From the UHGV virus genome UHGV-0142425: DNA of 64,000 nucleotides; one strand, given 5' to 3'. The position numbers and the translations under genes were made by a program. Positions 1-64,000 of this stretch are shown here, piece by piece (positions within the stretch are counted from its first letter, which is position 1; each line of letters opens with the position of its first letter). Under the pieces are notes generated by a model. The model saw nothing but the letters and a program-made list of their open reading frames with translations, did not search any database and was not told the DNA's origin. The stretch comes from a virus.

Positions 1-170
1 ACCGCTGGCCGCAGGCAAAAATATATCGCCTGGCAGATATTGAAAATGTAAAAAAACAAATTGCCATCACTCGCGAAGAGAAAAAGGTCAAATCAGCCGC
101 ATCAGTTACGCGCAGCCGTAAAACTAAGAAGGGGCAGCCAGTAAACGACAACCCCGAAAGCGCGCAATAG
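1..170 (+). CDS. c1: 3' end of a gene convergent with pacB (last 55 codons, ...KTKKGQPVNDNPESAQ*); position matches the C1 repressor gene of P1-like phages
   Basis: Open frame from window edge to TAG at 168-170; no start in window; assignment by synteny and recollection only. Confidence 0.45.
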   Translation, partial: RWPQAKIYRLADIENVKKQIAITREEKKVKSAASVTRSRKTKKGQPVNDNPESAQ

Positions 171-194
171 TTTCTATCCGGCATGGTCAATGAG

Positions 195-1679
195 TTATTC
201 ATTAAGCCATGCCAGAGCTTCATCAACCTGCGCTTCGTCTTCGACGCTAAGCACTTCATCCTGGGGAACATAATCCGCCAGCATAGCGAAACAATATGTA
301 TCCCAATGGTCTGGTGAGTGCAGGTTGAGTTTTTTCTTCATATCCTCCTTACTCATCACCTTCCATTGACCTGCGGAGTTAATCCCTACAGGGATTTTCG
401 ACGCTTCCTCAATAGTTTCATTACCCTTATCCAGTCTCATACGACCAGATTTTACGGCCTCTGCGGCTTGAACGTTGGCATAAGCACGTTTATCAAAGTA
501 CAGGCTCTTATCTTCACGGCTATGCATCTTTTTACCCCAGCGTATACGCTGTACGGTAATACCATAATACTCGTACATCAGATCCGCCGTTGCTTTACCC
601 AAGCCATCGCCGTCTATCGCTATGGTGATATTTGGGAATCGCTCAGGATTGCATTCTGCGAAAATTTTGGCGGCAAGCTGCGTTTCTGTAACGTCTGTGT
701 ATTCCAGCATTCGATAGTTGATTACACGGCGTTTATTTCGCTGGCCGGACACCATCATGATATTGATAACGGACTTATCCCGTCCCGTACCACCAGCAAC
801 GTCCACACATGCAAGCCAGCCCCATCCTTTGGCAATCTTGACTTTCCGCCGCGTTGCACGTTCAACCTCATCACGTCCAAGAAGGAAGCCATCCTGTGAT
901 TTAGGGAATAGGCCGCGTACCTTAATCATGTACATAGGGTTATCACGCCCGCCGTACTCCGCCAGCTTCATTTTGATAAATGCTGGCGTTACCAGCGGTG
1001 ATTCCTCACTGTTAAGCGTGATCGCCGTATAAACGCCATCAGGGTTACCAGGACGCTTGGCCAGTTTATGGTGTGTATCGTAGAAATAGCCGCTTGGGCG
1101 TGTAGGCTGTGACAGTAATAAGATGCGGTTATCCTGTCCGGTAAGAGCACCGGTGATGATACCGAAAGCTCTATCACTGACACCGGAGGCTTCATCGATA
1201 ATATACAGAAGATGATCTGCGTGTTCACCGGCGAGAGCTTCTTCACTTCCCAAACGAAAGCCCTTCGGTACTACAGTCCATACACCTTTACCAGTAACCT
1301 CATAGAAAGCGGTTTCTGTCAGAACAAAATAATCAGCAAGCCATGGGAAACGGCTGGTGGCAGTAGCCCAGTTTATCTTGATGTACTTGAATATACCGGT
1401 CATTACCTGCTGAATTTTGTTCGCAACGATAATGGCGCGGGCACCGGGATACATGATTATGAACAACATGATCATGATAGAAGTCATGTCTGATTTCCCG
1501 GTACCGTGACCAGACGAAACAGATGTCTTGCTACCCTGTTCCTGCACAGACTCAATAATCAGATCCTGCTGCCAGGTAGGTGTTTTGCCGAACAAAACAT
1601 CAGCGGCAGCAATCCAGTCATAACGATATAGCGCCACCAGCTCGCGCCAACGTGGATCCGTTACGCAACTTCTGGCCAT
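195..1679 (-). CDS. pacB: Terminase large subunit (P1 PacB-like), 494 aa
   Basis: ORF track; size and position directly downstream of pacA with TAATG stop/start overlap; recognised as P1 PacB. Confidence 0.8.
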
Positions 1680-2872
1680 TAATCATCATCCCCGTATAGC
1701 TTGCGGGTAACTTCTTCGTCTTCCTCCTCGTCTTCGTCCAGGTCTTGTTCCAGCCATGGGTCGTTTGATACACCTTCAGTATCAACATCTCCATAACCGC
1801 CTGTATCAACGATATCGGCGATTTCTTCCCTACGCTGCTCAATCCACAATGCGGCATCGGCGCGGCGGTTGGCGGCCCGTTCTCGCGCAACTTTGTCCAG
1901 ATCTTCAAGAGAAGGGCCACCGACGGCTGTTTGCCTTTCCTCATCATCGGTATTGGTCTTCGGAGCACGCAGATCGGCTTTGATTTGCTCCAGCATCAGG
2001 GGCGGCACTTTCCCGCCATGCGCCTCGATGAATTCAGCTGCTTCCAGCACTGACCAGTTATTTTCACGCTTTCGTTCGTATGCCAGCTTAACAATGCCAG
2101 CTTGCCCCATAGATAAAGCGTGCTTTTCCGCCTCCCGGCTTTCTTTTCGATAGTTATTCCGGATGCTGTAAATGGTGTTGATCAGGCTGCTTATCTGCGC
2201 GGAACAGCTGTTTAGCATGCTCGCGATACGGTATTCAGGCGGAGTACCTTCATCATCGGCTTTTTGCTGATCGCGCATTTCCTGCACCAAGCGAATACAC
2301 GTATCCCTGGCGTTCTCCAGCATAAGGAGATGAGAAAGAGACTTTTCAAGAAGAGTGGTTTCCAGAACATCGGCCCCGGACCGACGCAACATAGCGCGCG
2401 CGGCCTTCCGCGCTTCAACGTTATCTATCAGGTAATCGCCAGCTTCAAATTCAAAGCGTTCACCATCATCATCCAGGGTGTCGCGTTCCAGGCGATCACG
2501 TAAGGTCCGGTGGGCGCGGGTGATCACGTCATGATCATCTGAACGATCATTTATGCGCTTATTTTGGCGCTTCGCATTCTCTACTGCGGCACTGACAACG
2601 GCATTAACTCTTTGTTTTTCCGCTATTTCCGCCGCAATGTGATCACCTGAATGTTGATCATTAGAGTGATCAATGATCATGCTTTTTAGTGGCTTCCTGA
2701 CTGGCTTATTTGGCTTGCGGCTGTCCGCTGTCCTGGTGTCTTCTTTGAAGGCACGGAGATAACGACGTGCGGTATTAGGGTTAAGATTAAACTCGGCGGC
2801 ATACTGTGCGATGGTGTAACCACCATCTCGCGCCAGGCGAGCAAAATTCTTCTTGTGATCGTCCCAGGTCAC
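1679..2872 (-). CDS. pacA: Terminase small subunit / pac-recognition protein (P1 PacA-like), 397 aa
   Basis: ORF track; N-terminal HTH-like segment; contains the clustered TGATCA/G hexamer pac site inside its coding sequence. Confidence 0.8.
2493..2680. other. pac: pac packaging site: two clusters of four TGATC(A/G) hexamers, each with a Dam GATC site
   Basis: Hexamers read at 2493, 2521, 2532, 2544 and 2640, 2655, 2667, 2675; architecture matches the P1 pac site inside pacA. Confidence 0.75.
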
Positions 2873-2957
2873 TTATGCTTCCTTTCGTAAAAACTCTTTT
2901 TGACGCGAGGGTAACGAAAGTCACATGTCAAAAGGCCCGGAACGGGCAAGCAATCAA

Positions 2958-3410
2958 TCAGATACGTGCGGATGTGGCATTACCGTAATTACGGTGCTGA
3001 CGGGCCACCTTATTGAAAAGTTGACGCGCCATTACCCAAGGCTGGTGCTCCCGGCGTTCCTTTTCGTCCTGCGTCATATAGAGTTCGTTCTGGAGTTTTT
3101 CATCAAACCGGCGCGGTGCGCGGCTGCGGCGAAAGAATTCAGGGTTCAGAGAGTGGATCTGAAATCTACGTGGGCGTGTACTGTCATCAATCAAAACAGA
3201 CGAATACTTAGACACAGCGATAGCCTTTAAGCGCAGATAAACGTCGCGCTTATCGACATCCAGATGCGGGTATTCCTTTTCAAGGATTGCTGCGAGTTCT
3301 TTCGCTGATAGAAGAGATTTAGTGCGGATCATGTAATCCGCAATCTCATACGATGTTATTCGTGAGTGATTTATTTCCATGAAGTGGCGTCCCTGCCAGT
3401 TAAGTAACAT
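2958..3410 (-). CDS. lpa: Late promoter activator Lpa-like protein (150 aa)
   Basis: Size and position immediately upstream of pacA; C1-operator-like site in its promoter region; by synteny with P1. Confidence 0.5.
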   Translation of the reverse strand: MLLNWQGRHFMEINHSRITSYEIADYMIRTKSLLSAKELAAILEKEYPHLDVDKRDVYLRLKAIAVSKYSSVLIDDSTRPRRFQIHSLNPEFFRRSRAPRRFDEKLQNELYMTQDEKERREHQPWVMARQLFNKVARQHRNYGNATSARI

Positions 3411-3480
3411 CCTGTCACCTACTGATTAGCCCATGTCAACTAATCAACGTGGAATATAATACCCTCGATTAAAGAAATAG

Positions 3481-3497
3481 CAACACATTAGAGCAAT
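3481..3497 (-). promoter_or_regulatory. C1 operator-like site (about 13/17 match to ATTGCTCTAATAAATTT) upstream of lpa
   Basis: Sequence ...cacattagagcaat...; weaker match than the other operators. Confidence 0.4.
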
Positions 3498-3498
3498 T

Positions 3499-4542
3499 TT
3501 ATCTAACGCTCGACGAATGACTTGTGATAGCGCCGACTCCAAGCGCGTAATCAAAGAACAATCGTTGATGCATCGCCAGCCTGCCGTGTGTTTTCTCCCA
3601 ATTATCGCGGTCACGCTCAATATCACGCTGGCATGACTGGCACAGAGGAATCGCATAAATGTCATGCGCGCATAATCGACTATGACGAACGATATAAGGC
3701 GTAATGTGAGCGCCAGCTCCCGCAGCTCCACACCCACAGCATGGACGGGAAGCAACAAAGTCCATGTACTCAGGTAATTTTAGCGATTGCAGTTTTGGTA
3801 TTTTGAAATGCGCCATGCCAGGGTCGGAGTCAACATCCACAGGGCATACTTTTGCTCGCATCGGCGCGGCGCGTTCTTCCATCATCTGAACATATGCTGT
3901 AGCGCGATCGTCATACGGGCGAATATCCGCCTCTTTCAGAGGCCCGCTATCCTGCGTTGCAGTCTTAATCTTATTTATTGATATACGGCAGACTTCTTCC
4001 GGCATCAGGTGCATCATGTCGCGCATGAAAGCCCACCAGCACAGTTCCTGAATACTTAAATCATGGCCATCTGAAAGCCCCATTTCCTGACGGGCGACAT
4101 CCAGTATCCAGTTAACGCGATTATTATGCAGCGTTTCTTTCAGCTCATTAAGACCACGCATCCGGTAATGGTTATCGTGATGCCAGCACAACAACACCGC
4201 GCTATTGTCTCGTTCTGCGTGGACAATATGGTTGTCACACCAGCTCCGATCTGCGGCCTGGCATTGCCCCTCTTTCCTGCGCAACCACGCCACCAGCGCG
4301 TCAATTCCACCAATACGGCGAAACAGTTCATCGCTGTTAAAAAACGGCTGCAACGCCTCATTTGTTGCCATAGTTTGCTCGGAAACAACGAGGCCGTCGT
4401 CCATGTGCTCGATTAACTCACGCGGCACCGGCTCCATAATAAATTTACGGCCAGCCTCCACCAGCTTTCTGACTTCCTGATCCACTTTGAATGTGGCGAC
4501 GCCAAGCTCTTTTTGTACAAAGGGAGTAATTACGGCTTTCAC
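3499..4542 (-). CDS. Hypothetical protein, 347 aa (position of P1 pdcB)
   Basis: ORF track; Cys-rich C-terminus; no recognised domain. Confidence 0.5.
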
Positions 4543-4569
4543 ATCACACCTTTCATCACTGATTGGGCT

Positions 4570-4749
4570 TTATCTGCTGCCCGGCATTCTCTGTTTAAGC
4601 ACAACCATTTCCTGACGACATAACACAGCAATAGCAATCCTGGCTCCAATTTGCTTACCAACCAGGTATTGCTTTACCTCGCGGCGACTCACGCCATCAA
4701 GAAGCATCTTTAACGCTTCACGGGACAATTTGTTGTATTTACGTGCCAT
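4570..4749 (-). CDS. Small basic protein, about 59 aa from internal Met
   Basis: ORF track 4570..4770; start uncertain. Confidence 0.3.
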   Translation of the reverse strand: MARKYNKLSREALKMLLDGVSRREVKQYLVGKQIGARIAIAVLCRQEMVVLKQRMPGSR

Positions 4750-4753
4750 TAAT

Positions 4754-5029
4754 CTACTCCGCGGAACCATACAATCTACGTAGCGTGGTAGCAGTAGATG
4801 CAGATATCGCCCTTAAAATCTCCTCCTTACTTACATCACTGCGGGAGAGGAGTTCAGAAAGCGATATTTCCTTTAACGACTTTTGCTTCTCTTTGCAGTT
4901 CTCGACCAGTTCCGCAGGAATAACAAACCTACTATCAATCGGCACAAGTTCATCAAGCGTTTGTTTGGGTACGTTAAACGTAGGATTCTTGAACACCGCA
5001 GATTCGGTCCTTAAGTTAATTTTCGACAT
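4754..5029 (-). CDS. Hypothetical protein, 91 aa
   Basis: ORF track; no recognised domain. Confidence 0.35.
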   Translation of the reverse strand: MSKINLRTESAVFKNPTFNVPKQTLDELVPIDSRFVIPAELVENCKEKQKSLKEISLSELLSRSDVSKEEILRAISASTATTLRRLYGSAE

Positions 5030-5048
5030 TGTTTCGTAACTCCACTAC

Positions 5049-5429
5049 TCAGGTCTTGGAACCATATAGTTCACGTAGCTTTTCTGCGACTGAAGATACG
5101 GCGATTTCACCAGTTGCAGCCCCTACGGTAAGGTCTACCAGTTCAGGTGAGTCAAATACCTGCACCCCATTACGGCGTAGGAATAGCAGCGCACTGTTTA
5201 GCGCGGTACGCTTATTGGCATCATTGAATATATGCCCTCTCGCAGTAGCCACCAGGTAGGTTGCGGAGACTTCGAAAAGGTCGGTAATCTCTTCGTACAC
5301 AACTCTGGCCTGGACTCTCCCGATAATGGCCTCTGCCCTGCCCGGATCTGACATGCCAGGCAGGCCGCCGTAGCGGTTTATATTCGCATCATGAAGCGCA
5401 ATAAGTTCTTCCGGTGATATATGCCTCAT
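5049..5429 (-). CDS. doc: Doc toxin (Fic-fold kinase), addiction module, 126 aa
   Basis: Protein recognised as P1 Doc; directly downstream of phd with ATGA overlap. Confidence 0.9.
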
Positions 5430-5650
5430 TATCGGTTAACCAGTTCCTTGTTGGTGGAGTCCAGGGTGTCAAACAGGGATGCAAATTCAGCATCCAGCGC
5501 CGCTTTTTTGTAGGCTTCGAAAGTAGCCTTGCTGACAATTACTGCTGGCTCACGGCCTCTGCGGGTGATTTCAACCTCTTCCCCGGCTTCAACATTGTTG
5601 AGCACTTCAGAAAGGTTGCCGCGCGCGGTACGGAAGTTAATGGATTGCAT
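5429..5650 (-). CDS. phd: Phd antitoxin, 73 aa (start at the second Met of the 75-aa ORF)
   Basis: [52 protein letters not shown]... recognised as P1 Phd. Confidence 0.9.
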
Positions 5651-5654
5651 AAAC

Positions 5655-5685
5655 ACCTCGTGTACTCGTTATGTGTACACAATTA
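5655..5685. promoter_or_regulatory. phd-doc promoter/operator with GTGTAC-type palindromes (TGTGTACACA at 5672-5681)
   Basis: Palindromes read directly upstream of phd; Phd/Doc autoregulation is established for P1. Confidence 0.6.
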
Positions 5686-5722
5686 TAAACTTCACAGGCA
5701 TAAAGCACCAGCACTTTGCAGC

Positions 5723-6112
5723 TTAAATCACCGGACAATCATCAAATTCCCCACTTCGGGCATCATTGATGACATGAGTGATCACACCAAAAACAGCATT
5801 ACTGCCCGTGTATCCATCGTCATCCACTGGTAACGCCTCTTTCTTCCCGGTGCTTAAATCCTCCAGGTGCTGGCGCGGATACTTCCGGTATCTCTTTATG
5901 CGATATTCACCCTCCATAGCGCACACAAGCAGAGAACCATCAACCGGAGTAAGCGAGGAATCAACCACCAGCAAAGCACCCTGCAATATTCCCTCACGGT
6001 GATGGCTATCAGCTGCCCGCATGAAGTAGGTTGCTGATGGATGCCTGATTAGTTGCTGATCAAGAGAAATTCGGCTTTCAACATAATCCGCCGCAGGAGA
6101 AGGGAAGCCCAT
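5723..6112 (-). CDS. humD: UmuD-like SOS mutagenesis protein (LexA/S24 peptidase fold), 129 aa
   Basis: Recognised as P1 HumD; canonical LexA box 20 bp upstream. Confidence 0.85.
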   Translation of the reverse strand: MGFPSPAADYVESRISLDQQLIRHPSATYFMRAADSHHREGILQGALLVVDSSLTPVDGSLLVCAMEGEYRIKRYRKYPRQHLEDLSTGKKEALPVDDDGYTGSNAVFGVITHVINDARSGEFDDCPVI

Positions 6113-6131
6113 AGCGTTTTCACCTCAATAA

Positions 6132-6151
6132 TACTGTTCATTTATACAGTA
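6132..6151. promoter_or_regulatory. LexA (SOS) box TACTGTTCATTTATACAGTA between divergent humD and the 6287 gene
   Basis: Exact CTGT-N8-ACAG palindrome matching the E. coli SOS box consensus. Confidence 0.85.
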
Positions 6152-6286
6152 TACATTAAAGAGACACCTTTGGTGCAAACGCGTTACGTACATCAACCAC
6201 CGCTGATTATTTTGTGCTCTTTGCTACTATTCATCACCAACGGATCAGCGTAACCTCGTTGCCAATCAGTTAATAAGGAATTAGCT

Positions 6287-6868
6287 ATGCCTAATCGCAT
6301 TCCTCTCGATCCTGTATTGCCCAAAAATTTTGACTGCACTCCTAACGAGAAACGCTCTAAAGCTCAGCTGGACGCCTGGTGGGACCATCCCTATGGGGTT
6401 ACACACCCTGACGGGAAAATTGTTGTTTATTGTCTGAATGGTGGCGCGTGGGACCGTCCATCCGTGCTTGGTTTGGCAAATAACTATGATGAAGCCTGTG
6501 AACTTGCCGAAAGACAGCAGGCTAGATGGGTGAAAACACGGTCACAGCCGACATTCATGTTTTCAAAAGAACCGCCATTTATACTGGCGAGGATGCCGCA
6601 GCGACCGGATCATCAACAAGAAATTGTTGCTGAATTTTCCTCAAGGGATGAGATGAATCTCTTCTCATTAAAGCAGGAAGAAAGGGAGCGCGTCGAAGTG
6701 TCTCCAACTCTCGACCACAACCGGATGAACCTGGCCCAACTCGCCTGGTACAGCAAAGAATTAGAGATGTCTATTGCCCGACTTGAAAACGAAAAAGCCG
6801 CTATCCAAGCCCAGCATGAAGTAGTTCTGAACCGGATTAGAGAAATGCAAAACGATAATAGAGGCTAA
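6287..6868 (+). CDS. Hypothetical protein, 193 aa, C-terminal coiled coil; divergent from humD and probably SOS-regulated
   Basis: ORF track; AAGGA RBS; shares the LexA-box intergenic region. Confidence 0.6.
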   Translation: MPNRIPLDPVLPKNFDCTPNEKRSKAQLDAWWDHPYGVTHPDGKIVVYCLNGGAWDRPSVLGLANNYDEACELAERQQARWVKTRSQPTFMFSKEPPFILARMPQRPDHQQEIVAEFSSRDEMNLFSLKQEERERVEVSPTLDHNRMNLAQLAWYSKELEMSIARLENEKAAIQAQHEVVLNRIREMQNDNRG

Positions 6869-6892
6869 ATCGAGGTAGAAAACACATTGTTT

Positions 6893-6913
6893 AAGGCCAC
6901 TAATTGTGGCCTC
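6893..6913. terminator. Hairpin (GGCCAC-TAATT-GTGGCC) between convergent genes
   Basis: Inverted repeat read in sequence. Confidence 0.5.
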
Positions 6914-6928
6914 AAAGGGGAGAGATGC

Positions 6929-7453
6929 TTATTGGCTATGGCTAAAAATCAAATGAGACACTTCATGTGGTTGTAGCTCGTCAAGATCCGGGGCCACAAA
7001 ACCTTTTCCGAAAGACTTCACAAGTAATTCACCAGCCGCATCATTGTCACCTATTACACGAAAGTCATACGGCAGCATCGCAAGTTGACGGCGTAATCCT
7101 GCGGAGAAAGTCGAACCTAACAGCGCCCACGAATTGCCGCCCGCGTTGTGTACAGCTGCGCTCTTAAAAATAGACTCAGTTATCCATATTGGGCCATCTT
7201 TTAAAGGAAGATAGGTTCCCCAAAGTAACTGTTTGCCATGTGATCGCGTGAAATACCGAGCCATCTTCGGATTGCTATGCTGCTTAGGAGCACCTGGTCT
7301 ATATGTCTGATACCCAGCCAACATCCCATCAAATCTGTATAGAGGGAATGTAACTACTCCTTCACTTTCATCGATCCACTGTCTATATGGGTGTATATCA
7401 TGGCGGTAGTTACGAGTTAGCAAATGAGCTTCCAGCTTTCCAAATTTTGTCAT
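6929..7453 (-). CDS. Small Toprim-like protein, about 174 aa
   Basis: Motifs ITESIF (Glu) and VIGDNDAAGELL (DxD) resemble primase/topoisomerase Toprim; start at Met with AGGAAG RBS. Confidence 0.45.
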   Translation of the reverse strand: MTKFGKLEAHLLTRNYRHDIHPYRQWIDESEGVVTFPLYRFDGMLAGYQTYRPGAPKQHSNPKMARYFTRSHGKQLLWGTYLPLKDGPIWITESIFKSAAVHNAGGNSWALLGSTFSAGLRRQLAMLPYDFRVIGDNDAAGELLVKSFGKGFVAPDLDELQPHEVSHLIFSHSQ

Positions 7454-7501
7454 AATTCCGTTCTTCCTGGCTTTTAGCTGCAATATTGCAGTTGCTCATG
7501 T

Positions 7502-7774
7502 TTAAAGCTCACATTTCCAGATGGTATTCTGAACACCCGAACCGGGAGCGAGATGGGGATTAGCGTTCGCGCTATGCTGATATACGGCTTTAGACTTCCC
7601 ATATTGCTGACAGGCTTTATCTGCGGTTTTTTGCAAGCTATCAAGGCCATACCAACCATCTGACTGTATGCTTACCTTTTCACCGTCGTTGTATTGCACC
7701 ATTGCACACCCAGATATAGCCAGTATCGCGCCGACAATAACGCTTTTCCATAAAACTCTATACAACATAGACAA
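7502..7774 (-). CDS. Small lipoprotein, 90 aa
   Basis: Signal peptide with lipobox ...AILAISGC. Confidence 0.55.
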   Translation of the reverse strand: MSMLYRVLWKSVIVGAILAISGCAMVQYNDGEKVSIQSDGWYGLDSLQKTADKACQQYGKSKAVYQHSANANPHLAPGSGVQNTIWKCEL

Positions 7775-7813
7775 AAATCCCCTCTGTGAATTGAGGGGAT
7801 TTTAGCATGGTGA

Positions 7814-8071
7814 TCAGAGATCAGCTTTATGCAGAATTTTATCCACCAGCGATGTGATTTTTTCTGCCAGGTCATCATTACTTACCCAATCCTGGCGGGC
7901 AGCCAGAACGGGCGACAAAGTTAATATTAACTCTCGCCGTAATGATGCGTTCCGTGGTGCTAGTGGTGGTTTAAGCCCCTCGCTCCCTTGTATTTCTGGG
8001 GTATGCGGCTGATAGCCATTAATCATCCTTTTTTTCTCCATTTTCGGTGGGCGCGGACGCGGGAGAATCAT
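7814..8071 (-). CDS. Hypothetical Pro-rich protein, about 85 aa
   Basis: ORF track 7814..8101; start chosen at Met with GAGAAAGGA RBS. Confidence 0.4.
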   Translation of the reverse strand: MILPRPRPPKMEKKRMINGYQPHTPEIQGSEGLKPPLAPRNASLRRELILTLSPVLAARQDWVSNDDLAEKITSLVDKILHKADL

Positions 8072-8376
8072 GATTCCTTTCTCTTCCTGCATACTGGGCA
8101 TGTGTTCTCTGTGAAATATGGGAAACTATTATCCAGCTCATCTACCCACTGTTTATGGTCGAAGCAGAAAAATATCTCCCACGGCATTCCATATTCTTCC
8201 ATCCATAGGCGGATCTGCATTTCTATTGGAATCGGCGGTATTGCAGACACCATATCAACAGGATAACAGTTCAGACGACGTTCCAGTTCTTCTACTCTCT
8301 TCTGGAGATGAAATATCCGATCCAGATGCACACGCCGCTCCCGTGCCATTTTAAAATAAAGCTCGCCGGTCATCAT
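8068..8376 (-). CDS. Coiled-coil plus C-terminal Zn-ribbon-like protein, paralogue A (102 aa)
   Basis: C-terminal W-x-F-C-x-DH-x-W-x-DELD-x-SFPYF-x-E-x3-CPxCR shared with the adjacent gene. Confidence 0.55.
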   Translation of the reverse strand: MMTGELYFKMARERRVHLDRIFHLQKRVEELERRLNCYPVDMVSAIPPIPIEMQIRLWMEEYGMPWEIFFCFDHKQWVDELDNSFPYFTENTCPVCRKRKES

Positions 8377-8657
8377 TAACTCCTACATTCAGGGCAAGAG
8401 TTCCCTTCCGCAAAATAGGGGAAACTGCTATCAAGCTCATCACACCATCTGCGATGGTCGTAGCACCAAAACGCCTCCCACGGTGCACGGAAATACTTCA
8501 TCCACCAGGACACTCGATCAGGTATATCTGCTGGTGGCAGCTCTTCTGGCAATAATTTGCCTGATAATTCCCTTTCCGCCCGCGCCAGCATTCCTTTTAG
8601 ACTCGCATTCTCTTTTTCAAGAATCTCTATGCGCGCCTGTAACTCAGCTTTCGTTGG
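8376..8657 (-). CDS. Coiled-coil plus C-terminal Zn-ribbon-like protein, paralogue B (about 94 aa)
   Basis: Same C-terminal motif as 8068..8376; start chosen at MPTKAEL with GAGG RBS (ORF track extends to 8741). Confidence 0.5.
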   Translation of the reverse strand, partial: PTKAELQARIEILEKENASLKGMLARAERELSGKLLPEELPPADIPDRVSWWMKYFRAPWEAFWCYDHRRWCDELDSSFPYFAEGNSCPECRS

Positions 8658-9324
8658 CATGGTCCGCCTCATGCTTTTCAGCCACCAGCGGCAATAAAGC
8701 CCTGGCCATCTTATGAACCAATAGTGCATCAATAATGCCAAGCGTATGCCCCGGCTTAATGTTTAATGCCGCCTCAAGGTGACACCTTTCCAAGCCACTT
8801 TTCTCGGCTTGTTTATGATGATCTGGCGTAATAACGTCGCCCAAAACACGGCTAATTCTTTCTCGTAATTGCTGGGTGCCAGCACACTTGATCGCTGTAT
8901 CGTGGAGACGGTTAACCAGTTCGCGATAAACATGCGGCTTAATGCGGATACGTCCACCGGTGACGCCCTTTCCTGGCGCTGACACCGAACTATCCGGAAT
9001 ATCCGGATAGTTGCCAGCCTCGTAAGCTACCCGCAGCCAGTGCATGAATGTTTCAGTGGACACACAACCACAGTCCACATCGATTTTTCCGCGTTGCTGT
9101 TCCAGCCACTGCTCAAAATTCAATCTACACGTATTACTTTCATGTTGCTCTTTTTGTCTCAAGGCCAGTACCTGTTGGGCCAGTTCCAGAACGATACCGG
9201 GTGACGCTAACCTCTCAAATTCCAATAAATAGTTTGTGTCAGGATGACAAGTAGCCTCGCCTGCAAAAAATACCAATTGCTGTAAGTATGCTGTCGTTAG
9301 AGTAGTCATTTCTTTTTGCGCCAT
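8644..9324 (-). CDS. Hypothetical protein, 226 aa
   Basis: ORF track; translationally coupled in the operon. Confidence 0.5.
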   Translation of the reverse strand: MAQKEMTTLTTAYLQQLVFFAGEATCHPDTNYLLEFERLASPGIVLELAQQVLALRQKEQHESNTCRLNFEQWLEQQRGKIDVDCGCVSTETFMHWLRVAYEAGNYPDIPDSSVSAPGKGVTGGRIRIKPHVYRELVNRLHDTAIKCAGTQQLRERISRVLGDVITPDHHKQAEKSGLERCHLEAALNIKPGHTLGIIDALLVHKMARALLPLVAEKHEADHANES

Positions 9325-9680
9325 TTCTTTTCACATTCCTTAGTCCATTTTTCAATGTTCATTTTGGCAATATCAGTCATTCCGTCACCCAAGAAATACT
9401 TTTTCCGGTATGTCTTGCACTTAAACCACACTACAACAGCCACCAGCCAGAAAATAAAAGGCCATACAGCAATGCCAACGACAGCCGCGATAAAGCCCAA
9501 TAGCCATAAATGAAGCTCTCCAACTTCTGTTTCCGGCAATATTCTTAAAGAATTAAACAGCAGGGTGAACGAATGATCGTATGCATTGGCAGTATAAGAC
9601 ATGCAATCCATATAATTAAAGTCATAGCCTGCGGCTGCCGCCCATAATGGGCGGTCAAGAAAATGTTTTAGTGTCATCAT
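9306..9680 (-). CDS. Membrane protein (one long hydrophobic segment, Lys-rich C-terminus), 124 aa
   Basis: Hydrophobic stretch LWLLGFIAAVVGIAVWPFIFWLVAVVVWF. Confidence 0.5.
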   Translation of the reverse strand: MMTLKHFLDRPLWAAAAGYDFNYMDCMSYTANAYDHSFTLLFNSLRILPETEVGELHLWLLGFIAAVVGIAVWPFIFWLVAVVVWFKCKTYRKKYFLGDGMTDIAKMNIEKWTKECEKKWRKKK

Positions 9681-9686
9681 ATTAAT

Positions 9687-9980
9687 TTAAGGTTCAGACC
9701 AGTTATCTTCAATAGCAATGCTTAATCTTTGTAGCCATTCTGCTAATTTCAGCATTGCTTCTCTTTCGCTTAAACCACGAGGAAAATCATCAAGCGATAT
9801 TGTTGGCTTGAAGCCCCCGTAATTATCCATTTCAACGGTCAGATTTTGCTCCAGTACGGTATTCCTTACGCGGCTATTGTGGCGAAGCAAATATACTGAA
9901 CGTGATTTATTGGTTTTGTGGTCGAGCTGATATTCGGTAAGTATCATCTGGCTTTTGCCATGACTATTACCTCTCCACAT
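9687..9980 (-). CDS. Hypothetical soluble protein, about 97 aa, coupled to the upstream hydrophobic peptide
   Basis: Start ATG overlaps GAGGTAAG RBS right after the peptide stop; ORF track gives a longer 129-aa frame. Confidence 0.4.
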   Translation of the reverse strand: MWRGNSHGKSQMILTEYQLDHKTNKSRSVYLLRHNSRVRNTVLEQNLTVEMDNYGGFKPTISLDDFPRGLSEREAMLKLAEWLQRLSIAIEDNWSEP

Positions 9981-9987
9981 ACTTACC

Positions 9988-10110
9988 TCACTTAATAAAA
10001 CAACTCCATGCGTAGTTGATGATTTTTTCCCACGTAATATAAATCTGCACTCCGGCAGTAAAACCAAAGCCAACAATTGCTGAAAAAATCAAAACATTTA
10101 CTTTTGACAT
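9988..10110 (-). CDS. Small hydrophobic peptide, 39 aa (MSKVNVLIFSAIVGFGFTAGVQIYITWEKIINYAWSCFIK)
   Basis: Read manually; below the ORF-track size cutoff; single predicted TM helix. Confidence 0.35.
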   Translation of the reverse strand: MSKVNVLIFSAIVGFGFTAGVQIYITWEKIINYAWSCFIK

Positions 10111-10158
10111 TATAAATTTTCTCTCGGTGTCGTAGGTGATAGCACCATAATTGATAAT

Positions 10159-10392
10159 TTAGTGAGTTAGCAGCTCCATTTTTTGGATGATTTCCGCATG
10201 AGCATCATCGTTATCAACACTTAACTCGTTTAATGCCTCTCGCACCACATCAACTTCTTCTGGTTGGAAGAAATCATCTCGGTAGTCACCAAATAGAACC
10301 GAAACAAGCCTGCCACCAGCAACATCAAGATTGGCGCTAACAGGTGGCTCTTTACCATCCTCAAATTCGACTACAAAAGTTATTTTTCCCAT
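10159..10392 (-). CDS. Hypothetical acidic protein, about 77 aa
   Basis: ORF track 10159..10410; start at MGKITFVV. Confidence 0.45.
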   Translation of the reverse strand: MGKITFVVEFEDGKEPPVSANLDVAGGRLVSVLFGDYRDDFFQPEEVDVVREALNELSVDNDDAHAEIIQKMELLTH

Positions 10393-10474
10393 CGTTACCA
10401 CCAGCGACAAATTGAATACAAACCCAGTGCTGCCGCCATCACAATTCCTACCGTGGTGAATGCTTCAGGCCAGC

Positions 10475-11746
10475 TCATTGATTCACCTCCTGCGGCGGTT
10501 CTGGTAGCGGCATCCAGTGTGATGGTTTCCACGACGCACCAGGAATTATCCACCCATCATTAGCGTCAGGATGCCCCGGGATGTAAGTAGCCCATTTCAT
10601 TCGCCAGTCACCTTTCCTGTCAAACTCCACGGCAACAAGAACGGCTGTTTTGGTATCCGGCATTCGCTCACTACAGCTTATCCAACCATCCGGAGTTACC
10701 GGAGAGTTGCCAGCTAGTCTACGCAAAACAGCCTTAACAGCCTCAATACGGTCATCATCGCAACTTTCCAGCGTATCTATGCGATCGAGCATGATGATGG
10801 CGTTATCAATATCAGGATTGCCGGTCCACTCATTACCGCGATTGGATTCGGCAGCCTGGTTGCCAGATGCTGGTTGATTGTCGGCATGGCTATAGCTAAC
10901 AGCACGGCAGGCATCCTCAACGCCTTTAACTGCATCTGCGCAGTAGTTATAGCGATTGCATTCCACTAATTTCCGTTTGAGTTTTTCAATTGCCTGCGCG
11001 ACATCAGCCTGCATTACCGGAACTGGCGGAACGGCTGTTTGCTCTCGAACGTCATTAGTCGCTATCGGTTCTGCTGCCAACTGACTGGCATATTTGTTAA
11101 TGGTAACGATAAGCTCTTGCTCAGCCTCATCCAGACAATCATCGATACCTCGCCTGTCACCGTCAAAATCATCGAAATCGGCACGAATCTTGGCAACCTT
11201 CAGGATTGCGGACAACACCTCACTAGGAATTACCGGATAGTTGGTTGACGTTTCCGCGATTTCCCGAAAATTATTGGTTGACGAATTCTTGTTTTCCCGA
11301 AAGTTTCCGGACTGAAGCATGGCGTCGCTCCGCTCTATACCATCCAGCGCGATTCGCAGTGCCTGAATTGTGGTAGAGCTATCGTTTGGGGCTATTCCAT
11401 ATCGCTCGAATACAGCTAAATGGTTGCGCATAATCTCAGGCGTAAGCTCTTTGTAAGCATAAGCAAGAGGCTCTGATGCATTATCCGGCACAACCGACGC
11501 AGGCGCGGCAGCATAAACAGGAATAACGTCCGCTTGCTCTTTATTGCTTTCATCCGTTAAAGCCCAGAATAATTTCCCGGCCGGATGTTTGAAAATATAA
11601 GCAACTGGTTCTGCTTCCAGTGATGCCAGCGCAATTTTGTATACTTCCAGATCCATTTGTGCAGTTACTAAATCAGGATAACGATCCATAACCGTTATAT
11701 TGCGCTTAATCATCTCTATTAATTGTTCTTTAGTAAAAGTGGTCAT
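10475..11746 (-). CDS. Ead/Ea22-like N-terminal region fused to a DUF551-like C-terminal domain, 423 aa
   Basis: N-terminus MTTFTKEQLIEM...LASLEAEP; C-terminus WISCSERMPD...WMPLPEPP; pattern recognition, no search. Confidence 0.5.
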   Translation of the reverse strand: MTTFTKEQLIEMIKRNITVMDRYPDLVTAQMDLEVYKIALASLEAEPVAYIFKHPAGKLFWALTDESNKEQADVIPVYAAAPASVVPDNASEPLAYAYKELTPEIMRNHLAVFERYGIAPNDSSTTIQALRIALDGIERSDAMLQSGNFRENKNSSTNNFREIAETSTNYPVIPSEVLSAILKVAKIRADFDDFDGDRRGIDDCLDEAEQELIVTINKYASQLAAEPIATNDVREQTAVPPVPVMQADVAQAIEKLKRKLVECNRYNYCADAVKGVEDACRAVSYSHADNQPASGNQAAESNRGNEWTGNPDIDNAIIMLDRIDTLESCDDDRIEAVKAVLRRLAGNSPVTPDGWISCSERMPDTKTAVLVAVEFDRKGDWRMKWATYIPGHPDANDGWIIPGASWKPSHWMPLPEPPQEVNQ

Positions 11747-11756
11747 TCGTTATGCC

Positions 11757-11954
11757 TCAATACACAAAATCTGTTTTAAATTCATGGTTACATTCTGGAC
11801 AGCATGTTTCGTAACCTTTTATTTCTTCACATGCCTGTTTTGCTCCAGAAAATTCCCAGAAATCTGGATCACAAAGCAGATCGAAATTGTGACCGCATTT
11901 TGGGCATTCGGTATCAAGTGACAGATTCCAGTAAGCAGTGGTGTTTTTATCCAT
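11757..11954 (-). CDS. Small zinc-ribbon protein, about 65 aa
   Basis: CPKCGH...CCPECNH motifs. Confidence 0.45.
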   Translation of the reverse strand: MDKNTTAYWNLSLDTECPKCGHNFDLLCDPDFWEFSGAKQACEEIKGYETCCPECNHEFKTDFVY

Positions 11955-11955
11955 A

Positions 11956-12177
11956 TCAGTCTCCTTTACCCGCTGCTTTCTCCTGCTCTTTAGCAAGCCG
12001 CTCCGCTTCTCTGAAATCCCAATCCACTCGATGTGCTATATCAATTGCAGAACGCACGGTCCGTTCAATTAGCGTGTCCAGATTATCAATTGTCATTGCC
12101 ATATCTGGATTGCGAGATAAAATCTCCGCCCTCTGAATCTGCCAGTTGTTGCAGGTTTCAAGTAATGAGTTAGCCAT
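11956..12177 (-). CDS. Hypothetical protein, about 73 aa
   Basis: Start at MANSLLE with GGAAAGG RBS; stop/start overlap with neighbour. Confidence 0.4.
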   Translation of the reverse strand: MANSLLETCNNWQIQRAEILSRNPDMAMTIDNLDTLIERTVRSAIDIAHRVDWDFREAERLAKEQEKAAGKGD

Positions 12178-12178
12178 A

Positions 12179-12565
12179 TCACTTTCCTTTCCCATGAAGC
12201 ATAGCCGCGCGGCAGGCATTCCAGCCTCTTACCTCTGCAATAGCGGCAACAGCATCAACCGCGTACATGCTAAGAGGATTAGGCATTGGTTTTTCTTCCG
12301 GTACTACTGGAACGGGGGGAGCGGCGTAGACCTCAATAATTCCATTATCAATAGGCCACTCCCCATCCTTGATGTAGTCACTTGTGCCGTCAACTTGCTG
12401 TTCTGCAATGTGGAATGCACCTATTGGTTTTGCTTCCAGCGATGCCAGAGCAATTCGTGCCAGTTCTTCCGCTTCTTCTGCTGGCAGTACAACGTTGCTA
12501 CCAGGTCCGTATGTTTCGCGCCACTGCTGGATTGTCAGCAGGCGTTCTTTGGTAATAGTGATCAT
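12179..12565 (-). CDS. Ead/Ea22-like protein, 128 aa
   Basis: MITITKERLLTIQQWRETYGP...LASLEAKP typical of lambdoid Ea22-like proteins. Confidence 0.5.
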   Translation of the reverse strand: MITITKERLLTIQQWRETYGPGSNVVLPAEEAEELARIALASLEAKPIGAFHIAEQQVDGTSDYIKDGEWPIDNGIIEVYAAPPVPVVPEEKPMPNPLSMYAVDAVAAIAEVRGWNACRAAMLHGKGK

Positions 12566-13077
12566 GCTGCGTTTCCTTCTTTCTTATTAACAATTACACC
12601 GTCATATATTTCATTAAGGTGCCCTCTCAACTCCATGCGCCTTAATGCAGATAACATGTAATCGCATTCAACCTGCTTATTTCCAGTAAATGGCTTATCG
12701 TCAGGATTACCCCAACAGCAATTACCCTTGGGCCACCCATGTACTTTCCGTACTCTTCCGTTAACAACGTGAAGTAATCCCCAGCCAGGTGGTAAATCCT
12801 CAATTGAAATAATTCCCGGCTCACTAATAAAGAATCGCCAGTCTCCCATTCCAAGAGACGGATTTTTACGAAAACGCTTTTTTCTATCTGCCAACAAGTC
12901 AGCACGAGAACATTTCGCCTCTATCAGGCATGATGCTGAATTTCTGAATCCCATAGCATCTGGCTGTTCTCCGGTACTGGTTACAGCTATAAAGCGGTCA
13001 TGAAAACAAACCTTGAACCCGTTGCGCTTAAGGAACTTGTACGCAATCTGACAGAGTTCGCGGTGTGTTAACGCCAT
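12562..13077 (-). CDS. PD-(D/E)xK nuclease-fold protein, about 171 aa
   Basis: D...CLIEAKCSR (E-x-K) motif; start at MALTHRE with AAGGAGAG RBS. Confidence 0.45.
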   Translation of the reverse strand: MALTHRELCQIAYKFLKRNGFKVCFHDRFIAVTSTGEQPDAMGFRNSASCLIEAKCSRADLLADRKKRFRKNPSLGMGDWRFFISEPGIISIEDLPPGWGLLHVVNGRVRKVHGWPKGNCCWGNPDDKPFTGNKQVECDYMLSALRRMELRGHLNEIYDGVIVNKKEGNAA

Positions 13078-13078
13078 A

Positions 13079-13675
13079 TCACTCTCCTTTGATGCGAATG
13101 CCAGCTGCGCTTGCTGATTCTTCATATGCGCGTTTAGCAGCGTTAAGGATTGCTGTCAGTGGCGTATATCCGCCATCCATTCGGATTGTGTTGTGGATGC
13201 CAGCCATTGTGTCGCGCAATTTGCTGTGGCTAGCAGACAGTTCTGCTATGCGCTTCTCTGCGGATTCCAGCGCTGCAACCAATTCGTCTACAGTTCCGGC
13301 AGCTTGCAGTGCGTAATCGGTAATAGCCATCTCATGATCAATTTCAGTACCGTTCTCATTCGTTGAGGTGATAGCAAAATAATCAGAGTCGATTTCGTTA
13401 TCAGCTAAGTGGCGTAGCGTATCGGCAACAAGCTGACCGTTTTCGATTAACAGTTTCCCTACCGTTAGCGCAATATCCTCGTTCTCCTGGTCGCGGCGTT
13501 TGATGTATTGCTGGTTTCTTTCCCGTTCATCCAGAAGCGCCAGCACAATGCGTGGCGTTATTAAGGACTCAAATTCGGCAACAGCTTGCTCACCTCGCTT
13601 GTAATTCTTAATCTCACCTAAATCTTTCGCGTTCTGTGCTGCCTCACGCAGTGCCTGGTAATTAATTTCGCTCAC
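13079..13675 (-). CDS. Ead/Ea22-like family protein, 198 aa
   Basis: INYQALREAAQNA ... PRIVLALLDERE motif. Confidence 0.5.
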   Translation of the reverse strand: MSEINYQALREAAQNAKDLGEIKNYKRGEQAVAEFESLITPRIVLALLDERERNQQYIKRRDQENEDIALTVGKLLIENGQLVADTLRHLADNEIDSDYFAITSTNENGTEIDHEMAITDYALQAAGTVDELVAALESAEKRIAELSASHSKLRDTMAGIHNTIRMDGGYTPLTAILNAAKRAYEESASAAGIRIKGE

Positions 13676-14364
13676 TGGTTGCCTCCTTTGCGAAGCTGGG
13701 CAGCAAAGTCAACTAACCACTCAGTCATTTCAACCTTCCCTACCAGGTCTGAACCAGGGTGCATACAGCAATCACTCTGCGCCGCTTTGAAATCCTTATA
13801 CTCATATTCTTGGACCACCAGATTTTTTGCAGCTTCTATAGCAGCATCCACCCCCTGCGCCCGCACTTCAGACAGGAAAGCATCAGTGGCTGGAATGGGC
13901 TTTTGTGGTGATATAGCAATGCGAATTGTCTCAAGGTCTGGATCTGTTTCCGCTGCTGGCACCTTGATATAACCCATCTGCACCCCATTCATGATGAACC
14001 TGCGACGGTCATCACATATCGCCTTTAGCCCCACATTCTCCGCCACCAGCGCCGCGAGATTAGTCTCAAGCTCTGCAATTCGACACATAGCATCAATATT
14101 TGTGTCCTCCAGGCGCTTAATTTCATCCAGTAGAGCCAGCACAACTTTGGGTGGGATAGCCGCGATATAACGGGCATTGGCACCAGCGTTTCTCTGTCCA
14201 TCAATGCCAGGCCAGTCAATAAAGTATCCGCAATGCCTACCCTCAGACGTATGCGCAGGATAAGTGCCGTTTTGCCCCGGCAAAATATATGCTACCCATT
14301 CATCTTGCGTTGCCTGTTCCGCCGCCTCGCGCAGTACCTGATAGTCAATTGTCATTCTCGCCAT
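13672..14364 (-). CDS. Ead/Ea22-like family protein, 230 aa
   Basis: IDYQVLREAAEQA ... PKVVLALLDEIKRLE motif. Confidence 0.5.
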   Translation of the reverse strand: MARMTIDYQVLREAAEQATQDEWVAYILPGQNGTYPAHTSEGRHCGYFIDWPGIDGQRNAGANARYIAAIPPKVVLALLDEIKRLEDTNIDAMCRIAELETNLAALVAENVGLKAICDDRRRFIMNGVQMGYIKVPAAETDPDLETIRIAISPQKPIPATDAFLSEVRAQGVDAAIEAAKNLVVQEYEYKDFKAAQSDCCMHPGSDLVGKVEMTEWLVDFAAQLRKGGNQ

Positions 14365-15017
14365 CCTTCACAGTTGTAATCACTACAGCCTTCAAAATCA
14401 TATGGGCTGTACTGCCAGGTGATTTTTCCGCAATGCGGACAATTCCAACGCACCTTCCCGCTTCGCGACTTCTTTCTTCTGTTCTGCTTTTTCAACCAGT
14501 CAGGCATGATCAAACCTGCGCCCTGAACCATTGTTCTGCGGTTAAAGTTATTGATATTGAACGTCCGGCGCTTTGCTGCATCAGCAATGGAAAATGGCAA
14601 CCAAACTATTCCTGGTTCGTTTTTGTTGGCGACGCTAAAGATGGTCGCTTTACTGAAGTCATCTGTTGGCAATCCACCGTGTTGAAGCCAGTAAACATCG
14701 TTGCCGTTCCAGCTACCTTTTTTGTAGGCCACATACGCAGTGCAATCTGACTCAATCAGGCTTTCTGTAGGGATGTACTGGCAATCAACGTGCCACACAG
14801 CCATTGCATCCACGCTATCAGCGCAAACAGGCTGATCGATATCTCGTCCACAATTCCAGGCTTTTTGGGCTTCTTCCAGCGTGTAAACATGAGCGCGATC
14901 AATATCAGAACTGTAACCATTGCCGTTATGGCAATGGAATGAGGCGTTATTACCCACAGTTTCACGCAAGCACATCATGTAAAAGCGGTTATTCACTGGT
15001 TGCCTCCGCTTCCCCAC
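14352..15017 (-). CDS. Hypothetical Cys-rich protein, about 208-221 aa
   Basis: ORF track; start ambiguous (GTG at 15017 or ATG at 14978). Confidence 0.45.
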   Translation of the reverse strand: MGKRRQPVNNRFYMMCLRETVGNNASFHCHNGNGYSSDIDRAHVYTLEEAQKAWNCGRDIDQPVCADSVDAMAVWHVDCQYIPTESLIESDCTAYVAYKKGSWNGNDVYWLQHGGLPTDDFSKATIFSVANKNEPGIVWLPFSIADAAKRRTFNINNFNRRTMVQGAGLIMPDWLKKQNRRKKSRSGKVRWNCPHCGKITWQYSPYDFEGCSDYNCEGWRE

Positions 15018-15250
15018 GTTTTCAGACTTTCACCACAGAACGGGCAAAATGAAACTCGAATAGGCGATTTAGAAAATTCACCAGACCGCAGCATGATCAG
15101 GTCTTGTGAATGAATTAATTCATGGTTATAGATTTTGTATTTCAGCAGACCTTTTCGCGTCGTGTATTCAGCGTCATGCTCCAGGGATTGTGTCAACGCC
15201 GCGCACGGTTCTATCTTGTTGCCATTAATTTGGCATTTTGACTCACTCAC
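14993..15250 (-). CDS. Small protein with C-terminal CPFCG zinc-ribbon-like motif, about 85 aa
   Basis: GTG start with AGGGGG RBS just after the upstream stop. Confidence 0.35.
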   Translation of the reverse strand: MSESKCQINGNKIEPCAALTQSLEHDAEYTTRKGLLKYKIYNHELIHSQDLIMLRSGEFSKSPIRVSFCPFCGESLKTWGSGGNQ

Positions 15251-15824
15251 TGGTTGCCCCCTGAATACGCTCAAACTCTATTACCCACACCCAAGGATTA
15301 GCGTTCCAACTATCTTCGCCATAAATTGATTTCCATAGGCTACGGAAACCTGGGTAATGCTTATCGCCAATGAGGGTCGATTCTGTTGGTGCGCCCTCAG
15401 CCCTTGCATCGCATTCGCTGATATCGTTCAACCGCTCAACGCGCACGTTGGTAATTTCCAGAAGAATGCGCGATGCCCAGCGCGGCATGTGAATTGATGG
15501 AGTCCACTTTTCTGATACTGGTTTATTACAAACCTCGACCGGAACCCGGTGCGTTTGTTCTGTCCAGGAGTTACGCACGCTTGCGCGATAAACCAGCGTT
15601 GCTACGTCCGTCGCTTTGCCATGTACCCGGTAGGTTTCGCGAACCCAAATACGATCGCCCGGTTGACCATATGGACAATGCTTGGCAAGCAACTCTGCGG
15701 CCACTGCCCGTCCATAGAATTTTTCTTCAACAATCCTGCGAGTCTGTGTTTTATTCCCGCCAAGAATTGCCCGGACCATCTCATCGTTAAAAATCATGCC
15801 GCGCTCTTTCACTTCGCCTTTCAT
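15243..15824 (-). CDS. ASCH-like domain protein, 193 aa
   Basis: N-terminal MIFNDEMVRAILGGNKTQTRR resembles ASCH-family proteins. Confidence 0.45.
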   Translation of the reverse strand: MKGEVKERGMIFNDEMVRAILGGNKTQTRRIVEEKFYGRAVAAELLAKHCPYGQPGDRIWVRETYRVHGKATDVATLVYRASVRNSWTEQTHRVPVEVCNKPVSEKWTPSIHMPRWASRILLEITNVRVERLNDISECDARAEGAPTESTLIGDKHYPGFRSLWKSIYGEDSWNANPWVWVIEFERIQGATSE

Positions 15825-15833
15825 GCATCCCCC

Positions 15834-15920
15834 TTACCCATGTGCGACGATGCCGCCAAAAGTGATAGAGAACAGCCAGAAATAGATCGCGGCCATAATG
15901 ATTTTGAATGCCGTGTTCAT
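15834..15920 (-). CDS. Leader hydrophobic peptide, 28 aa (MNTAFKIIMAAIYFWLFSITFGGIVAHG)
   Basis: Read manually; CAGGAG RBS; first ORF after the C1-controlled promoter. Confidence 0.3.
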   Translation of the reverse strand: MNTAFKIIMAAIYFWLFSITFGGIVAHG

Positions 15921-16002
15921 ATTTTCAGCTCCTGTGATTGATTGGATACATGCCGCGCCTTGCGGCATGTTTTTATTTTCACTTTCTCTGTTTTAAAAAT
16001 CA

Positions 16003-16019
16003 AGATTTATTAGAGCAAT
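16003..16019 (-). promoter_or_regulatory. C1 operator (16/17 match) at the promoter of the long early operon running leftwards
   Basis: AGATTTATTAGAGCAAT = reverse complement of ATTGCTCTAATAAATCT. Confidence 0.7.
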
Positions 16020-16525
16020 TATTGCTGATGGAGAAGCGCGTTTTCATACTCCCTGACCATTAACGTAAGTACGCCGTGACTCCTGAAAACACGCGCCACT
16101 TCAATCTTATCTTCCAGCGCGAACGCGATTTTACTTAGACCAATTTTCTTAAGGAGATCAATCTTTGCTGGGCCGTCATTTCTGTCATCGGTGGCAGGAC
16201 GCATAGATAGCAAAGGCTCAGCCCCGTTTGTTACGTACTTCCGCAGCCAAGCTCGTGTTTTATCCCTTGCGATCTCACAGCGCCCGGTTACAAACCAGAC
16301 CGTGTAAACGTTAAATAACTGGCGCACCATATCAATAACTGGAGTGATGGGAGTATCGGTGTCACAGGCGAGATTAAACTCGTTCCAGTCCTTTGTTAAT
16401 GCACCTTTACCTGGTGGCGGAAGCAAATGCAGTCTGTCTTCAGTTGCCTCTGATATTGTTCCATCAATATCGACTATGACGATATACGGACGTTCCTGGT
16501 GTGCGTGTTTATTGAAAATACTCAA
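16019..16525 (-). CDS. HAD-superfamily phosphatase, 168 aa
   Basis: Motif I IVIVDIDGTIS (DxDGT); TTG start with GAGGAGGG RBS. Confidence 0.6.
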   Translation of the reverse strand: MSIFNKHAHQERPYIVIVDIDGTISEATEDRLHLLPPPGKGALTKDWNEFNLACDTDTPITPVIDMVRQLFNVYTVWFVTGRCEIARDKTRAWLRKYVTNGAEPLLSMRPATDDRNDGPAKIDLLKKIGLSKIAFALEDKIEVARVFRSHGVLTLMVREYENALLHQQ

Positions 16526-16543
16526 ATGCCCTCCTCATTGGAC

Positions 16544-16580
16544 GAAAAAAATGCTGGTGGGACGCACTCCACCAGCATTA
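16544..16580 (-). terminator. Rho-independent terminator (11-bp stem, U-run on minus-strand RNA) between the 420-aa gene and the HAD gene
   Basis: AATGCTGGTGG-loop-CCACCAGCATT flanked by A/T runs; contains a Chi octamer. Confidence 0.6.
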
Positions 16581-16598
16581 AAAGTGACACTGTAACTA

Positions 16599-17861
16599 TC
16601 AGCGAACGTAAATAGTGCCGCCGTTCTCTTTTTCCCATGCATCGCTACGTGCATAGCAAACATCGAGAAGTCTTCTTGCCGCTGTTTCCTCTAAACCCAA
16701 TTCGACAACCAACTGCTCATGACGGCGGGTAACCACATCAAACAGGGTATGCAGCCCTTTAGTTGCCAGATCATCAATGAATTCCGGTTCGAACGGCAGC
16801 TCTGCATCTGCCAACATAACCTCTTGCGCCCACTCGACACGGCGGACCAGTTCCGGGCGGCGGCTTTCCATCTCTTTACAGATCAATTCATGGAAGAACT
16901 CTACCCAACCTTCCGGCTGGAACTCGCGGAAAATTGCCAACGGCTGGAAGTTTGGCATCAACCATTCGTTGATTCGGATATCAATGGCATAGCCCATGTC
17001 GCAGCAGAACTGATAAGCAAAGTCCAGCTTAGAAACGATATAAGGACGCTCGTTATTGAACTCTTTAGGCGATGAGATCCCATAAGCCAGGAGGCGCGGG
17101 AAGAAGGAGATTTGCCCTAACGTCGGATGAAGTTTGCTTGCAGGGAAACGGCGCTCAGTAATGCCATACATTTCCTTCTTGAGCGTCGCAAATTTGGCAT
17201 TCTCATTAACCAGCGCGGTAACCTCTGCTTTTTTATTAGCAAATGCCACGCGCGCCTCGCTTGCATCTTTAATAGTTTTTTTGAGCTGTTGGTTAAGGTC
17301 GGCGACCTGCTTACGCAGTTCCTGTCGCTCGCTTTTAGCTTTGTTATAGCGTTTCTCAAGGTTAAAAGGATCAAGTTTCATGATCTCTTTATATTGAGAT
17401 TTTAGCGTTGAAATCTGTGAGTTCCGCAGTTCAACCATCGCGGTCATTTCATTGAGTTTTGTTTCCAGCTCAATGCTTATACGTTCGGCATTATCAGCAC
17501 GCTGGTTGGCGTCATGCGTCGCATCGTCGATCGCGTCCTGTTGCTGGCGTTTCAAATGTTCAATTTGCAGCTGAAGCTCTTCAATTTCTTTACCCTTCAG
17601 ACCGAGATCCAACTGCATATTTTCAGCTGCATCTACCAGGGAGTTATGGCTATCAGCTTCTGCGTTATAAACATCAATAAGCTGTGCGTGAAGCATCTCC
17701 GCTGACTGAACCGCATTATCAAAAAAACGCGCTGTGAGGTCATCACAACTAACGCGGCGTTGCGCGGCTCGGATGTTCTGGATAATGGCCGGGATACCGG
17801 CATTCAGGACGTCAGGGATAGATACATTTTCGATTGATTGGTTTTGTGCTGAAGTGCTCAT
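16599..17861 (-). CDS. Hypothetical protein, 420 aa, long central coiled coil and conserved-looking C-terminal domain
   Basis: ORF track; no Walker or nuclease motif recognised. Confidence 0.6.
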   Translation of the reverse strand: MSTSAQNQSIENVSIPDVLNAGIPAIIQNIRAAQRRVSCDDLTARFFDNAVQSAEMLHAQLIDVYNAEADSHNSLVDAAENMQLDLGLKGKEIEELQLQIEHLKRQQQDAIDDATHDANQRADNAERISIELETKLNEMTAMVELRNSQISTLKSQYKEIMKLDPFNLEKRYNKAKSERQELRKQVADLNQQLKKTIKDASEARVAFANKKAEVTALVNENAKFATLKKEMYGITERRFPASKLHPTLGQISFFPRLLAYGISSPKEFNNERPYIVSKLDFAYQFCCDMGYAIDIRINEWLMPNFQPLAIFREFQPEGWVEFFHELICKEMESRRPELVRRVEWAQEVMLADAELPFEPEFIDDLATKGLHTLFDVVTRRHEQLVVELGLEETAARRLLDVCYARSDAWEKENGGTIYVR

Positions 17862-17862
17862 T

Positions 17863-18081
17863 TCAAAGTTCCGTATTAGCTTGTGCTTCGGTCATTTTTC
17901 CTAAGTATGAAGGTGGAAGGACTACGCAATTTGTATCCAGTCCCTCACCTATGGCAGCCTGTAAAATTCTGGCTAAGGTGAGTCTCTTGTTGCGATACCT
18001 GGTGATGACATGCCTGATACCGCCGGTCGGCGTAACAAAGGCGATCAGCCAGTAGTGATATTTCCGTCGGAATGGCCACAT
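17863..18081 (-). CDS. Hypothetical small basic protein, 72 aa
   Basis: AAGGTG RBS; first gene after the C1 operator at 18096. Confidence 0.45.
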   Translation of the reverse strand: MWPFRRKYHYWLIAFVTPTGGIRHVITRYRNKRLTLARILQAAIGEGLDTNCVVLPPSYLGKMTEAQANTEL

Positions 18082-18095
18082 AGTGCACCTTATGG

Positions 18096-18112
18096 ATTGC
18101 TCTAATAAAAAA
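18096..18112 (+). promoter_or_regulatory. C1 operator (14/17) at the promoter of the 17863-16599 unit
   Basis: ATTGCTCTAATAAAAAA. Confidence 0.6.
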
Positions 18113-18134
18113 CGTGATGAGTGTACATCACGTT
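18111..18134 (-). terminator. Rho-independent terminator hairpin with flanking A/T runs, ending the upstream minus-strand operon
   Basis: AACGTGATG-AGTGTAC-ATCACGTT read in sequence. Confidence 0.55.
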
Positions 18135-18144
18135 TTAAAAATAT

Positions 18145-18161
18145 GGAATTATTAGAGCAAT
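18145..18161 (-). promoter_or_regulatory. Second C1 operator-like site (14/17) flanking the terminator
   Basis: GGAATTATTAGAGCAAT. Confidence 0.5.
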
Positions 18162-18162
18162 A

Positions 18163-18864
18163 TTATTCTGATTCTCGCTCAAAAAACGAGCTAATGAGGG
18201 GAAGCCAATCCTCTGACACTTCGCGAGGCCGCGGTTTGCCGTGGAAAAAGATTATTCGGCAGTCCTTTGGTAATGTCCCATTCCCCCTGGAGTAACGCGC
18301 GCTCGCATATTTTGAACCAGGTTCCACAACATCGGCCTTGTAACTTACAAACCATCCTGGATACAGATCCTGAAATGCTGGTGTATCATCGCCCATAACC
18401 TTCCGTAAAAACCCCTGATCACCCCAGCACTCAGTAGTGACACAACGAGAAATCCAACCTTCCGGATCTTGCCAGAATGAACTCCAGATATGTGCTTTTA
18501 CACTATTTGGTATCCACAGGGCACCGCTACCACGATATTGTGGATGGTAAAAATCCCTAAGCATGGTGAAGCTGGTTGGTGGATTCTCAAGGATTGGGCG
18601 TATATCACCGGCAATAACTGTGTCCAAATCCAGATAGAACAGATCATCGGTTATATCCGGTCGGAACAACTCGATTTTCGCCCACCAGCCACGGCACTTT
18701 TGCCACTGGTTGATCAATGGGACAACTTTGACACCAGGTACATGTAAACGCTTCAGGTCTGTCAGGCAAATAATTTCATAGCCTTTTGGCAGTTGATTAA
18801 CCAGCCACTGCACATCGGAAGCGTTATAGTCACCACCAGAGCGAAGAACTAAAGCAATCTTCAT
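18163..18864 (-). CDS. GT-A-like glycosyltransferase candidate, 233 aa
   Basis: FYLDLDTVI DxD-type motif; fold assignment is pattern-based. Confidence 0.4.
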
Positions 18865-41639: not shown

Positions 41640-43346
41640 TTGAGTAACTTACGCGAATACCAGAATCGTATTGCAGATATCGCAAAACGCTCTAAAGCTG
41701 TGCTTGGCTGGGCAAGCACTGCGCAGTTCGGTACTGATAACCAATTCATTAAAGATGATGCCGCGCGTGCCGCATCTATCCTTGAAGCTGCACGTAAAGA
41801 CCCGGTTTTTGCGGGTATCTCTGATAATGCCACCGCTCAAATCGCTACAGCGTGGGCAAGTGCACTGGCTGACTACGCCGCAGCACATAAATCTATGCCG
41901 CGTCCGGAAATTCTGGCCTCCTGCCACCAGACGCTGGAAAACTGCCTGATTGAGTCCACCCGCAATAGCATGGATGCCACTAATAAAGCGATGCTGGAAT
42001 CCGTCGCAGCAGAGATGATGAGCGTTTCTGACGGTGTTATGCGTCTGCCTTTATTCCTCGCGATGATCCTGCCTGTTCAGTTGGGGGCAGCTACCGCTGA
42101 TGCGTGTACCTTCATTCCGGTTACGCGTGACCAGTCCGACATCTATGAAGTCTTTAACGTGGCAGGTTCCTCTTTTGGTTCTTATGCTGCTGGTGATGTT
42201 CTGGACATGCAATCCGTCGGTGTGTACAGCCAGTTACGTCGCCGCTATGTGCTGGTGGCAAGCTCCGATGGCACCAGCAAAACCGCAACCTTCAAGATGG
42301 AAGACTTCGAAGGCCAGAATGTACCAATCCGAAAAGGTCGCACTAACATCTACGTTAACCGTATTAAGTCTGTTGTTGATAACGGTTCCGGCAGCCTACT
42401 TCACTCGTTTACTAATGCTGCTGGTGAGCAAATCACTGTTACCTGCTCTCTGAACTACAACATTGGTCAGATTGCCCTGTCGTTCTCCAAAGCGCCGGAT
42501 AAAGGCACTGAGATCGCAATTGAGACGGAAATCAATATTGAAGCCGCTCCTGAGCTGATCCCGCTGATCAACCACGAAATGAAGAAATACACCCTGTTCC
42601 CAAGTCAGTTCGTTATCGCGGCTGAGCACACGGTACAGGCGGCGTATGAAGCACAGCGTGAATTTGGTCTGGACCTGGGTTCCCTACAGTTCCGCACCCT
42701 GAAGGAATACCTGTCTCATGAACAGGATATGCTGCGTCTTCGCATCATGATCTGGCGCACTCTTGCGACCGACACCTTTGACATCGCTCTGCCGGTTAAC
42801 CAGTCCTTTGATGTATGGGCAACCATCATTCGTGGCAAATTCCAGACTGTATATCGCGACATTATTGAGCGCGTTAAATCTTCTGGTGCGATGGGGATGT
42901 TTGCTGGTGCTGATGCAGCATCTTTCTTCAAACAGTTGCCGAAGGATTTCTTCCAGCCAGCCGAAGACTATATCCAGACTCCGTATGTTCACTACATCGG
43001 TACCCTGTTCGGTAACGTGAAAGTGTACGAAGTACCTGCTGGTATTTGTAAGAACTTAACGACAGAGAACATTCAGTTCAGCTCGATGGATGTGCTGTGC
43101 TACGTCCGTGATGAAAATCCGGGTAAAGCAGGCTTCGTGACTGGTGATGCTGTCCCGGCGATCCCGTTCCAGCATCCGACCACTCCGGCGCTGGTCAACC
43201 GTACCACACTGTGGGGTTCGGCTATCAACGATATGCACCCACGCAACGGCGCTGATTACTTCACTCGTGTAACGCTGACAATGGCCAAAAAAGGCGGGCT
43301 TAACTTCATAAGCGGCGACACGATTGATGCCGGTGACTCTGAGTAA
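41640..43346 (+). CDS. Major capsid protein candidate (P1 gp23-like), about 568 aa
   Basis: Size about 63 kDa and position next to par; TTG start with AGGAAG RBS; family not verified. Confidence 0.4.
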   Translation: MSNLREYQNRIADIAKRSKAVLGWASTAQFGTDNQFIKDDAARAASILEAARKDPVFAGISDNATAQIATAWASALADYAAAHKSMPRPEILASCHQTLENCLIESTRNSMDATNKAMLESVAAEMMSVSDGVMRLPLFLAMILPVQLGAATADACTFIPVTRDQSDIYEVFNVAGSSFGSYAAGDVLDMQSVGVYSQLRRRYVLVASSDGTSKTATFKMEDFEGQNVPIRKGRTNIYVNRIKSVVDNGSGSLLHSFTNAAGEQITVTCSLNYNIGQIALSFSKAPDKGTEIAIETEINIEAAPELIPLINHEMKKYTLFPSQFVIAAEHTVQAAYEAQREFGLDLGSLQFRTLKEYLSHEQDMLRLRIMIWRTLATDTFDIALPVNQSFDVWATIIRGKFQTVYRDIIERVKSSGAMGMFAGADAASFFKQLPKDFFQPAEDYIQTPYVHYIGTLFGNVKVYEVPAGICKNLTTENIQFSSMDVLCYVRDENPGKAGFVTGDAVPAIPFQHPTTPALVNRTTLWGSAINDMHPRNGADYFTRVTLTMAKKGGLNFISGDTIDAGDSE

Positions 43347-43406
43347 TCAGGGGAAGTTCTCCGTTTAACATAGCGCCCCCGTGCGGGGCGCATAACAGGG
43401 AAAGTT

Positions 43407-44996
43407 ATGTCTCAATATTCAATTCAACAGTCATTAGGTAATGCATCCGGCGTCGCGGTTAGCCCGATCAATGCCGATGCGACGTTATCTACCGGTGTTG
43501 CATTAAATAGCAGCTTGTGGGCTGGTATTGGCGTATTTGCGCGTGGCAAGCCGTTTACTGTTCTCGCTGTTACTGAGTCCAATTACGAAGATGTTCTCGG
43601 CGAACCGCTGAAACCGTCTTCCGGCTCACAGTTCGAACCAATTCGTCATGTGTACGAAGCTATTCAGCAAACGTCTGGTTATGTTGTTCGTGCTGTTCCG
43701 GATGATGCGAAATTCCCGATTATTATGTTCGATGAATCAGGCGAACCAGCTTACAGTGCGTTGCCATACGGTTCTGAAATTGAACTTGATAGCGGCGAAG
43801 CCTTTGCTATCTACGTTGATGATGGTGATCCGTGTATTTCACCTACCCGTGAGTTAACCATCGAAACGGCAACAGCGGACAGTGCGGGCAATGAACGCTT
43901 CCTCTTAAAACTGACCCAGACGACTTCGCTCGGTGTGGTAACGACCTTGGAGACACACACTGTGTCTTTGGCGGAAGAAGCGAAAGATGACATGGGCCGC
44001 TTGTGTTATCTGCCTACGGCTCTGGAAGCCCGTTCTAAATATCTGCGCGCGGTTGTTAATGAAGAGCTGATTTCGACAGCGAAAGTAACAAACAAAAAAT
44101 CGTTGGCGTTCACCGGTGGTACCAACGGTGATCAATCGAAAATCTCAACTGCTGCGTACCTGCGTGCGGTGAAAGTGCTGAACAATGCCCCGTACATGTA
44201 CACCGCTGTTCTTGGCCTGGGCTGCTATGACAATGCGGCGATCACTGCGTTAGGTAATATCTGTTCTGATCGCCTGATTGATGGCTTCTTTGATGTTAAA
44301 CCGACATTGACGTACACGGAAGCGCTGTCTGCTGTTGAAGATACCGGTTTACTTGGTACCGATTATGTAAGCTGTTCTGTCTATCACTACCCGTTCTCCT
44401 GCAAAGACAAATGGACCCAATCCCGTGTGGTCTTTGGTCTGTCTGGCGTGGCGTACGCGGCGAAAGCTCGTGGCGTCAAGAAGAACTCTGATGTCGGCGG
44501 TTGGCATTACTCACCGGCTGGTGAAGAACGTGCCGTCATTGCTCGTGCGTCAATTCAACCGCTGTATCCGGAAGATACCCCGGACGAAGAAGCAATGGTC
44601 AAGGGCCGTCTCAATAAAGTATCTGTTGGCACCTCTGGCCAGATGATCATCGACGATGCTTTAACTTGCTGCACGCAGGATAACTATCTGCACTTCCAGC
44701 ACGTCCCATCCCTGATGAATGCAATCAGCCGTTTTTTTGTCCAGTTAGCCCGCCAGATGAAGCATAGCCCGGACGGTATTACTGCGGCTGGCCTGACTAA
44801 AGGGATGACCAAACTTTTAGATCGCTTTGTCGCCTCCGGCGCTCTGGTGGCTCCTCGTGATCCTGATGCTGACGGTACAGAACCGTATGTGCTGAAAGTT
44901 ACGCAGGCGGAATTCGATAAATGGGAAGTAGTCTGGGCCTGCTGCCCGACTGGCGTAGCCCGTCGTATCCAGGGCGTACCGCTGCTTATTAAGTAA
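43407..44996 (+). CDS. Contractile tail sheath protein candidate (P1 gp22-like), 529 aa
   Basis: Size about 57 kDa; upstream of a tube-like gene; family not verified. Confidence 0.4.
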   Translation: MSQYSIQQSLGNASGVAVSPINADATLSTGVALNSSLWAGIGVFARGKPFTVLAVTESNYEDVLGEPLKPSSGSQFEPIRHVYEAIQQTSGYVVRAVPDDAKFPIIMFDESGEPAYSALPYGSEIELDSGEAFAIYVDDGDPCISPTRELTIETATADSAGNERFLLKLTQTTSLGVVTTLETHTVSLAEEAKDDMGRLCYLPTALEARSKYLRAVVNEELISTAKVTNKKSLAFTGGTNGDQSKISTAAYLRAVKVLNNAPYMYTAVLGLGCYDNAAITALGNICSDRLIDGFFDVKPTLTYTEALSAVEDTGLLGTDYVSCSVYHYPFSCKDKWTQSRVVFGLSGVAYAAKARGVKKNSDVGGWHYSPAGEERAVIARASIQPLYPEDTPDEEAMVKGRLNKVSVGTSGQMIIDDALTCCTQDNYLHFQHVPSLMNAISRFFVQLARQMKHSPDGITAAGLTKGMTKLLDRFVASGALVAPRDPDADGTEPYVLKVTQAEFDKWEVVWACCPTGVARRIQGVPLLIK

Positions 44997-45005
44997 GGGA
45001 ATACA

Positions 45006-45821
45006 ATGAGCAAAAACTTTTTTCAATCCGGGGCATTTTTGGGGAATGGACTGTCCCGTTTCGCTTTGAACTCTGATCCTGTGCAGCTGATGGAGTCTGC
45101 CCGGGCAAGCGCCGAACCGCCAACAGATCCGGTTATTAATAATAATCCGGAACCGGCGGCACAGATTAACGAGAACGTTCCACCTGACCAGGCTCCTGGG
45201 CAAATCCTGGAAGGGAAAGAAGGTAAAGAATGGACCGTTGAACAGGCGCACCAGATGATTCTGGAAGCTGCAAATCGAAGTGCTATGCAGAATGCGTTGA
45301 GTGATGCGGCCGACGCCGTTTTCGCCTGGGCTGATAGCGGTGATCTGACTTTCGACTCCCTTGATGGTTTCGTTCAGGCTATCGCTGGTATCTCTGATGA
45401 CGACGACTCCGAAGCTACAGAAGAACAGGACGATGCCTATAACGAAGCATGGGCAAATGTTGCTGACTTCCTCGCAGCATGCGGTGTAGATGATGACCTG
45501 ATCGAAGCACTGGCTGACGATGAAGACGACGACGCAGCTGCTGATGTTGGTGCCTCTATCGCTGGTTTAGATAGCGACGACCGTGACGAACTGGAAGCGG
45601 CGTTTGTTGTTGCTGGCACTTCTGATGAAATGCTGACTGAAGCATTTAAGAAGGTTGTTCGTAACGGTGAGATCAAACTCATCCGTAAACGCCTGCGTAA
45701 AAAACGTCTGACTGCGGCTCAAAAATCGGCGCTGAAAAAAGCGCGTCGAAAAGCCCAGACCGGTGCGGCAAAACTTGCCCGCAAAAAGTCAATGAAACTG
45801 CGCCGTAAGCGCCTTGGCTAA
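45006..45821 (+). CDS. Hypothetical protein with Asp/Glu-rich core and Lys/Arg-rich C-terminal tail, 271 aa
   Basis: Composition read from translation. Confidence 0.5.
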   Translation: MSKNFFQSGAFLGNGLSRFALNSDPVQLMESARASAEPPTDPVINNNPEPAAQINENVPPDQAPGQILEGKEGKEWTVEQAHQMILEAANRSAMQNALSDAADAVFAWADSGDLTFDSLDGFVQAIAGISDDDDSEATEEQDDAYNEAWANVADFLAACGVDDDLIEALADDEDDDAAADVGASIAGLDSDDRDELEAAFVVAGTSDEMLTEAFKKVVRNGEIKLIRKRLRKKRLTAAQKSALKKARRKAQTGAAKLARKKSMKLRRKRLG

Positions 45822-45856
45822 AGGAGGAGGCCGGAGAACTCCGGCCTTTAACTTGA

Positions 45857-46438
45857 ATGGCACCTATACCTTATGGGGTTTACAGCCAGGCTGATGGTGT
45901 ATCGCCATTTCTGAAAGTTACTTTAACGAACTCTCAGTACCAGGTTACCGGATATATCAGCCAGGGGGCAGCAATGAACATGGCCCAGAATTGGGAAGCG
46001 CCGTTTACCGGTATGTCCATGGGGTCTGTTGCTGGTGCCTTCAGTGGTTTTGCGCAGGTTGGTACTGAAACAACGTCGGTGGCCCGTTGGAACAGCTTAA
46101 TGGTTTGGGAGGGGGGAACACCGCCGACGTTCACGCTGCCAGTAACTTTCATCGCTTTGTTTGACCCATTCACGGAGGTTTCAGGAGCTATCGCCGCATT
46201 GTCAGCGATGATTAGCCCGGAACTTAAAGATGCCAGTATTGGTGGTCGAATCCCGGAGCGTGTGACGCTAAACATTGGTCGCCGGATCAACATCATTGAT
46301 GTCGCTATCCAGGACATAAGTTTCGATCTCGATGCGCCCAGGGACAGCAATGGGCATTTCCTGAAAAACACCGTCAACCTCCAGTTGACCGGTTCTTCGA
46401 TATATAACAGCTCCGATATTGTTCGGGCGTTCCAGTAA
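45857..46438 (+). CDS. Hypothetical tail-associated protein, 154-193 aa
   Basis: Alternative start at 45974 with AGGGGG RBS. Confidence 0.4.
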   Translation: MAPIPYGVYSQADGVSPFLKVTLTNSQYQVTGYISQGAAMNMAQNWEAPFTGMSMGSVAGAFSGFAQVGTETTSVARWNSLMVWEGGTPPTFTLPVTFIALFDPFTEVSGAIAALSAMISPELKDASIGGRIPERVTLNIGRRINIIDVAIQDISFDLDAPRDSNGHFLKNTVNLQLTGSSIYNSSDIVRAFQ

Positions 46439-46449
46439 AAGGATTTTAT

Positions 46450-46959
46450 ATGGGGCACAATAACACTAAGGGAAACCGTAAATTTATTAAGGGCCGCTAT
46501 ACTGCCAACGCGGCCAAAGGCGAACGACTGGTATCTTCTGAATTCCAGCTCACTTTTGCAGGCTATGAAGATATCAGTGTACTTGTTCGTACGTCGCAAA
46601 TCCCTGAAATGACTCGCGAGGATGTGGAGGACTATGGTCCGAATGGTGTGAAGTTCAACCAGCACGGACCAATTCGAAACTCTGGGGAAATCCAGGTCCA
46701 GTGCGTGGAGACTATCGAAGGCGATATTCTTCAGTTCATTAAGGATCGCATTGCGGCGAAGGACTATGTTGATATCACGATGGCTGCTACCCCTGAATCC
46801 AAATCTTCCGGGGTTAACGCTGTGACAAAAGCTGCTACAACAATTGAAATGTTGGACTGCAAAATCTACAGTGATGCAATCGACTTTAGTACCGAAGATG
46901 TGACTGCCGCTGTGCGCCCGTCACTTCGTATCGTCTACAACTGGATTGAGTGGGATTAA
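46450..46959 (+). CDS. Tail tube protein candidate (T4 gp19-like), 169 aa
   Basis: Size and weak C-terminal resemblance to T4 gp19; follows the sheath candidate. Confidence 0.4.
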   Translation: MGHNNTKGNRKFIKGRYTANAAKGERLVSSEFQLTFAGYEDISVLVRTSQIPEMTREDVEDYGPNGVKFNQHGPIRNSGEIQVQCVETIEGDILQFIKDRIAAKDYVDITMAATPESKSSGVNAVTKAATTIEMLDCKIYSDAIDFSTEDVTAAVRPSLRIVYNWIEWD

Positions 46960-46975
46960 GAGTCATCCCTTGTAT

Positions 46976-47004
46976 TTTAAAGCTCCTTCGGGAGCTTTTT
47001 TATT
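46976..47004 (+). terminator. Rho-independent terminator after the tube gene
   Basis: AAAGCTCC-TTCG-GGAGCTTT followed by TTTTTATTT. Confidence 0.7.
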
Positions 47005-47075
47005 TGGAGAGGAAAGGGTGCATTGAGGATACCTGACACACGAAGAGTGGCGGGGATCTCTCCCCGCCAGGTCTC

Positions 47076-47231
47076 TTACCTTTCAGATTCGTAGGCTGTG
47101 AAGACAGTGACCTCCGTCTGGCCGGTTCGGATTCGTACCTCGCAGAGGTCTTTCCTCGTTACCAGTGCCGTCACAATGACGGTTAAACAGATGACGATCA
47201 GAGCGATTAACACCGCTTTTTGCTGCTTCAT
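47076..47231 (-). CDS. hok: Hok/Gef-family type I toxin, 51 aa (MKQQKAVLIALIVICLTVIVTALVTRKDLCEVRIRTGQTEVTVFTAYESER)
   Basis: Read manually; AGGAGA RBS; Hok/Gef signature ...TRKDLCEVRIRTG...; overlapping mok frame present. Confidence 0.7.
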   Translation of the reverse strand: MKQQKAVLIALIVICLTVIVTALVTRKDLCEVRIRTGQTEVTVFTAYESER

Positions 47232-47289
47232 AGCCTGCTTCTCCTTGACCTTTTGGTCGGTAAGAGGCTAATCTACGTATGCTAAGCAT
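47083..47289 (-). CDS. mok: mok-like overlapping reading frame (68 aa)
   Basis: ORF track frame overlapping hok in another frame, as in hok/mok/sok loci. Confidence 0.4.
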   Translation of the reverse strand: MLSIRRLASYRPKGQGEAGYEAAKSGVNRSDRHLFNRHCDGTGNEERPLRGTNPNRPDGGHCLHSLRI

Positions 47290-47320
47290 AGATACGGCCT
47301 CAGATTAATGTTAAGCGTCT
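47235..47320 (+). ncRNA. sok: Expected position of a Sok-like antisense RNA; boundaries not determined
   Basis: Inference from hok/mok architecture; promoter not mapped. Confidence 0.2.
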
Positions 47321-47412
47321 TGCAGGACGCGTAATGTTATCTGGGGCTTTCTTCTATCTGCTTTTCGGGTAATGCCTGAAGCAGATAGCCTCAAGCACCC
47401 GCAACGATTGTA

Positions 47413-47658
47413 TCAATGTCTGGCTTTTTTTCTATAGAAATCACCTGGAAGGGTGAATATCCACATCAGAAGAAATGTTGCAGCAAACATGATCCCTAAT
47501 GGCCAGACCGCGCCAAAGAAAATCCATACTAAGATCTCCTCTGCTCGTTCTTTGCGGTCGATATCGACAAGCATTTTTCGGCTGATCATGTATACACAGA
47601 AGCCAATACAAACATATCCTGCAAAAGCGATCGCTAACTGTAAAAAATCAGATTGCAT
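47413..47658 (-). CDS. Small membrane protein with two hydrophobic helices, about 81 aa
   Basis: Start at MQSDFLQ with GAGGTCGGAG RBS; ORF track extends to 47739. Confidence 0.4.
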   Translation of the reverse strand: MQSDFLQLAIAFAGYVCIGFCVYMISRKMLVDIDRKERAEEILVWIFFGAVWPLGIMFAATFLLMWIFTLPGDFYRKKARH

Positions 47659-47708
47659 CTCCGACCTCAAACTGAAAACGCCAGGTAACTCCAGATTAGA
47701 GCAATCTA

Positions 47709-48554
47709 TCACCCTCTGAATCCTGCCGGTATACCCCATTGTTCGTTATCTTTATTTTTGGCTAAAACCGCATTAAGAGCTTCGTTTACCGTCATGCAAT
47801 GCGGCAGATTATCGAAGTTTGATACCCCGCCAATATCAGGAGAACGCTTGTTCTTCAGGTAAGCATATTTCCGCGCTGCCGCCTCTACTTTCTGCTTGAA
47901 CTCATGTTTTTGAGCGCGTTTTTTGGATAACCGCAGATTGTCAGCCTTTGCTTTTGCCTCAGCGATCCATGAAGTCAATTTTTTGAGTCTGGTCGTTCCG
48001 GCACCGCCGGAAACTGATCTTTTTGTTTTTTTAACTTGTGACTTCTTATTCTTTATTGCCACGTCATCCTGACAGGGGGAGGGGGTATCATTTTGACATG
48101 GGGGTGTGGATAAAAAATTAAATAAAGCCAATGTCTTAGCGAGAACAGCTTTAACCTTGGTTGCCGCTGAAGAGATCTTTAATTTGCTTTCAATCAGCGC
48201 ATTTTTGGCTTGTTGTGCGAAGGCCAAAAAGGATGGTGTAAACCGGTACAGGTTAGCGCGACGTTCACGGTGATCGCCGATAACAATCTCTACAGACAGA
48301 ATTCCTTTGTTTACAGCTTCACGGAATGCACGAACGACGGTTGATTGGCTATAACCAGTTTCTGCCGCGATCAGGCGGTGAGGCTTGTGAATGAAGTATT
48401 CACTGGTTGTTGCCGCTAGATTTGCACATTGCGACAGGATATGCCCGGCGCTACGGGATAGACCGGAGTGTGTTACAAAGCAGGCCAATTCATAGCCAGA
48501 AAAAGTAAAATCGCTCATCGTTATACAGCTCAGGAAAGTGACTTTAGCCAGCAT
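47709..48554 (-). CDS. repL: Lytic replication initiator RepL, 281 aa
   Basis: Recognised as P1 RepL; downstream of kilA. Confidence 0.8.
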   Translation of the reverse strand: MLAKVTFLSCITMSDFTFSGYELACFVTHSGLSRSAGHILSQCANLAATTSEYFIHKPHRLIAAETGYSQSTVVRAFREAVNKGILSVEIVIGDHRERRANLYRFTPSFLAFAQQAKNALIESKLKISSAATKVKAVLAKTLALFNFLSTPPCQNDTPSPCQDDVAIKNKKSQVKKTKRSVSGGAGTTRLKKLTSWIAEAKAKADNLRLSKKRAQKHEFKQKVEAAARKYAYLKNKRSPDIGGVSNFDNLPHCMTVNEALNAVLAKNKDNEQWGIPAGFRG

Positions 48555-48583
48555 TACAATGCTGGTGGTTCTTACTACGTCTG

Positions 48584-49384
48584 TTAGCGCGTTGCCGCGA
48601 CAGGTACCAGCACACCAGCATCAAGCAATCGCTTCATCAGCCACTGCTGACCTTTGCCGGTTATACGAGTCGTGAAAGAAATCCTGCTTCCATTGCTTGT
48701 ATCGATCACGGTTTCTTTAAGGGTGAAATACCCACGGGATATGTATTCTTGTTTGGGGACGTTCCTGCGTTCACCGGTTGCGATCAGAATTCCGTTATCA
48801 CGCAACCAGGTGAAGAGATAGTTTTGGCCCAGGCCGAGCACTTTGGCATAGTTTCCGATTAGAACCCCGCTGGCGGTAGCAACGCGTTCGGCGAATTCGA
48901 CTTTAGGTGCATCCATAAGCATTTTTTGCTCCAGCCGTTGCTTTTGCTCTGCCAGGTCGGCAGCCAAACGGAGAGCTTCAGGGAGACTCTGCGGAATAGC
49001 AGGTTGTAATCTTCCGGCTCGATAGTCGATAAATGTCTGGTTTACCTTCAGCCGAAACGCGGGAGAAATCCAGCCTGCGTACTCCACAGCGAGCAATTCA
49101 TGGGCAAAAGTGCCGCCGCCACGGCCTTCGAACGAAACTATGCAATTCTGCATAGTTTCTTTTTCAAGCTCTTCGATGAGCTGTTTGGCTGACAGCGTTC
49201 TTAGCCATTGAGCTGGCGCTTTATGGGCACCGAGTCCGCTCGCTCTGTGTAGAGCATTAAGGTTGTAACGGCCAGCGCGGTCGGTCGTAATTTCAACACC
49301 ACAAATAACAGGCAGAGTGGTTGAAGGATCGACATTTTGATGAAGGTTTGATATATTCATATCCGCATTGAATGTTTGTTGCAT
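48584..49384 (-). CDS. kilA: KilA (KilA-N domain plus ANT/KilA-C domain), 266 aa
   Basis: C-terminal domain paralogous to Ant; C1 operator upstream. Confidence 0.75.
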   Translation of the reverse strand: MQQTFNADMNISNLHQNVDPSTTLPVICGVEITTDRAGRYNLNALHRASGLGAHKAPAQWLRTLSAKQLIEELEKETMQNCIVSFEGRGGGTFAHELLAVEYAGWISPAFRLKVNQTFIDYRAGRLQPAIPQSLPEALRLAADLAEQKQRLEQKMLMDAPKVEFAERVATASGVLIGNYAKVLGLGQNYLFTWLRDNGILIATGERRNVPKQEYISRGYFTLKETVIDTSNGSRISFTTRITGKGQQWLMKRLLDAGVLVPVAATR

Positions 49385-49453
49385 TTTTTCTCCAAATTTG
49401 CATCAACCTTCAATCACCAGCTCGAAATGGTGATTCTTTGCACTTAGAAAACG

Positions 49454-49470
49454 AAATTTATTAGAGCAAA
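49454..49470 (-). promoter_or_regulatory. C1 operator (16/17) upstream of kilA-repL
   Basis: AAATTTATTAGAGCAAA. Confidence 0.7.
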
Positions 49471-49548
49471 TTTTTCTAACTCGATCCAGATCGGGTTGGT
49501 CGATCTGCTCAGAAACCTGCCAGTTTGCTGGCAGGTTTTTTTCTTTTG

Positions 49549-50586
49549 TTAACCTATTGCTACTGGTTTTAACAAACCAGCATCAAGTAGCTTGCGAGTT
49601 AACCACTGCTGGCCTTTACCCGTTAATTGGGGCGTCAGCCGTATCTGGTAGCCATTTTCATCATCCAGCACCACTTCTTTCACCGTGAAATACCCGGCGT
49701 TGATGTACTGTTGGCGCGGTACGTTTTTGCGCGCTCCAAAAGCCATGAGAATGCCGTTCTGGCGCAACCATGAGAAAAGGGCGTTTTGCTTAAGTCCAAC
49801 GACCTTTGCAAAGTTCCCGATCAGGATTCCATTGGCCACTGATACCCGGTCGGCAAAATCGACTTTAGGGGCTGCGGCCACCAGCTGTTGTTCCAACTGC
49901 ATTTTCTGTTCTGCTAACTCGGCAGCCAGGCGTAGGGCTTCTGGTAATGTCTGGGGGATCGATGGGGTAGGGGAGTTTGCCTGCTGTAATTCTTCCAGTT
50001 TGTCGATCAGCGAACGGCGGACCGCTTTTGACTCGCGCGCGGCGACTCGCAGGGCTTGTTTGAAAGTCATGGTTATGACAAGCATTGATGTTTTGTTCAT
50101 TTTTTCCACTACACTTTTTGTGTAGTGCTCACCATCAAGCTCATCGAGTATTTTTTCGATGAATTTGTTGTTCCGAACCTCTGATTCCCCACATAACTTA
50201 CGCGCTTCATTGACCATCTTTAACAGTGTCAGGCTGTCGATTGTGTCTCCGGTGTTGGGGATGATATTCACGGCTGGTGCTGGCGTAGCTGAAGCAACAG
50301 GCGCTGGTTTTTCAACATTTAAATTATTACCGGTCATTCTATGTGCCTCCTTTCTCATTTCTGCTGCCACTGTTGCGTAACGTAGACGTCCTTGTTCAAT
50401 CAAATAATCCCTGATCTCGGCTATCAGTAGCTTGTTGATCACAGCCTTATCTGTTCGGGTATAAAAACGTCTGGTTATCATGAAATAGTTGGCAATTGCG
50501 CCGGGGATCTCCCGTGTCGGCATACAGGCAGTATGCAGGGCGATCGCTTCGGCTATGTCATTACGGGTGACGAGAGGTTTTTTCAT
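49549..50586 (-). CDS. ant: Antirepressor Ant, 345 aa
   Basis: Position downstream of icd/c4; C-terminal domain shared with KilA. Confidence 0.7.
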   Translation of the reverse strand: MKKPLVTRNDIAEAIALHTACMPTREIPGAIANYFMITRRFYTRTDKAVINKLLIAEIRDYLIEQGRLRYATVAAEMRKEAHRMTGNNLNVEKPAPVASATPAPAVNIIPNTGDTIDSLTLLKMVNEARKLCGESEVRNNKFIEKILDELDGEHYTKSVVEKMNKTSMLVITMTFKQALRVAARESKAVRRSLIDKLEELQQANSPTPSIPQTLPEALRLAAELAEQKMQLEQQLVAAAPKVDFADRVSVANGILIGNFAKVVGLKQNALFSWLRQNGILMAFGARKNVPRQQYINAGYFTVKEVVLDDENGYQIRLTPQLTGKGQQWLTRKLLDAGLLKPVAIG

Positions 50587-50804
50587 AAACCCCCCTGAAC
50601 GTCGGCAGAGAAGGGGAGGTTCCAGTAACTAAGTGAATTGCGCGAGTTAGTTGAAAAACGGGCAGTAAAAATGCAGGGGCCATCAGGCAATTGAGAGCGT
50701 GCTTCGTCTTCAGTTGCTGCGATAACGAAGTGATAGTGGTGTTTTTTACAGGAATAGAAACGCCAGATGAATTCTTGGCGTGCGCAAGGATTGGCATTAA
50801 CCAT
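50583..50804 (-). CDS. icd: Icd (cell-division inhibitor), 73 aa, overlapping the ant start
   Basis: Size and position between c4 and ant as in P1. Confidence 0.6.
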   Translation of the reverse strand: MVNANPCARQEFIWRFYSCKKHHYHFVIAATEDEARSQLPDGPCIFTARFSTNSRNSLSYWNLPFSADVQGGL

Positions 50805-50809
50805 AGTTA

Positions 50810-50900
50810 CGGCCTCGTAAGTTGATAAACAACCTGCGACCCGCTGCTAAACAGGTGGCAGGACGTGACGGGGTTAGCAGACTGGCACTTACGAAACCAG
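50810..50900 (-). ncRNA. c4: c4-like antisense repressor RNA region; boundaries approximate
   Basis: Non-coding structured segment immediately upstream of icd; inference from P1 immI. Confidence 0.4.
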
Positions 50901-51116
50901 CAGGCCGAAGCCTCCCCATCACGCCCCACCATAATTCGGGCGTAACGTGGTTTACGGACACAAAAATACCGCAATATCGGAAATCTGCGGTTGTCCGCGT
51001 AAGTATTCAGGCTGCTAAACCCGGTCGCAGAATTTGCTACGACGGCGGAACTATAAGCCTGAACGATTAAAAGGTCAATATGATGCGAAAAGATAGCATT
51101 CGCGACTTAAAAATAC

Positions 51117-51132
51117 AAATTTATTAGAGCAT
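51117..51132 (-). promoter_or_regulatory. C1 operator-like site upstream of the c4-icd-ant unit
   Basis: AAATTTATTAGAGCAT (one-base deletion relative to consensus). Confidence 0.55.
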
Positions 51133-51229
51133 TACTTGTTTAATAAATACACAGTTGGATCTAATAACCTCTTTTTTTTAAAGGCGAAAATATGTACCCT
51201 AAATGAGTTATAAGGCAGGTGAGGTTATA

Positions 51230-61178: not shown

Positions 61179-64000
61179 ATGAATGACGTTACAGTTGTTA
61201 CATCAGTTACTTACCCATCACCCGAGTCGTTGGCTCTGGTGGCTGATGTGCAATACCACGAACCATATCTGTCAGCCGCGCTAAACCGAAAATTCAGGGG
61301 GATTGTTGACCCGGGATTTTATGCCGGTTTCTTACCTAAGCCTGGCGGTGGGATGAACCTGTTAATCACCTCAGTGGATGGTGATAAAACCGCAGGCGCG
61401 GCGTCAGTGGATATTGGTGAATTCTACCAGGTAACTATTCAGCAACGTACGGATATTTCTCTTGCACTTAGCGCAGGTAAGAAATATGCAATTGTGCTGA
61501 AGGGAAGATACCTCCTTGGAGAGGATACCTATCAGGTTAATACCGCGTCACATATTCATGCGGCTGAATTTGTTACCAGAACCTATACCGATTCATATCA
61601 GTTAGGAGATGGGGAGCTGCTTGTTTGTACGGTGAATATCCCTGCTGGCGTATCAGCCATTACCCAGGAGATGATTGATACATCCGAGCGTATTAACCGC
61701 ACGATCGGCATTGATATTTCAGACTCTGTAACCAGTACCAGAAGTGATGTTGCGGCAAGTTCGCTGGCGGTTAAAAAAGCCTACGATCTGGCAAAAAGCA
61801 AGTATACGGCGCAGGATGCAAGCACAACGCAAAAGGGATTAGTTCAGCTCAGTAGCGAAACTAACAGCGACAGCGAAACAATGGCGGCGACCCCTAAAGC
61901 CGTTAAGTCTGTAAAAGATCTTGCTGATACCAAAGCGCCAATAGAAAGCCCGAGTCTGACAGGAACGCCAACCGCGCCGACGGCAGCGCAAGGTACAAAC
62001 AGCACGCAGATCGCAAATACAGCCTTTGTTAAGGCAGCTATAACTGCACTTATCAACGGTGCGCCTGGCACACTGGATACGCTGAAAGAAATAGCGGCTG
62101 CGATCAATAACGACCCGAATTTCAGCACAACTATCAACAATGCCCTGGCTCTTAAAGCTCCTTTAGCAAGTCCTGCATTAACGGGAATACCTACTGCGCC
62201 TACCGCTGCACAGGGTACGAATAACACGCAGATTGCTACGACCGCTTATGTAAGAGCTGCCATATCAGCATTGGTTGGTTCATCACCAGAAGCTCTTGAT
62301 ACCCTGAATGAGCTTGCCGCAGCACTTGGTAATGACCCGAACTTTGCGACAACAATGACAAATGCGCTGGCAGGCAAACAGCCTCTGGATGCAACTTTAA
62401 CCGCGCTTGCTGGTCTTGCTACAGGCGCAAATAAATTGCCGTACTTTACCGGTACAGACACTGTTTCTCAGACTGACTTAACGTCAGTCGGTCGCGATAT
62501 TCTGGCCAAAACAAGCGTCCTTGCTGTTATCCAATACCTTGGTTTAAGAGAACTCGGCACAAGCGGTGAAAAGATCCCCCTGTTGAACACGGCTAACACA
62601 TGGAGTGCACGCCAGACTTTCAACGGCGGGATCACCGGGGCGCTGACAGGGAATGCCGACACCGCGACGAAATTGAAAACAGCACGCACGATTGGCGGTG
62701 TGGCATTTGATGGCTCGGCCAATATCAATCTTCCAGGTGTAAATACAACAGGTAACCAGAACACCACGGGGAATGCTGCTACCGCGACAAAACTTGCGAC
62801 GGCAAGAAACATCAACGGTGTTAAGTTTGATGGTTCTGCGGACATTTCGATACCAACAATTACGTCCAGAGGGCGTGTTACTGCGCTCACCGGTACAACA
62901 CAAGGTGCTGCTACTGGATTGCAGATGTATGAGGCGTACAACAACGGCTATCCTTCTGCTTACGGGAATGTGCTTCATCTTAAGGGCGCAACGGCAGTTG
63001 GTGAAGGTGAGTTGTTCATAGGTTGGAGCGGTACAAGTGGTGCTCATGCGCCTGTACATGTACGTTCGCGACGAGATACTGATACAGCTAGTTGGTCTGA
63101 GTGGGCGCAGGTCTACACATCGAAAGATTCCATCCCTGGTGTAAATACCACGGGCAACCAGAACACAACTGGAAACGCGGCGTCTGCAACGAAGTTACAA
63201 ACGGCAAGAACTATTGGTGGTGTTTCATTTAATGGCACCGCAAACATCGACCTGCCGGGCGTGAATAAAACAGGTAATCAGAACACTACCGGCAATGCCG
63301 CAACCGCCACAAAACTACAAACAGCGCGCACCATTAATGGGGTTTCATTTGACGGTTCTAAAAACATTGAGCTAACTCCAAGGTCTATAGGCACGATTAA
63401 CTCAACAACCATGTCTTTTAGTGGTGGTGCAGGATGGTTCAGGCTGGCAACTGTAACCATGCCACAGGCCAGTTCCGTGGTTTACATAAGCCTGGTTGGT
63501 GGCGCAGGGTATAACGTTGGCTCCCCGCAGCAAGCTGGCATCTCTGAGCTGGTTTTGCGTGCAGGAAATGGGAATCCAAAAGGTATTACTGGTGCGTTAT
63601 GGCGACGGACCTCGGTTGGATTTACTAATTTTGCATGGGTGAATACATCCGGTGATACCTATGATGTTTATGTTGAAATAGGTAATTACGCCACAGGTGT
63701 TAATATCCAGTGGGATTATACAAAGGATGCAACTGTACAAATTCATACATCACCAACTTATACAGCGAATAAACCAACGGGCCTGACAGATGGAACGGTA
63801 TATGTCATTTACAGTTCACACATTAAACCGACCGCCACGGACGTCGGCGCATTACCAACAACCGGAGGCACGCTTACTGGCGGTTTAACGGCTGCTGGCG
63901 AGATTATTTCCAAATCGGCGAATGGTCTGCGCATTGCCTATGGCAACTATGGATTCTTTATCCGAAACGATGGTTCAAGCACATACTTCATGTTGACCAA
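61179..64000 (+). CDS. S: Tail fibre protein S, constant N-terminal part (5' partial, runs off window end)
   Basis: Manual translation from ATG 61179 stays open to the window edge; four copies of the fibre repeat GVNTTGNQNTTGNAATATKL-TAR-I-GV-FDGS. Confidence 0.7.
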   Translation, partial: MNDVTVVTSVTYPSPESLALVADVQYHEPYLSAALNRKFRGIVDPGFYAGFLPKPGGGMNLLITSVDGDKTAGAASVDIGEFYQVTIQQRTDISLALSAGKKYAIVLKGRYLLGEDTYQVNTASHIHAAEFVTRTYTDSYQLGDGELLVCTVNIPAGVSAITQEMIDTSERINRTIGIDISDSVTSTRSDVAASSLAVKKAYDLAKSKYTAQDASTTQKGLVQLSSETNSDSETMAATPKAVKSVKDLADTKAPIESPSLTGTPTAPTAAQGTNSTQIANTAFVKAAITALINGAPGTLDTLKEIAAAINNDPNFSTTINNALALKAPLASPALTGIPTAPTAAQGTNNTQIATTAYVRAAISALVGSSPEALDTLNELAAALGNDPNFATTMTNALAGKQPLDATLTALAGLATGANKLPYFTGTDTVSQTDLTSVGRDILAKTSVLAVIQYLGLRELGTSGEKIPLLNTANTWSARQTFNGGITGALTGNADTATKLKTARTIGGVAFDGSANINLPGVNTTGNQNTTGNAATATKLATARNINGVKFDGSADISIPTITSRGRVTALTGTTQGAATGLQMYEAYNNGYPSAYGNVLHLKGATAVGEGELFIGWSGTSGAHAPVHVRSRRDTDTASWSEWAQVYTSKDSIPGVNTTGNQNTTGNAASATKLQTARTIGGVSFNGTANIDLPGVNKTGNQNTTGNAATATKLQTARTINGVSFDGSKNIELTPRSIGTINSTTMSFSGGAGWFRLATVTMPQASSVVYISLVGGAGYNVGSPQQAGISELVLRAGNGNPKGITGALWRRTSVGFTNFAWVNTSGDTYDVYVEIGNYATGVNIQWDYTKDATVQIHTSPTYTANKPTGLTDGTVYVIYSSHIKPTATDVGALPTTGGTLTGGLTAAGEIISKSANGLRIAYGNYGFFIRNDGSSTYFMLT

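Follow-up and report, generated by a model that had tools for sequence, protein, structure and literature searches.

In P1-like phage-plasmids, the stretch from pmgT to humD has been published under the name variable region 8 (PMC9603915); about 30% of the genes of these elements have recently been exchanged (PMC10879196). In the virus genome UHGV-0142425, of which a stretch of 64,000 nucleotides was analysed (the window), this slot holds a long array of small genes; the backbone is P1-like, pap lies immediately upstream of the array and lxr/humD converges on it from the far end. What kind of array is this, where do its genes come from and what might they do? The array is very probably an early accessory operon under the control of Op88 in a P1-like phage-plasmid, with early modulators as its cargo. 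As such, it combines known parts in a new way and is not a new kind of system, and the hypervariability of the slot had been described before.

Identity to P1 is 96.5-97.8% in the flanks (15733-17000 and 6001-6854). In Pfam, the pap product falls in the HAD_PNKP family; a Peptidase_S24 domain is present in the humD counterpart. From pap to lxr the array measures 9.16 kb, and the ORF list and start-site analysis give 22 probable genes, all on the minus strand, from 15920 to 6929 (Table 1). The co-directional, tightly coupled arrangement behind a C1 operator that the first-pass annotation proposed is borne out, with a coding fraction of 0.99; its count of about 25 genes was too high. Overlaps occur at ten of the 21 gene junctions (four ATGA/GTGA, one of the TAATG type and five longer), the widest intergenic gap is 48 nt, and the majority of starts either follow a Shine-Dalgarno sequence or overlap the stop codon of the preceding gene. 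Two short boxes recur here: box A comprises a Shine-Dalgarno sequence, a spacer and a GTG start overlapping a TGA stop (three copies against 0.31 expected, all at gene junctions), and box B a Shine-Dalgarno sequence, a TGA stop and an ATG start (three against 0.01 expected). No credible plus-strand gene was found in the array, where nine alternative or antisense ORFs are without a PHROG match. Sigma-70-like sites inside the array do not exceed the shuffled expectation, and no Lpa late-promoter-like site was found there.

Table 1. Features of the array between pap and lxr (positions are those of the window)
Feature	Coordinates	Strand	Remarks
C1 repressor operator ATTGCTCTAATAAATCT	16003..16019	-	Identical to P1 Op88/OpmgT (P7, Op(hea)); abuts pap stop codon
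Promoter region	15975..16018	-	Predicted; identical to sigma-70 P1pmgT/P2pmgT of the P1 record
9-bp GC-rich stem-loop	15948..15970	-	Near predicted transcript 5' end; -16.3 kcal/mol, z -3.8
g01, 28-aa hydrophobic peptide ORF (MNTAFKIIMAAIYFWLFSITFGGIVAHG)	15834..15920	-	AGGAG Shine-Dalgarno
g02, 193 aa	15243..15824	-	P7 Upf86.8 homologue; phrog_874
Junction box A GGCAACCAGTGA, three copies	13672..15258 (15247-15258, 14993-15004, 13672-13683)	-
g03, 85 aa	14993..15250	-	P7 Upf87.4 homologue; C-terminal CxxC; phrog_4030
g04, 214 aa	14352..14996	-	P7 Upf87.6 homologue; 10 Cys; phrog_2457
g05, 230 aa, Ead/Ea22-like	13672..14364	-	PF13935; phrog_368
g06, 198 aa, second Ead/Ea22-like	13079..13675	-	Second PF13935 stretch; phrog_250
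Junction box B GGArAnTGATATGG, three copies	11951..13087 (13074-13087, 12174-12187, 11951-11964)	-
g07, 171 aa, PD-(D/E)xK (restriction-endonuclease-fold)	12562..13077	-	Fold match; invariant D40/E53/K55
g08, 128 aa	12179..12565	-	N-terminal module common to g11; phrog_3323/5117/660 match both
g09, 73 aa, acidic	11956..12177	-	phrog_10585
g10, 65 aa, zinc-ribbon (CPKC...CCPEC)	11757..11954	-	phrog_4173
g11, 423 aa, multi-module	10475..11746	-	C-terminal DUF551 (PF04448); P7 Upf89.5-like
g12, 27 aa, hydrophobic peptide	10395..10478	-	AGGAGG Shine-Dalgarno; ATGA overlap; no PHROG family
g13, 77 aa, acidic	10159..10392	-	phrog_3876
g14, 40 aa, membrane peptide	9988..10110	-	phrog_5525
g15, 97 aa	9687..9980	-	phrog_1258
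g16, 124 aa, membrane protein	9306..9680	-	Residues 58-88 strongly hydrophobic; phrog_2638
g17, 226 aa	8644..9324	-	3' part 94.8% identical to P1 pmgU / 3' pmgT region
g18, 94 aa	8376..8660	-	Coiled-coil; C-terminal Cys/His motif; phrog_3797, two stretches
g19, 102 aa	8068..8376	-	g18 paralogue, in tandem
g20, 95 aa, basic ORF	7814..8101	-	Least certain gene; no PHROG family
Internal terminator-like hairpin	7774..7803	-	UUUUUGU tail; -18.9 kcal/mol, z -3.9
g21, 88 aa, predicted lipoprotein	7502..7768	-	Lipobox LAISGC; phrog_7757
g22, 174 aa, stand-alone DnaG/T7-type primase RNA-polymerase core	6929..7453	-	N-terminal subdomain and Toprim
Distal hairpin	6890..6916	-	Between g22 and convergent lxr-like gene (6287-6868, +); -16.9 kcal/mol, z -3.8

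The head of the array is that of P1. It matches the P1 Op88 operon, which occupies the same slot on the same strand, letter for letter in the operator, the predicted promoters, the 5' hairpin and the leader ORF. The operator is a 17 bp, asymmetric site with one mismatch to the consensus and is one of nine operator-like sites in the window (0.33 expected). The promoters were transferred from the P1 annotation through gapless identity and are thus predictions; their -35 hexamers (TTGCTC and TTGATT) overlap the operator, and the -10 hexamers are TAAAAC and GAAAAT. The stem-loop that follows is conserved in P1 and in the IMG/VR loci and is possibly an mRNA-stabilising 5' hairpin; it looks like a terminator when read on the plus strand. 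The g01 peptide, part of the conserved operon head, is identical in 58 of the 66 loci with a readable leader ORF; the ORF is without annotation in P1 AF234172. The P1 annotation is the source for the predicted C1 repression and for early expression once the operon is derepressed. By identity to P1, C1 bound to the single operator across the -35 hexamers would keep the operon off in the plasmid-prophage state, and infection or induction would release one leftward transcript from about 15,970, comprising the 5' stem-loop, the 28-aa leader ORF and then about 21 translationally coupled cistrons.

Downstream of this head the resemblance to P1 largely ends. The array is the counterpart of the P1 pmgT-hot operon and of the P7 'hea' operon, but only the operator, the leader, the 28-aa ORF, the first ~30 codons of g02 (common to pmgT) and two short pieces are held in common with P1. 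P1-type arrays measure 2.55 kb from pap to lxr, against 9.16 kb here; hot, pmgV, upfM-O and the late promoter LPhot of P1 are all absent, and the array closes with the primase-core gene g22, unlike the P1-type array. In P7, Op(hea) lies at the same place, homologues of g02-g05 and g11 are annotated and upf86.8-upf87.6 is 98.6% identical in DNA to g02-g04. By megablast, query coverage is 15% for P1, 50% for SJ46 and 84% for the best plasmid. Because the block is not colinear with P1, which covers only that 15%, the proposal of an accessory region holds on alignment.

Much of the remainder belongs with lambdoid phages. Several segments share 88-99% DNA identity with the int-erf/N/cI interval of a Stx2c-converting lambdoid phage (L007), which also has junction boxes A and B; the suggestion that these are lambdoid early-left accessory-type genes is thereby upheld. 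Ea22/Ead and DUF551 proteins are likewise found in the lambdoid exo-xis/'ea' pL region (lambda ea22 and orf60a-63, P22 ead and Stx phages), and both regions are arrays of small, coupled, non-essential early genes. No homologues of orf60a/61/63/73 were detected in the array. The lambdoid region is governed by pL/N antitermination, whereas a single P1 C1 operator serves here, on a plasmid prophage with neither int nor xis adjoining. The array shares the lambdoid early-left gene pool and works alike, but it is not a member by regulation, nor by position, because pap and lxr are its neighbours and a C1 operator precedes it. Its cargo is shown to be not P1 backbone but a patchwork of cassettes from the gene pool that also supplies the lambdoid pL 'exo-xis/ea' region: a pair of Ea22-like proteins, one protein with DUF551, one with the PD-(D/E)xK nuclease fold, several zinc-ribbon proteins and small membrane peptides, a lipoprotein and a DnaG-type primase core that has no zinc finger. 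Ea22 proteins are known to be modular and to favour lysogeny, and the exo-xis genes influence the lysis-lysogeny decision (PMC7093339, PMC10834534, PMC3824215). From their context, the products of the array would be dispensable, would act early on the host and on the balance between lysis and lysogeny, and would not be morphogenetic.

Phage protein families (PHROG) could be assigned to 19 of the 22 genes, and most products fall in families of unknown function. Most of the domain signatures listed in the first-pass annotation are confirmed. Pfam matches support Ea22 in g05 and g06 (PF13935, two stretches, E=8e-39), which have an N-terminal module in common and different C-termini, and DUF551 in g11 (E=2.8e-21), the gene with the most internal mosaicism, with homology breakpoints inside it. 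In g07, an alpha/beta core of the restriction-endonuclease type carries a D...(D/E)xK motif, whose predicted catalytic residues D40/E53/K55 are invariant in 38 sequences down to 59% identity; in Salmonella, a g07-type domain is fused to Ea22 N-termini. The zinc-ribbon signature stands in part: CxxC pairs are present in g04 (C-terminus zinc-ribbon-like, CxxC...C...C), g10, g18 and g19, but HMM matches are only weak (for g10, YnfU and the Rad50 zinc-hook). The RefSeq label of a protein identical to g02 (WP_000675643.1) is 'ASCH domain-containing protein', but no Pfam match to ASCH at E<=10 and no NCBIfam match was obtained; BLASTP gave no match to E. coli YqfB, and hhalign paired only a 21-residue motif (residues 12-32 with YqfB 8-28, probability 2.5%).

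The Toprim-like signature of g22 is that of a primase core, with a PHROG assignment ('DNA primase'), a PDB profile match and a fold match. Its predicted structure, confident like that of g07, matches primase polymerase domains over 147-165 residues and not OLD or Gabija-type nucleases. The metal-binding Glu and DxD of DnaG and T7 gp4-type primases are present as E93/D136/D138 and are invariant down to 32% identity. With 174 aa and zero cysteine, g22 lacks the N-terminal zinc-binding domain; it also lacks a C-terminal helicase or helicase-binding domain, the RPD core accounting for the whole model. As modelled, g22 resembles a primase core and not a complete primase. It may be likened to the compact 'DNA primase' proteins (~165-173 aa) of Providencia phage PSTCR5 (Foldseek E 7e-17, TM 0.85) and Proteus phage Privateer, and, unlike the DnaG/T7 gp4 type, its gene sits in accessory arrays and not beside a helicase. 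The g22 slot holds hot in most relatives.

The slot itself is highly variable. Among 80 pap loci from IMG/VR, the pap flank is 93-99% identical throughout, and the 37 complete arrays (2.5-9.5 kb) show 34 distinct gene orders; g04 occurs in 21 of the 37 and g21 in nine, g20 is conserved in a few related arrays, and the P1-type array was found in only two loci. Of 5,426 E. coli genomes, 3,712 contain matches to the array, at 7,402 chromosomal places against 1,460 on plasmids, and searches of phage, plasmid and E. coli genome collections did not recover the exact gene order (best coverage 84%). There are 72 distinct homology breakpoints, of which 42% fall no more than 40 nt from a gene boundary, where 23% would be expected at random (P about 2e-4); others are intragenic, at domain boundaries of multi-module genes. 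The alignments thus show cassette exchange points lying preferentially at gene junctions and in some cases at domain boundaries. With pap and the operator conserved on one side and lxr/humD on the other, the array also resembles the accessory regions of phages, hypervariable clusters of small non-essential genes between conserved flanks; counter-defence genes are over-represented in such clusters (Silas et al., bioRxiv 10.1101/2023.04.06.535777). From this context the array possibly includes counter-defence factors; no array gene matches counter-defence, anti-restriction or defence families in Pfam, NCBIfam or PADLOC, in which the sole match is a sub-threshold PglZ fragment.

A type I restriction-modification system (hsdR/S/M, EcoR124-type) occupies the slot in 17 of the 80 loci, and the array could likewise be read as an island for defence or superinfection exclusion, carried by the prophage and protecting the lysogen through g07, g22, g21 and the membrane peptides. 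PD-(D/E)xK and Toprim folds are common among defence nucleases, and g21 has a lipobox, as do some receptor-blocking exclusion proteins. We consider this reading unlikely. Such an island must act in the lysogen, yet the array genes should be silent there because the C1 operator sits ahead of them, and the homologous lambdoid genes belong to the pL early transcript. The hsd variants are encoded on the other strand and take the place of the array instead of extending it, the g22 fold matches primase polymerase domains, and PADLOC gave only the sub-threshold PglZ fragment.

A decaying graveyard of recombination debris, with chance ORFs that have no selected function, is very unlikely, even though mosaicism is extreme and includes intragenic breakpoints, pseudogenes and frameshifts are annotated in the same slot of relatives, P7 carries IS903 inside a toprim gene remnant and g20 is without a protein family. 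All 22 ORFs are intact and densely packed, with Shine-Dalgarno or coupled starts; the predicted catalytic residues of g07 and g22 are invariant, their structure models are confident and most genes belong to phage families. The P1 names pmgT/U/V ('putative morphogenetic function') and some UniRef names ('morphogenetic protein') imply a morphogenesis operon of the backbone, but this is hardly credible, as content differs in 34 of the 37 complete arrays, the array is absent from 17 of the 80 loci, no PHROG structural category was matched except by one head-tail connector fragment (E=8.5e-4), and P1 pmgT, pmgU and pmgV are non-essential, by CRISPRi and a cited deletion survey (PMC10695390). By CRISPRi upfN, upfO and hot are non-essential too (PMC10695390); upfM was not targetable and is listed as non-essential from the cited survey.

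For the early accessory operon that we favour, the transcript would run to the distal hairpin, which is probably its end. The terminator that the first-pass annotation placed at 6893 coincides with this hairpin, but its U-tract is weak. The internal hairpin is the more terminator-like of the two; transcription may stop there in part, and it could split the array into two transcription units. Its 3' arm includes the g21 Shine-Dalgarno sequence, GAGGGG.

The 22 probable genes of the block (g01-g22), called from the ORF list together with a survey of start codons and Shine-Dalgarno sequences, all lie on the minus strand between 15920 and 6929. They are packed with a coding fraction of 0.99, overlap at 10 of their 21 junctions and are nowhere separated by more than 48 nt. 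The first-pass annotation had described about 25 small, co-directional and tightly coupled genes; this architecture is borne out and the number falls to 22. PHROG families are matched by 19 of the 22 products, among which only g22 receives a name ('DNA primase'), the rest falling into families of unknown function. No PHROG match was returned for six plus-strand ORFs, two alternative minus-strand ORFs or g20 searched alone, nor did Rfam (E<=0.1) or a tRNA scan return anything over 5500-17000.

The window contains nine C1-operator-like sites where 0.33 would be expected, and the array is headed by one of them, a C1 operator located as first proposed and the same as P1 Op88/OpmgT (see table). The sequence hardly differs from P1 between this operator and the opening codons of g02, a stretch that takes in two predicted promoters and what the P1 record calls 'monovalent C1-controlled operator OpmgT, former Op88'; in the P7 annotation the operator site is named Op(hea), 'predicted to regulate expression of hea operon'. 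Five P1 Lpa-type late promoters were found by scanning the window, none of them inside the array. Judged from its sequence, the array is probably repressed by C1 and expressed early as a single transcript. Among the eight further operator-like sites, two overlap in inverted orientation (31720-31736(+) and 31731-31747(-)), and two others, at 18096 and 18145 (18096-18161), match the OpmgRb/OpmgRa layout upstream of pmgR-pmgS in P1.

Features of the array located in the window
Feature	Position	Strand	Remarks
C1 operator ATTGCTCTAATAAATCT	16003-16019	-	Operator scan; same as P1 Op88/OpmgT
g01 ORF	15834-15920	-	28 aa, hydrophobic, strong Shine-Dalgarno sequence; head of operon
Internal terminator-like hairpin	7774-7803	-	-18.9 kcal/mol; UUUUUGU tail; between g20 and g21
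Distal hairpin	6890-6916	-	-16.9 kcal/mol, z -3.8; poor U tail; between g22 and convergent lxr-like gene

The terminator originally placed at 6893 corresponds to a real hairpin that lacks a good U tail, and the internal hairpin is the stronger terminator-like structure of the two. Because the latter separates g20 from g21, the two distal genes may be partly insulated from the rest. Its 3' arm includes the GAGGGG ribosome-binding site of g21, and it could attenuate transcription, gate g21 translation, or both.

When window 6500-16500 was used as a megablast query, the block matched Punavirus relatives (SJ46, P1-like records, P7 and RCS47) and about 1,400 plasmids; the window therefore derives from a P1-like phage-plasmid. 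Such phage-plasmids are frequent in E. coli and Salmonella and spread resistance genes. Query coverage was 15% for P1, 50% for SJ46 and 84% for the best plasmid (NZ_CP063155.1), and none of the phage, plasmid and E. coli genome collections searched held the whole block in one record. Of the 5,426 complete E. coli genomes searched, 3,712 contain pieces of it, which lie at more places on chromosomes (7,402) than on plasmids (1,460).

Which of the genes belong to the P1 backbone had been left to alignment. Local BLAST of the window against P1, P7, SJ46, three plasmids and one Stx2c phage reveals that P1 shares only the ends of the block and two short pieces, and the block as a whole is not colinear with P1. 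The stretch in common at 15733-17000 comprises pap, the operator, the leader, g01 and the ~30 opening codons of g02, corresponding to the start of pmgT; beyond this, P1 shares a 116-nt piece of g02, a 347-nt piece of the 3' part of g17 and the lxr flank. The 3' part of g17 (8679-9025) is 94.8% identical to pmgU and the 3' end of pmgT (pmgT/pmgU, 7640-8709 of the P1 locus L001). P1 pmgT begins with the same ~30 codons as g02 (window 15733-15824). The overlapping pmgT and pmgU of P1 thus have the appearance of recombined leftovers of longer arrays such as most relatives carry. In P7 and SJ46, g01-g04 are 98.6-98.7% identical and further pieces are scattered; the remainder is a patchwork. These mosaic relationships, like the position of the block, its gene packing and the identity of its operator with that of P1, are direct observations.

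Variability of the site between pap and lxr (the pap-lxr slot) was assessed in 80 IMG/VR loci retrieved via the Pap protein, each with 10 kb downstream. Only two of them carry a genuine P1-type array, which spans 2.55 kb between pap and lxr. The 37 arrays complete to lxr or humD display 34 distinct gene orders and lengths of 2.5-9.5 kb, the window array (9.16 kb) being among the longest. In 17 of the 80 loci an EcoR124-type hsdR/S/M system on the other strand replaces the array together with lxr, humD and phd; early accessory genes and a defence system are thus alternative occupants of the slot. One such type I restriction-modification system occupies 10772-16786 of locus L032 (IMG/VR contig 3300045988_162118; hsdR of 1058 aa, hsdS and hsdM). 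The g01 ORF is found in 78 of the 80 loci, the other two stopping within a few bases of pap, and is detected by tblastn even where hsd genes replace the array; its peptide is the same in 58 of the 66 loci with a readable leader ORF. It is identical in P1 (L001 about 8719-8805), though absent from the AF234172 annotation, and could be a leader peptide or a small membrane peptide.

This variability agrees with published work, in which the slot is one of eight variable regions of P1-like phage-plasmids ('variable region 8 (pmgT...humD)'; PMC9603915) and about 30% of their genes were recently exchanged (PMC10879196). The P1 genes of the pmgT-hot operon are non-essential (PMC10695390), and the main texts of the P1 transcriptome and P1 deletion papers make no mention of the genes of this operon. 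The block is a further array in a well-known hypervariable slot, with lambdoid-type content already annotated in P7; adding another array to this slot is the result a specialist would expect, and its exact gene order is new to the collections searched.

The lambdoid connection is most direct in the Stx2c phage Stx2_5044, which is 96-99% identical to the window at 10482-10717, 11313-11636, 12425-13096 and 13451-13546 and 87.6% identical over 13638-15007. There the common DNA lies on the leftward strand between the integrase gene and those for the Erf recombinase, the N antiterminator and a CI-type repressor, the location of the pL early-left accessory region. The Ea22-like and DUF551 signatures noticed at first are confirmed by Pfam (Ead/Ea22 in g05 and g06, DUF551 in g11). 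Ea22 proteins combine a conserved N-terminus and a coiled coil with swappable C-terminal domains, one variant of which contains DUF551, and the exo-xis genes are non-essential modulators of the lysis-lysogeny decision (PMC10834534, PMC7093339, PMC3824215). The DUF551 protein YfdS belongs to a prophage cluster that, if over-expressed, inhibits the initiation of replication (PMC4776307). The first-pass observation is real and was essentially correctly read.

When the limits of the homology blocks were projected onto the window, 72 distinct breakpoints resulted. A gene boundary is no more than 40 nt away for 42% of them, against 23% of random positions (P about 2e-4); the remainder cluster within g05, g06, g11 and g17, genes composed of several modules. 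Two short sequences are each repeated at unrelated junctions: box A, GGCAACCAGTGA, and box B, GGArAnTGATATGG, each have three copies (0.31 and 0.01 expected, respectively), all at gene junctions. Both are also present in the Stx2c phage, and the 80 loci contain 80 copies of box A and 48 of box B, always on the array strand and downstream of pap. They are coupling cassettes of ribosome-binding site, stop and start, similar to the 'short conserved boundary sequences' put forward for the mosaicism of lambdoid phages (Clark 2001; Susskind and Botstein 1978; as cited in PMC3029335). A breakpoint lies within 10 nt of five of the six boxes, yet the same is true of nine of the 15 box-less junctions; as these are breakpoints about equally often, no special role in exchange is claimed for the boxes.

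Folds could be assigned to g07 and g22 on model and profile evidence. The PD-(D/E)xK signature first suspected belongs to g07, whose predicted fold is supported by a confident AlphaFold model (pLDDT 85.6) and by residues D40, E53 and K55, invariant across 38 homologues. In homologues of g07 from Salmonella and some E. coli contigs (proteins P0111, P0113, P0124 and P0029), the nuclease-fold domain follows an N-terminal Ead/Ea22 module (PF13935) as a fusion and is therefore able to act as an interchangeable Ea22 C-terminal domain. The Toprim-like signature likewise holds for g22, the family profile of which matches DnaG chains in the PDB, with E93, D136 and D138 invariant. The protein has no cysteines, hence no zinc finger, and lacks the helicase-binding part. 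Providencia phage PSTCR5 and Proteus phage Privateer have compact look-alikes annotated as 'DNA primase', and remoter homologues belong to extended arrays of small genes of unknown function and do not neighbour helicases.

The last array position is occupied by hot (L001 6367-6630) in 25 of the 37 complete arrays and by g22 (window 6929-7453) in five, never by both; neither is present in the seven P7-type arrays, which carry upf93.6. Hot is a homologue of Pol III theta. The analysis provides, besides a clean gene map and the tested g07 assignment, a truncated DnaG-type primase core that alternates with hot. In P7, IS903 (3993-5049 of the P7 locus L002) sits exactly within the remnant of a g22-type toprim gene; its flanks (L002 3803-3992 and 5050-5133) match window 6877-7141 and overlap there by 9 nt (7057-7065), as expected for a 9-bp target duplication.

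A broader reading would make the slot a C1-gated cassette array that exchanges complete cistrons with resident lambdoid prophages at their pL regions, using the short translational-coupling boxes as homology patches. The distal position would be set aside for one of two replisome-directed cassettes (Hot or the zinc-finger-less primase core g22, never both), with g22 a manipulator of the host replisome or the P1 Ban helicase and not a bona fide primase. Taken together, we consider this combination unlikely.

Among the other products, g02 is 100% identical to a RefSeq 'ASCH domain-containing protein'; Pfam (E<=10, single product) and NCBIfam gave no ASCH match for it, BLASTP against E. coli YqfB found nothing, and hhalign aligned only residues 12-32 to YqfB 8-28 (probability 2.5%). 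Ten products searched singly against Pfam (E<=10) matched no ASCH, Toprim or PD-(D/E)xK family, and phmmer of the concatenated products against PDB sequences returned nothing; 'Serglycin' Pfam matches were spurious, arising from the GS linkers used in concatenation. No known anti-restriction family was found among the 22 products with Pfam or NCBIfam, the latter giving only a sub-threshold YnfU zinc match, and PADLOC detected no defence system, only a sub-threshold PglZ fragment. The array products are probably dispensable, and we infer that they modulate the host, the choice between lysis and lysogeny, or host defences; the ~20 presumably early, non-essential cassettes are reasonable candidates for host-takeover and counter-defence screens. 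The products of g01, g12, g14 and g16 are hydrophobic, and that of g21, a predicted lipoprotein, has a lipobox. The tandem paralogues g18 and g19 (8068-8660, minus strand; both phrog_3797) differ in their coiled-coil N-termini and have in common the C-terminal motif W..F.C.DH..W.DELD.SFPYF...CP.C.

Follow-up and report, generated by a model that had tools for sequence, protein, structure and literature searches.

Two adjacent genes, here termed A and B, lie on the minus strand of the window (the whole stretch of 64,000 nucleotides that was analysed), inside a long, tightly packed minus-strand gene train that runs from approximately position 21,700 to position 6,929 (Table 1). Gene B is followed downstream by its paralogue A and then by an 85-aa ORF, and every junction in this part of the train is an overlap: B begins within the upstream gene, the stop codon of B and the start codon of A overlap as TAATG, and the stop codon of A and the start codon of the next ORF overlap as ATGA. 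The Shine-Dalgarno sequence of gene A lies 3 nt and 6 nt, respectively, before two in-frame ATG codons, of which RefSeq homologues use the second (8373), giving a protein of 101 aa. This chain of overlaps, together with the good Shine-Dalgarno sequences of both genes, suggests that A and B are translationally coupled within a long accessory operon. An earlier examination of the DNA without database searches (hereafter the sequence-only reading) had placed the pair at 8068–8657; both genes were indeed found there, although the interval ends 3 nt short, as the ATG of B occupies 8660..8658. The possibility raised at that time, that one copy is a pseudogene, does not apply to this element: both genes are intact, each with its own Shine-Dalgarno sequence. 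Additionally, a gene 100% identical to B is annotated as a CDS in pKFu022_2.

Table 1. Positions of the A/B gene pair, its predicted protein features, and selected genes elsewhere in the window
Feature	Position	Strand	Description
Gene B	8376..8660	minus	94 aa; B-type PHROG 3797 member, MPTKAELQ...CPECRS; from the ORF list
Gene B start codon	8660..8658	minus	ATG
Gene B stop codon	8378..8376	minus	TAA
Shine-Dalgarno sequence of B	8667..8670	minus	GAGG, 6 nt before the ATG, within the 3' end of the upstream gene
B residues 4-33	8562..8651	minus	Helix, putative leucine-zipper-like coiled coil; AF2 pLDDT >90
B residues 44-94	8379..8531	minus	Conserved predicted zinc-binding domain
B predicted ligand codons	C66 8463..8465; H69 8454..8456; C89 8394..8396; C92 8385..8387	minus	
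Gene A	8068..8376	minus	102 aa; A-type PHROG 3797 member, MMTGELYFKMARERR...CPVCRKRKES
Shine-Dalgarno sequence of A	8380..8384	minus	AGGAG, within the last codons of B
A residues 5-35	8272..8364	minus	Conserved ELYFKMARERR motif, then putative heptad helix (I21, L24, V28, L31, L35)
A residues 46-102	8071..8241	minus	Conserved predicted zinc-binding domain
A predicted ligand codons	C71 8164..8166; H74 8155..8157; C93 8098..8100; C96 8089..8091	minus	
Upstream gene	8644..9324	minus	226 aa; 17-nt overlap with gene B
Toprim gene, stand-alone	6929..7483		phrog_849 match
phd-doc pair, genuine	5049..5656		

As the sequence-only reading had noticed, the two minus-strand ORFs share a C-terminal motif, PWExF(W/F)CxDHxxWxDELDxSFPYF...CPxCR. 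The A and B proteins have 28 identities over 54 residues (52%, E 5e-22, BLASTP), all in their C-terminal halves, and the two genes can be aligned as DNA only in the corresponding stretch (73% over 104 nt), without a long identical tract. Over the first third of each protein, where a helix is predicted or suggested by the heptad pattern, the two sequences have little in common. A scan of the 64-kb window with an HMM of the domain, covering every ORF of 45 aa or longer, recovered exactly two members, A and B. On the basis of profile matches, both are members of PHROG 3797, a family with no assigned function: B matches phrog_3797 with its residues 1-94 (E 9.3e-58) and A with its residues 18-98 (E 1.6e-36), in each case against profile positions 1-94 of 94. 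Although both proteins thus match the profile end to end, the PHROG 3797 entry has no function, domain description, or structure. Described here for this family are its division into two subfamilies, B-type (MPTKAELQ...) and A-type (...ELYFKMARERR...), its putative CHCC site, and the conserved pairing of B followed by A.

In word-indexed searches, B was matched by about 45 and A by 14 clusters of 90% identity, and an exhaustive profile search of 1.84 billion protein cluster representatives gave 49 matches at E ≤1e-3, from which it follows that the family is small. Scans of A, B, and ten divergent relatives against Pfam, NCBIfam, and PADLOC returned nothing significant. For the zinc domain, there was no match in PDB sequence searches with single sequences or with two profiles, and a fold search of the PDB with the structural model gave no match of any kind, zinc ribbon included. 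Searches of the literature by accession or PHROG number likewise found nothing. The family had not been recognised from the letters alone, and none of the Pfam, NCBIfam, PADLOC, or PDB searches supplied a name for it.

Both proteins are described here as a coiled-coil stalk joined to a zinc head, a structural description that is regarded as highly probable. In the AlphaFold2 model of full-length B (mean pLDDT 91.2), residues 4-33 form a helix that leads into a compact domain, and the zinc domain modelled alone reached a pLDDT of 91.4. In the register read from the sequence, the a and d positions of the B helix are occupied by L7, I11, L14, N18, L21, L25, A28, and L32. Hardly any family member departs from L21 and L25, and a core position holds Asn or Ile. 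Profile matches of the N-terminal helix in the PDB were only weak and non-significant (E ≥0.09), and were to the GCN4, SYNZIP, and prefoldin coiled coils. For A, an N-terminal helix is predicted from its homology to B and from its heptad pattern.

In the C-terminal domain, zinc is probably bound by a C-H-C-C ligand set. C66, H69, C89, and C92 (B numbering) are invariant in 30 of 30 full-length family sequences, as are M54, P60, W61, F64, W72, and P81. In a wider set of 50 domain sequences, none of the three Cys varies and at least 90% retain the His, which is exchanged for Cys in P0093 and P0094 (CxxC), the most distant members. The ligand spacing is fixed as C-x2-(H/C)-x19/20-C-x2-C, and this, together with the exchange of His for Cys, is a pattern typical of structural zinc sites and points to a CHCC site here. 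The picture of a conserved, predicted metal-binding tail behind a diverged coiled-coil N-terminus was therefore borne out, given the invariant ligands and the barely similar N-terminal thirds. The label "Zn-ribbon", in contrast, was not clearly supported. The ligands are C-H-C-C, and no ribbon fold in the PDB was matched. A zinc ribbon has two beta-hairpin knuckles; by DSSP analysis of the domain model, only the C-x2-H pair lies on a hairpin, whereas CPxC opens a short helix at the C-terminus. As modelled, the arrangement appears closer to a treble clef than to a zinc ribbon. The family is also acidic, with a median pI of 5.18 (82% of members are below pI 6) and a median net charge of -4 for the C-terminal domain.

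Between bases 6000 and 12000, the window is approximately 96% identical, in a mosaic pattern, to P1-like phage-plasmids (Punavirus: SJ46, P1, P7, RCS47, D6). In a P1-like arrangement, pacB, pacA, lpa, pdcB, doc, phd, and humD lie upstream of the pair in window coordinates. In P1-like elements, the pair has as neighbours hot, which encodes a homologue of Pol III theta, humD, which encodes a homologue of UmuD', and the gene of a stand-alone Toprim protein, which covers just positions 139-333 of the 435-position phrog_849 'DNA primase' profile. The annotation of the upstream gene is pmgU-like, 'putative morphogenetic function'. The "highly variable region 8" of P1-like phage-plasmids comprises pmgT...hot, lxr, humD (PMC9603915), and the A/B region corresponds to this published hypervariable region, between pmgT and humD. 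In the window, genes of the lambdoid exo-xis type occupy it, among them one for a DUF551/EaA-type protein and others whose PHROGs are shared with Ea22-like proteins. No LexA box was found near the A/B pair; of the two boxes in the whole window, only one falls in this neighbourhood, and it lies upstream of humD. The 750 bp spanning the pair had matches in 340 E. coli records, and 333 of the 342 places matched were on plasmids. E. coli and Salmonella from clinical and livestock sources commonly carry P1-like phage-plasmids, in which adaptive cargo gathers in a few hypervariable regions.

Outside the P1-like group, relatives are always found in early, non-essential accessory regions of temperate phages. 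For instance, the P22-like phage SE1 has a member (a 122-aa ORF, L005 3935..4303) between ninF and ninG, lambdoid prophages of the Pantoea/Erwinia type have one in the leftward early operon between an exonuclease gene and xis-int, and in a Vibrio phage the member ends an accessory operon and adjoins the integrase. The A-type gene of Klebsiella phage LASTA is a further example. Across 28 non-P1 loci, the recurring neighbours were Ead/Ea22-like proteins upstream and excisionase or integrase downstream; the only conserved neighbours from outside the family were generic exo-xis, integrase, and excisionase genes. By association only, hot, humD, and Toprim in the P1-like elements, and the exonuclease and NinG elsewhere, hint at DNA replication or repair. 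Lambdoid exo-xis regions encode small zinc or coiled-coil modulators that act on host physiology and on the lysis-lysogeny decision, namely Ea8.5, a homeodomain/zinc-finger hybrid (PDB 2M7A), Orf73, a TraR-like C4 zinc protein, and Ea22, a coiled-coil protein (PMC8614690). A and B occupy the same niche, are of similar size, and are assembled from zinc and/or coiled-coil building blocks, but they differ in the predicted CHCC ligand set and in a parallel-zipper-like N-terminus. Membership in the lambda Ea8.5 family was rejected in the absence of sequence or fold similarity to the PDB, on the assumption that 2M7A and the TraR complexes were within the PDB set searched. An HNH nuclease was likewise rejected, since the candidate catalytic D-H and Asn are not retained: seven different residues (D, E, K, V, L, R, T) are found ahead of the His, distant members have Cys in its place, and the Asn that precedes CPxC is variable. 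There is also no Pfam HNH match.

The two genes are unequally distributed. In 5,426 complete E. coli genomes, B was present in 146 and A in 25, and 24 E. coli records contained one match covering at least 80% of a 751-bp query across both genes. Similarly, of 80 IMG/VR loci retrieved with the family profile, all 80 had B and 15 had A, always immediately downstream of B. Twelve of these 15 pairs belong to close P1-like elements, and the remaining three (L094, L095, and L098) are diverged, with B genes about 60% and A genes 55-72% identical to those of the window; L094 and L023 are one and the same Citrobacter contig. Window B shares 60% identity with Citrobacter B and 63% with the B of a Pantoea-type prophage, and window A is 53% identical to Citrobacter A and 58% to the A of Klebsiella phage LASTA. 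In comparison, the cross-type identities are 45% between window A and window B and 35% between Citrobacter A and Citrobacter B. Identities are therefore higher within a type than within a locus, which indicates that A and B are old paralogous lineages rather than products of a recent tandem duplication, and their order is fixed in part of the P1-like group. This runs against reading the tandem duplication proposed at first as a recent one, since window B is closer to Citrobacter B than to its own neighbour and the order is kept in diverged elements. Gene conversion was rejected together with recent duplication, as the 73% DNA identity is restricted to the domain and the orthologue and paralogue identities contradict both.

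Each type also occurs alone, A-type in LASTA and B-type in RCS47, many plasmids, and prophages of the Pantoea/Erwinia type. Chimeric proteins make recombination between the paralogues visible: P0004 and P0005 join a B N-terminus to an A zinc domain, and in P0032 the first 27 residues come from B and the remainder from A, starting at its residue 13. In P0057, the upstream 226-aa protein reads through into B to give a single fused product. A Nei-Gojobori comparison of five intact B orthologues gave a dN/dS of 0.15-0.41 across the gene, of 0.44-0.57 in codons 1-37, and of 0.11-0.28 in codons 38-94. All of these values are below 1, and thus, for these five sequences, they indicate purifying selection that is relaxed on the coiled coil, and not the diversifying selection that had been suggested from the divergent N-termini. 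The B-type gene is frameshifted or truncated in D6, in pAVS0973-B, and in 6 of the 80 IMG/VR loci; its function is therefore dispensable, as expected of accessory cargo.

The best explanation overall, which is adopted tentatively, is that A and B dimerise, carry zinc heads, and bind a protein of the host or of the phage. Each protein would have three parts, a zipper-like helix of about 30 residues, a proline-rich linker (LPP/IPP), and an aromatic-rich domain of about 50 residues held by one Zn2+ through Cys-x2-His...Cys-x2-Cys. Dimerisation is predicted, in that the zipper would most likely pair the proteins: a solitary gene would give homodimers, whereas translationally coupled A and B could possibly form a heterodimer, and either product would be acidic with two heads. 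The two genes are co-transcribed with further accessory genes of the exo-xis/ea type, and it is proposed that during induction or infection the zinc heads bind a host protein, or possibly another phage protein, and so modulate a host process; in this they would be akin to the small zinc or coiled-coil modulators found in lambdoid exo-xis regions. A host partner is more likely than a phage partner, and the proteins are probably not DNA-binding, structural, or antitoxin proteins. The specific function of a protein-binding modulator is itself doubtful, and the earlier idea of an inhibitor family is plausible.

A bolder and unlikely version is that A and B form a heteromeric, zinc-stabilised coiled-coil complex, that the CHCC domain is a fold absent from the PDB, and that the complex represents a new class of phage or phage-plasmid effector, acting by binding to a host replication or SOS component or to an anti-phage defence protein. 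Such a complex would explain why the order of the pair is kept across diverged P1-like elements, near hot, humD, and Toprim. The pair defines a compact, confidently modelled, predicted zinc domain without a detectable Pfam or PDB relative, and if a host replication, SOS, or defence component were targeted, the family would represent new small-protein modulators and possibly a new zinc fold. Overall, the family is a reasonable, though not exceptional, target for structural and interaction studies, and thus a modest lead.

Among the alternatives to a protein-binding role, it is unlikely that A and B are dimeric nucleic-acid-binding regulators, with a bZIP-like zipper and a zinc finger, that control phage or host transcription. 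The combination of a leucine-zipper-like helix with a zinc finger would fit such a role, as would the short conserved basic patch (KMARERR) of A-type proteins immediately before the heptads and the weak bZIP_2 match of B (E 0.32). Like GCN4 and other bZIP proteins, A and B have about four heptads, and B has an Asn at a core position. However, B-type proteins begin with the zipper and have no basic region directly before it, the short patch of A is the only such segment, no HTH, bZIP, or DNA-binding zinc-finger profile was significantly matched, and no conserved operator-like neighbour was seen; membership in bZIP was accordingly rejected. The low pI of the family and the negative charge of the zinc domain make nucleic-acid binding less likely, without excluding it. 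A role as the trans-acting zinc subunit of the neighbouring Toprim protein, in a split primase-like enzyme, is quite improbable. The zinc domain of DnaG-type primases (zf-CHC2) has the ligand order Cys-x2-His...Cys-x2-Cys. A and B have the same order and a similar spacing class, Toprim directly follows A in 11 of 12 P1-like IMG/VR loci, and the Toprim gene matches only part of a 'DNA primase' profile. On the other hand, no primase zinc domain was matched in Pfam or the PDB by sequences or profiles, nor was there a fold match, and the adjacency is not obligatory: L064, L065, and PhiR41_1 have Toprim but no A, T5-like phages have Toprim as a stand-alone gene of about 172 aa, A is found without Toprim in Citrobacter L023 and in LASTA, and most B genes have no Toprim neighbour. 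Therefore, membership in zf-CHC2 primases was also rejected.

It is equally improbable that A and B bind the secondary channel of RNA polymerase like TraR, lambda Orf73, or DksA, even though the overall design is shared, with a long N-terminal helix or coiled coil joined to a Cys-rich zinc-finger globule in a protein that is small and acidic. DksA/TraR zinc fingers have a spacing of 17 residues, in comparison to 19-20 in A and B, and one of the A/B ligands is His. With C-H-C-C ligands in place of a C4 finger and no Pfam match at E up to 1, neither protein was accepted into DksA/TraR. [quoted passage not shown] Frameshifted copies in some elements and the pmg labels of the flanking P1 genes, including the pmgU-like upstream gene, could instead indicate dispensable, drifting selfish cargo or a morphogenesis helper with no host target. 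This is rather improbable, however, given that dN/dS is well below 1, that the zinc ligands are invariant over deep divergence, and that members lie in early (nin, exo-xis) rather than late regions of other phages. By far the least probable reading is that B is a Phd-type antitoxin. Its only support is the database name 'antitoxin PHD' (RefSeq, UniRef), and this name was rejected: B is not similar to the window's own Phd (BLASTP, E 0.44) and has no Pfam or NCBIfam antitoxin match, a genuine phd-doc pair is present elsewhere in the window, and the gene adjoining B downstream is its paralogue A and not a toxin-like partner. Even if A and B were found to target no replication, SOS, or defence component, the propagated misannotation as 'antitoxin PHD' would be corrected and a domain defined for an orphan PHROG.

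Gene B, one of two adjacent paralogues (A and B) that encode an N-terminal coiled coil and a conserved C-terminal putative zinc domain, contains a 100% match to a 32-nt spacer (L013 1504..1535) of E. coli strain LI60C3, whose type I-E CRISPR array is chromosomal and adjoins cas2e and cas1e. The trinucleotide that precedes the protospacer on the minus strand, 5'-ATG, is an interference-proficient PAM for type I-E systems. Together, the spacer identity and the PAM indicate that gene B itself, as carried by P1-like phage-plasmids, is a target of natural CRISPR immunity.

The pair is also subject to rearrangement. Four proteins from metagenomic and plasmid relatives (P0004, P0005, P0032, and P0057) are natural chimeras, of three types: the zinc domain of A joined to the B N-terminus; A from residue 13 fused after B residues 1-27; and B fused in frame to the upstream 226-aa pmgU-like protein, 285 aa in total. 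These chimeras show that recombination and frameshifting actively reshuffle the A/B module. At the level of gene order, Toprim, the lipoprotein gene, the 85-aa ORF, A, and B succeed one another at 6929..8660, an arrangement that recombines two more frequent ones, hot-lipoprotein-ORF-B and Toprim-A-B. Coverage of 7484..8800 stays below 80% in every PLSDB plasmid. In an IMG/VR contig (L030), the lipoprotein gene as well as A and B show 100% identity.

Features in the vicinity of genes A and B
Feature	Coordinates	Strand	Remarks
LexA box	6134..6149		perfect consensus CTGTTCATTTATACAG; just upstream of humD (5723..6112, -)
Terminator-like hairpin	6916..6890	-	follows Toprim gene
Stand-alone Toprim gene, 184 aa	6929..7483	-	phrog_849 'DNA primase' profile
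Lipoprotein ORF, 90 aa	7502..7774	-	lipobox AISG|C; phrog_7757 (function unknown)
Terminator-like hairpin	7803..7774	-	11-bp stem, T-rich tail; precedes lipoprotein ORF
ORF downstream of A	7814..8101 (probable start 8071)	-	probable MILPRPR start, with ATGA overlap with stop of A
Protospacer in gene B	8468..8499		100% identity to LI60C3 spacer
PAM	8500..8502		5'-ATG, directly before protospacer on minus strand

Among the neighboring genes, MILPRPR is probably the true start of the ORF downstream of A, which would give an 85-aa product of the same length as the annotated pNJS001-1 homologue (L017 1235..1492); no family match was found in Pfam or PHROGs. The predicted lipoprotein could be a moron with expression of its own, such as an exclusion or surface lipoprotein. 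The Toprim protein, whose profile match is limited to positions 139-333 of 435, is a member of a widespread small Toprim family, for which the 'primase' annotation rests on homology only. It shares 40-48% identity with ~172-aa stand-alone Toprim genes of T5-like phages, where they sit in the tRNA region, and of a Kayfunavirus. The LexA box lies within the divergent intergenic region between humD (a UmuD' homologue gene) and the plus-strand gene 6287..6868, and none was found near genes A and B.

B-type homologues are named 'antitoxin PHD' in RefSeq and UniRef (e.g., WP_097449633.1; L016 1498..1782). They have no similarity to Phd, and the label looks like a propagated misannotation. Intact B genes are also present without annotation in the RefSeq records of RCS47 (L014 3501..3782) and pNJS001-1 (L017 1498..1781).

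Follow-up and report, generated by a model that had tools for sequence, protein, structure and literature searches.

A known P1 operon in another punavirus isolate: C1-controlled pmgR-pmgS-pap with a probably leaky internal terminator and an apparently facultative pap cassette

The window analysed in this work, the whole 64,000-nucleotide stretch of virus genome UHGV-0142425, was identified as a P1/P7-type phage-plasmid, with 99.0% identity to Salmonella phage SJ46 and 98.2% to P1. The unit under study lies on the minus strand and comprises pmgR, pmgS and pap together with C1 operators, a predicted promoter and two hairpins, the positions of which are collected in Table 1. The layout given in the preliminary description, namely a 72-aa protein, a 420-aa coiled-coil protein, a terminator and a HAD phosphatase, was recovered with all its elements in place. 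Throughout the unit the nucleotide identity with SJ46, P7 and P1 was 98-99%, and the P1 record AF234172 matched it with 100% coverage and 98.2% identity, the features corresponding one to one. OpmgRa and OpmgRb (formerly Op86a/b), PpmgR, pmgR, pmgS and pap are annotated in this P1 record, and the homologous elements in the P7 record are named Op(sht a/b), shtA, shtB and pap. Compared to the P1 pmgR-pmgS-pap and P7 shtA-shtB-pap units, the genes, their order, the operators and the intergenic sequences were identical in kind, and only point differences were found, for instance an additional base in the loop of the terminator. Downstream of the unit, the window carries a 193-aa Upf86.8-like ORF as in P7, whereas P1 has the 309-aa PmgT; assignment of this 193-aa ORF as an ASCH-domain protein was without Pfam support and was dropped. 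The unit is already known: it is the P1 operon in another punavirus isolate, and its finding was a rediscovery of an annotation from 2004.

Table 1. Features of the pmgR-pmgS-pap unit and its flanks, listed in the order of transcription (positions in the window)
Feature	Position	Strand	Remarks
C1 operator OpmgRa (Op86a)	18145..18161	-	14/17 vs consensus, exact 13-nt core; annotated in P1 and P7
Predicted sigma-70 promoter PpmgR	18132..18160	-	transferred from P1 record annotation, and sequence
Hairpin with U-run, candidate intrinsic terminator	18109..18136	-	11-bp stem; fold, conservation
C1 operator OpmgRb (Op86b)	18096..18112	+	14/17, exact 13-nt core; annotated in P1 and P7
pmgR, 72 aa, ATG	17863..18081	-	ORF; phrog_3177, E = 4e-47
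pmgS, 420 aa, ATG	16599..17861	-	predicted N-terminal helix followed by coiled coil, beta-rich domain and (HhH)2-like C-terminus
Intrinsic terminator pmgS/pap	16543..16579	-	11-bp stem, 8-nt loop, T7
Shine-Dalgarno GAGGAGGG of pap	16529..16536	-	3 nt before TTG start
pap, 168 aa, TTG	16019..16525	-	stand-alone HAD 3'-phosphatase (predicted), T4 Pnkp phosphatase-domain type
C1 operator OpmgT (Op88)	16003..16019	-	16/17 match; annotated in P1 and P7

The C1 operator consensus is the 17-bp asymmetric sequence ATTGCTCTAATAAATTT, with ATTGCTCTAATAA as its 13-nt core. The exact core was present in five copies in the window (0.02 expected), and sites with three mismatches or fewer were found nine times (0.33 expected). 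Three of the exact cores flank the unit, at 18096-18108 on the plus strand and at 18149-18161 and 16007-16019 on the minus strand. The operator pair described earlier at 18096 and 18145 was present, inverted and with exact 13-nt cores, and the three mismatches of each 17-mer were all located within the A/T tail; the view of a separate C1-controlled unit agrees with the deposition of this pair as Op86a/b in P1. OpmgRa overlaps the -35 element of the predicted PpmgR, and OpmgRb is inverted relative to OpmgRa and lies 3' of the promoter. At the other end, OpmgT overlaps the stop codon of pap, and the next unit begins there. The hexamers assigned to PpmgR, TTGCTC as -35 (18160..18155) and TAAAAC as -10 (18137..18132), match the consensus weakly, and the promoter was therefore missed by a generic promoter scan. 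In a public P1vir RNA-seq data set, a step-up of 2 log2 was seen from pmgQ to pmgR, which fits the predicted PpmgR. No late-promoter -22 box was found in the window between 13038 and 32760, and the P1 record contains no annotated late promoter between LPpmgL and LPhot. In a lysogen, C1 bound to two monovalent operators of opposite orientation, with Op86a covering the -35 and Op86b lying just downstream, would silence the sigma-70 promoter PpmgR, and derepression would then give a single mRNA from which PmgR and PmgS are made.

A hairpin is nested between the two operators, and the fold of 18165..18090 had a dG of -26.9 with z = -10.5. It was kept in five P1-like lineages although the stem varies in sequence, contains G.U pairs and is shifted in register, and it probably ends the upstream ppp-pmgQ operon. 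Conserved hairpins thus bracket the unit, one between the operators and one before pap; neither is present in the deposited annotations, the latter being without annotation in both the P1 and P7 records.

The pmgR-pmgS pair was kept in all P1-like lineages, down to 27% PmgS identity, and also in the 86-118 kb elements L045-L048. A PmgR-like gene was located directly 5' of the pmgS homolog in the P1-like lineages L003, L004, L006/L007 and L053-L056; in the large elements L045-L048 it is also upstream, at a distance of 134-240 nt. The pmgR stop and the pmgS start are separated by 1 nt in the window, and translation of PmgR and PmgS is probably coupled. According to the literature, pmgR is the only one of the three genes that is essential in P1: its in-frame deletion gave tails and incomplete (unfilled) heads and no virions, and was complemented in trans. 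PmgR is thus a small protein which P1 requires for filled heads able to join tails. In-frame deletion of pmgS left plaquing normal, in agreement with its classification as non-essential by CRISPRi, and pap was likewise dispensable.

The product of pmgS matched phrog_1660 over its full length (residues 1-420, E = 1.1e-195), and this profile was also matched by all 61 of the 61 diverse PmgS homologs collected; the family comprises about 120 clusters at 50% identity. The long coiled coil that had been noticed in the 420-aa protein was seen in the predicted AF2 structure, with helices at residues 42-160 and 166-232 and a coiled coil of about 190 aa. By good fold and family-profile matches, the C-terminus was assigned as a (HhH)2 domain of the RAD51-N/RNAP α-CTD type. 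It can be likened to the (HhH)2 modules found in RAD51 (N-terminal domain), RNA polymerase (alpha-CTD) and NusA (acidic repeats), and differs from them in coming after the long coiled coil and the beta-rich domain of PmgS. This predicted domain architecture, including the C-terminal (HhH)2, is new here. In the window copy the second HhH hairpin reads ELGLEE and not KGIG(xK), the canonical G-I-G being lost, and DNA binding by PmgS is uncertain because of this degeneration. The Pfam search of the window PmgS gave no HhH match, and Pfam, NCBIfam and PADLOC returned coiled-coil matches only for PmgR, PmgS and the neighbouring ORFs. For the beta-rich domain (about residues 238-300) no structural match was found in PDB or BFVD, and the C-terminal model had no match among the BFVD viral structures at E <= 0.001. 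When the full-length model was compared with PDB, coiled-coil noise dominated and only the HhH matches were usable. PmgS is a dispensable coiled-coil protein with a predicted RAD51-N/alpha-CTD-like (HhH)2 module at its C-terminus.

Given the names of these proteins in the databases, PmgR and PmgS could be head proteins ('PmgS-like head morphogenesis') or proteins of sheath structure or contraction (ShtA/ShtB), with pap as a passenger. The tails and incomplete heads of the pmgR deletion and the adjacency of pmgR and pmgS, close together in all P1-like lineages, point in this direction. However, neither the pmgS deletion nor the CRISPRi knock-down affected plaquing, PmgS and Pap are absent among the virion proteins mentioned in the text and tables of the P1 proteome paper, and PmgR was undetected there. 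The (HhH)2 domain of the RAD51-N/alpha-CTD type also argues against a virion role, as do the distant relatives of PmgS: their genes have RecE/RecT, integrase and DNA methylase genes as neighbours, in early regions of lambdoid type and not in head or tail modules, an observation that is new here. Searches for related loci with P0067 and P0076 found none. In the P1vir data, moreover, expression was early and not alongside the late structural genes: at 10 min pmgR, pmgS and pap were significantly induced, as were ban, ssb, ref and kilA-repL, while those structural and lysis genes that were among the rows covered (prt, pro, sit, S, 16, bplA, lyz) were near 0. The label 'PmgS-like head morphogenesis', used by PHROGs and RefSeq, conflicts with the timing of expression, the genetics, the domains of the protein and its gene neighbours, and a role of PmgR and PmgS as virion morphogenesis proteins is improbable.

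It is conceivable, though rather unlikely, that the widespread PmgS family consists of mislabelled early coiled-coil (HhH)2 proteins which act on phage DNA, that in P1-like phages PmgS together with PmgR produces or presents packageable DNA, and that Pap is an optional helper cleaning 3' ends. If PmgR and PmgS did supply packageable DNA, the likeness of the pmgR deletion to a packaging (pacA) mutant would be explained.

The strong terminator that had been reported before the HAD gene was present and its fold was stable. Six of the stem pairs are G-C, dG was -20.2 kcal/mol with z = -4.0, and none of 200 shuffled sequences folded as well. P1 and P7 have it too, differing by a 1-nt indel in the loop. 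The HAD gene has its own GAGGAGGG ribosome-binding site and a TTG start, as described before, and the distance from the T-run to this start is 17 nt only. The 13-mer GTTACAGTGTCAC located 3' of pmgS was considered as a repeated site and rejected, being unique in the window; its pairing with the pap RBS was predicted in the P1-type sequence and was not conserved in L053.

The transcript levels on both sides of the terminator were taken from one preprint on P1vir infection; its values, log2 fold changes relative to a nearly empty baseline, are not normalised for length. In the wild type at 10 and 20 min these were 5.94 and 8.08 for pmgQ, 7.96 and 9.36 for pmgR, 8.21 and 10.04 for pmgS, 5.52 and 8.08 for pap, and 8.93 and 10.84 for pmgT. 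From pmgS to pap the drop was 2.7 log2 at 10 min and 2.0 log2 at 20 min in these non-normalised fold changes, and about 1.4 and 0.65 log2 when gene length was allowed for, so that the step-down can be placed only semi-quantitatively, between 1.6-fold and 6-fold. The step-down may also be compatible with a weak pap promoter or with differential mRNA decay. The terminator had been called attenuating, and in these data it looked leaky rather than absolute, since pap was induced early yet stayed below pmgS.

Alternatively, the terminator could stop essentially all pmgR-pmgS transcripts, and pap could be driven by an unrecognised promoter at the pmgS 3' end or in the terminator. The hairpin with its T7 does appear efficient, pap mRNA was clear at 10 and 20 min, and terminator, RBS and pap move between lineages as a block. 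Against such a promoter, a scan between 16700 and 16525, upstream of pap, gave no sigma-70-like site, no late-promoter box was found, and T-run and TTG are just 17 nt apart. Across conditions, pap also tracked pmgS, both being up in an hfq mutant while pmgR, pmgQ and pmgT were down. An independent source of pap mRNA is therefore quite unlikely, and attenuated read-through expression of pap was supported. Most transcripts would end at the strong intrinsic terminator, and the remainder would read through into pap, giving Pap from its TTG start; the level of Pap would be lower than that of PmgR and PmgS because only the read-through transcripts carry pap. The arrangement resembles other intra-operon intrinsic terminators, in which a GC-rich hairpin and U-run likewise lie between co-oriented genes with no promoter found between them and lower downstream expression. 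As no antiterminator, riboswitch or leader peptide was evident, and the Rfam scan of 14000-20000 returned sub-threshold chance matches only, constitutive attenuation rather than a switch is suggested.

Pap matched the Pfam family HAD_PNKP (PF25109) with E = 7.8e-12 and 46.0 bits (cut-off 27.6) and phrog_415 'polynucleotide kinase' with E = 3e-57. In profile searches against PDB, the matches were Pnkp1 (8e-6) and the phosphatase domain of T4 Pnk (3e-5 and 3e-4). Motif I was D19-I-D21-G-T23, in which D19, D21 and T23 were present in at least 90% of 10 homologs. One odd row in the Pap alignment, P0159, had a divergent N-terminus. The aligned region corresponded to residues 184-292 of T4 Pnk and to positions 156-292 of the 295 of phrog_505, which covers the phosphatase part only, and no kinase domain or P-loop was found in Pap. 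The deposited name '3'-phosphatase, 5'-polynucleotide kinase' overstates a protein that is phosphatase-only. Like the HAD domains of T4 Pnkp (1ltq, 5uj0) and of Pnkp1 in Pnkp1-Rnl-Hen1 (4xrp), Pap has the DxDGT nucleophile and, downstream of it, the conserved R, K and ED positions; unlike these systems, it is without a kinase domain and the unit is without a ligase partner, so Pap is not a complete end-healing-and-sealing system. The assignment of Pap, on its sequence, as a T4 Pnkp 3'-phosphatase-domain homolog that stands alone is new here; the protein, dispensable in P1, would be a 3'-phosphatase of this HAD type. There was no anomaly of GC content marking pap as foreign. Nor does pap have the make-up of a moron, an autonomous accessory cassette with a promoter before and a terminator after its gene: the terminator lies upstream of pap, no promoter-like site was seen, and the 3' end of pap is located within the following operator.

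The slot after pmgS differed among the lineages. It holds the terminator and pap in the window, P1, P7 and L053, a 101-aa gene and pap in L004, and a Rv2179c-like exonuclease, the 101-aa gene and pap in L055; it is empty in L006, L054 and L056 and filled with unrelated genes in L003. Hence pmgR-pmgS was kept and pap was missing in L006/L007, L054, L056 and L003. Because several P1-like lineages keep the pair without pap, pap cannot be an obligatory second step.

This bears on the regulated two-step effector proposed in the preliminary description, in which PmgS would act on a host target and an attenuator-limited Pap would complete or reverse that step, perhaps to take over the host or to counter its defences. 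T4 Pnkp counters anticodon nucleases, and Pap belongs to the same end-healing phosphatase family; the unit is under repressor control, is expressed early and has an insulating hairpin at either end, the dispensability of PmgS and Pap in the laboratory is usual for accessory or counter-defence genes, and a Rv2179c-like 3'-5' exonuclease lies beside pap in L055. Nevertheless, besides the lineages without pap, other genes separate pap from pmgS in L004 and L055, no pap adjoins the PmgS relatives outside P1-like phages, and a comparison with defence and toxin models in PADLOC gave only weak coiled-coil matches between PmgS and LmuB (E about 1e-4) and none for PmgR or Pap. As particles are not completed without the first gene, pmgR, and pmgS and pap are each dispensable on their own, the two-step proposal was not borne out and is very improbable. 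Two findings had been named in advance as jointly speaking against it, a match of the 420-aa protein to a known virion or replication protein and simple co-transcription of the HAD gene with no terminator function; only half of this was seen, as PmgS matched no such protein, but the HAD gene did look co-transcribed, by read-through.

Most probably, the unit is an ordinary C1-controlled early pmgR-pmgS-pap operon with a leaky internal terminator, attenuated pap and a facultative terminator-plus-pap cassette. That the terminator and pap form a facultative block among P1-like lineages is new here, as judged from the genomes compared, and the block would be a cargo cassette in a variable slot rather than the second step in a pathway of PmgS. 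The strong terminator goes with pap and not with the end of pmgS, since L006, L054 and L056 have a weak one or none. This co-occurrence fits a cassette with its own attenuator, but the hairpin could also simply have been carried in with pap. In L053, where Pap is 79% identical, the terminator and the GGAGG and TTG arrangement of pap were kept together, and a G-C pair of the stem was replaced in a compensatory manner by A-U.

Megablast with the interval 15800-18400 as query retrieved 19 phage records, all punaviruses and each with at least 99% query coverage, among which Salmonella phage SJ46, P7 and P1 showed 99.0%, 98.8% and 98.2% identity, respectively. In the P1 record AF234172, operator OpmgRa (formerly Op86a), annotated as "controls expression of pmgR and pmgS", was followed at homologous positions by the predicted sigma-70 promoter PpmgR, operator OpmgRb (Op86b), the genes pmgR, pmgS and pap, and finally operator OpmgT (Op88). 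The deposited P7 record named the three genes shtA, shtB and pap. Therefore, the unit is already known, having been annotated in 2004, and was re-discovered here. All elements listed in the preliminary description, including the open reading frames, the operators, the terminator and the TTG-started HAD gene, were present on the minus strand. The 64 kb contained 5 copies of the 13-nt operator core ATTGCTCTAATAA (0.02 expected), and three of these copies bracketed the pmgR-pmgS-pap unit.

Positions in the window of the pmgR-pmgS-pap unit and of other features described in the text
Feature	Position	Strand	Remark
pmgR, 72 aa	18081..17863	-	
pmgS, 420 aa	17861..16599	-	
pap, 168 aa	16525..16019	-	TTG start preceded by GAGGAGGG
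pmgS-pap hairpin	16579..16550	-	followed by T7 tail
13-mer GTTACAGTGTCAC	16584-16596	-	immediately 3' of pmgS stop codon
ppp	18861-19553		lambda-type metallophosphatase
11-bp hairpin AAAACGUGAUG / CAUCACGUUUU	18109-18136	-	between the two Op86 operators
Leader hairpin, pmgT-side unit	15948-15970		within 15834-15970
28-aa hydrophobic ORF MNTAFKIIMAAIYFWLFSITFGGIVAHG	ATG at 15920		after the leader hairpin
193-aa ORF	15243-15824	-	downstream of pap; P7 Upf86.8-like, phrog_874
Two C1 operator matches	31720-31747		overlapping, opposite orientation

The pmgS-pap hairpin was the strongest terminator-like site within 14-20 kb (-20.2 kcal/mol, z = -4.0), and it was kept in P1 and P7, neither of whose deposited records carries such a feature. 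According to a P1vir RNA-seq preprint, the genes with significant induction at 10 min include pmgL through pmgV, with pap among them, as well as ban, ssb, ref and kilA-repL; in the portion of its table that was covered, structural and lysis genes stayed at about 0 at this time point. The wild type log2 values at 10 and 20 min, which are fold changes over a near-empty baseline without length normalisation, were 5.94 and 8.08 for pmgQ, 7.96 and 9.36 for pmgR, 8.21 and 10.04 for pmgS, 5.52 and 8.08 for pap, and 8.93 and 10.84 for pmgT, and thus rose at PpmgR, fell across the terminator and rose again at PpmgT. Allowing for gene length (1263 vs 507 nt), the drop from pmgS to pap was about 2.6-fold and 1.6-fold, respectively, so that the terminator looked like a leaky, attenuating element and not an absolute stop. 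A promoter scan found no promoter-like site upstream of pap, and a search of the window found no late-promoter box near the unit; the P1 record annotates no late promoter between LPpmgL and LPhot.

Pap scored above threshold against Pfam HAD_PNKP, its homologue profile matched Pnkp1 and the phosphatase domain of T4 Pnk, and the DIDGT nucleophile motif was conserved. Pap resembled T4 Pnk/Pnkp in the phosphatase-type part but had no kinase domain, and is therefore predicted from its sequence to be a stand-alone 3'-phosphatase-type HAD enzyme. Among related P1-like loci, the content of the slot downstream of pmgS varied. Terminator, GGAGG, TTG and pap were found in the window, P1, P7 and L053 (Pap 79% identical, with a compensatory change in the terminator stem), and only an Op88-like operator, with the strong hairpin also missing, in L006, L054 and L056. 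L003 carried unrelated genes, and of two more distant elements, L004 carried a 101-aa gene and pap (7360-8153) and L055 an Rv2179c-like 3'-5' exonuclease (precomputed Pfam match), a 101-aa gene and pap (2762-4116). These contents indicated that the terminator travels with pap and that pap is optional. The joint presence of exonuclease and 3'-phosphatase in L055 hints at nucleic-acid end processing. The 13-mer at the left edge of the slot, with one exact match in the window, was kept in L006, L053 and, with a single A-to-G change, L054 despite diverged flanks, and lay inverted at the equivalent place in L056. Two phosphatases, Ppp and the T4-type HAD enzyme Pap, are encoded in the region, each related to the end-healing phosphatase module of one polynucleotide kinase-phosphatase class; the match of Ppp to NCBIfam bacterial Pnkp was weak (5e-11, far below the cut-off), P7 has an additional putative tyrosine phosphatase nearby, and the co-occurrence may be coincidence.

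In-frame deletions have been made in 29 P1 genes, including pmgR, pmgS and pap; deletion of pmgR gave tails and incomplete heads and was rescued by pmgR in trans, no PmgR was detected among the virion proteins, and pmgS and pap were each dispensable (PMC9024508). Likewise, a CRISPRi screen found pmgS and pap non-essential (PMC10695390). Of the arrangement proposed earlier, the attenuation of pap is upheld. The regulated two-step effector is not supported, because particles are not completed without the first gene, pmgS and pap can each be deleted, and the phosphatase and PmgS are not co-conserved. The best-supported reading is a conventional C1-repressed early operon with attenuated pap, in which PmgR and PmgS would be produced at high level, and read-through of the leaky terminator together with the weak TTG start would give a smaller amount of the accessory 3'-phosphatase.

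For P1-type PmgS, no Pfam domain was found, and phrog_1660 matched at full length. When 1.8 billion cluster representatives were searched with a profile, 119 relatives were retrieved (E <= 0.001), mostly of 360-470 aa with the same layout. Among 61 homologues, the C-termini matched Pfam HHH_5 in 11 and RNA_pol_A_CTD in 9. The full-length AF2 model (pLDDT 72) showed a helix (15-35) and a coiled coil (42-232) interrupted at a conserved L-D-P (163-165), and the C-terminal half was modelled from a 33-sequence alignment with pLDDT 91.6 and pTM 0.86. By sequence, the family profile matched the RAD51 N-terminal domain (3.9e-7) and alpha-CTD (1e-6); the second HhH hairpin was degenerate in P1-type PmgS (ELGLEE vs KGIG), and the preceding beta-rich domain had no convincing match in PDB or BFVD. 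Among the homologues P0025-P0028, P0002 and P0016 from public assemblies were frameshifted products of about 247 aa, which fit a dispensable gene, and fusions to cytosine-methylase or metallophosphatase domains, which may be assembly or gene-calling artefacts.

A PmgR-like gene of 72-75 aa lay directly upstream of pmgS in all P1-like lineages examined (L003, L004, L006/L007, L053-L056), down to 27% PmgS identity, and 134-240 nt upstream in the large elements L045-L048 (86-118 kb); PmgR was not found beyond these. Outside them, PmgS-like genes were located in early regions: between RecT-like annealing protein plus RecE/YqaJ exonuclease and excisionase plus integrase in Brenneria, Pectobacterium and Yersinia prophages; between RecE, RecT and integrase and a Dam-type methylase plus exonuclease in Aeromonas phage phiARM81mr; immediately upstream of a DNA methyltransferase in Vibrio phage douglas 12A4; and downstream of a Dcm methylase in locus L044. 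No head or tail module surrounded the gene in any of these, and the "head morphogenesis" label that databases give to PmgS is unsupported. An action of PmgR and PmgS on phage DNA, either ahead of packaging or in the course of it, is conceivable though unlikely. Apart from the function of PmgR-PmgS, the value of the result lies in some annotation corrections.

The distant PmgR-like proteins of L046 (3502-3813), L047 and L048, viral contigs of 28-118 kb, two being 90 and 118 kb, had at the C-terminus an additional hydrophobic segment of transmembrane-like character (VPSVLLNVLMIVTAAALFITALKLL) absent from P1 PmgR. The 193-aa ORF had no Pfam match; prophage contig L008, whose PmgS-like gene is 96% identical to that of a Brenneria prophage, encodes a 42%-identical homologue (6558-7223) two genes downstream of this gene, so the linkage of the ORF to PmgS reaches beyond P1-like elements.

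The hairpin between the Op86 operators, annotated in neither P1 nor P7, was kept in five P1-like lineages, in which the stem sequences differ, G.U pairs occur and the register is shifted (dG -11.5 to -16.5), and its U-run doubles as the A/T end of operator b. Transcription of the upstream ppp-pmgQ operon probably ends at this hairpin; since the P1-annotated -10 of PpmgR overlaps its 5' arm, PpmgR transcripts would start within the hairpin and escape. The leader hairpin of the pmgT-side unit has a T-run on the plus strand only and would therefore terminate plus-strand (antisense) transcription. The 28-aa ORF, annotated as a membrane protein in SJ46, has a 58%-identical homologue in L006. Finally, the paired C1 operator matches, one of them perfect (17/17), resemble a bivalent operator belonging to a different early unit.

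Follow-up and report, generated by a model that had tools for sequence, protein, structure and literature searches.

The window analyzed here, a stretch of 64,000 nucleotides from the virus genome UHGV-0142425, is a P1-like phage-plasmid. Its minus strand contains an undamaged type I toxin-antitoxin locus of the hok/mok/sok kind, which extends from the promoter (47434) to the point where the conserved module ends on its 3' side (47016). On the sequence, it is close to certain that this is a complete hok/mok/sok locus of the hokD/hokW subfamily, located in a P1-like plasmid prophage where it replaces pmgF-rlfB-rlfA. By analogy with better-known systems, the locus would most likely act, alongside phd/doc but independently of it, as a second system of post-segregational killing that stabilizes the single-copy plasmid prophage. 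An intact locus and a second post-segregational killing role in the maintenance of the plasmid prophage, taken together, form the explanation that we consider best and hold with good confidence. The family, the mechanism, and the exact arrangement are already known, given that they are in databases and have been mentioned in print. An earlier note on this DNA had proposed a hok/mok/sok-type locus at 47040-47400, and the Pfam, PHROG, and Rfam matches described below, together with a predicted Sok promoter, bear this out; the locus lies where it was placed, but its span is slightly wider, from 47434 to 47016.

The locus occupies a variable slot in a P1-like phage-plasmid

Both flanks of the locus are 95-99% identical to reference P1 (NC_005856), and the gene order around it is that of P1 (gene 21, pmgG, bplB, repL, and kilA), as found in members of Punavirus. 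The tRNA genes, the C4 RNA, and phd/doc confirmed the P1-like identity of the window, in which nine C1 operator-like sites were also found. The features of this setting are as follows:

46450-46959, plus strand: bplB, one flank of the slot, RefSeq name 'tail tube protein'
46979..46998, no strand assigned: bplB terminator hairpin, shared with reference P1 and identical up to 47001
47658..47413, minus strand: 81-aa ORF between hok and repL
48554..47709, minus strand: repL, the other flank
50851-51056, minus strand: C4 antisense RNA with a1/b1 target (Rfam)
5650..5058, minus strand: phd/doc, present in the window
29307-31064, minus strand: four tRNA genes, a P1 landmark

Where reference P1 has 1826 bp containing pmgF, rlfB, and rlfA, the window has 693 bp, which comprise hok/sok and the 81-aa ORF. 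Homology to P1 stops at 47001, just past the T-run of the bplB terminator, and resumes at 47695. The right breakpoint (47695-47705, minus strand) lies within Orlf, a C1 operator that retains its 11-nt core, ATTGCTCTAAT, and whose 3' part reads CTGGAG compared to TATAAC in P1. The slot between the tail tube gene and repL, as the earlier note described it, does have bplB and repL as its flanks, but the locus shares it with the 81-aa ORF. The absence of a hok locus from canonical P1, which the earlier note had put forward, holds for the slot, where the reference carries pmgF-rlfB-rlfA; for the rest of the genome, it draws on general knowledge and on a megablast search of NC_005856 that gave a single place, and no second one, for the locus in that record.

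The 81-aa ORF contains two hydrophobic segments and matches PHROG 3772 (function unassigned) over its full length (E 6e-54), while a comparison with NCBIfam gave no family. Its end overlaps the hok promoter, and it is part of the replacement cassette while lying outside the toxin-antitoxin locus. The ORF was found only in P1-like records, its exact sequence being present on at least 1000 contigs, and it also occurs beside repL without hok in SJ46 (44% identical), RCS47, and 673R5. In these three elements (L084, L086, and L085, respectively), the slot holds a third cargo consisting of a plus-strand ORF of ~170-210 aa and a homolog of the 81-aa ORF, without hok; SJ46 additionally has Lom there, and RCS47 has an IS605-family transposase. 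Given that three cassettes were seen at bplB-repL, the slot has at least three alternative cargos. The substitution at the P1 slot was already noted by Venturini et al. 2019 (PMC6906374), and rlfA-rlfB-pmgF is one of eight variable regions (Zhang et al. 2022, PMC9603915).

We considered that a cassette in this position could act in abortive infection, whereby an invader would shut down host transcription, Sok would decay, and Hok would kill the cell early and so protect sister lysogens. Prophages and phage-plasmids often carry defense cargo in variable slots, of which bplB-repL is one, and the hok/sok system of R1 was reportedly found by Pecota and Wood in 1996 to reduce T4 growth. The R1 effect is modest, however, and no sequence feature of the locus points specifically to defense. 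There are no adjacent defense genes, and neither Hok nor the 81-aa ORF matched any of the PADLOC defense models, which leaves abortive infection an improbable main function for this locus.

The toxin gene and the overlapping mok frame

The two coding frames of the locus are on the minus strand:

47231..47076, minus strand: hok, 51 codons plus stop, SD AAGGAG at 47246..47241, Pfam HOK_GEF
47083..47301, minus strand: mok, SD GAGG at 47301..47298, frame 47289..47083, 68 codons

The hok gene encodes a 51-aa peptide, MKQQKAVLIALIVICLTVIVTALVTRKDLCEVRIRTGQTEVTVFTAYESER, which has the size (~50 aa) and the N-terminal hydrophobic helix of a Hok/Gef-family toxin, and the ribosome-binding site AAGGAG (47246..47241, minus strand) lies 9 nt 5' of the hok AUG. 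The peptide matched Pfam HOK_GEF (PF01848) at 76.6 bits, compared to a cut-off of 22 (E 1e-21), as well as PHROG 251, 'MokW-like host killing' (E 4e-31). It is identical to HokW at 46 of 51 residues (90%), and HokW was toxic in experiments (PMC8621323). The exact peptide is present in NCBI, where it is named HokD. The NCBIfam Hok models scored 50.7, below their strict cut-off of 73, and NCBIfam alone would leave the peptide unnamed; a sequence search of the PDB with Hok found no solved relative. Both the 51-aa Hok/Gef-type peptide and its strong ribosome-binding site had been read in the earlier note, and both stand. That note had also allowed for a peptide without any Hok-family match, whereas the Pfam, PHROG, and HokW matches are all strong.

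For comparison, 80 related loci were gathered from viral contigs, and 64 distinct full-length modules were aligned. The mok AUG of the window is 58 nt upstream of the hok AUG and is thus out of frame with hok, and the mok frame, the overlap of which had been noticed earlier, covers almost all of hok. In hokW the arrangement is different, with mok in frame with hok (57-nt offset, 70-aa product), and this in-frame layout was seen in 46 lambdoid hokW-type loci. A one-base insertion in all 12 P1-type loci leads to the 58-nt offset and a separate mok; the offset and the 68-codon frame are kept in 12/12 P1-type sequences. Across the 64-module alignment, five loci have a mok of 19 codons, and ATA replaces the mok ATG in one. 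The mok-to-hok offset of R1 is, by our count, 58 nt, equal to that of the P1-type loci. No Pfam family was matched by mok or by the neighboring bplB, pmgG, and repL.

The predicted antisense antitoxin and its promoter

Two predicted features on the opposite strand make up the antitoxin:

47245..47274, plus strand: predicted Sok promoter, -35 TTGACC at 47245-47250, 18-nt spacer, -10 TAATCT at 47269-47274
47281..47351, plus strand: predicted Sok antisense RNA, 71 nt by homology, possibly extending to ~47357

Sok was mapped via the alignment from the annotated sokW RNA of phage 933W. The predicted RNA consists of a 15-nt single-stranded 5' tail (GCUAAGCAUAGAUAC), a long terminator-like hairpin, and then UUUCUUCU, with a folding energy of -32.3 kcal/mol (z -5.56), and its sequence can base-pair with the SD and the start codon of mok. 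At 8/12 matches, the Sok promoter was not called by the generic promoter scan; we accepted it solely on account of its position, which corresponds by homology to that of the sokW promoter, one that has been mutated experimentally. The sokW promoter at the same position reads TTGCCT-17-TAACCT, and mutation of its -10 region abolished antitoxin protection (PMC8621323). The predicted promoter of the window is at least as near consensus as this active sokW promoter, the spacer being 18 nt here compared to 17 nt in sokW. The sequence points to a cis-encoded antisense Sok with its own promoter. A decayed remnant lacking a sok promoter, against which the earlier note had cautioned, does not fit this locus, given that TTGACC-18-TAATCT stands at the sokW promoter position.

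A search of Rfam, which had been named as a check, returned an end-to-end match to RF01794 at 47400..47226 on the minus strand, at 114.1 bits compared to a gathering score of 59 (E 3e-25). The Sok hairpin of the window contains a 16-nt insertion relative to the RF01794 consensus. Though it is named 'sok', RF01794 matches the hok-mRNA strand, stops at the hok AUG, and models the hok leader in the open tac/ucb fold. Reading the Sok gene off the strand of the RF01794 match would be an error, given that the genuine antisense RNA is encoded opposite to it (47281-47351).

No stretch of the hokD/hokW module varies more than the one targeted by the Sok 5' tail (alignment columns 106-122, ~47281-47295), for which 17 variants occur among 64 loci and column identity is 0.675, compared to at least 0.9 elsewhere. 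Such variability fits the idea that every locus maintains an antitoxin specificity of its own. The Sok 5' tails of the P1-type loci and of sokW differ at 5 of 15 positions. The tail in the window, GCUAAGCAUAGAUAC, is one base off the other P1-type copies.

The hok mRNA is predicted to adopt a closed and an open form

The elements of the hok transcript, numbered in nt from its predicted 5' end, are as follows:

47407..47434, minus strand: hok promoter-like site, TAGAAA at 47434..47429, 16-nt spacer, TG-extended TACAAT at 47412..47407
47016..47400, minus strand: hok mRNA, 385 nt, full-length conserved module, ends predicted
47389..47400, minus strand: tac, 5' nt 1-12, GGGUGCUUGAGG, pairs with nt 373-385 in the MFE fold
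47354..47388, minus strand: leader hairpin, nt 13-22 with nt 38-47, 10-bp inverted repeat
47343..47349, minus strand: ucb or anti-SD box, AAGCCCC, nt 52-58, covers the mok SD (closed form) and pairs with tac (open form)
47048..47067, minus strand: 3' hairpin GGCGGGGAGAGAUCCCCGCC, GC-rich, after the hok stop, 92% paired among homologs
47016..47028, minus strand: fbi, 3' nt 373-385, CCUCAAUGCACCC, one bulged base

The hok promoter gave 9/12 matches plus the TG in a consensus scan. The predicted transcript start at ~47400 coincides with the start of the Rfam model, homology to lambdoid hok loci starts at 47412 or 47402, and the homology of at least 60 other hok loci ends at exactly 47016. These shared limits suggest that the conserved unit is the transcript itself. 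The true 3' end of the hok mRNA may be either 47016 or the bplB terminator ~40 nt further. A terminator scan of the hok strand past fbi found no clear terminator. The bplB terminator, the sole hairpin downstream of hok, was called on the plus strand only and has a poor U-run on the hok strand; it is possible that it ends the hok transcript in the reverse direction. Across this shared terminator, hok/sok faces the late tail operon.

The 385-nt hok mRNA has a minimum free energy of -155.9 kcal/mol (z -7.78 compared to 100 shuffles), and its MFE and centroid folds are the same; with this z-score and the Rfam match, a chance origin of the features of the locus can be dismissed. Both contain a 12-bp helix between tac and fbi, which is paired in 100% of cells across the 64 homologs with changes only to G-U; free variation in fbi among homologs is confined to the bulged base. 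The full-length hok mRNA is predicted on this basis to be closed by tac and fbi, which is the defining closure of hok mRNAs. The 10-bp inverted repeat that had been noticed in the leader (CUAUCUGCUU at 47388..47379 and AAGCAGAUAG at 47363..47354) proved to be a helix in the predicted fold with two compensatory substitutions: 8 sequences have G-C in place of A-U, and 12 have U-A in place of C-G. Likewise, the 3' hairpin pointed out in that reading is present at 47067..47048, and we presume that it protects the end of the truncated, active hok mRNA. Compensatory changes were also seen in other helices. Across the whole alignment, double-sided changes were found in 95 cells, whereas shuffling gave an expectation of 37, and sliding the partners gave 1 to 14.

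Pairing between nt 54-56 and nt 102-104 in the fold of the full-length RNA covers the mok SD, and the same pairs occur in the Rfam consensus structure. When the 7-bp tac/ucb stem (nt 1-8 with nt 52-58) was imposed on the full-length RNA, the penalty was 11.7 kcal/mol; once the last 28 nt are removed, back to the GC hairpin, this stem lies only 0.4 kcal/mol above the MFE. In its tac/ucb form, the 3'-truncated RNA has an unpaired mok SD and a newly formed hairpin across the mok start, while in a 40-nt nascent RNA, a local hairpin ties up tac. The models therefore predict a switch from closed to open only after 3' truncation, with ucb as the partner to which tac would move. Step by step, the predicted folds match the published folding pathway of hok, for which a tac/fbi/ucb model has been described in R1 hok/sok (PMC9841398). 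A 5' hairpin of the truncated RNA (nt 1-13 with nt 19-34) that had been a candidate for tac/ucb was reassigned as the metastable hairpin in line with that description (PMC9841398).

The same parts make up R1 hok/sok (parB), namely, tac/fbi, ucb, an out-of-frame mok, a Sok RNA antisense to the mok start, and a GC hairpin that follows the stop codon. R1 hok/sok is also found on a low-copy plasmid, the setting in which post-segregational killing makes sense. Its sequence identity to the window locus is much lower, and the leader hairpin loop is shorter in the window; HokW itself is only 44% identical to R1 Hok (PMC8621323). The nearer relative is hokW-sokW of the Stx2 phages 933W and Sp5, which shares 86.5% DNA identity across the whole 385-nt module, identical tac and fbi sequences, and the same positions of the Sok hairpin and promoter. 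It is carried by a temperate phage as well, but by an integrated lambdoid prophage compared to a plasmid prophage here. The hokW-sokW pair is a functional toxin-antitoxin pair that depends partly on RNase III and Hfq (Takada et al. 2021, PMC8621323).

Proposed mechanism and probable role in the plasmid prophage

The mechanism that we propose is taken from the family paradigm and was matched to the locus element by element in silico. A weak constitutive promoter would produce a stable hok mRNA of ~385 nt. Pairing of tac at its 5' end with fbi at its 3' end would lock this mRNA, with the mok ribosome-binding site covered by the anti-SD box. Slow trimming of the 3' end to the GC-rich hairpin would then remove fbi and allow tac to switch to the anti-SD box, and this open form would expose the mok start and the Sok target, with translation of mok being required for that of hok. 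As long as a cell retains the plasmid, the 71-nt Sok, itself short-lived, would bind its target, and the duplex would be destroyed. Once the plasmid is lost, Sok would decay first, and the stored mRNA would be translated into the 51-aa Hok, which would damage the inner membrane so that the cell dies.

We favor a killing role given that it is established for plasmid-borne hok/sok and that the host plasmid is mostly typed as non-mobilizable. The earlier note had suggested a second addiction module in addition to phd/doc, which is fair at the level of sequence, given that phd/doc is present in the window. The two would have the same presumed purpose, the killing of cells that have lost the P1 plasmid, and are unrelated in sequence and mechanism; phd/doc is a type II system, in which the antitoxin is a protein and the toxin belongs to the Fic family. 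Partition and phd/doc are already part of P1-type plasmids, so the extra stabilization provided by hok/sok could be small.

The closest tested relative suggests a different use. The hokW-sokW pair was shown to assist prophage-induced lysis and was not assayed for maintenance (PMC8621323). In that system, sokW RNA was lost on induction, growth arrest was advanced by ~40 min, and Sp5 release was doubled after mitomycin C (PMC8621323). Given the 86.5% DNA identity and 90% peptide identity, hok/sok of the window could mainly serve the lytic cycle, with Sok lost on induction and early membrane damage by Hok leading to faster lysis and more phage release. The position of the locus is compatible with such a use: hok is on the same strand as the kilA-repL operon and directly downstream of it, the C1 operator OrepL is intact (49454-49470), and only a weak terminator-like site (47456..47441) lies between kilA-repL and hok. 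By inference only, polymerases reading through on induction could meet the Sok promoter head-on. On the other hand, P1 is established to have its own holin, antiholin, and endolysin system, and reference P1 and P7 lyse normally without this locus, and we consider it unlikely that the lytic cycle is what the locus mainly serves. Help with lysis would use the same molecular mechanism as plasmid stabilization, and the two could coexist.

In a further version of this idea, which we regard as decidedly doubtful, hok/sok would be wired to the phage switch, and read-through from the C1-repressed kilA-repL operon or from the late tail operon would make Hok a timed lysis helper. Induction could bring transcription into the locus, with the possible effect of shutting off the Sok promoter or upsetting the tac/fbi lock. 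If this were true, the exchange of rlfA-rlfB-pmgF for hok/sok, as seen in the majority of natural P1-like plasmids, would be a functional trade rather than a neutral exchange of cargo.

Post-segregational killing, our preferred reading, presupposes that the locus is active. It could instead be an inactive relic that is carried passively, like several of the chromosomal hok loci of E. coli K-12, and many chromosomal relatives are indeed disrupted. The chromosomal hokD (relF)-type loci share the NCBI name HokD with the peptide of the window, where the locus is complete; the K-12 hokD locus was reportedly described by Pedersen and Gerdes in 1999 as being without the upstream mok/sok part. Disruption also occurs among the P1-type copies, given that the hok 3' hairpin is an insertion hotspot for an IS4-family element. 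In three contigs (L014, at 1680-3016, L017, and L019), an insertion sequence of 1337 bp with a target duplication of ~12 bp, inverted ends (CATAAGCGCTAACTTAAGGG), and an IS4-family (IS186-like) transposase interrupts the hairpin loop GGGGAGAGATCCCC at the equivalent of 47053. The element splits hok from fbi in these 3 of ~19 P1-type viral contigs, which suggests that the locus is dispensable. A matching insertion has been described in the same slot of pSvP1, where IS186B is flanked by the direct repeat GGATCTCTCC (Venturini 2019, PMC6906374). The insertion is absent in the window, however, and the module is at least 99% identical in hundreds of plasmids. A dead relic is very unlikely given that every element is undamaged in the window, including both promoters, tac/fbi, ucb, mok, the hok ORF, Sok, and the 3' hairpin.

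Prevalence of the hok/sok layout

The earlier note implied that a hok locus at this position would be rare, and this did not hold. Of 507 PLSDB plasmids with a near-complete repL, which served as the base set, 262 contain the hok/sok junction (at least 99% identity), most of them non-mobilizable, while 99 contain the reference P1 cassette. No other layout is as common among sequenced P1-like plasmids. The hok/sok layout outnumbers that of reference P1 ~2.6-fold, which makes the reference atypical in this slot. Natural P1-like plasmids spread resistance genes and would usually do so with two unrelated addiction systems, which bears on how difficult they are to cure. Our literature search found no study testing a hok/sok locus in a P1 background, and hok in P1-like elements is mentioned there in passing only. 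Of 5426 complete E. coli genomes, 4739 have relatives of the module; the median copy number is 2, and most copies are chromosomal. The same junction is present at 98.4-99.3% identity in the phage records MH422554 (where the gene is called 'MokW'), MH445380/1, phi456, and Ro157c2YLVW, and the gene label 'hokD: type I toxin-antitoxin system toxin HokD' appears among the PLSDB matches listed.
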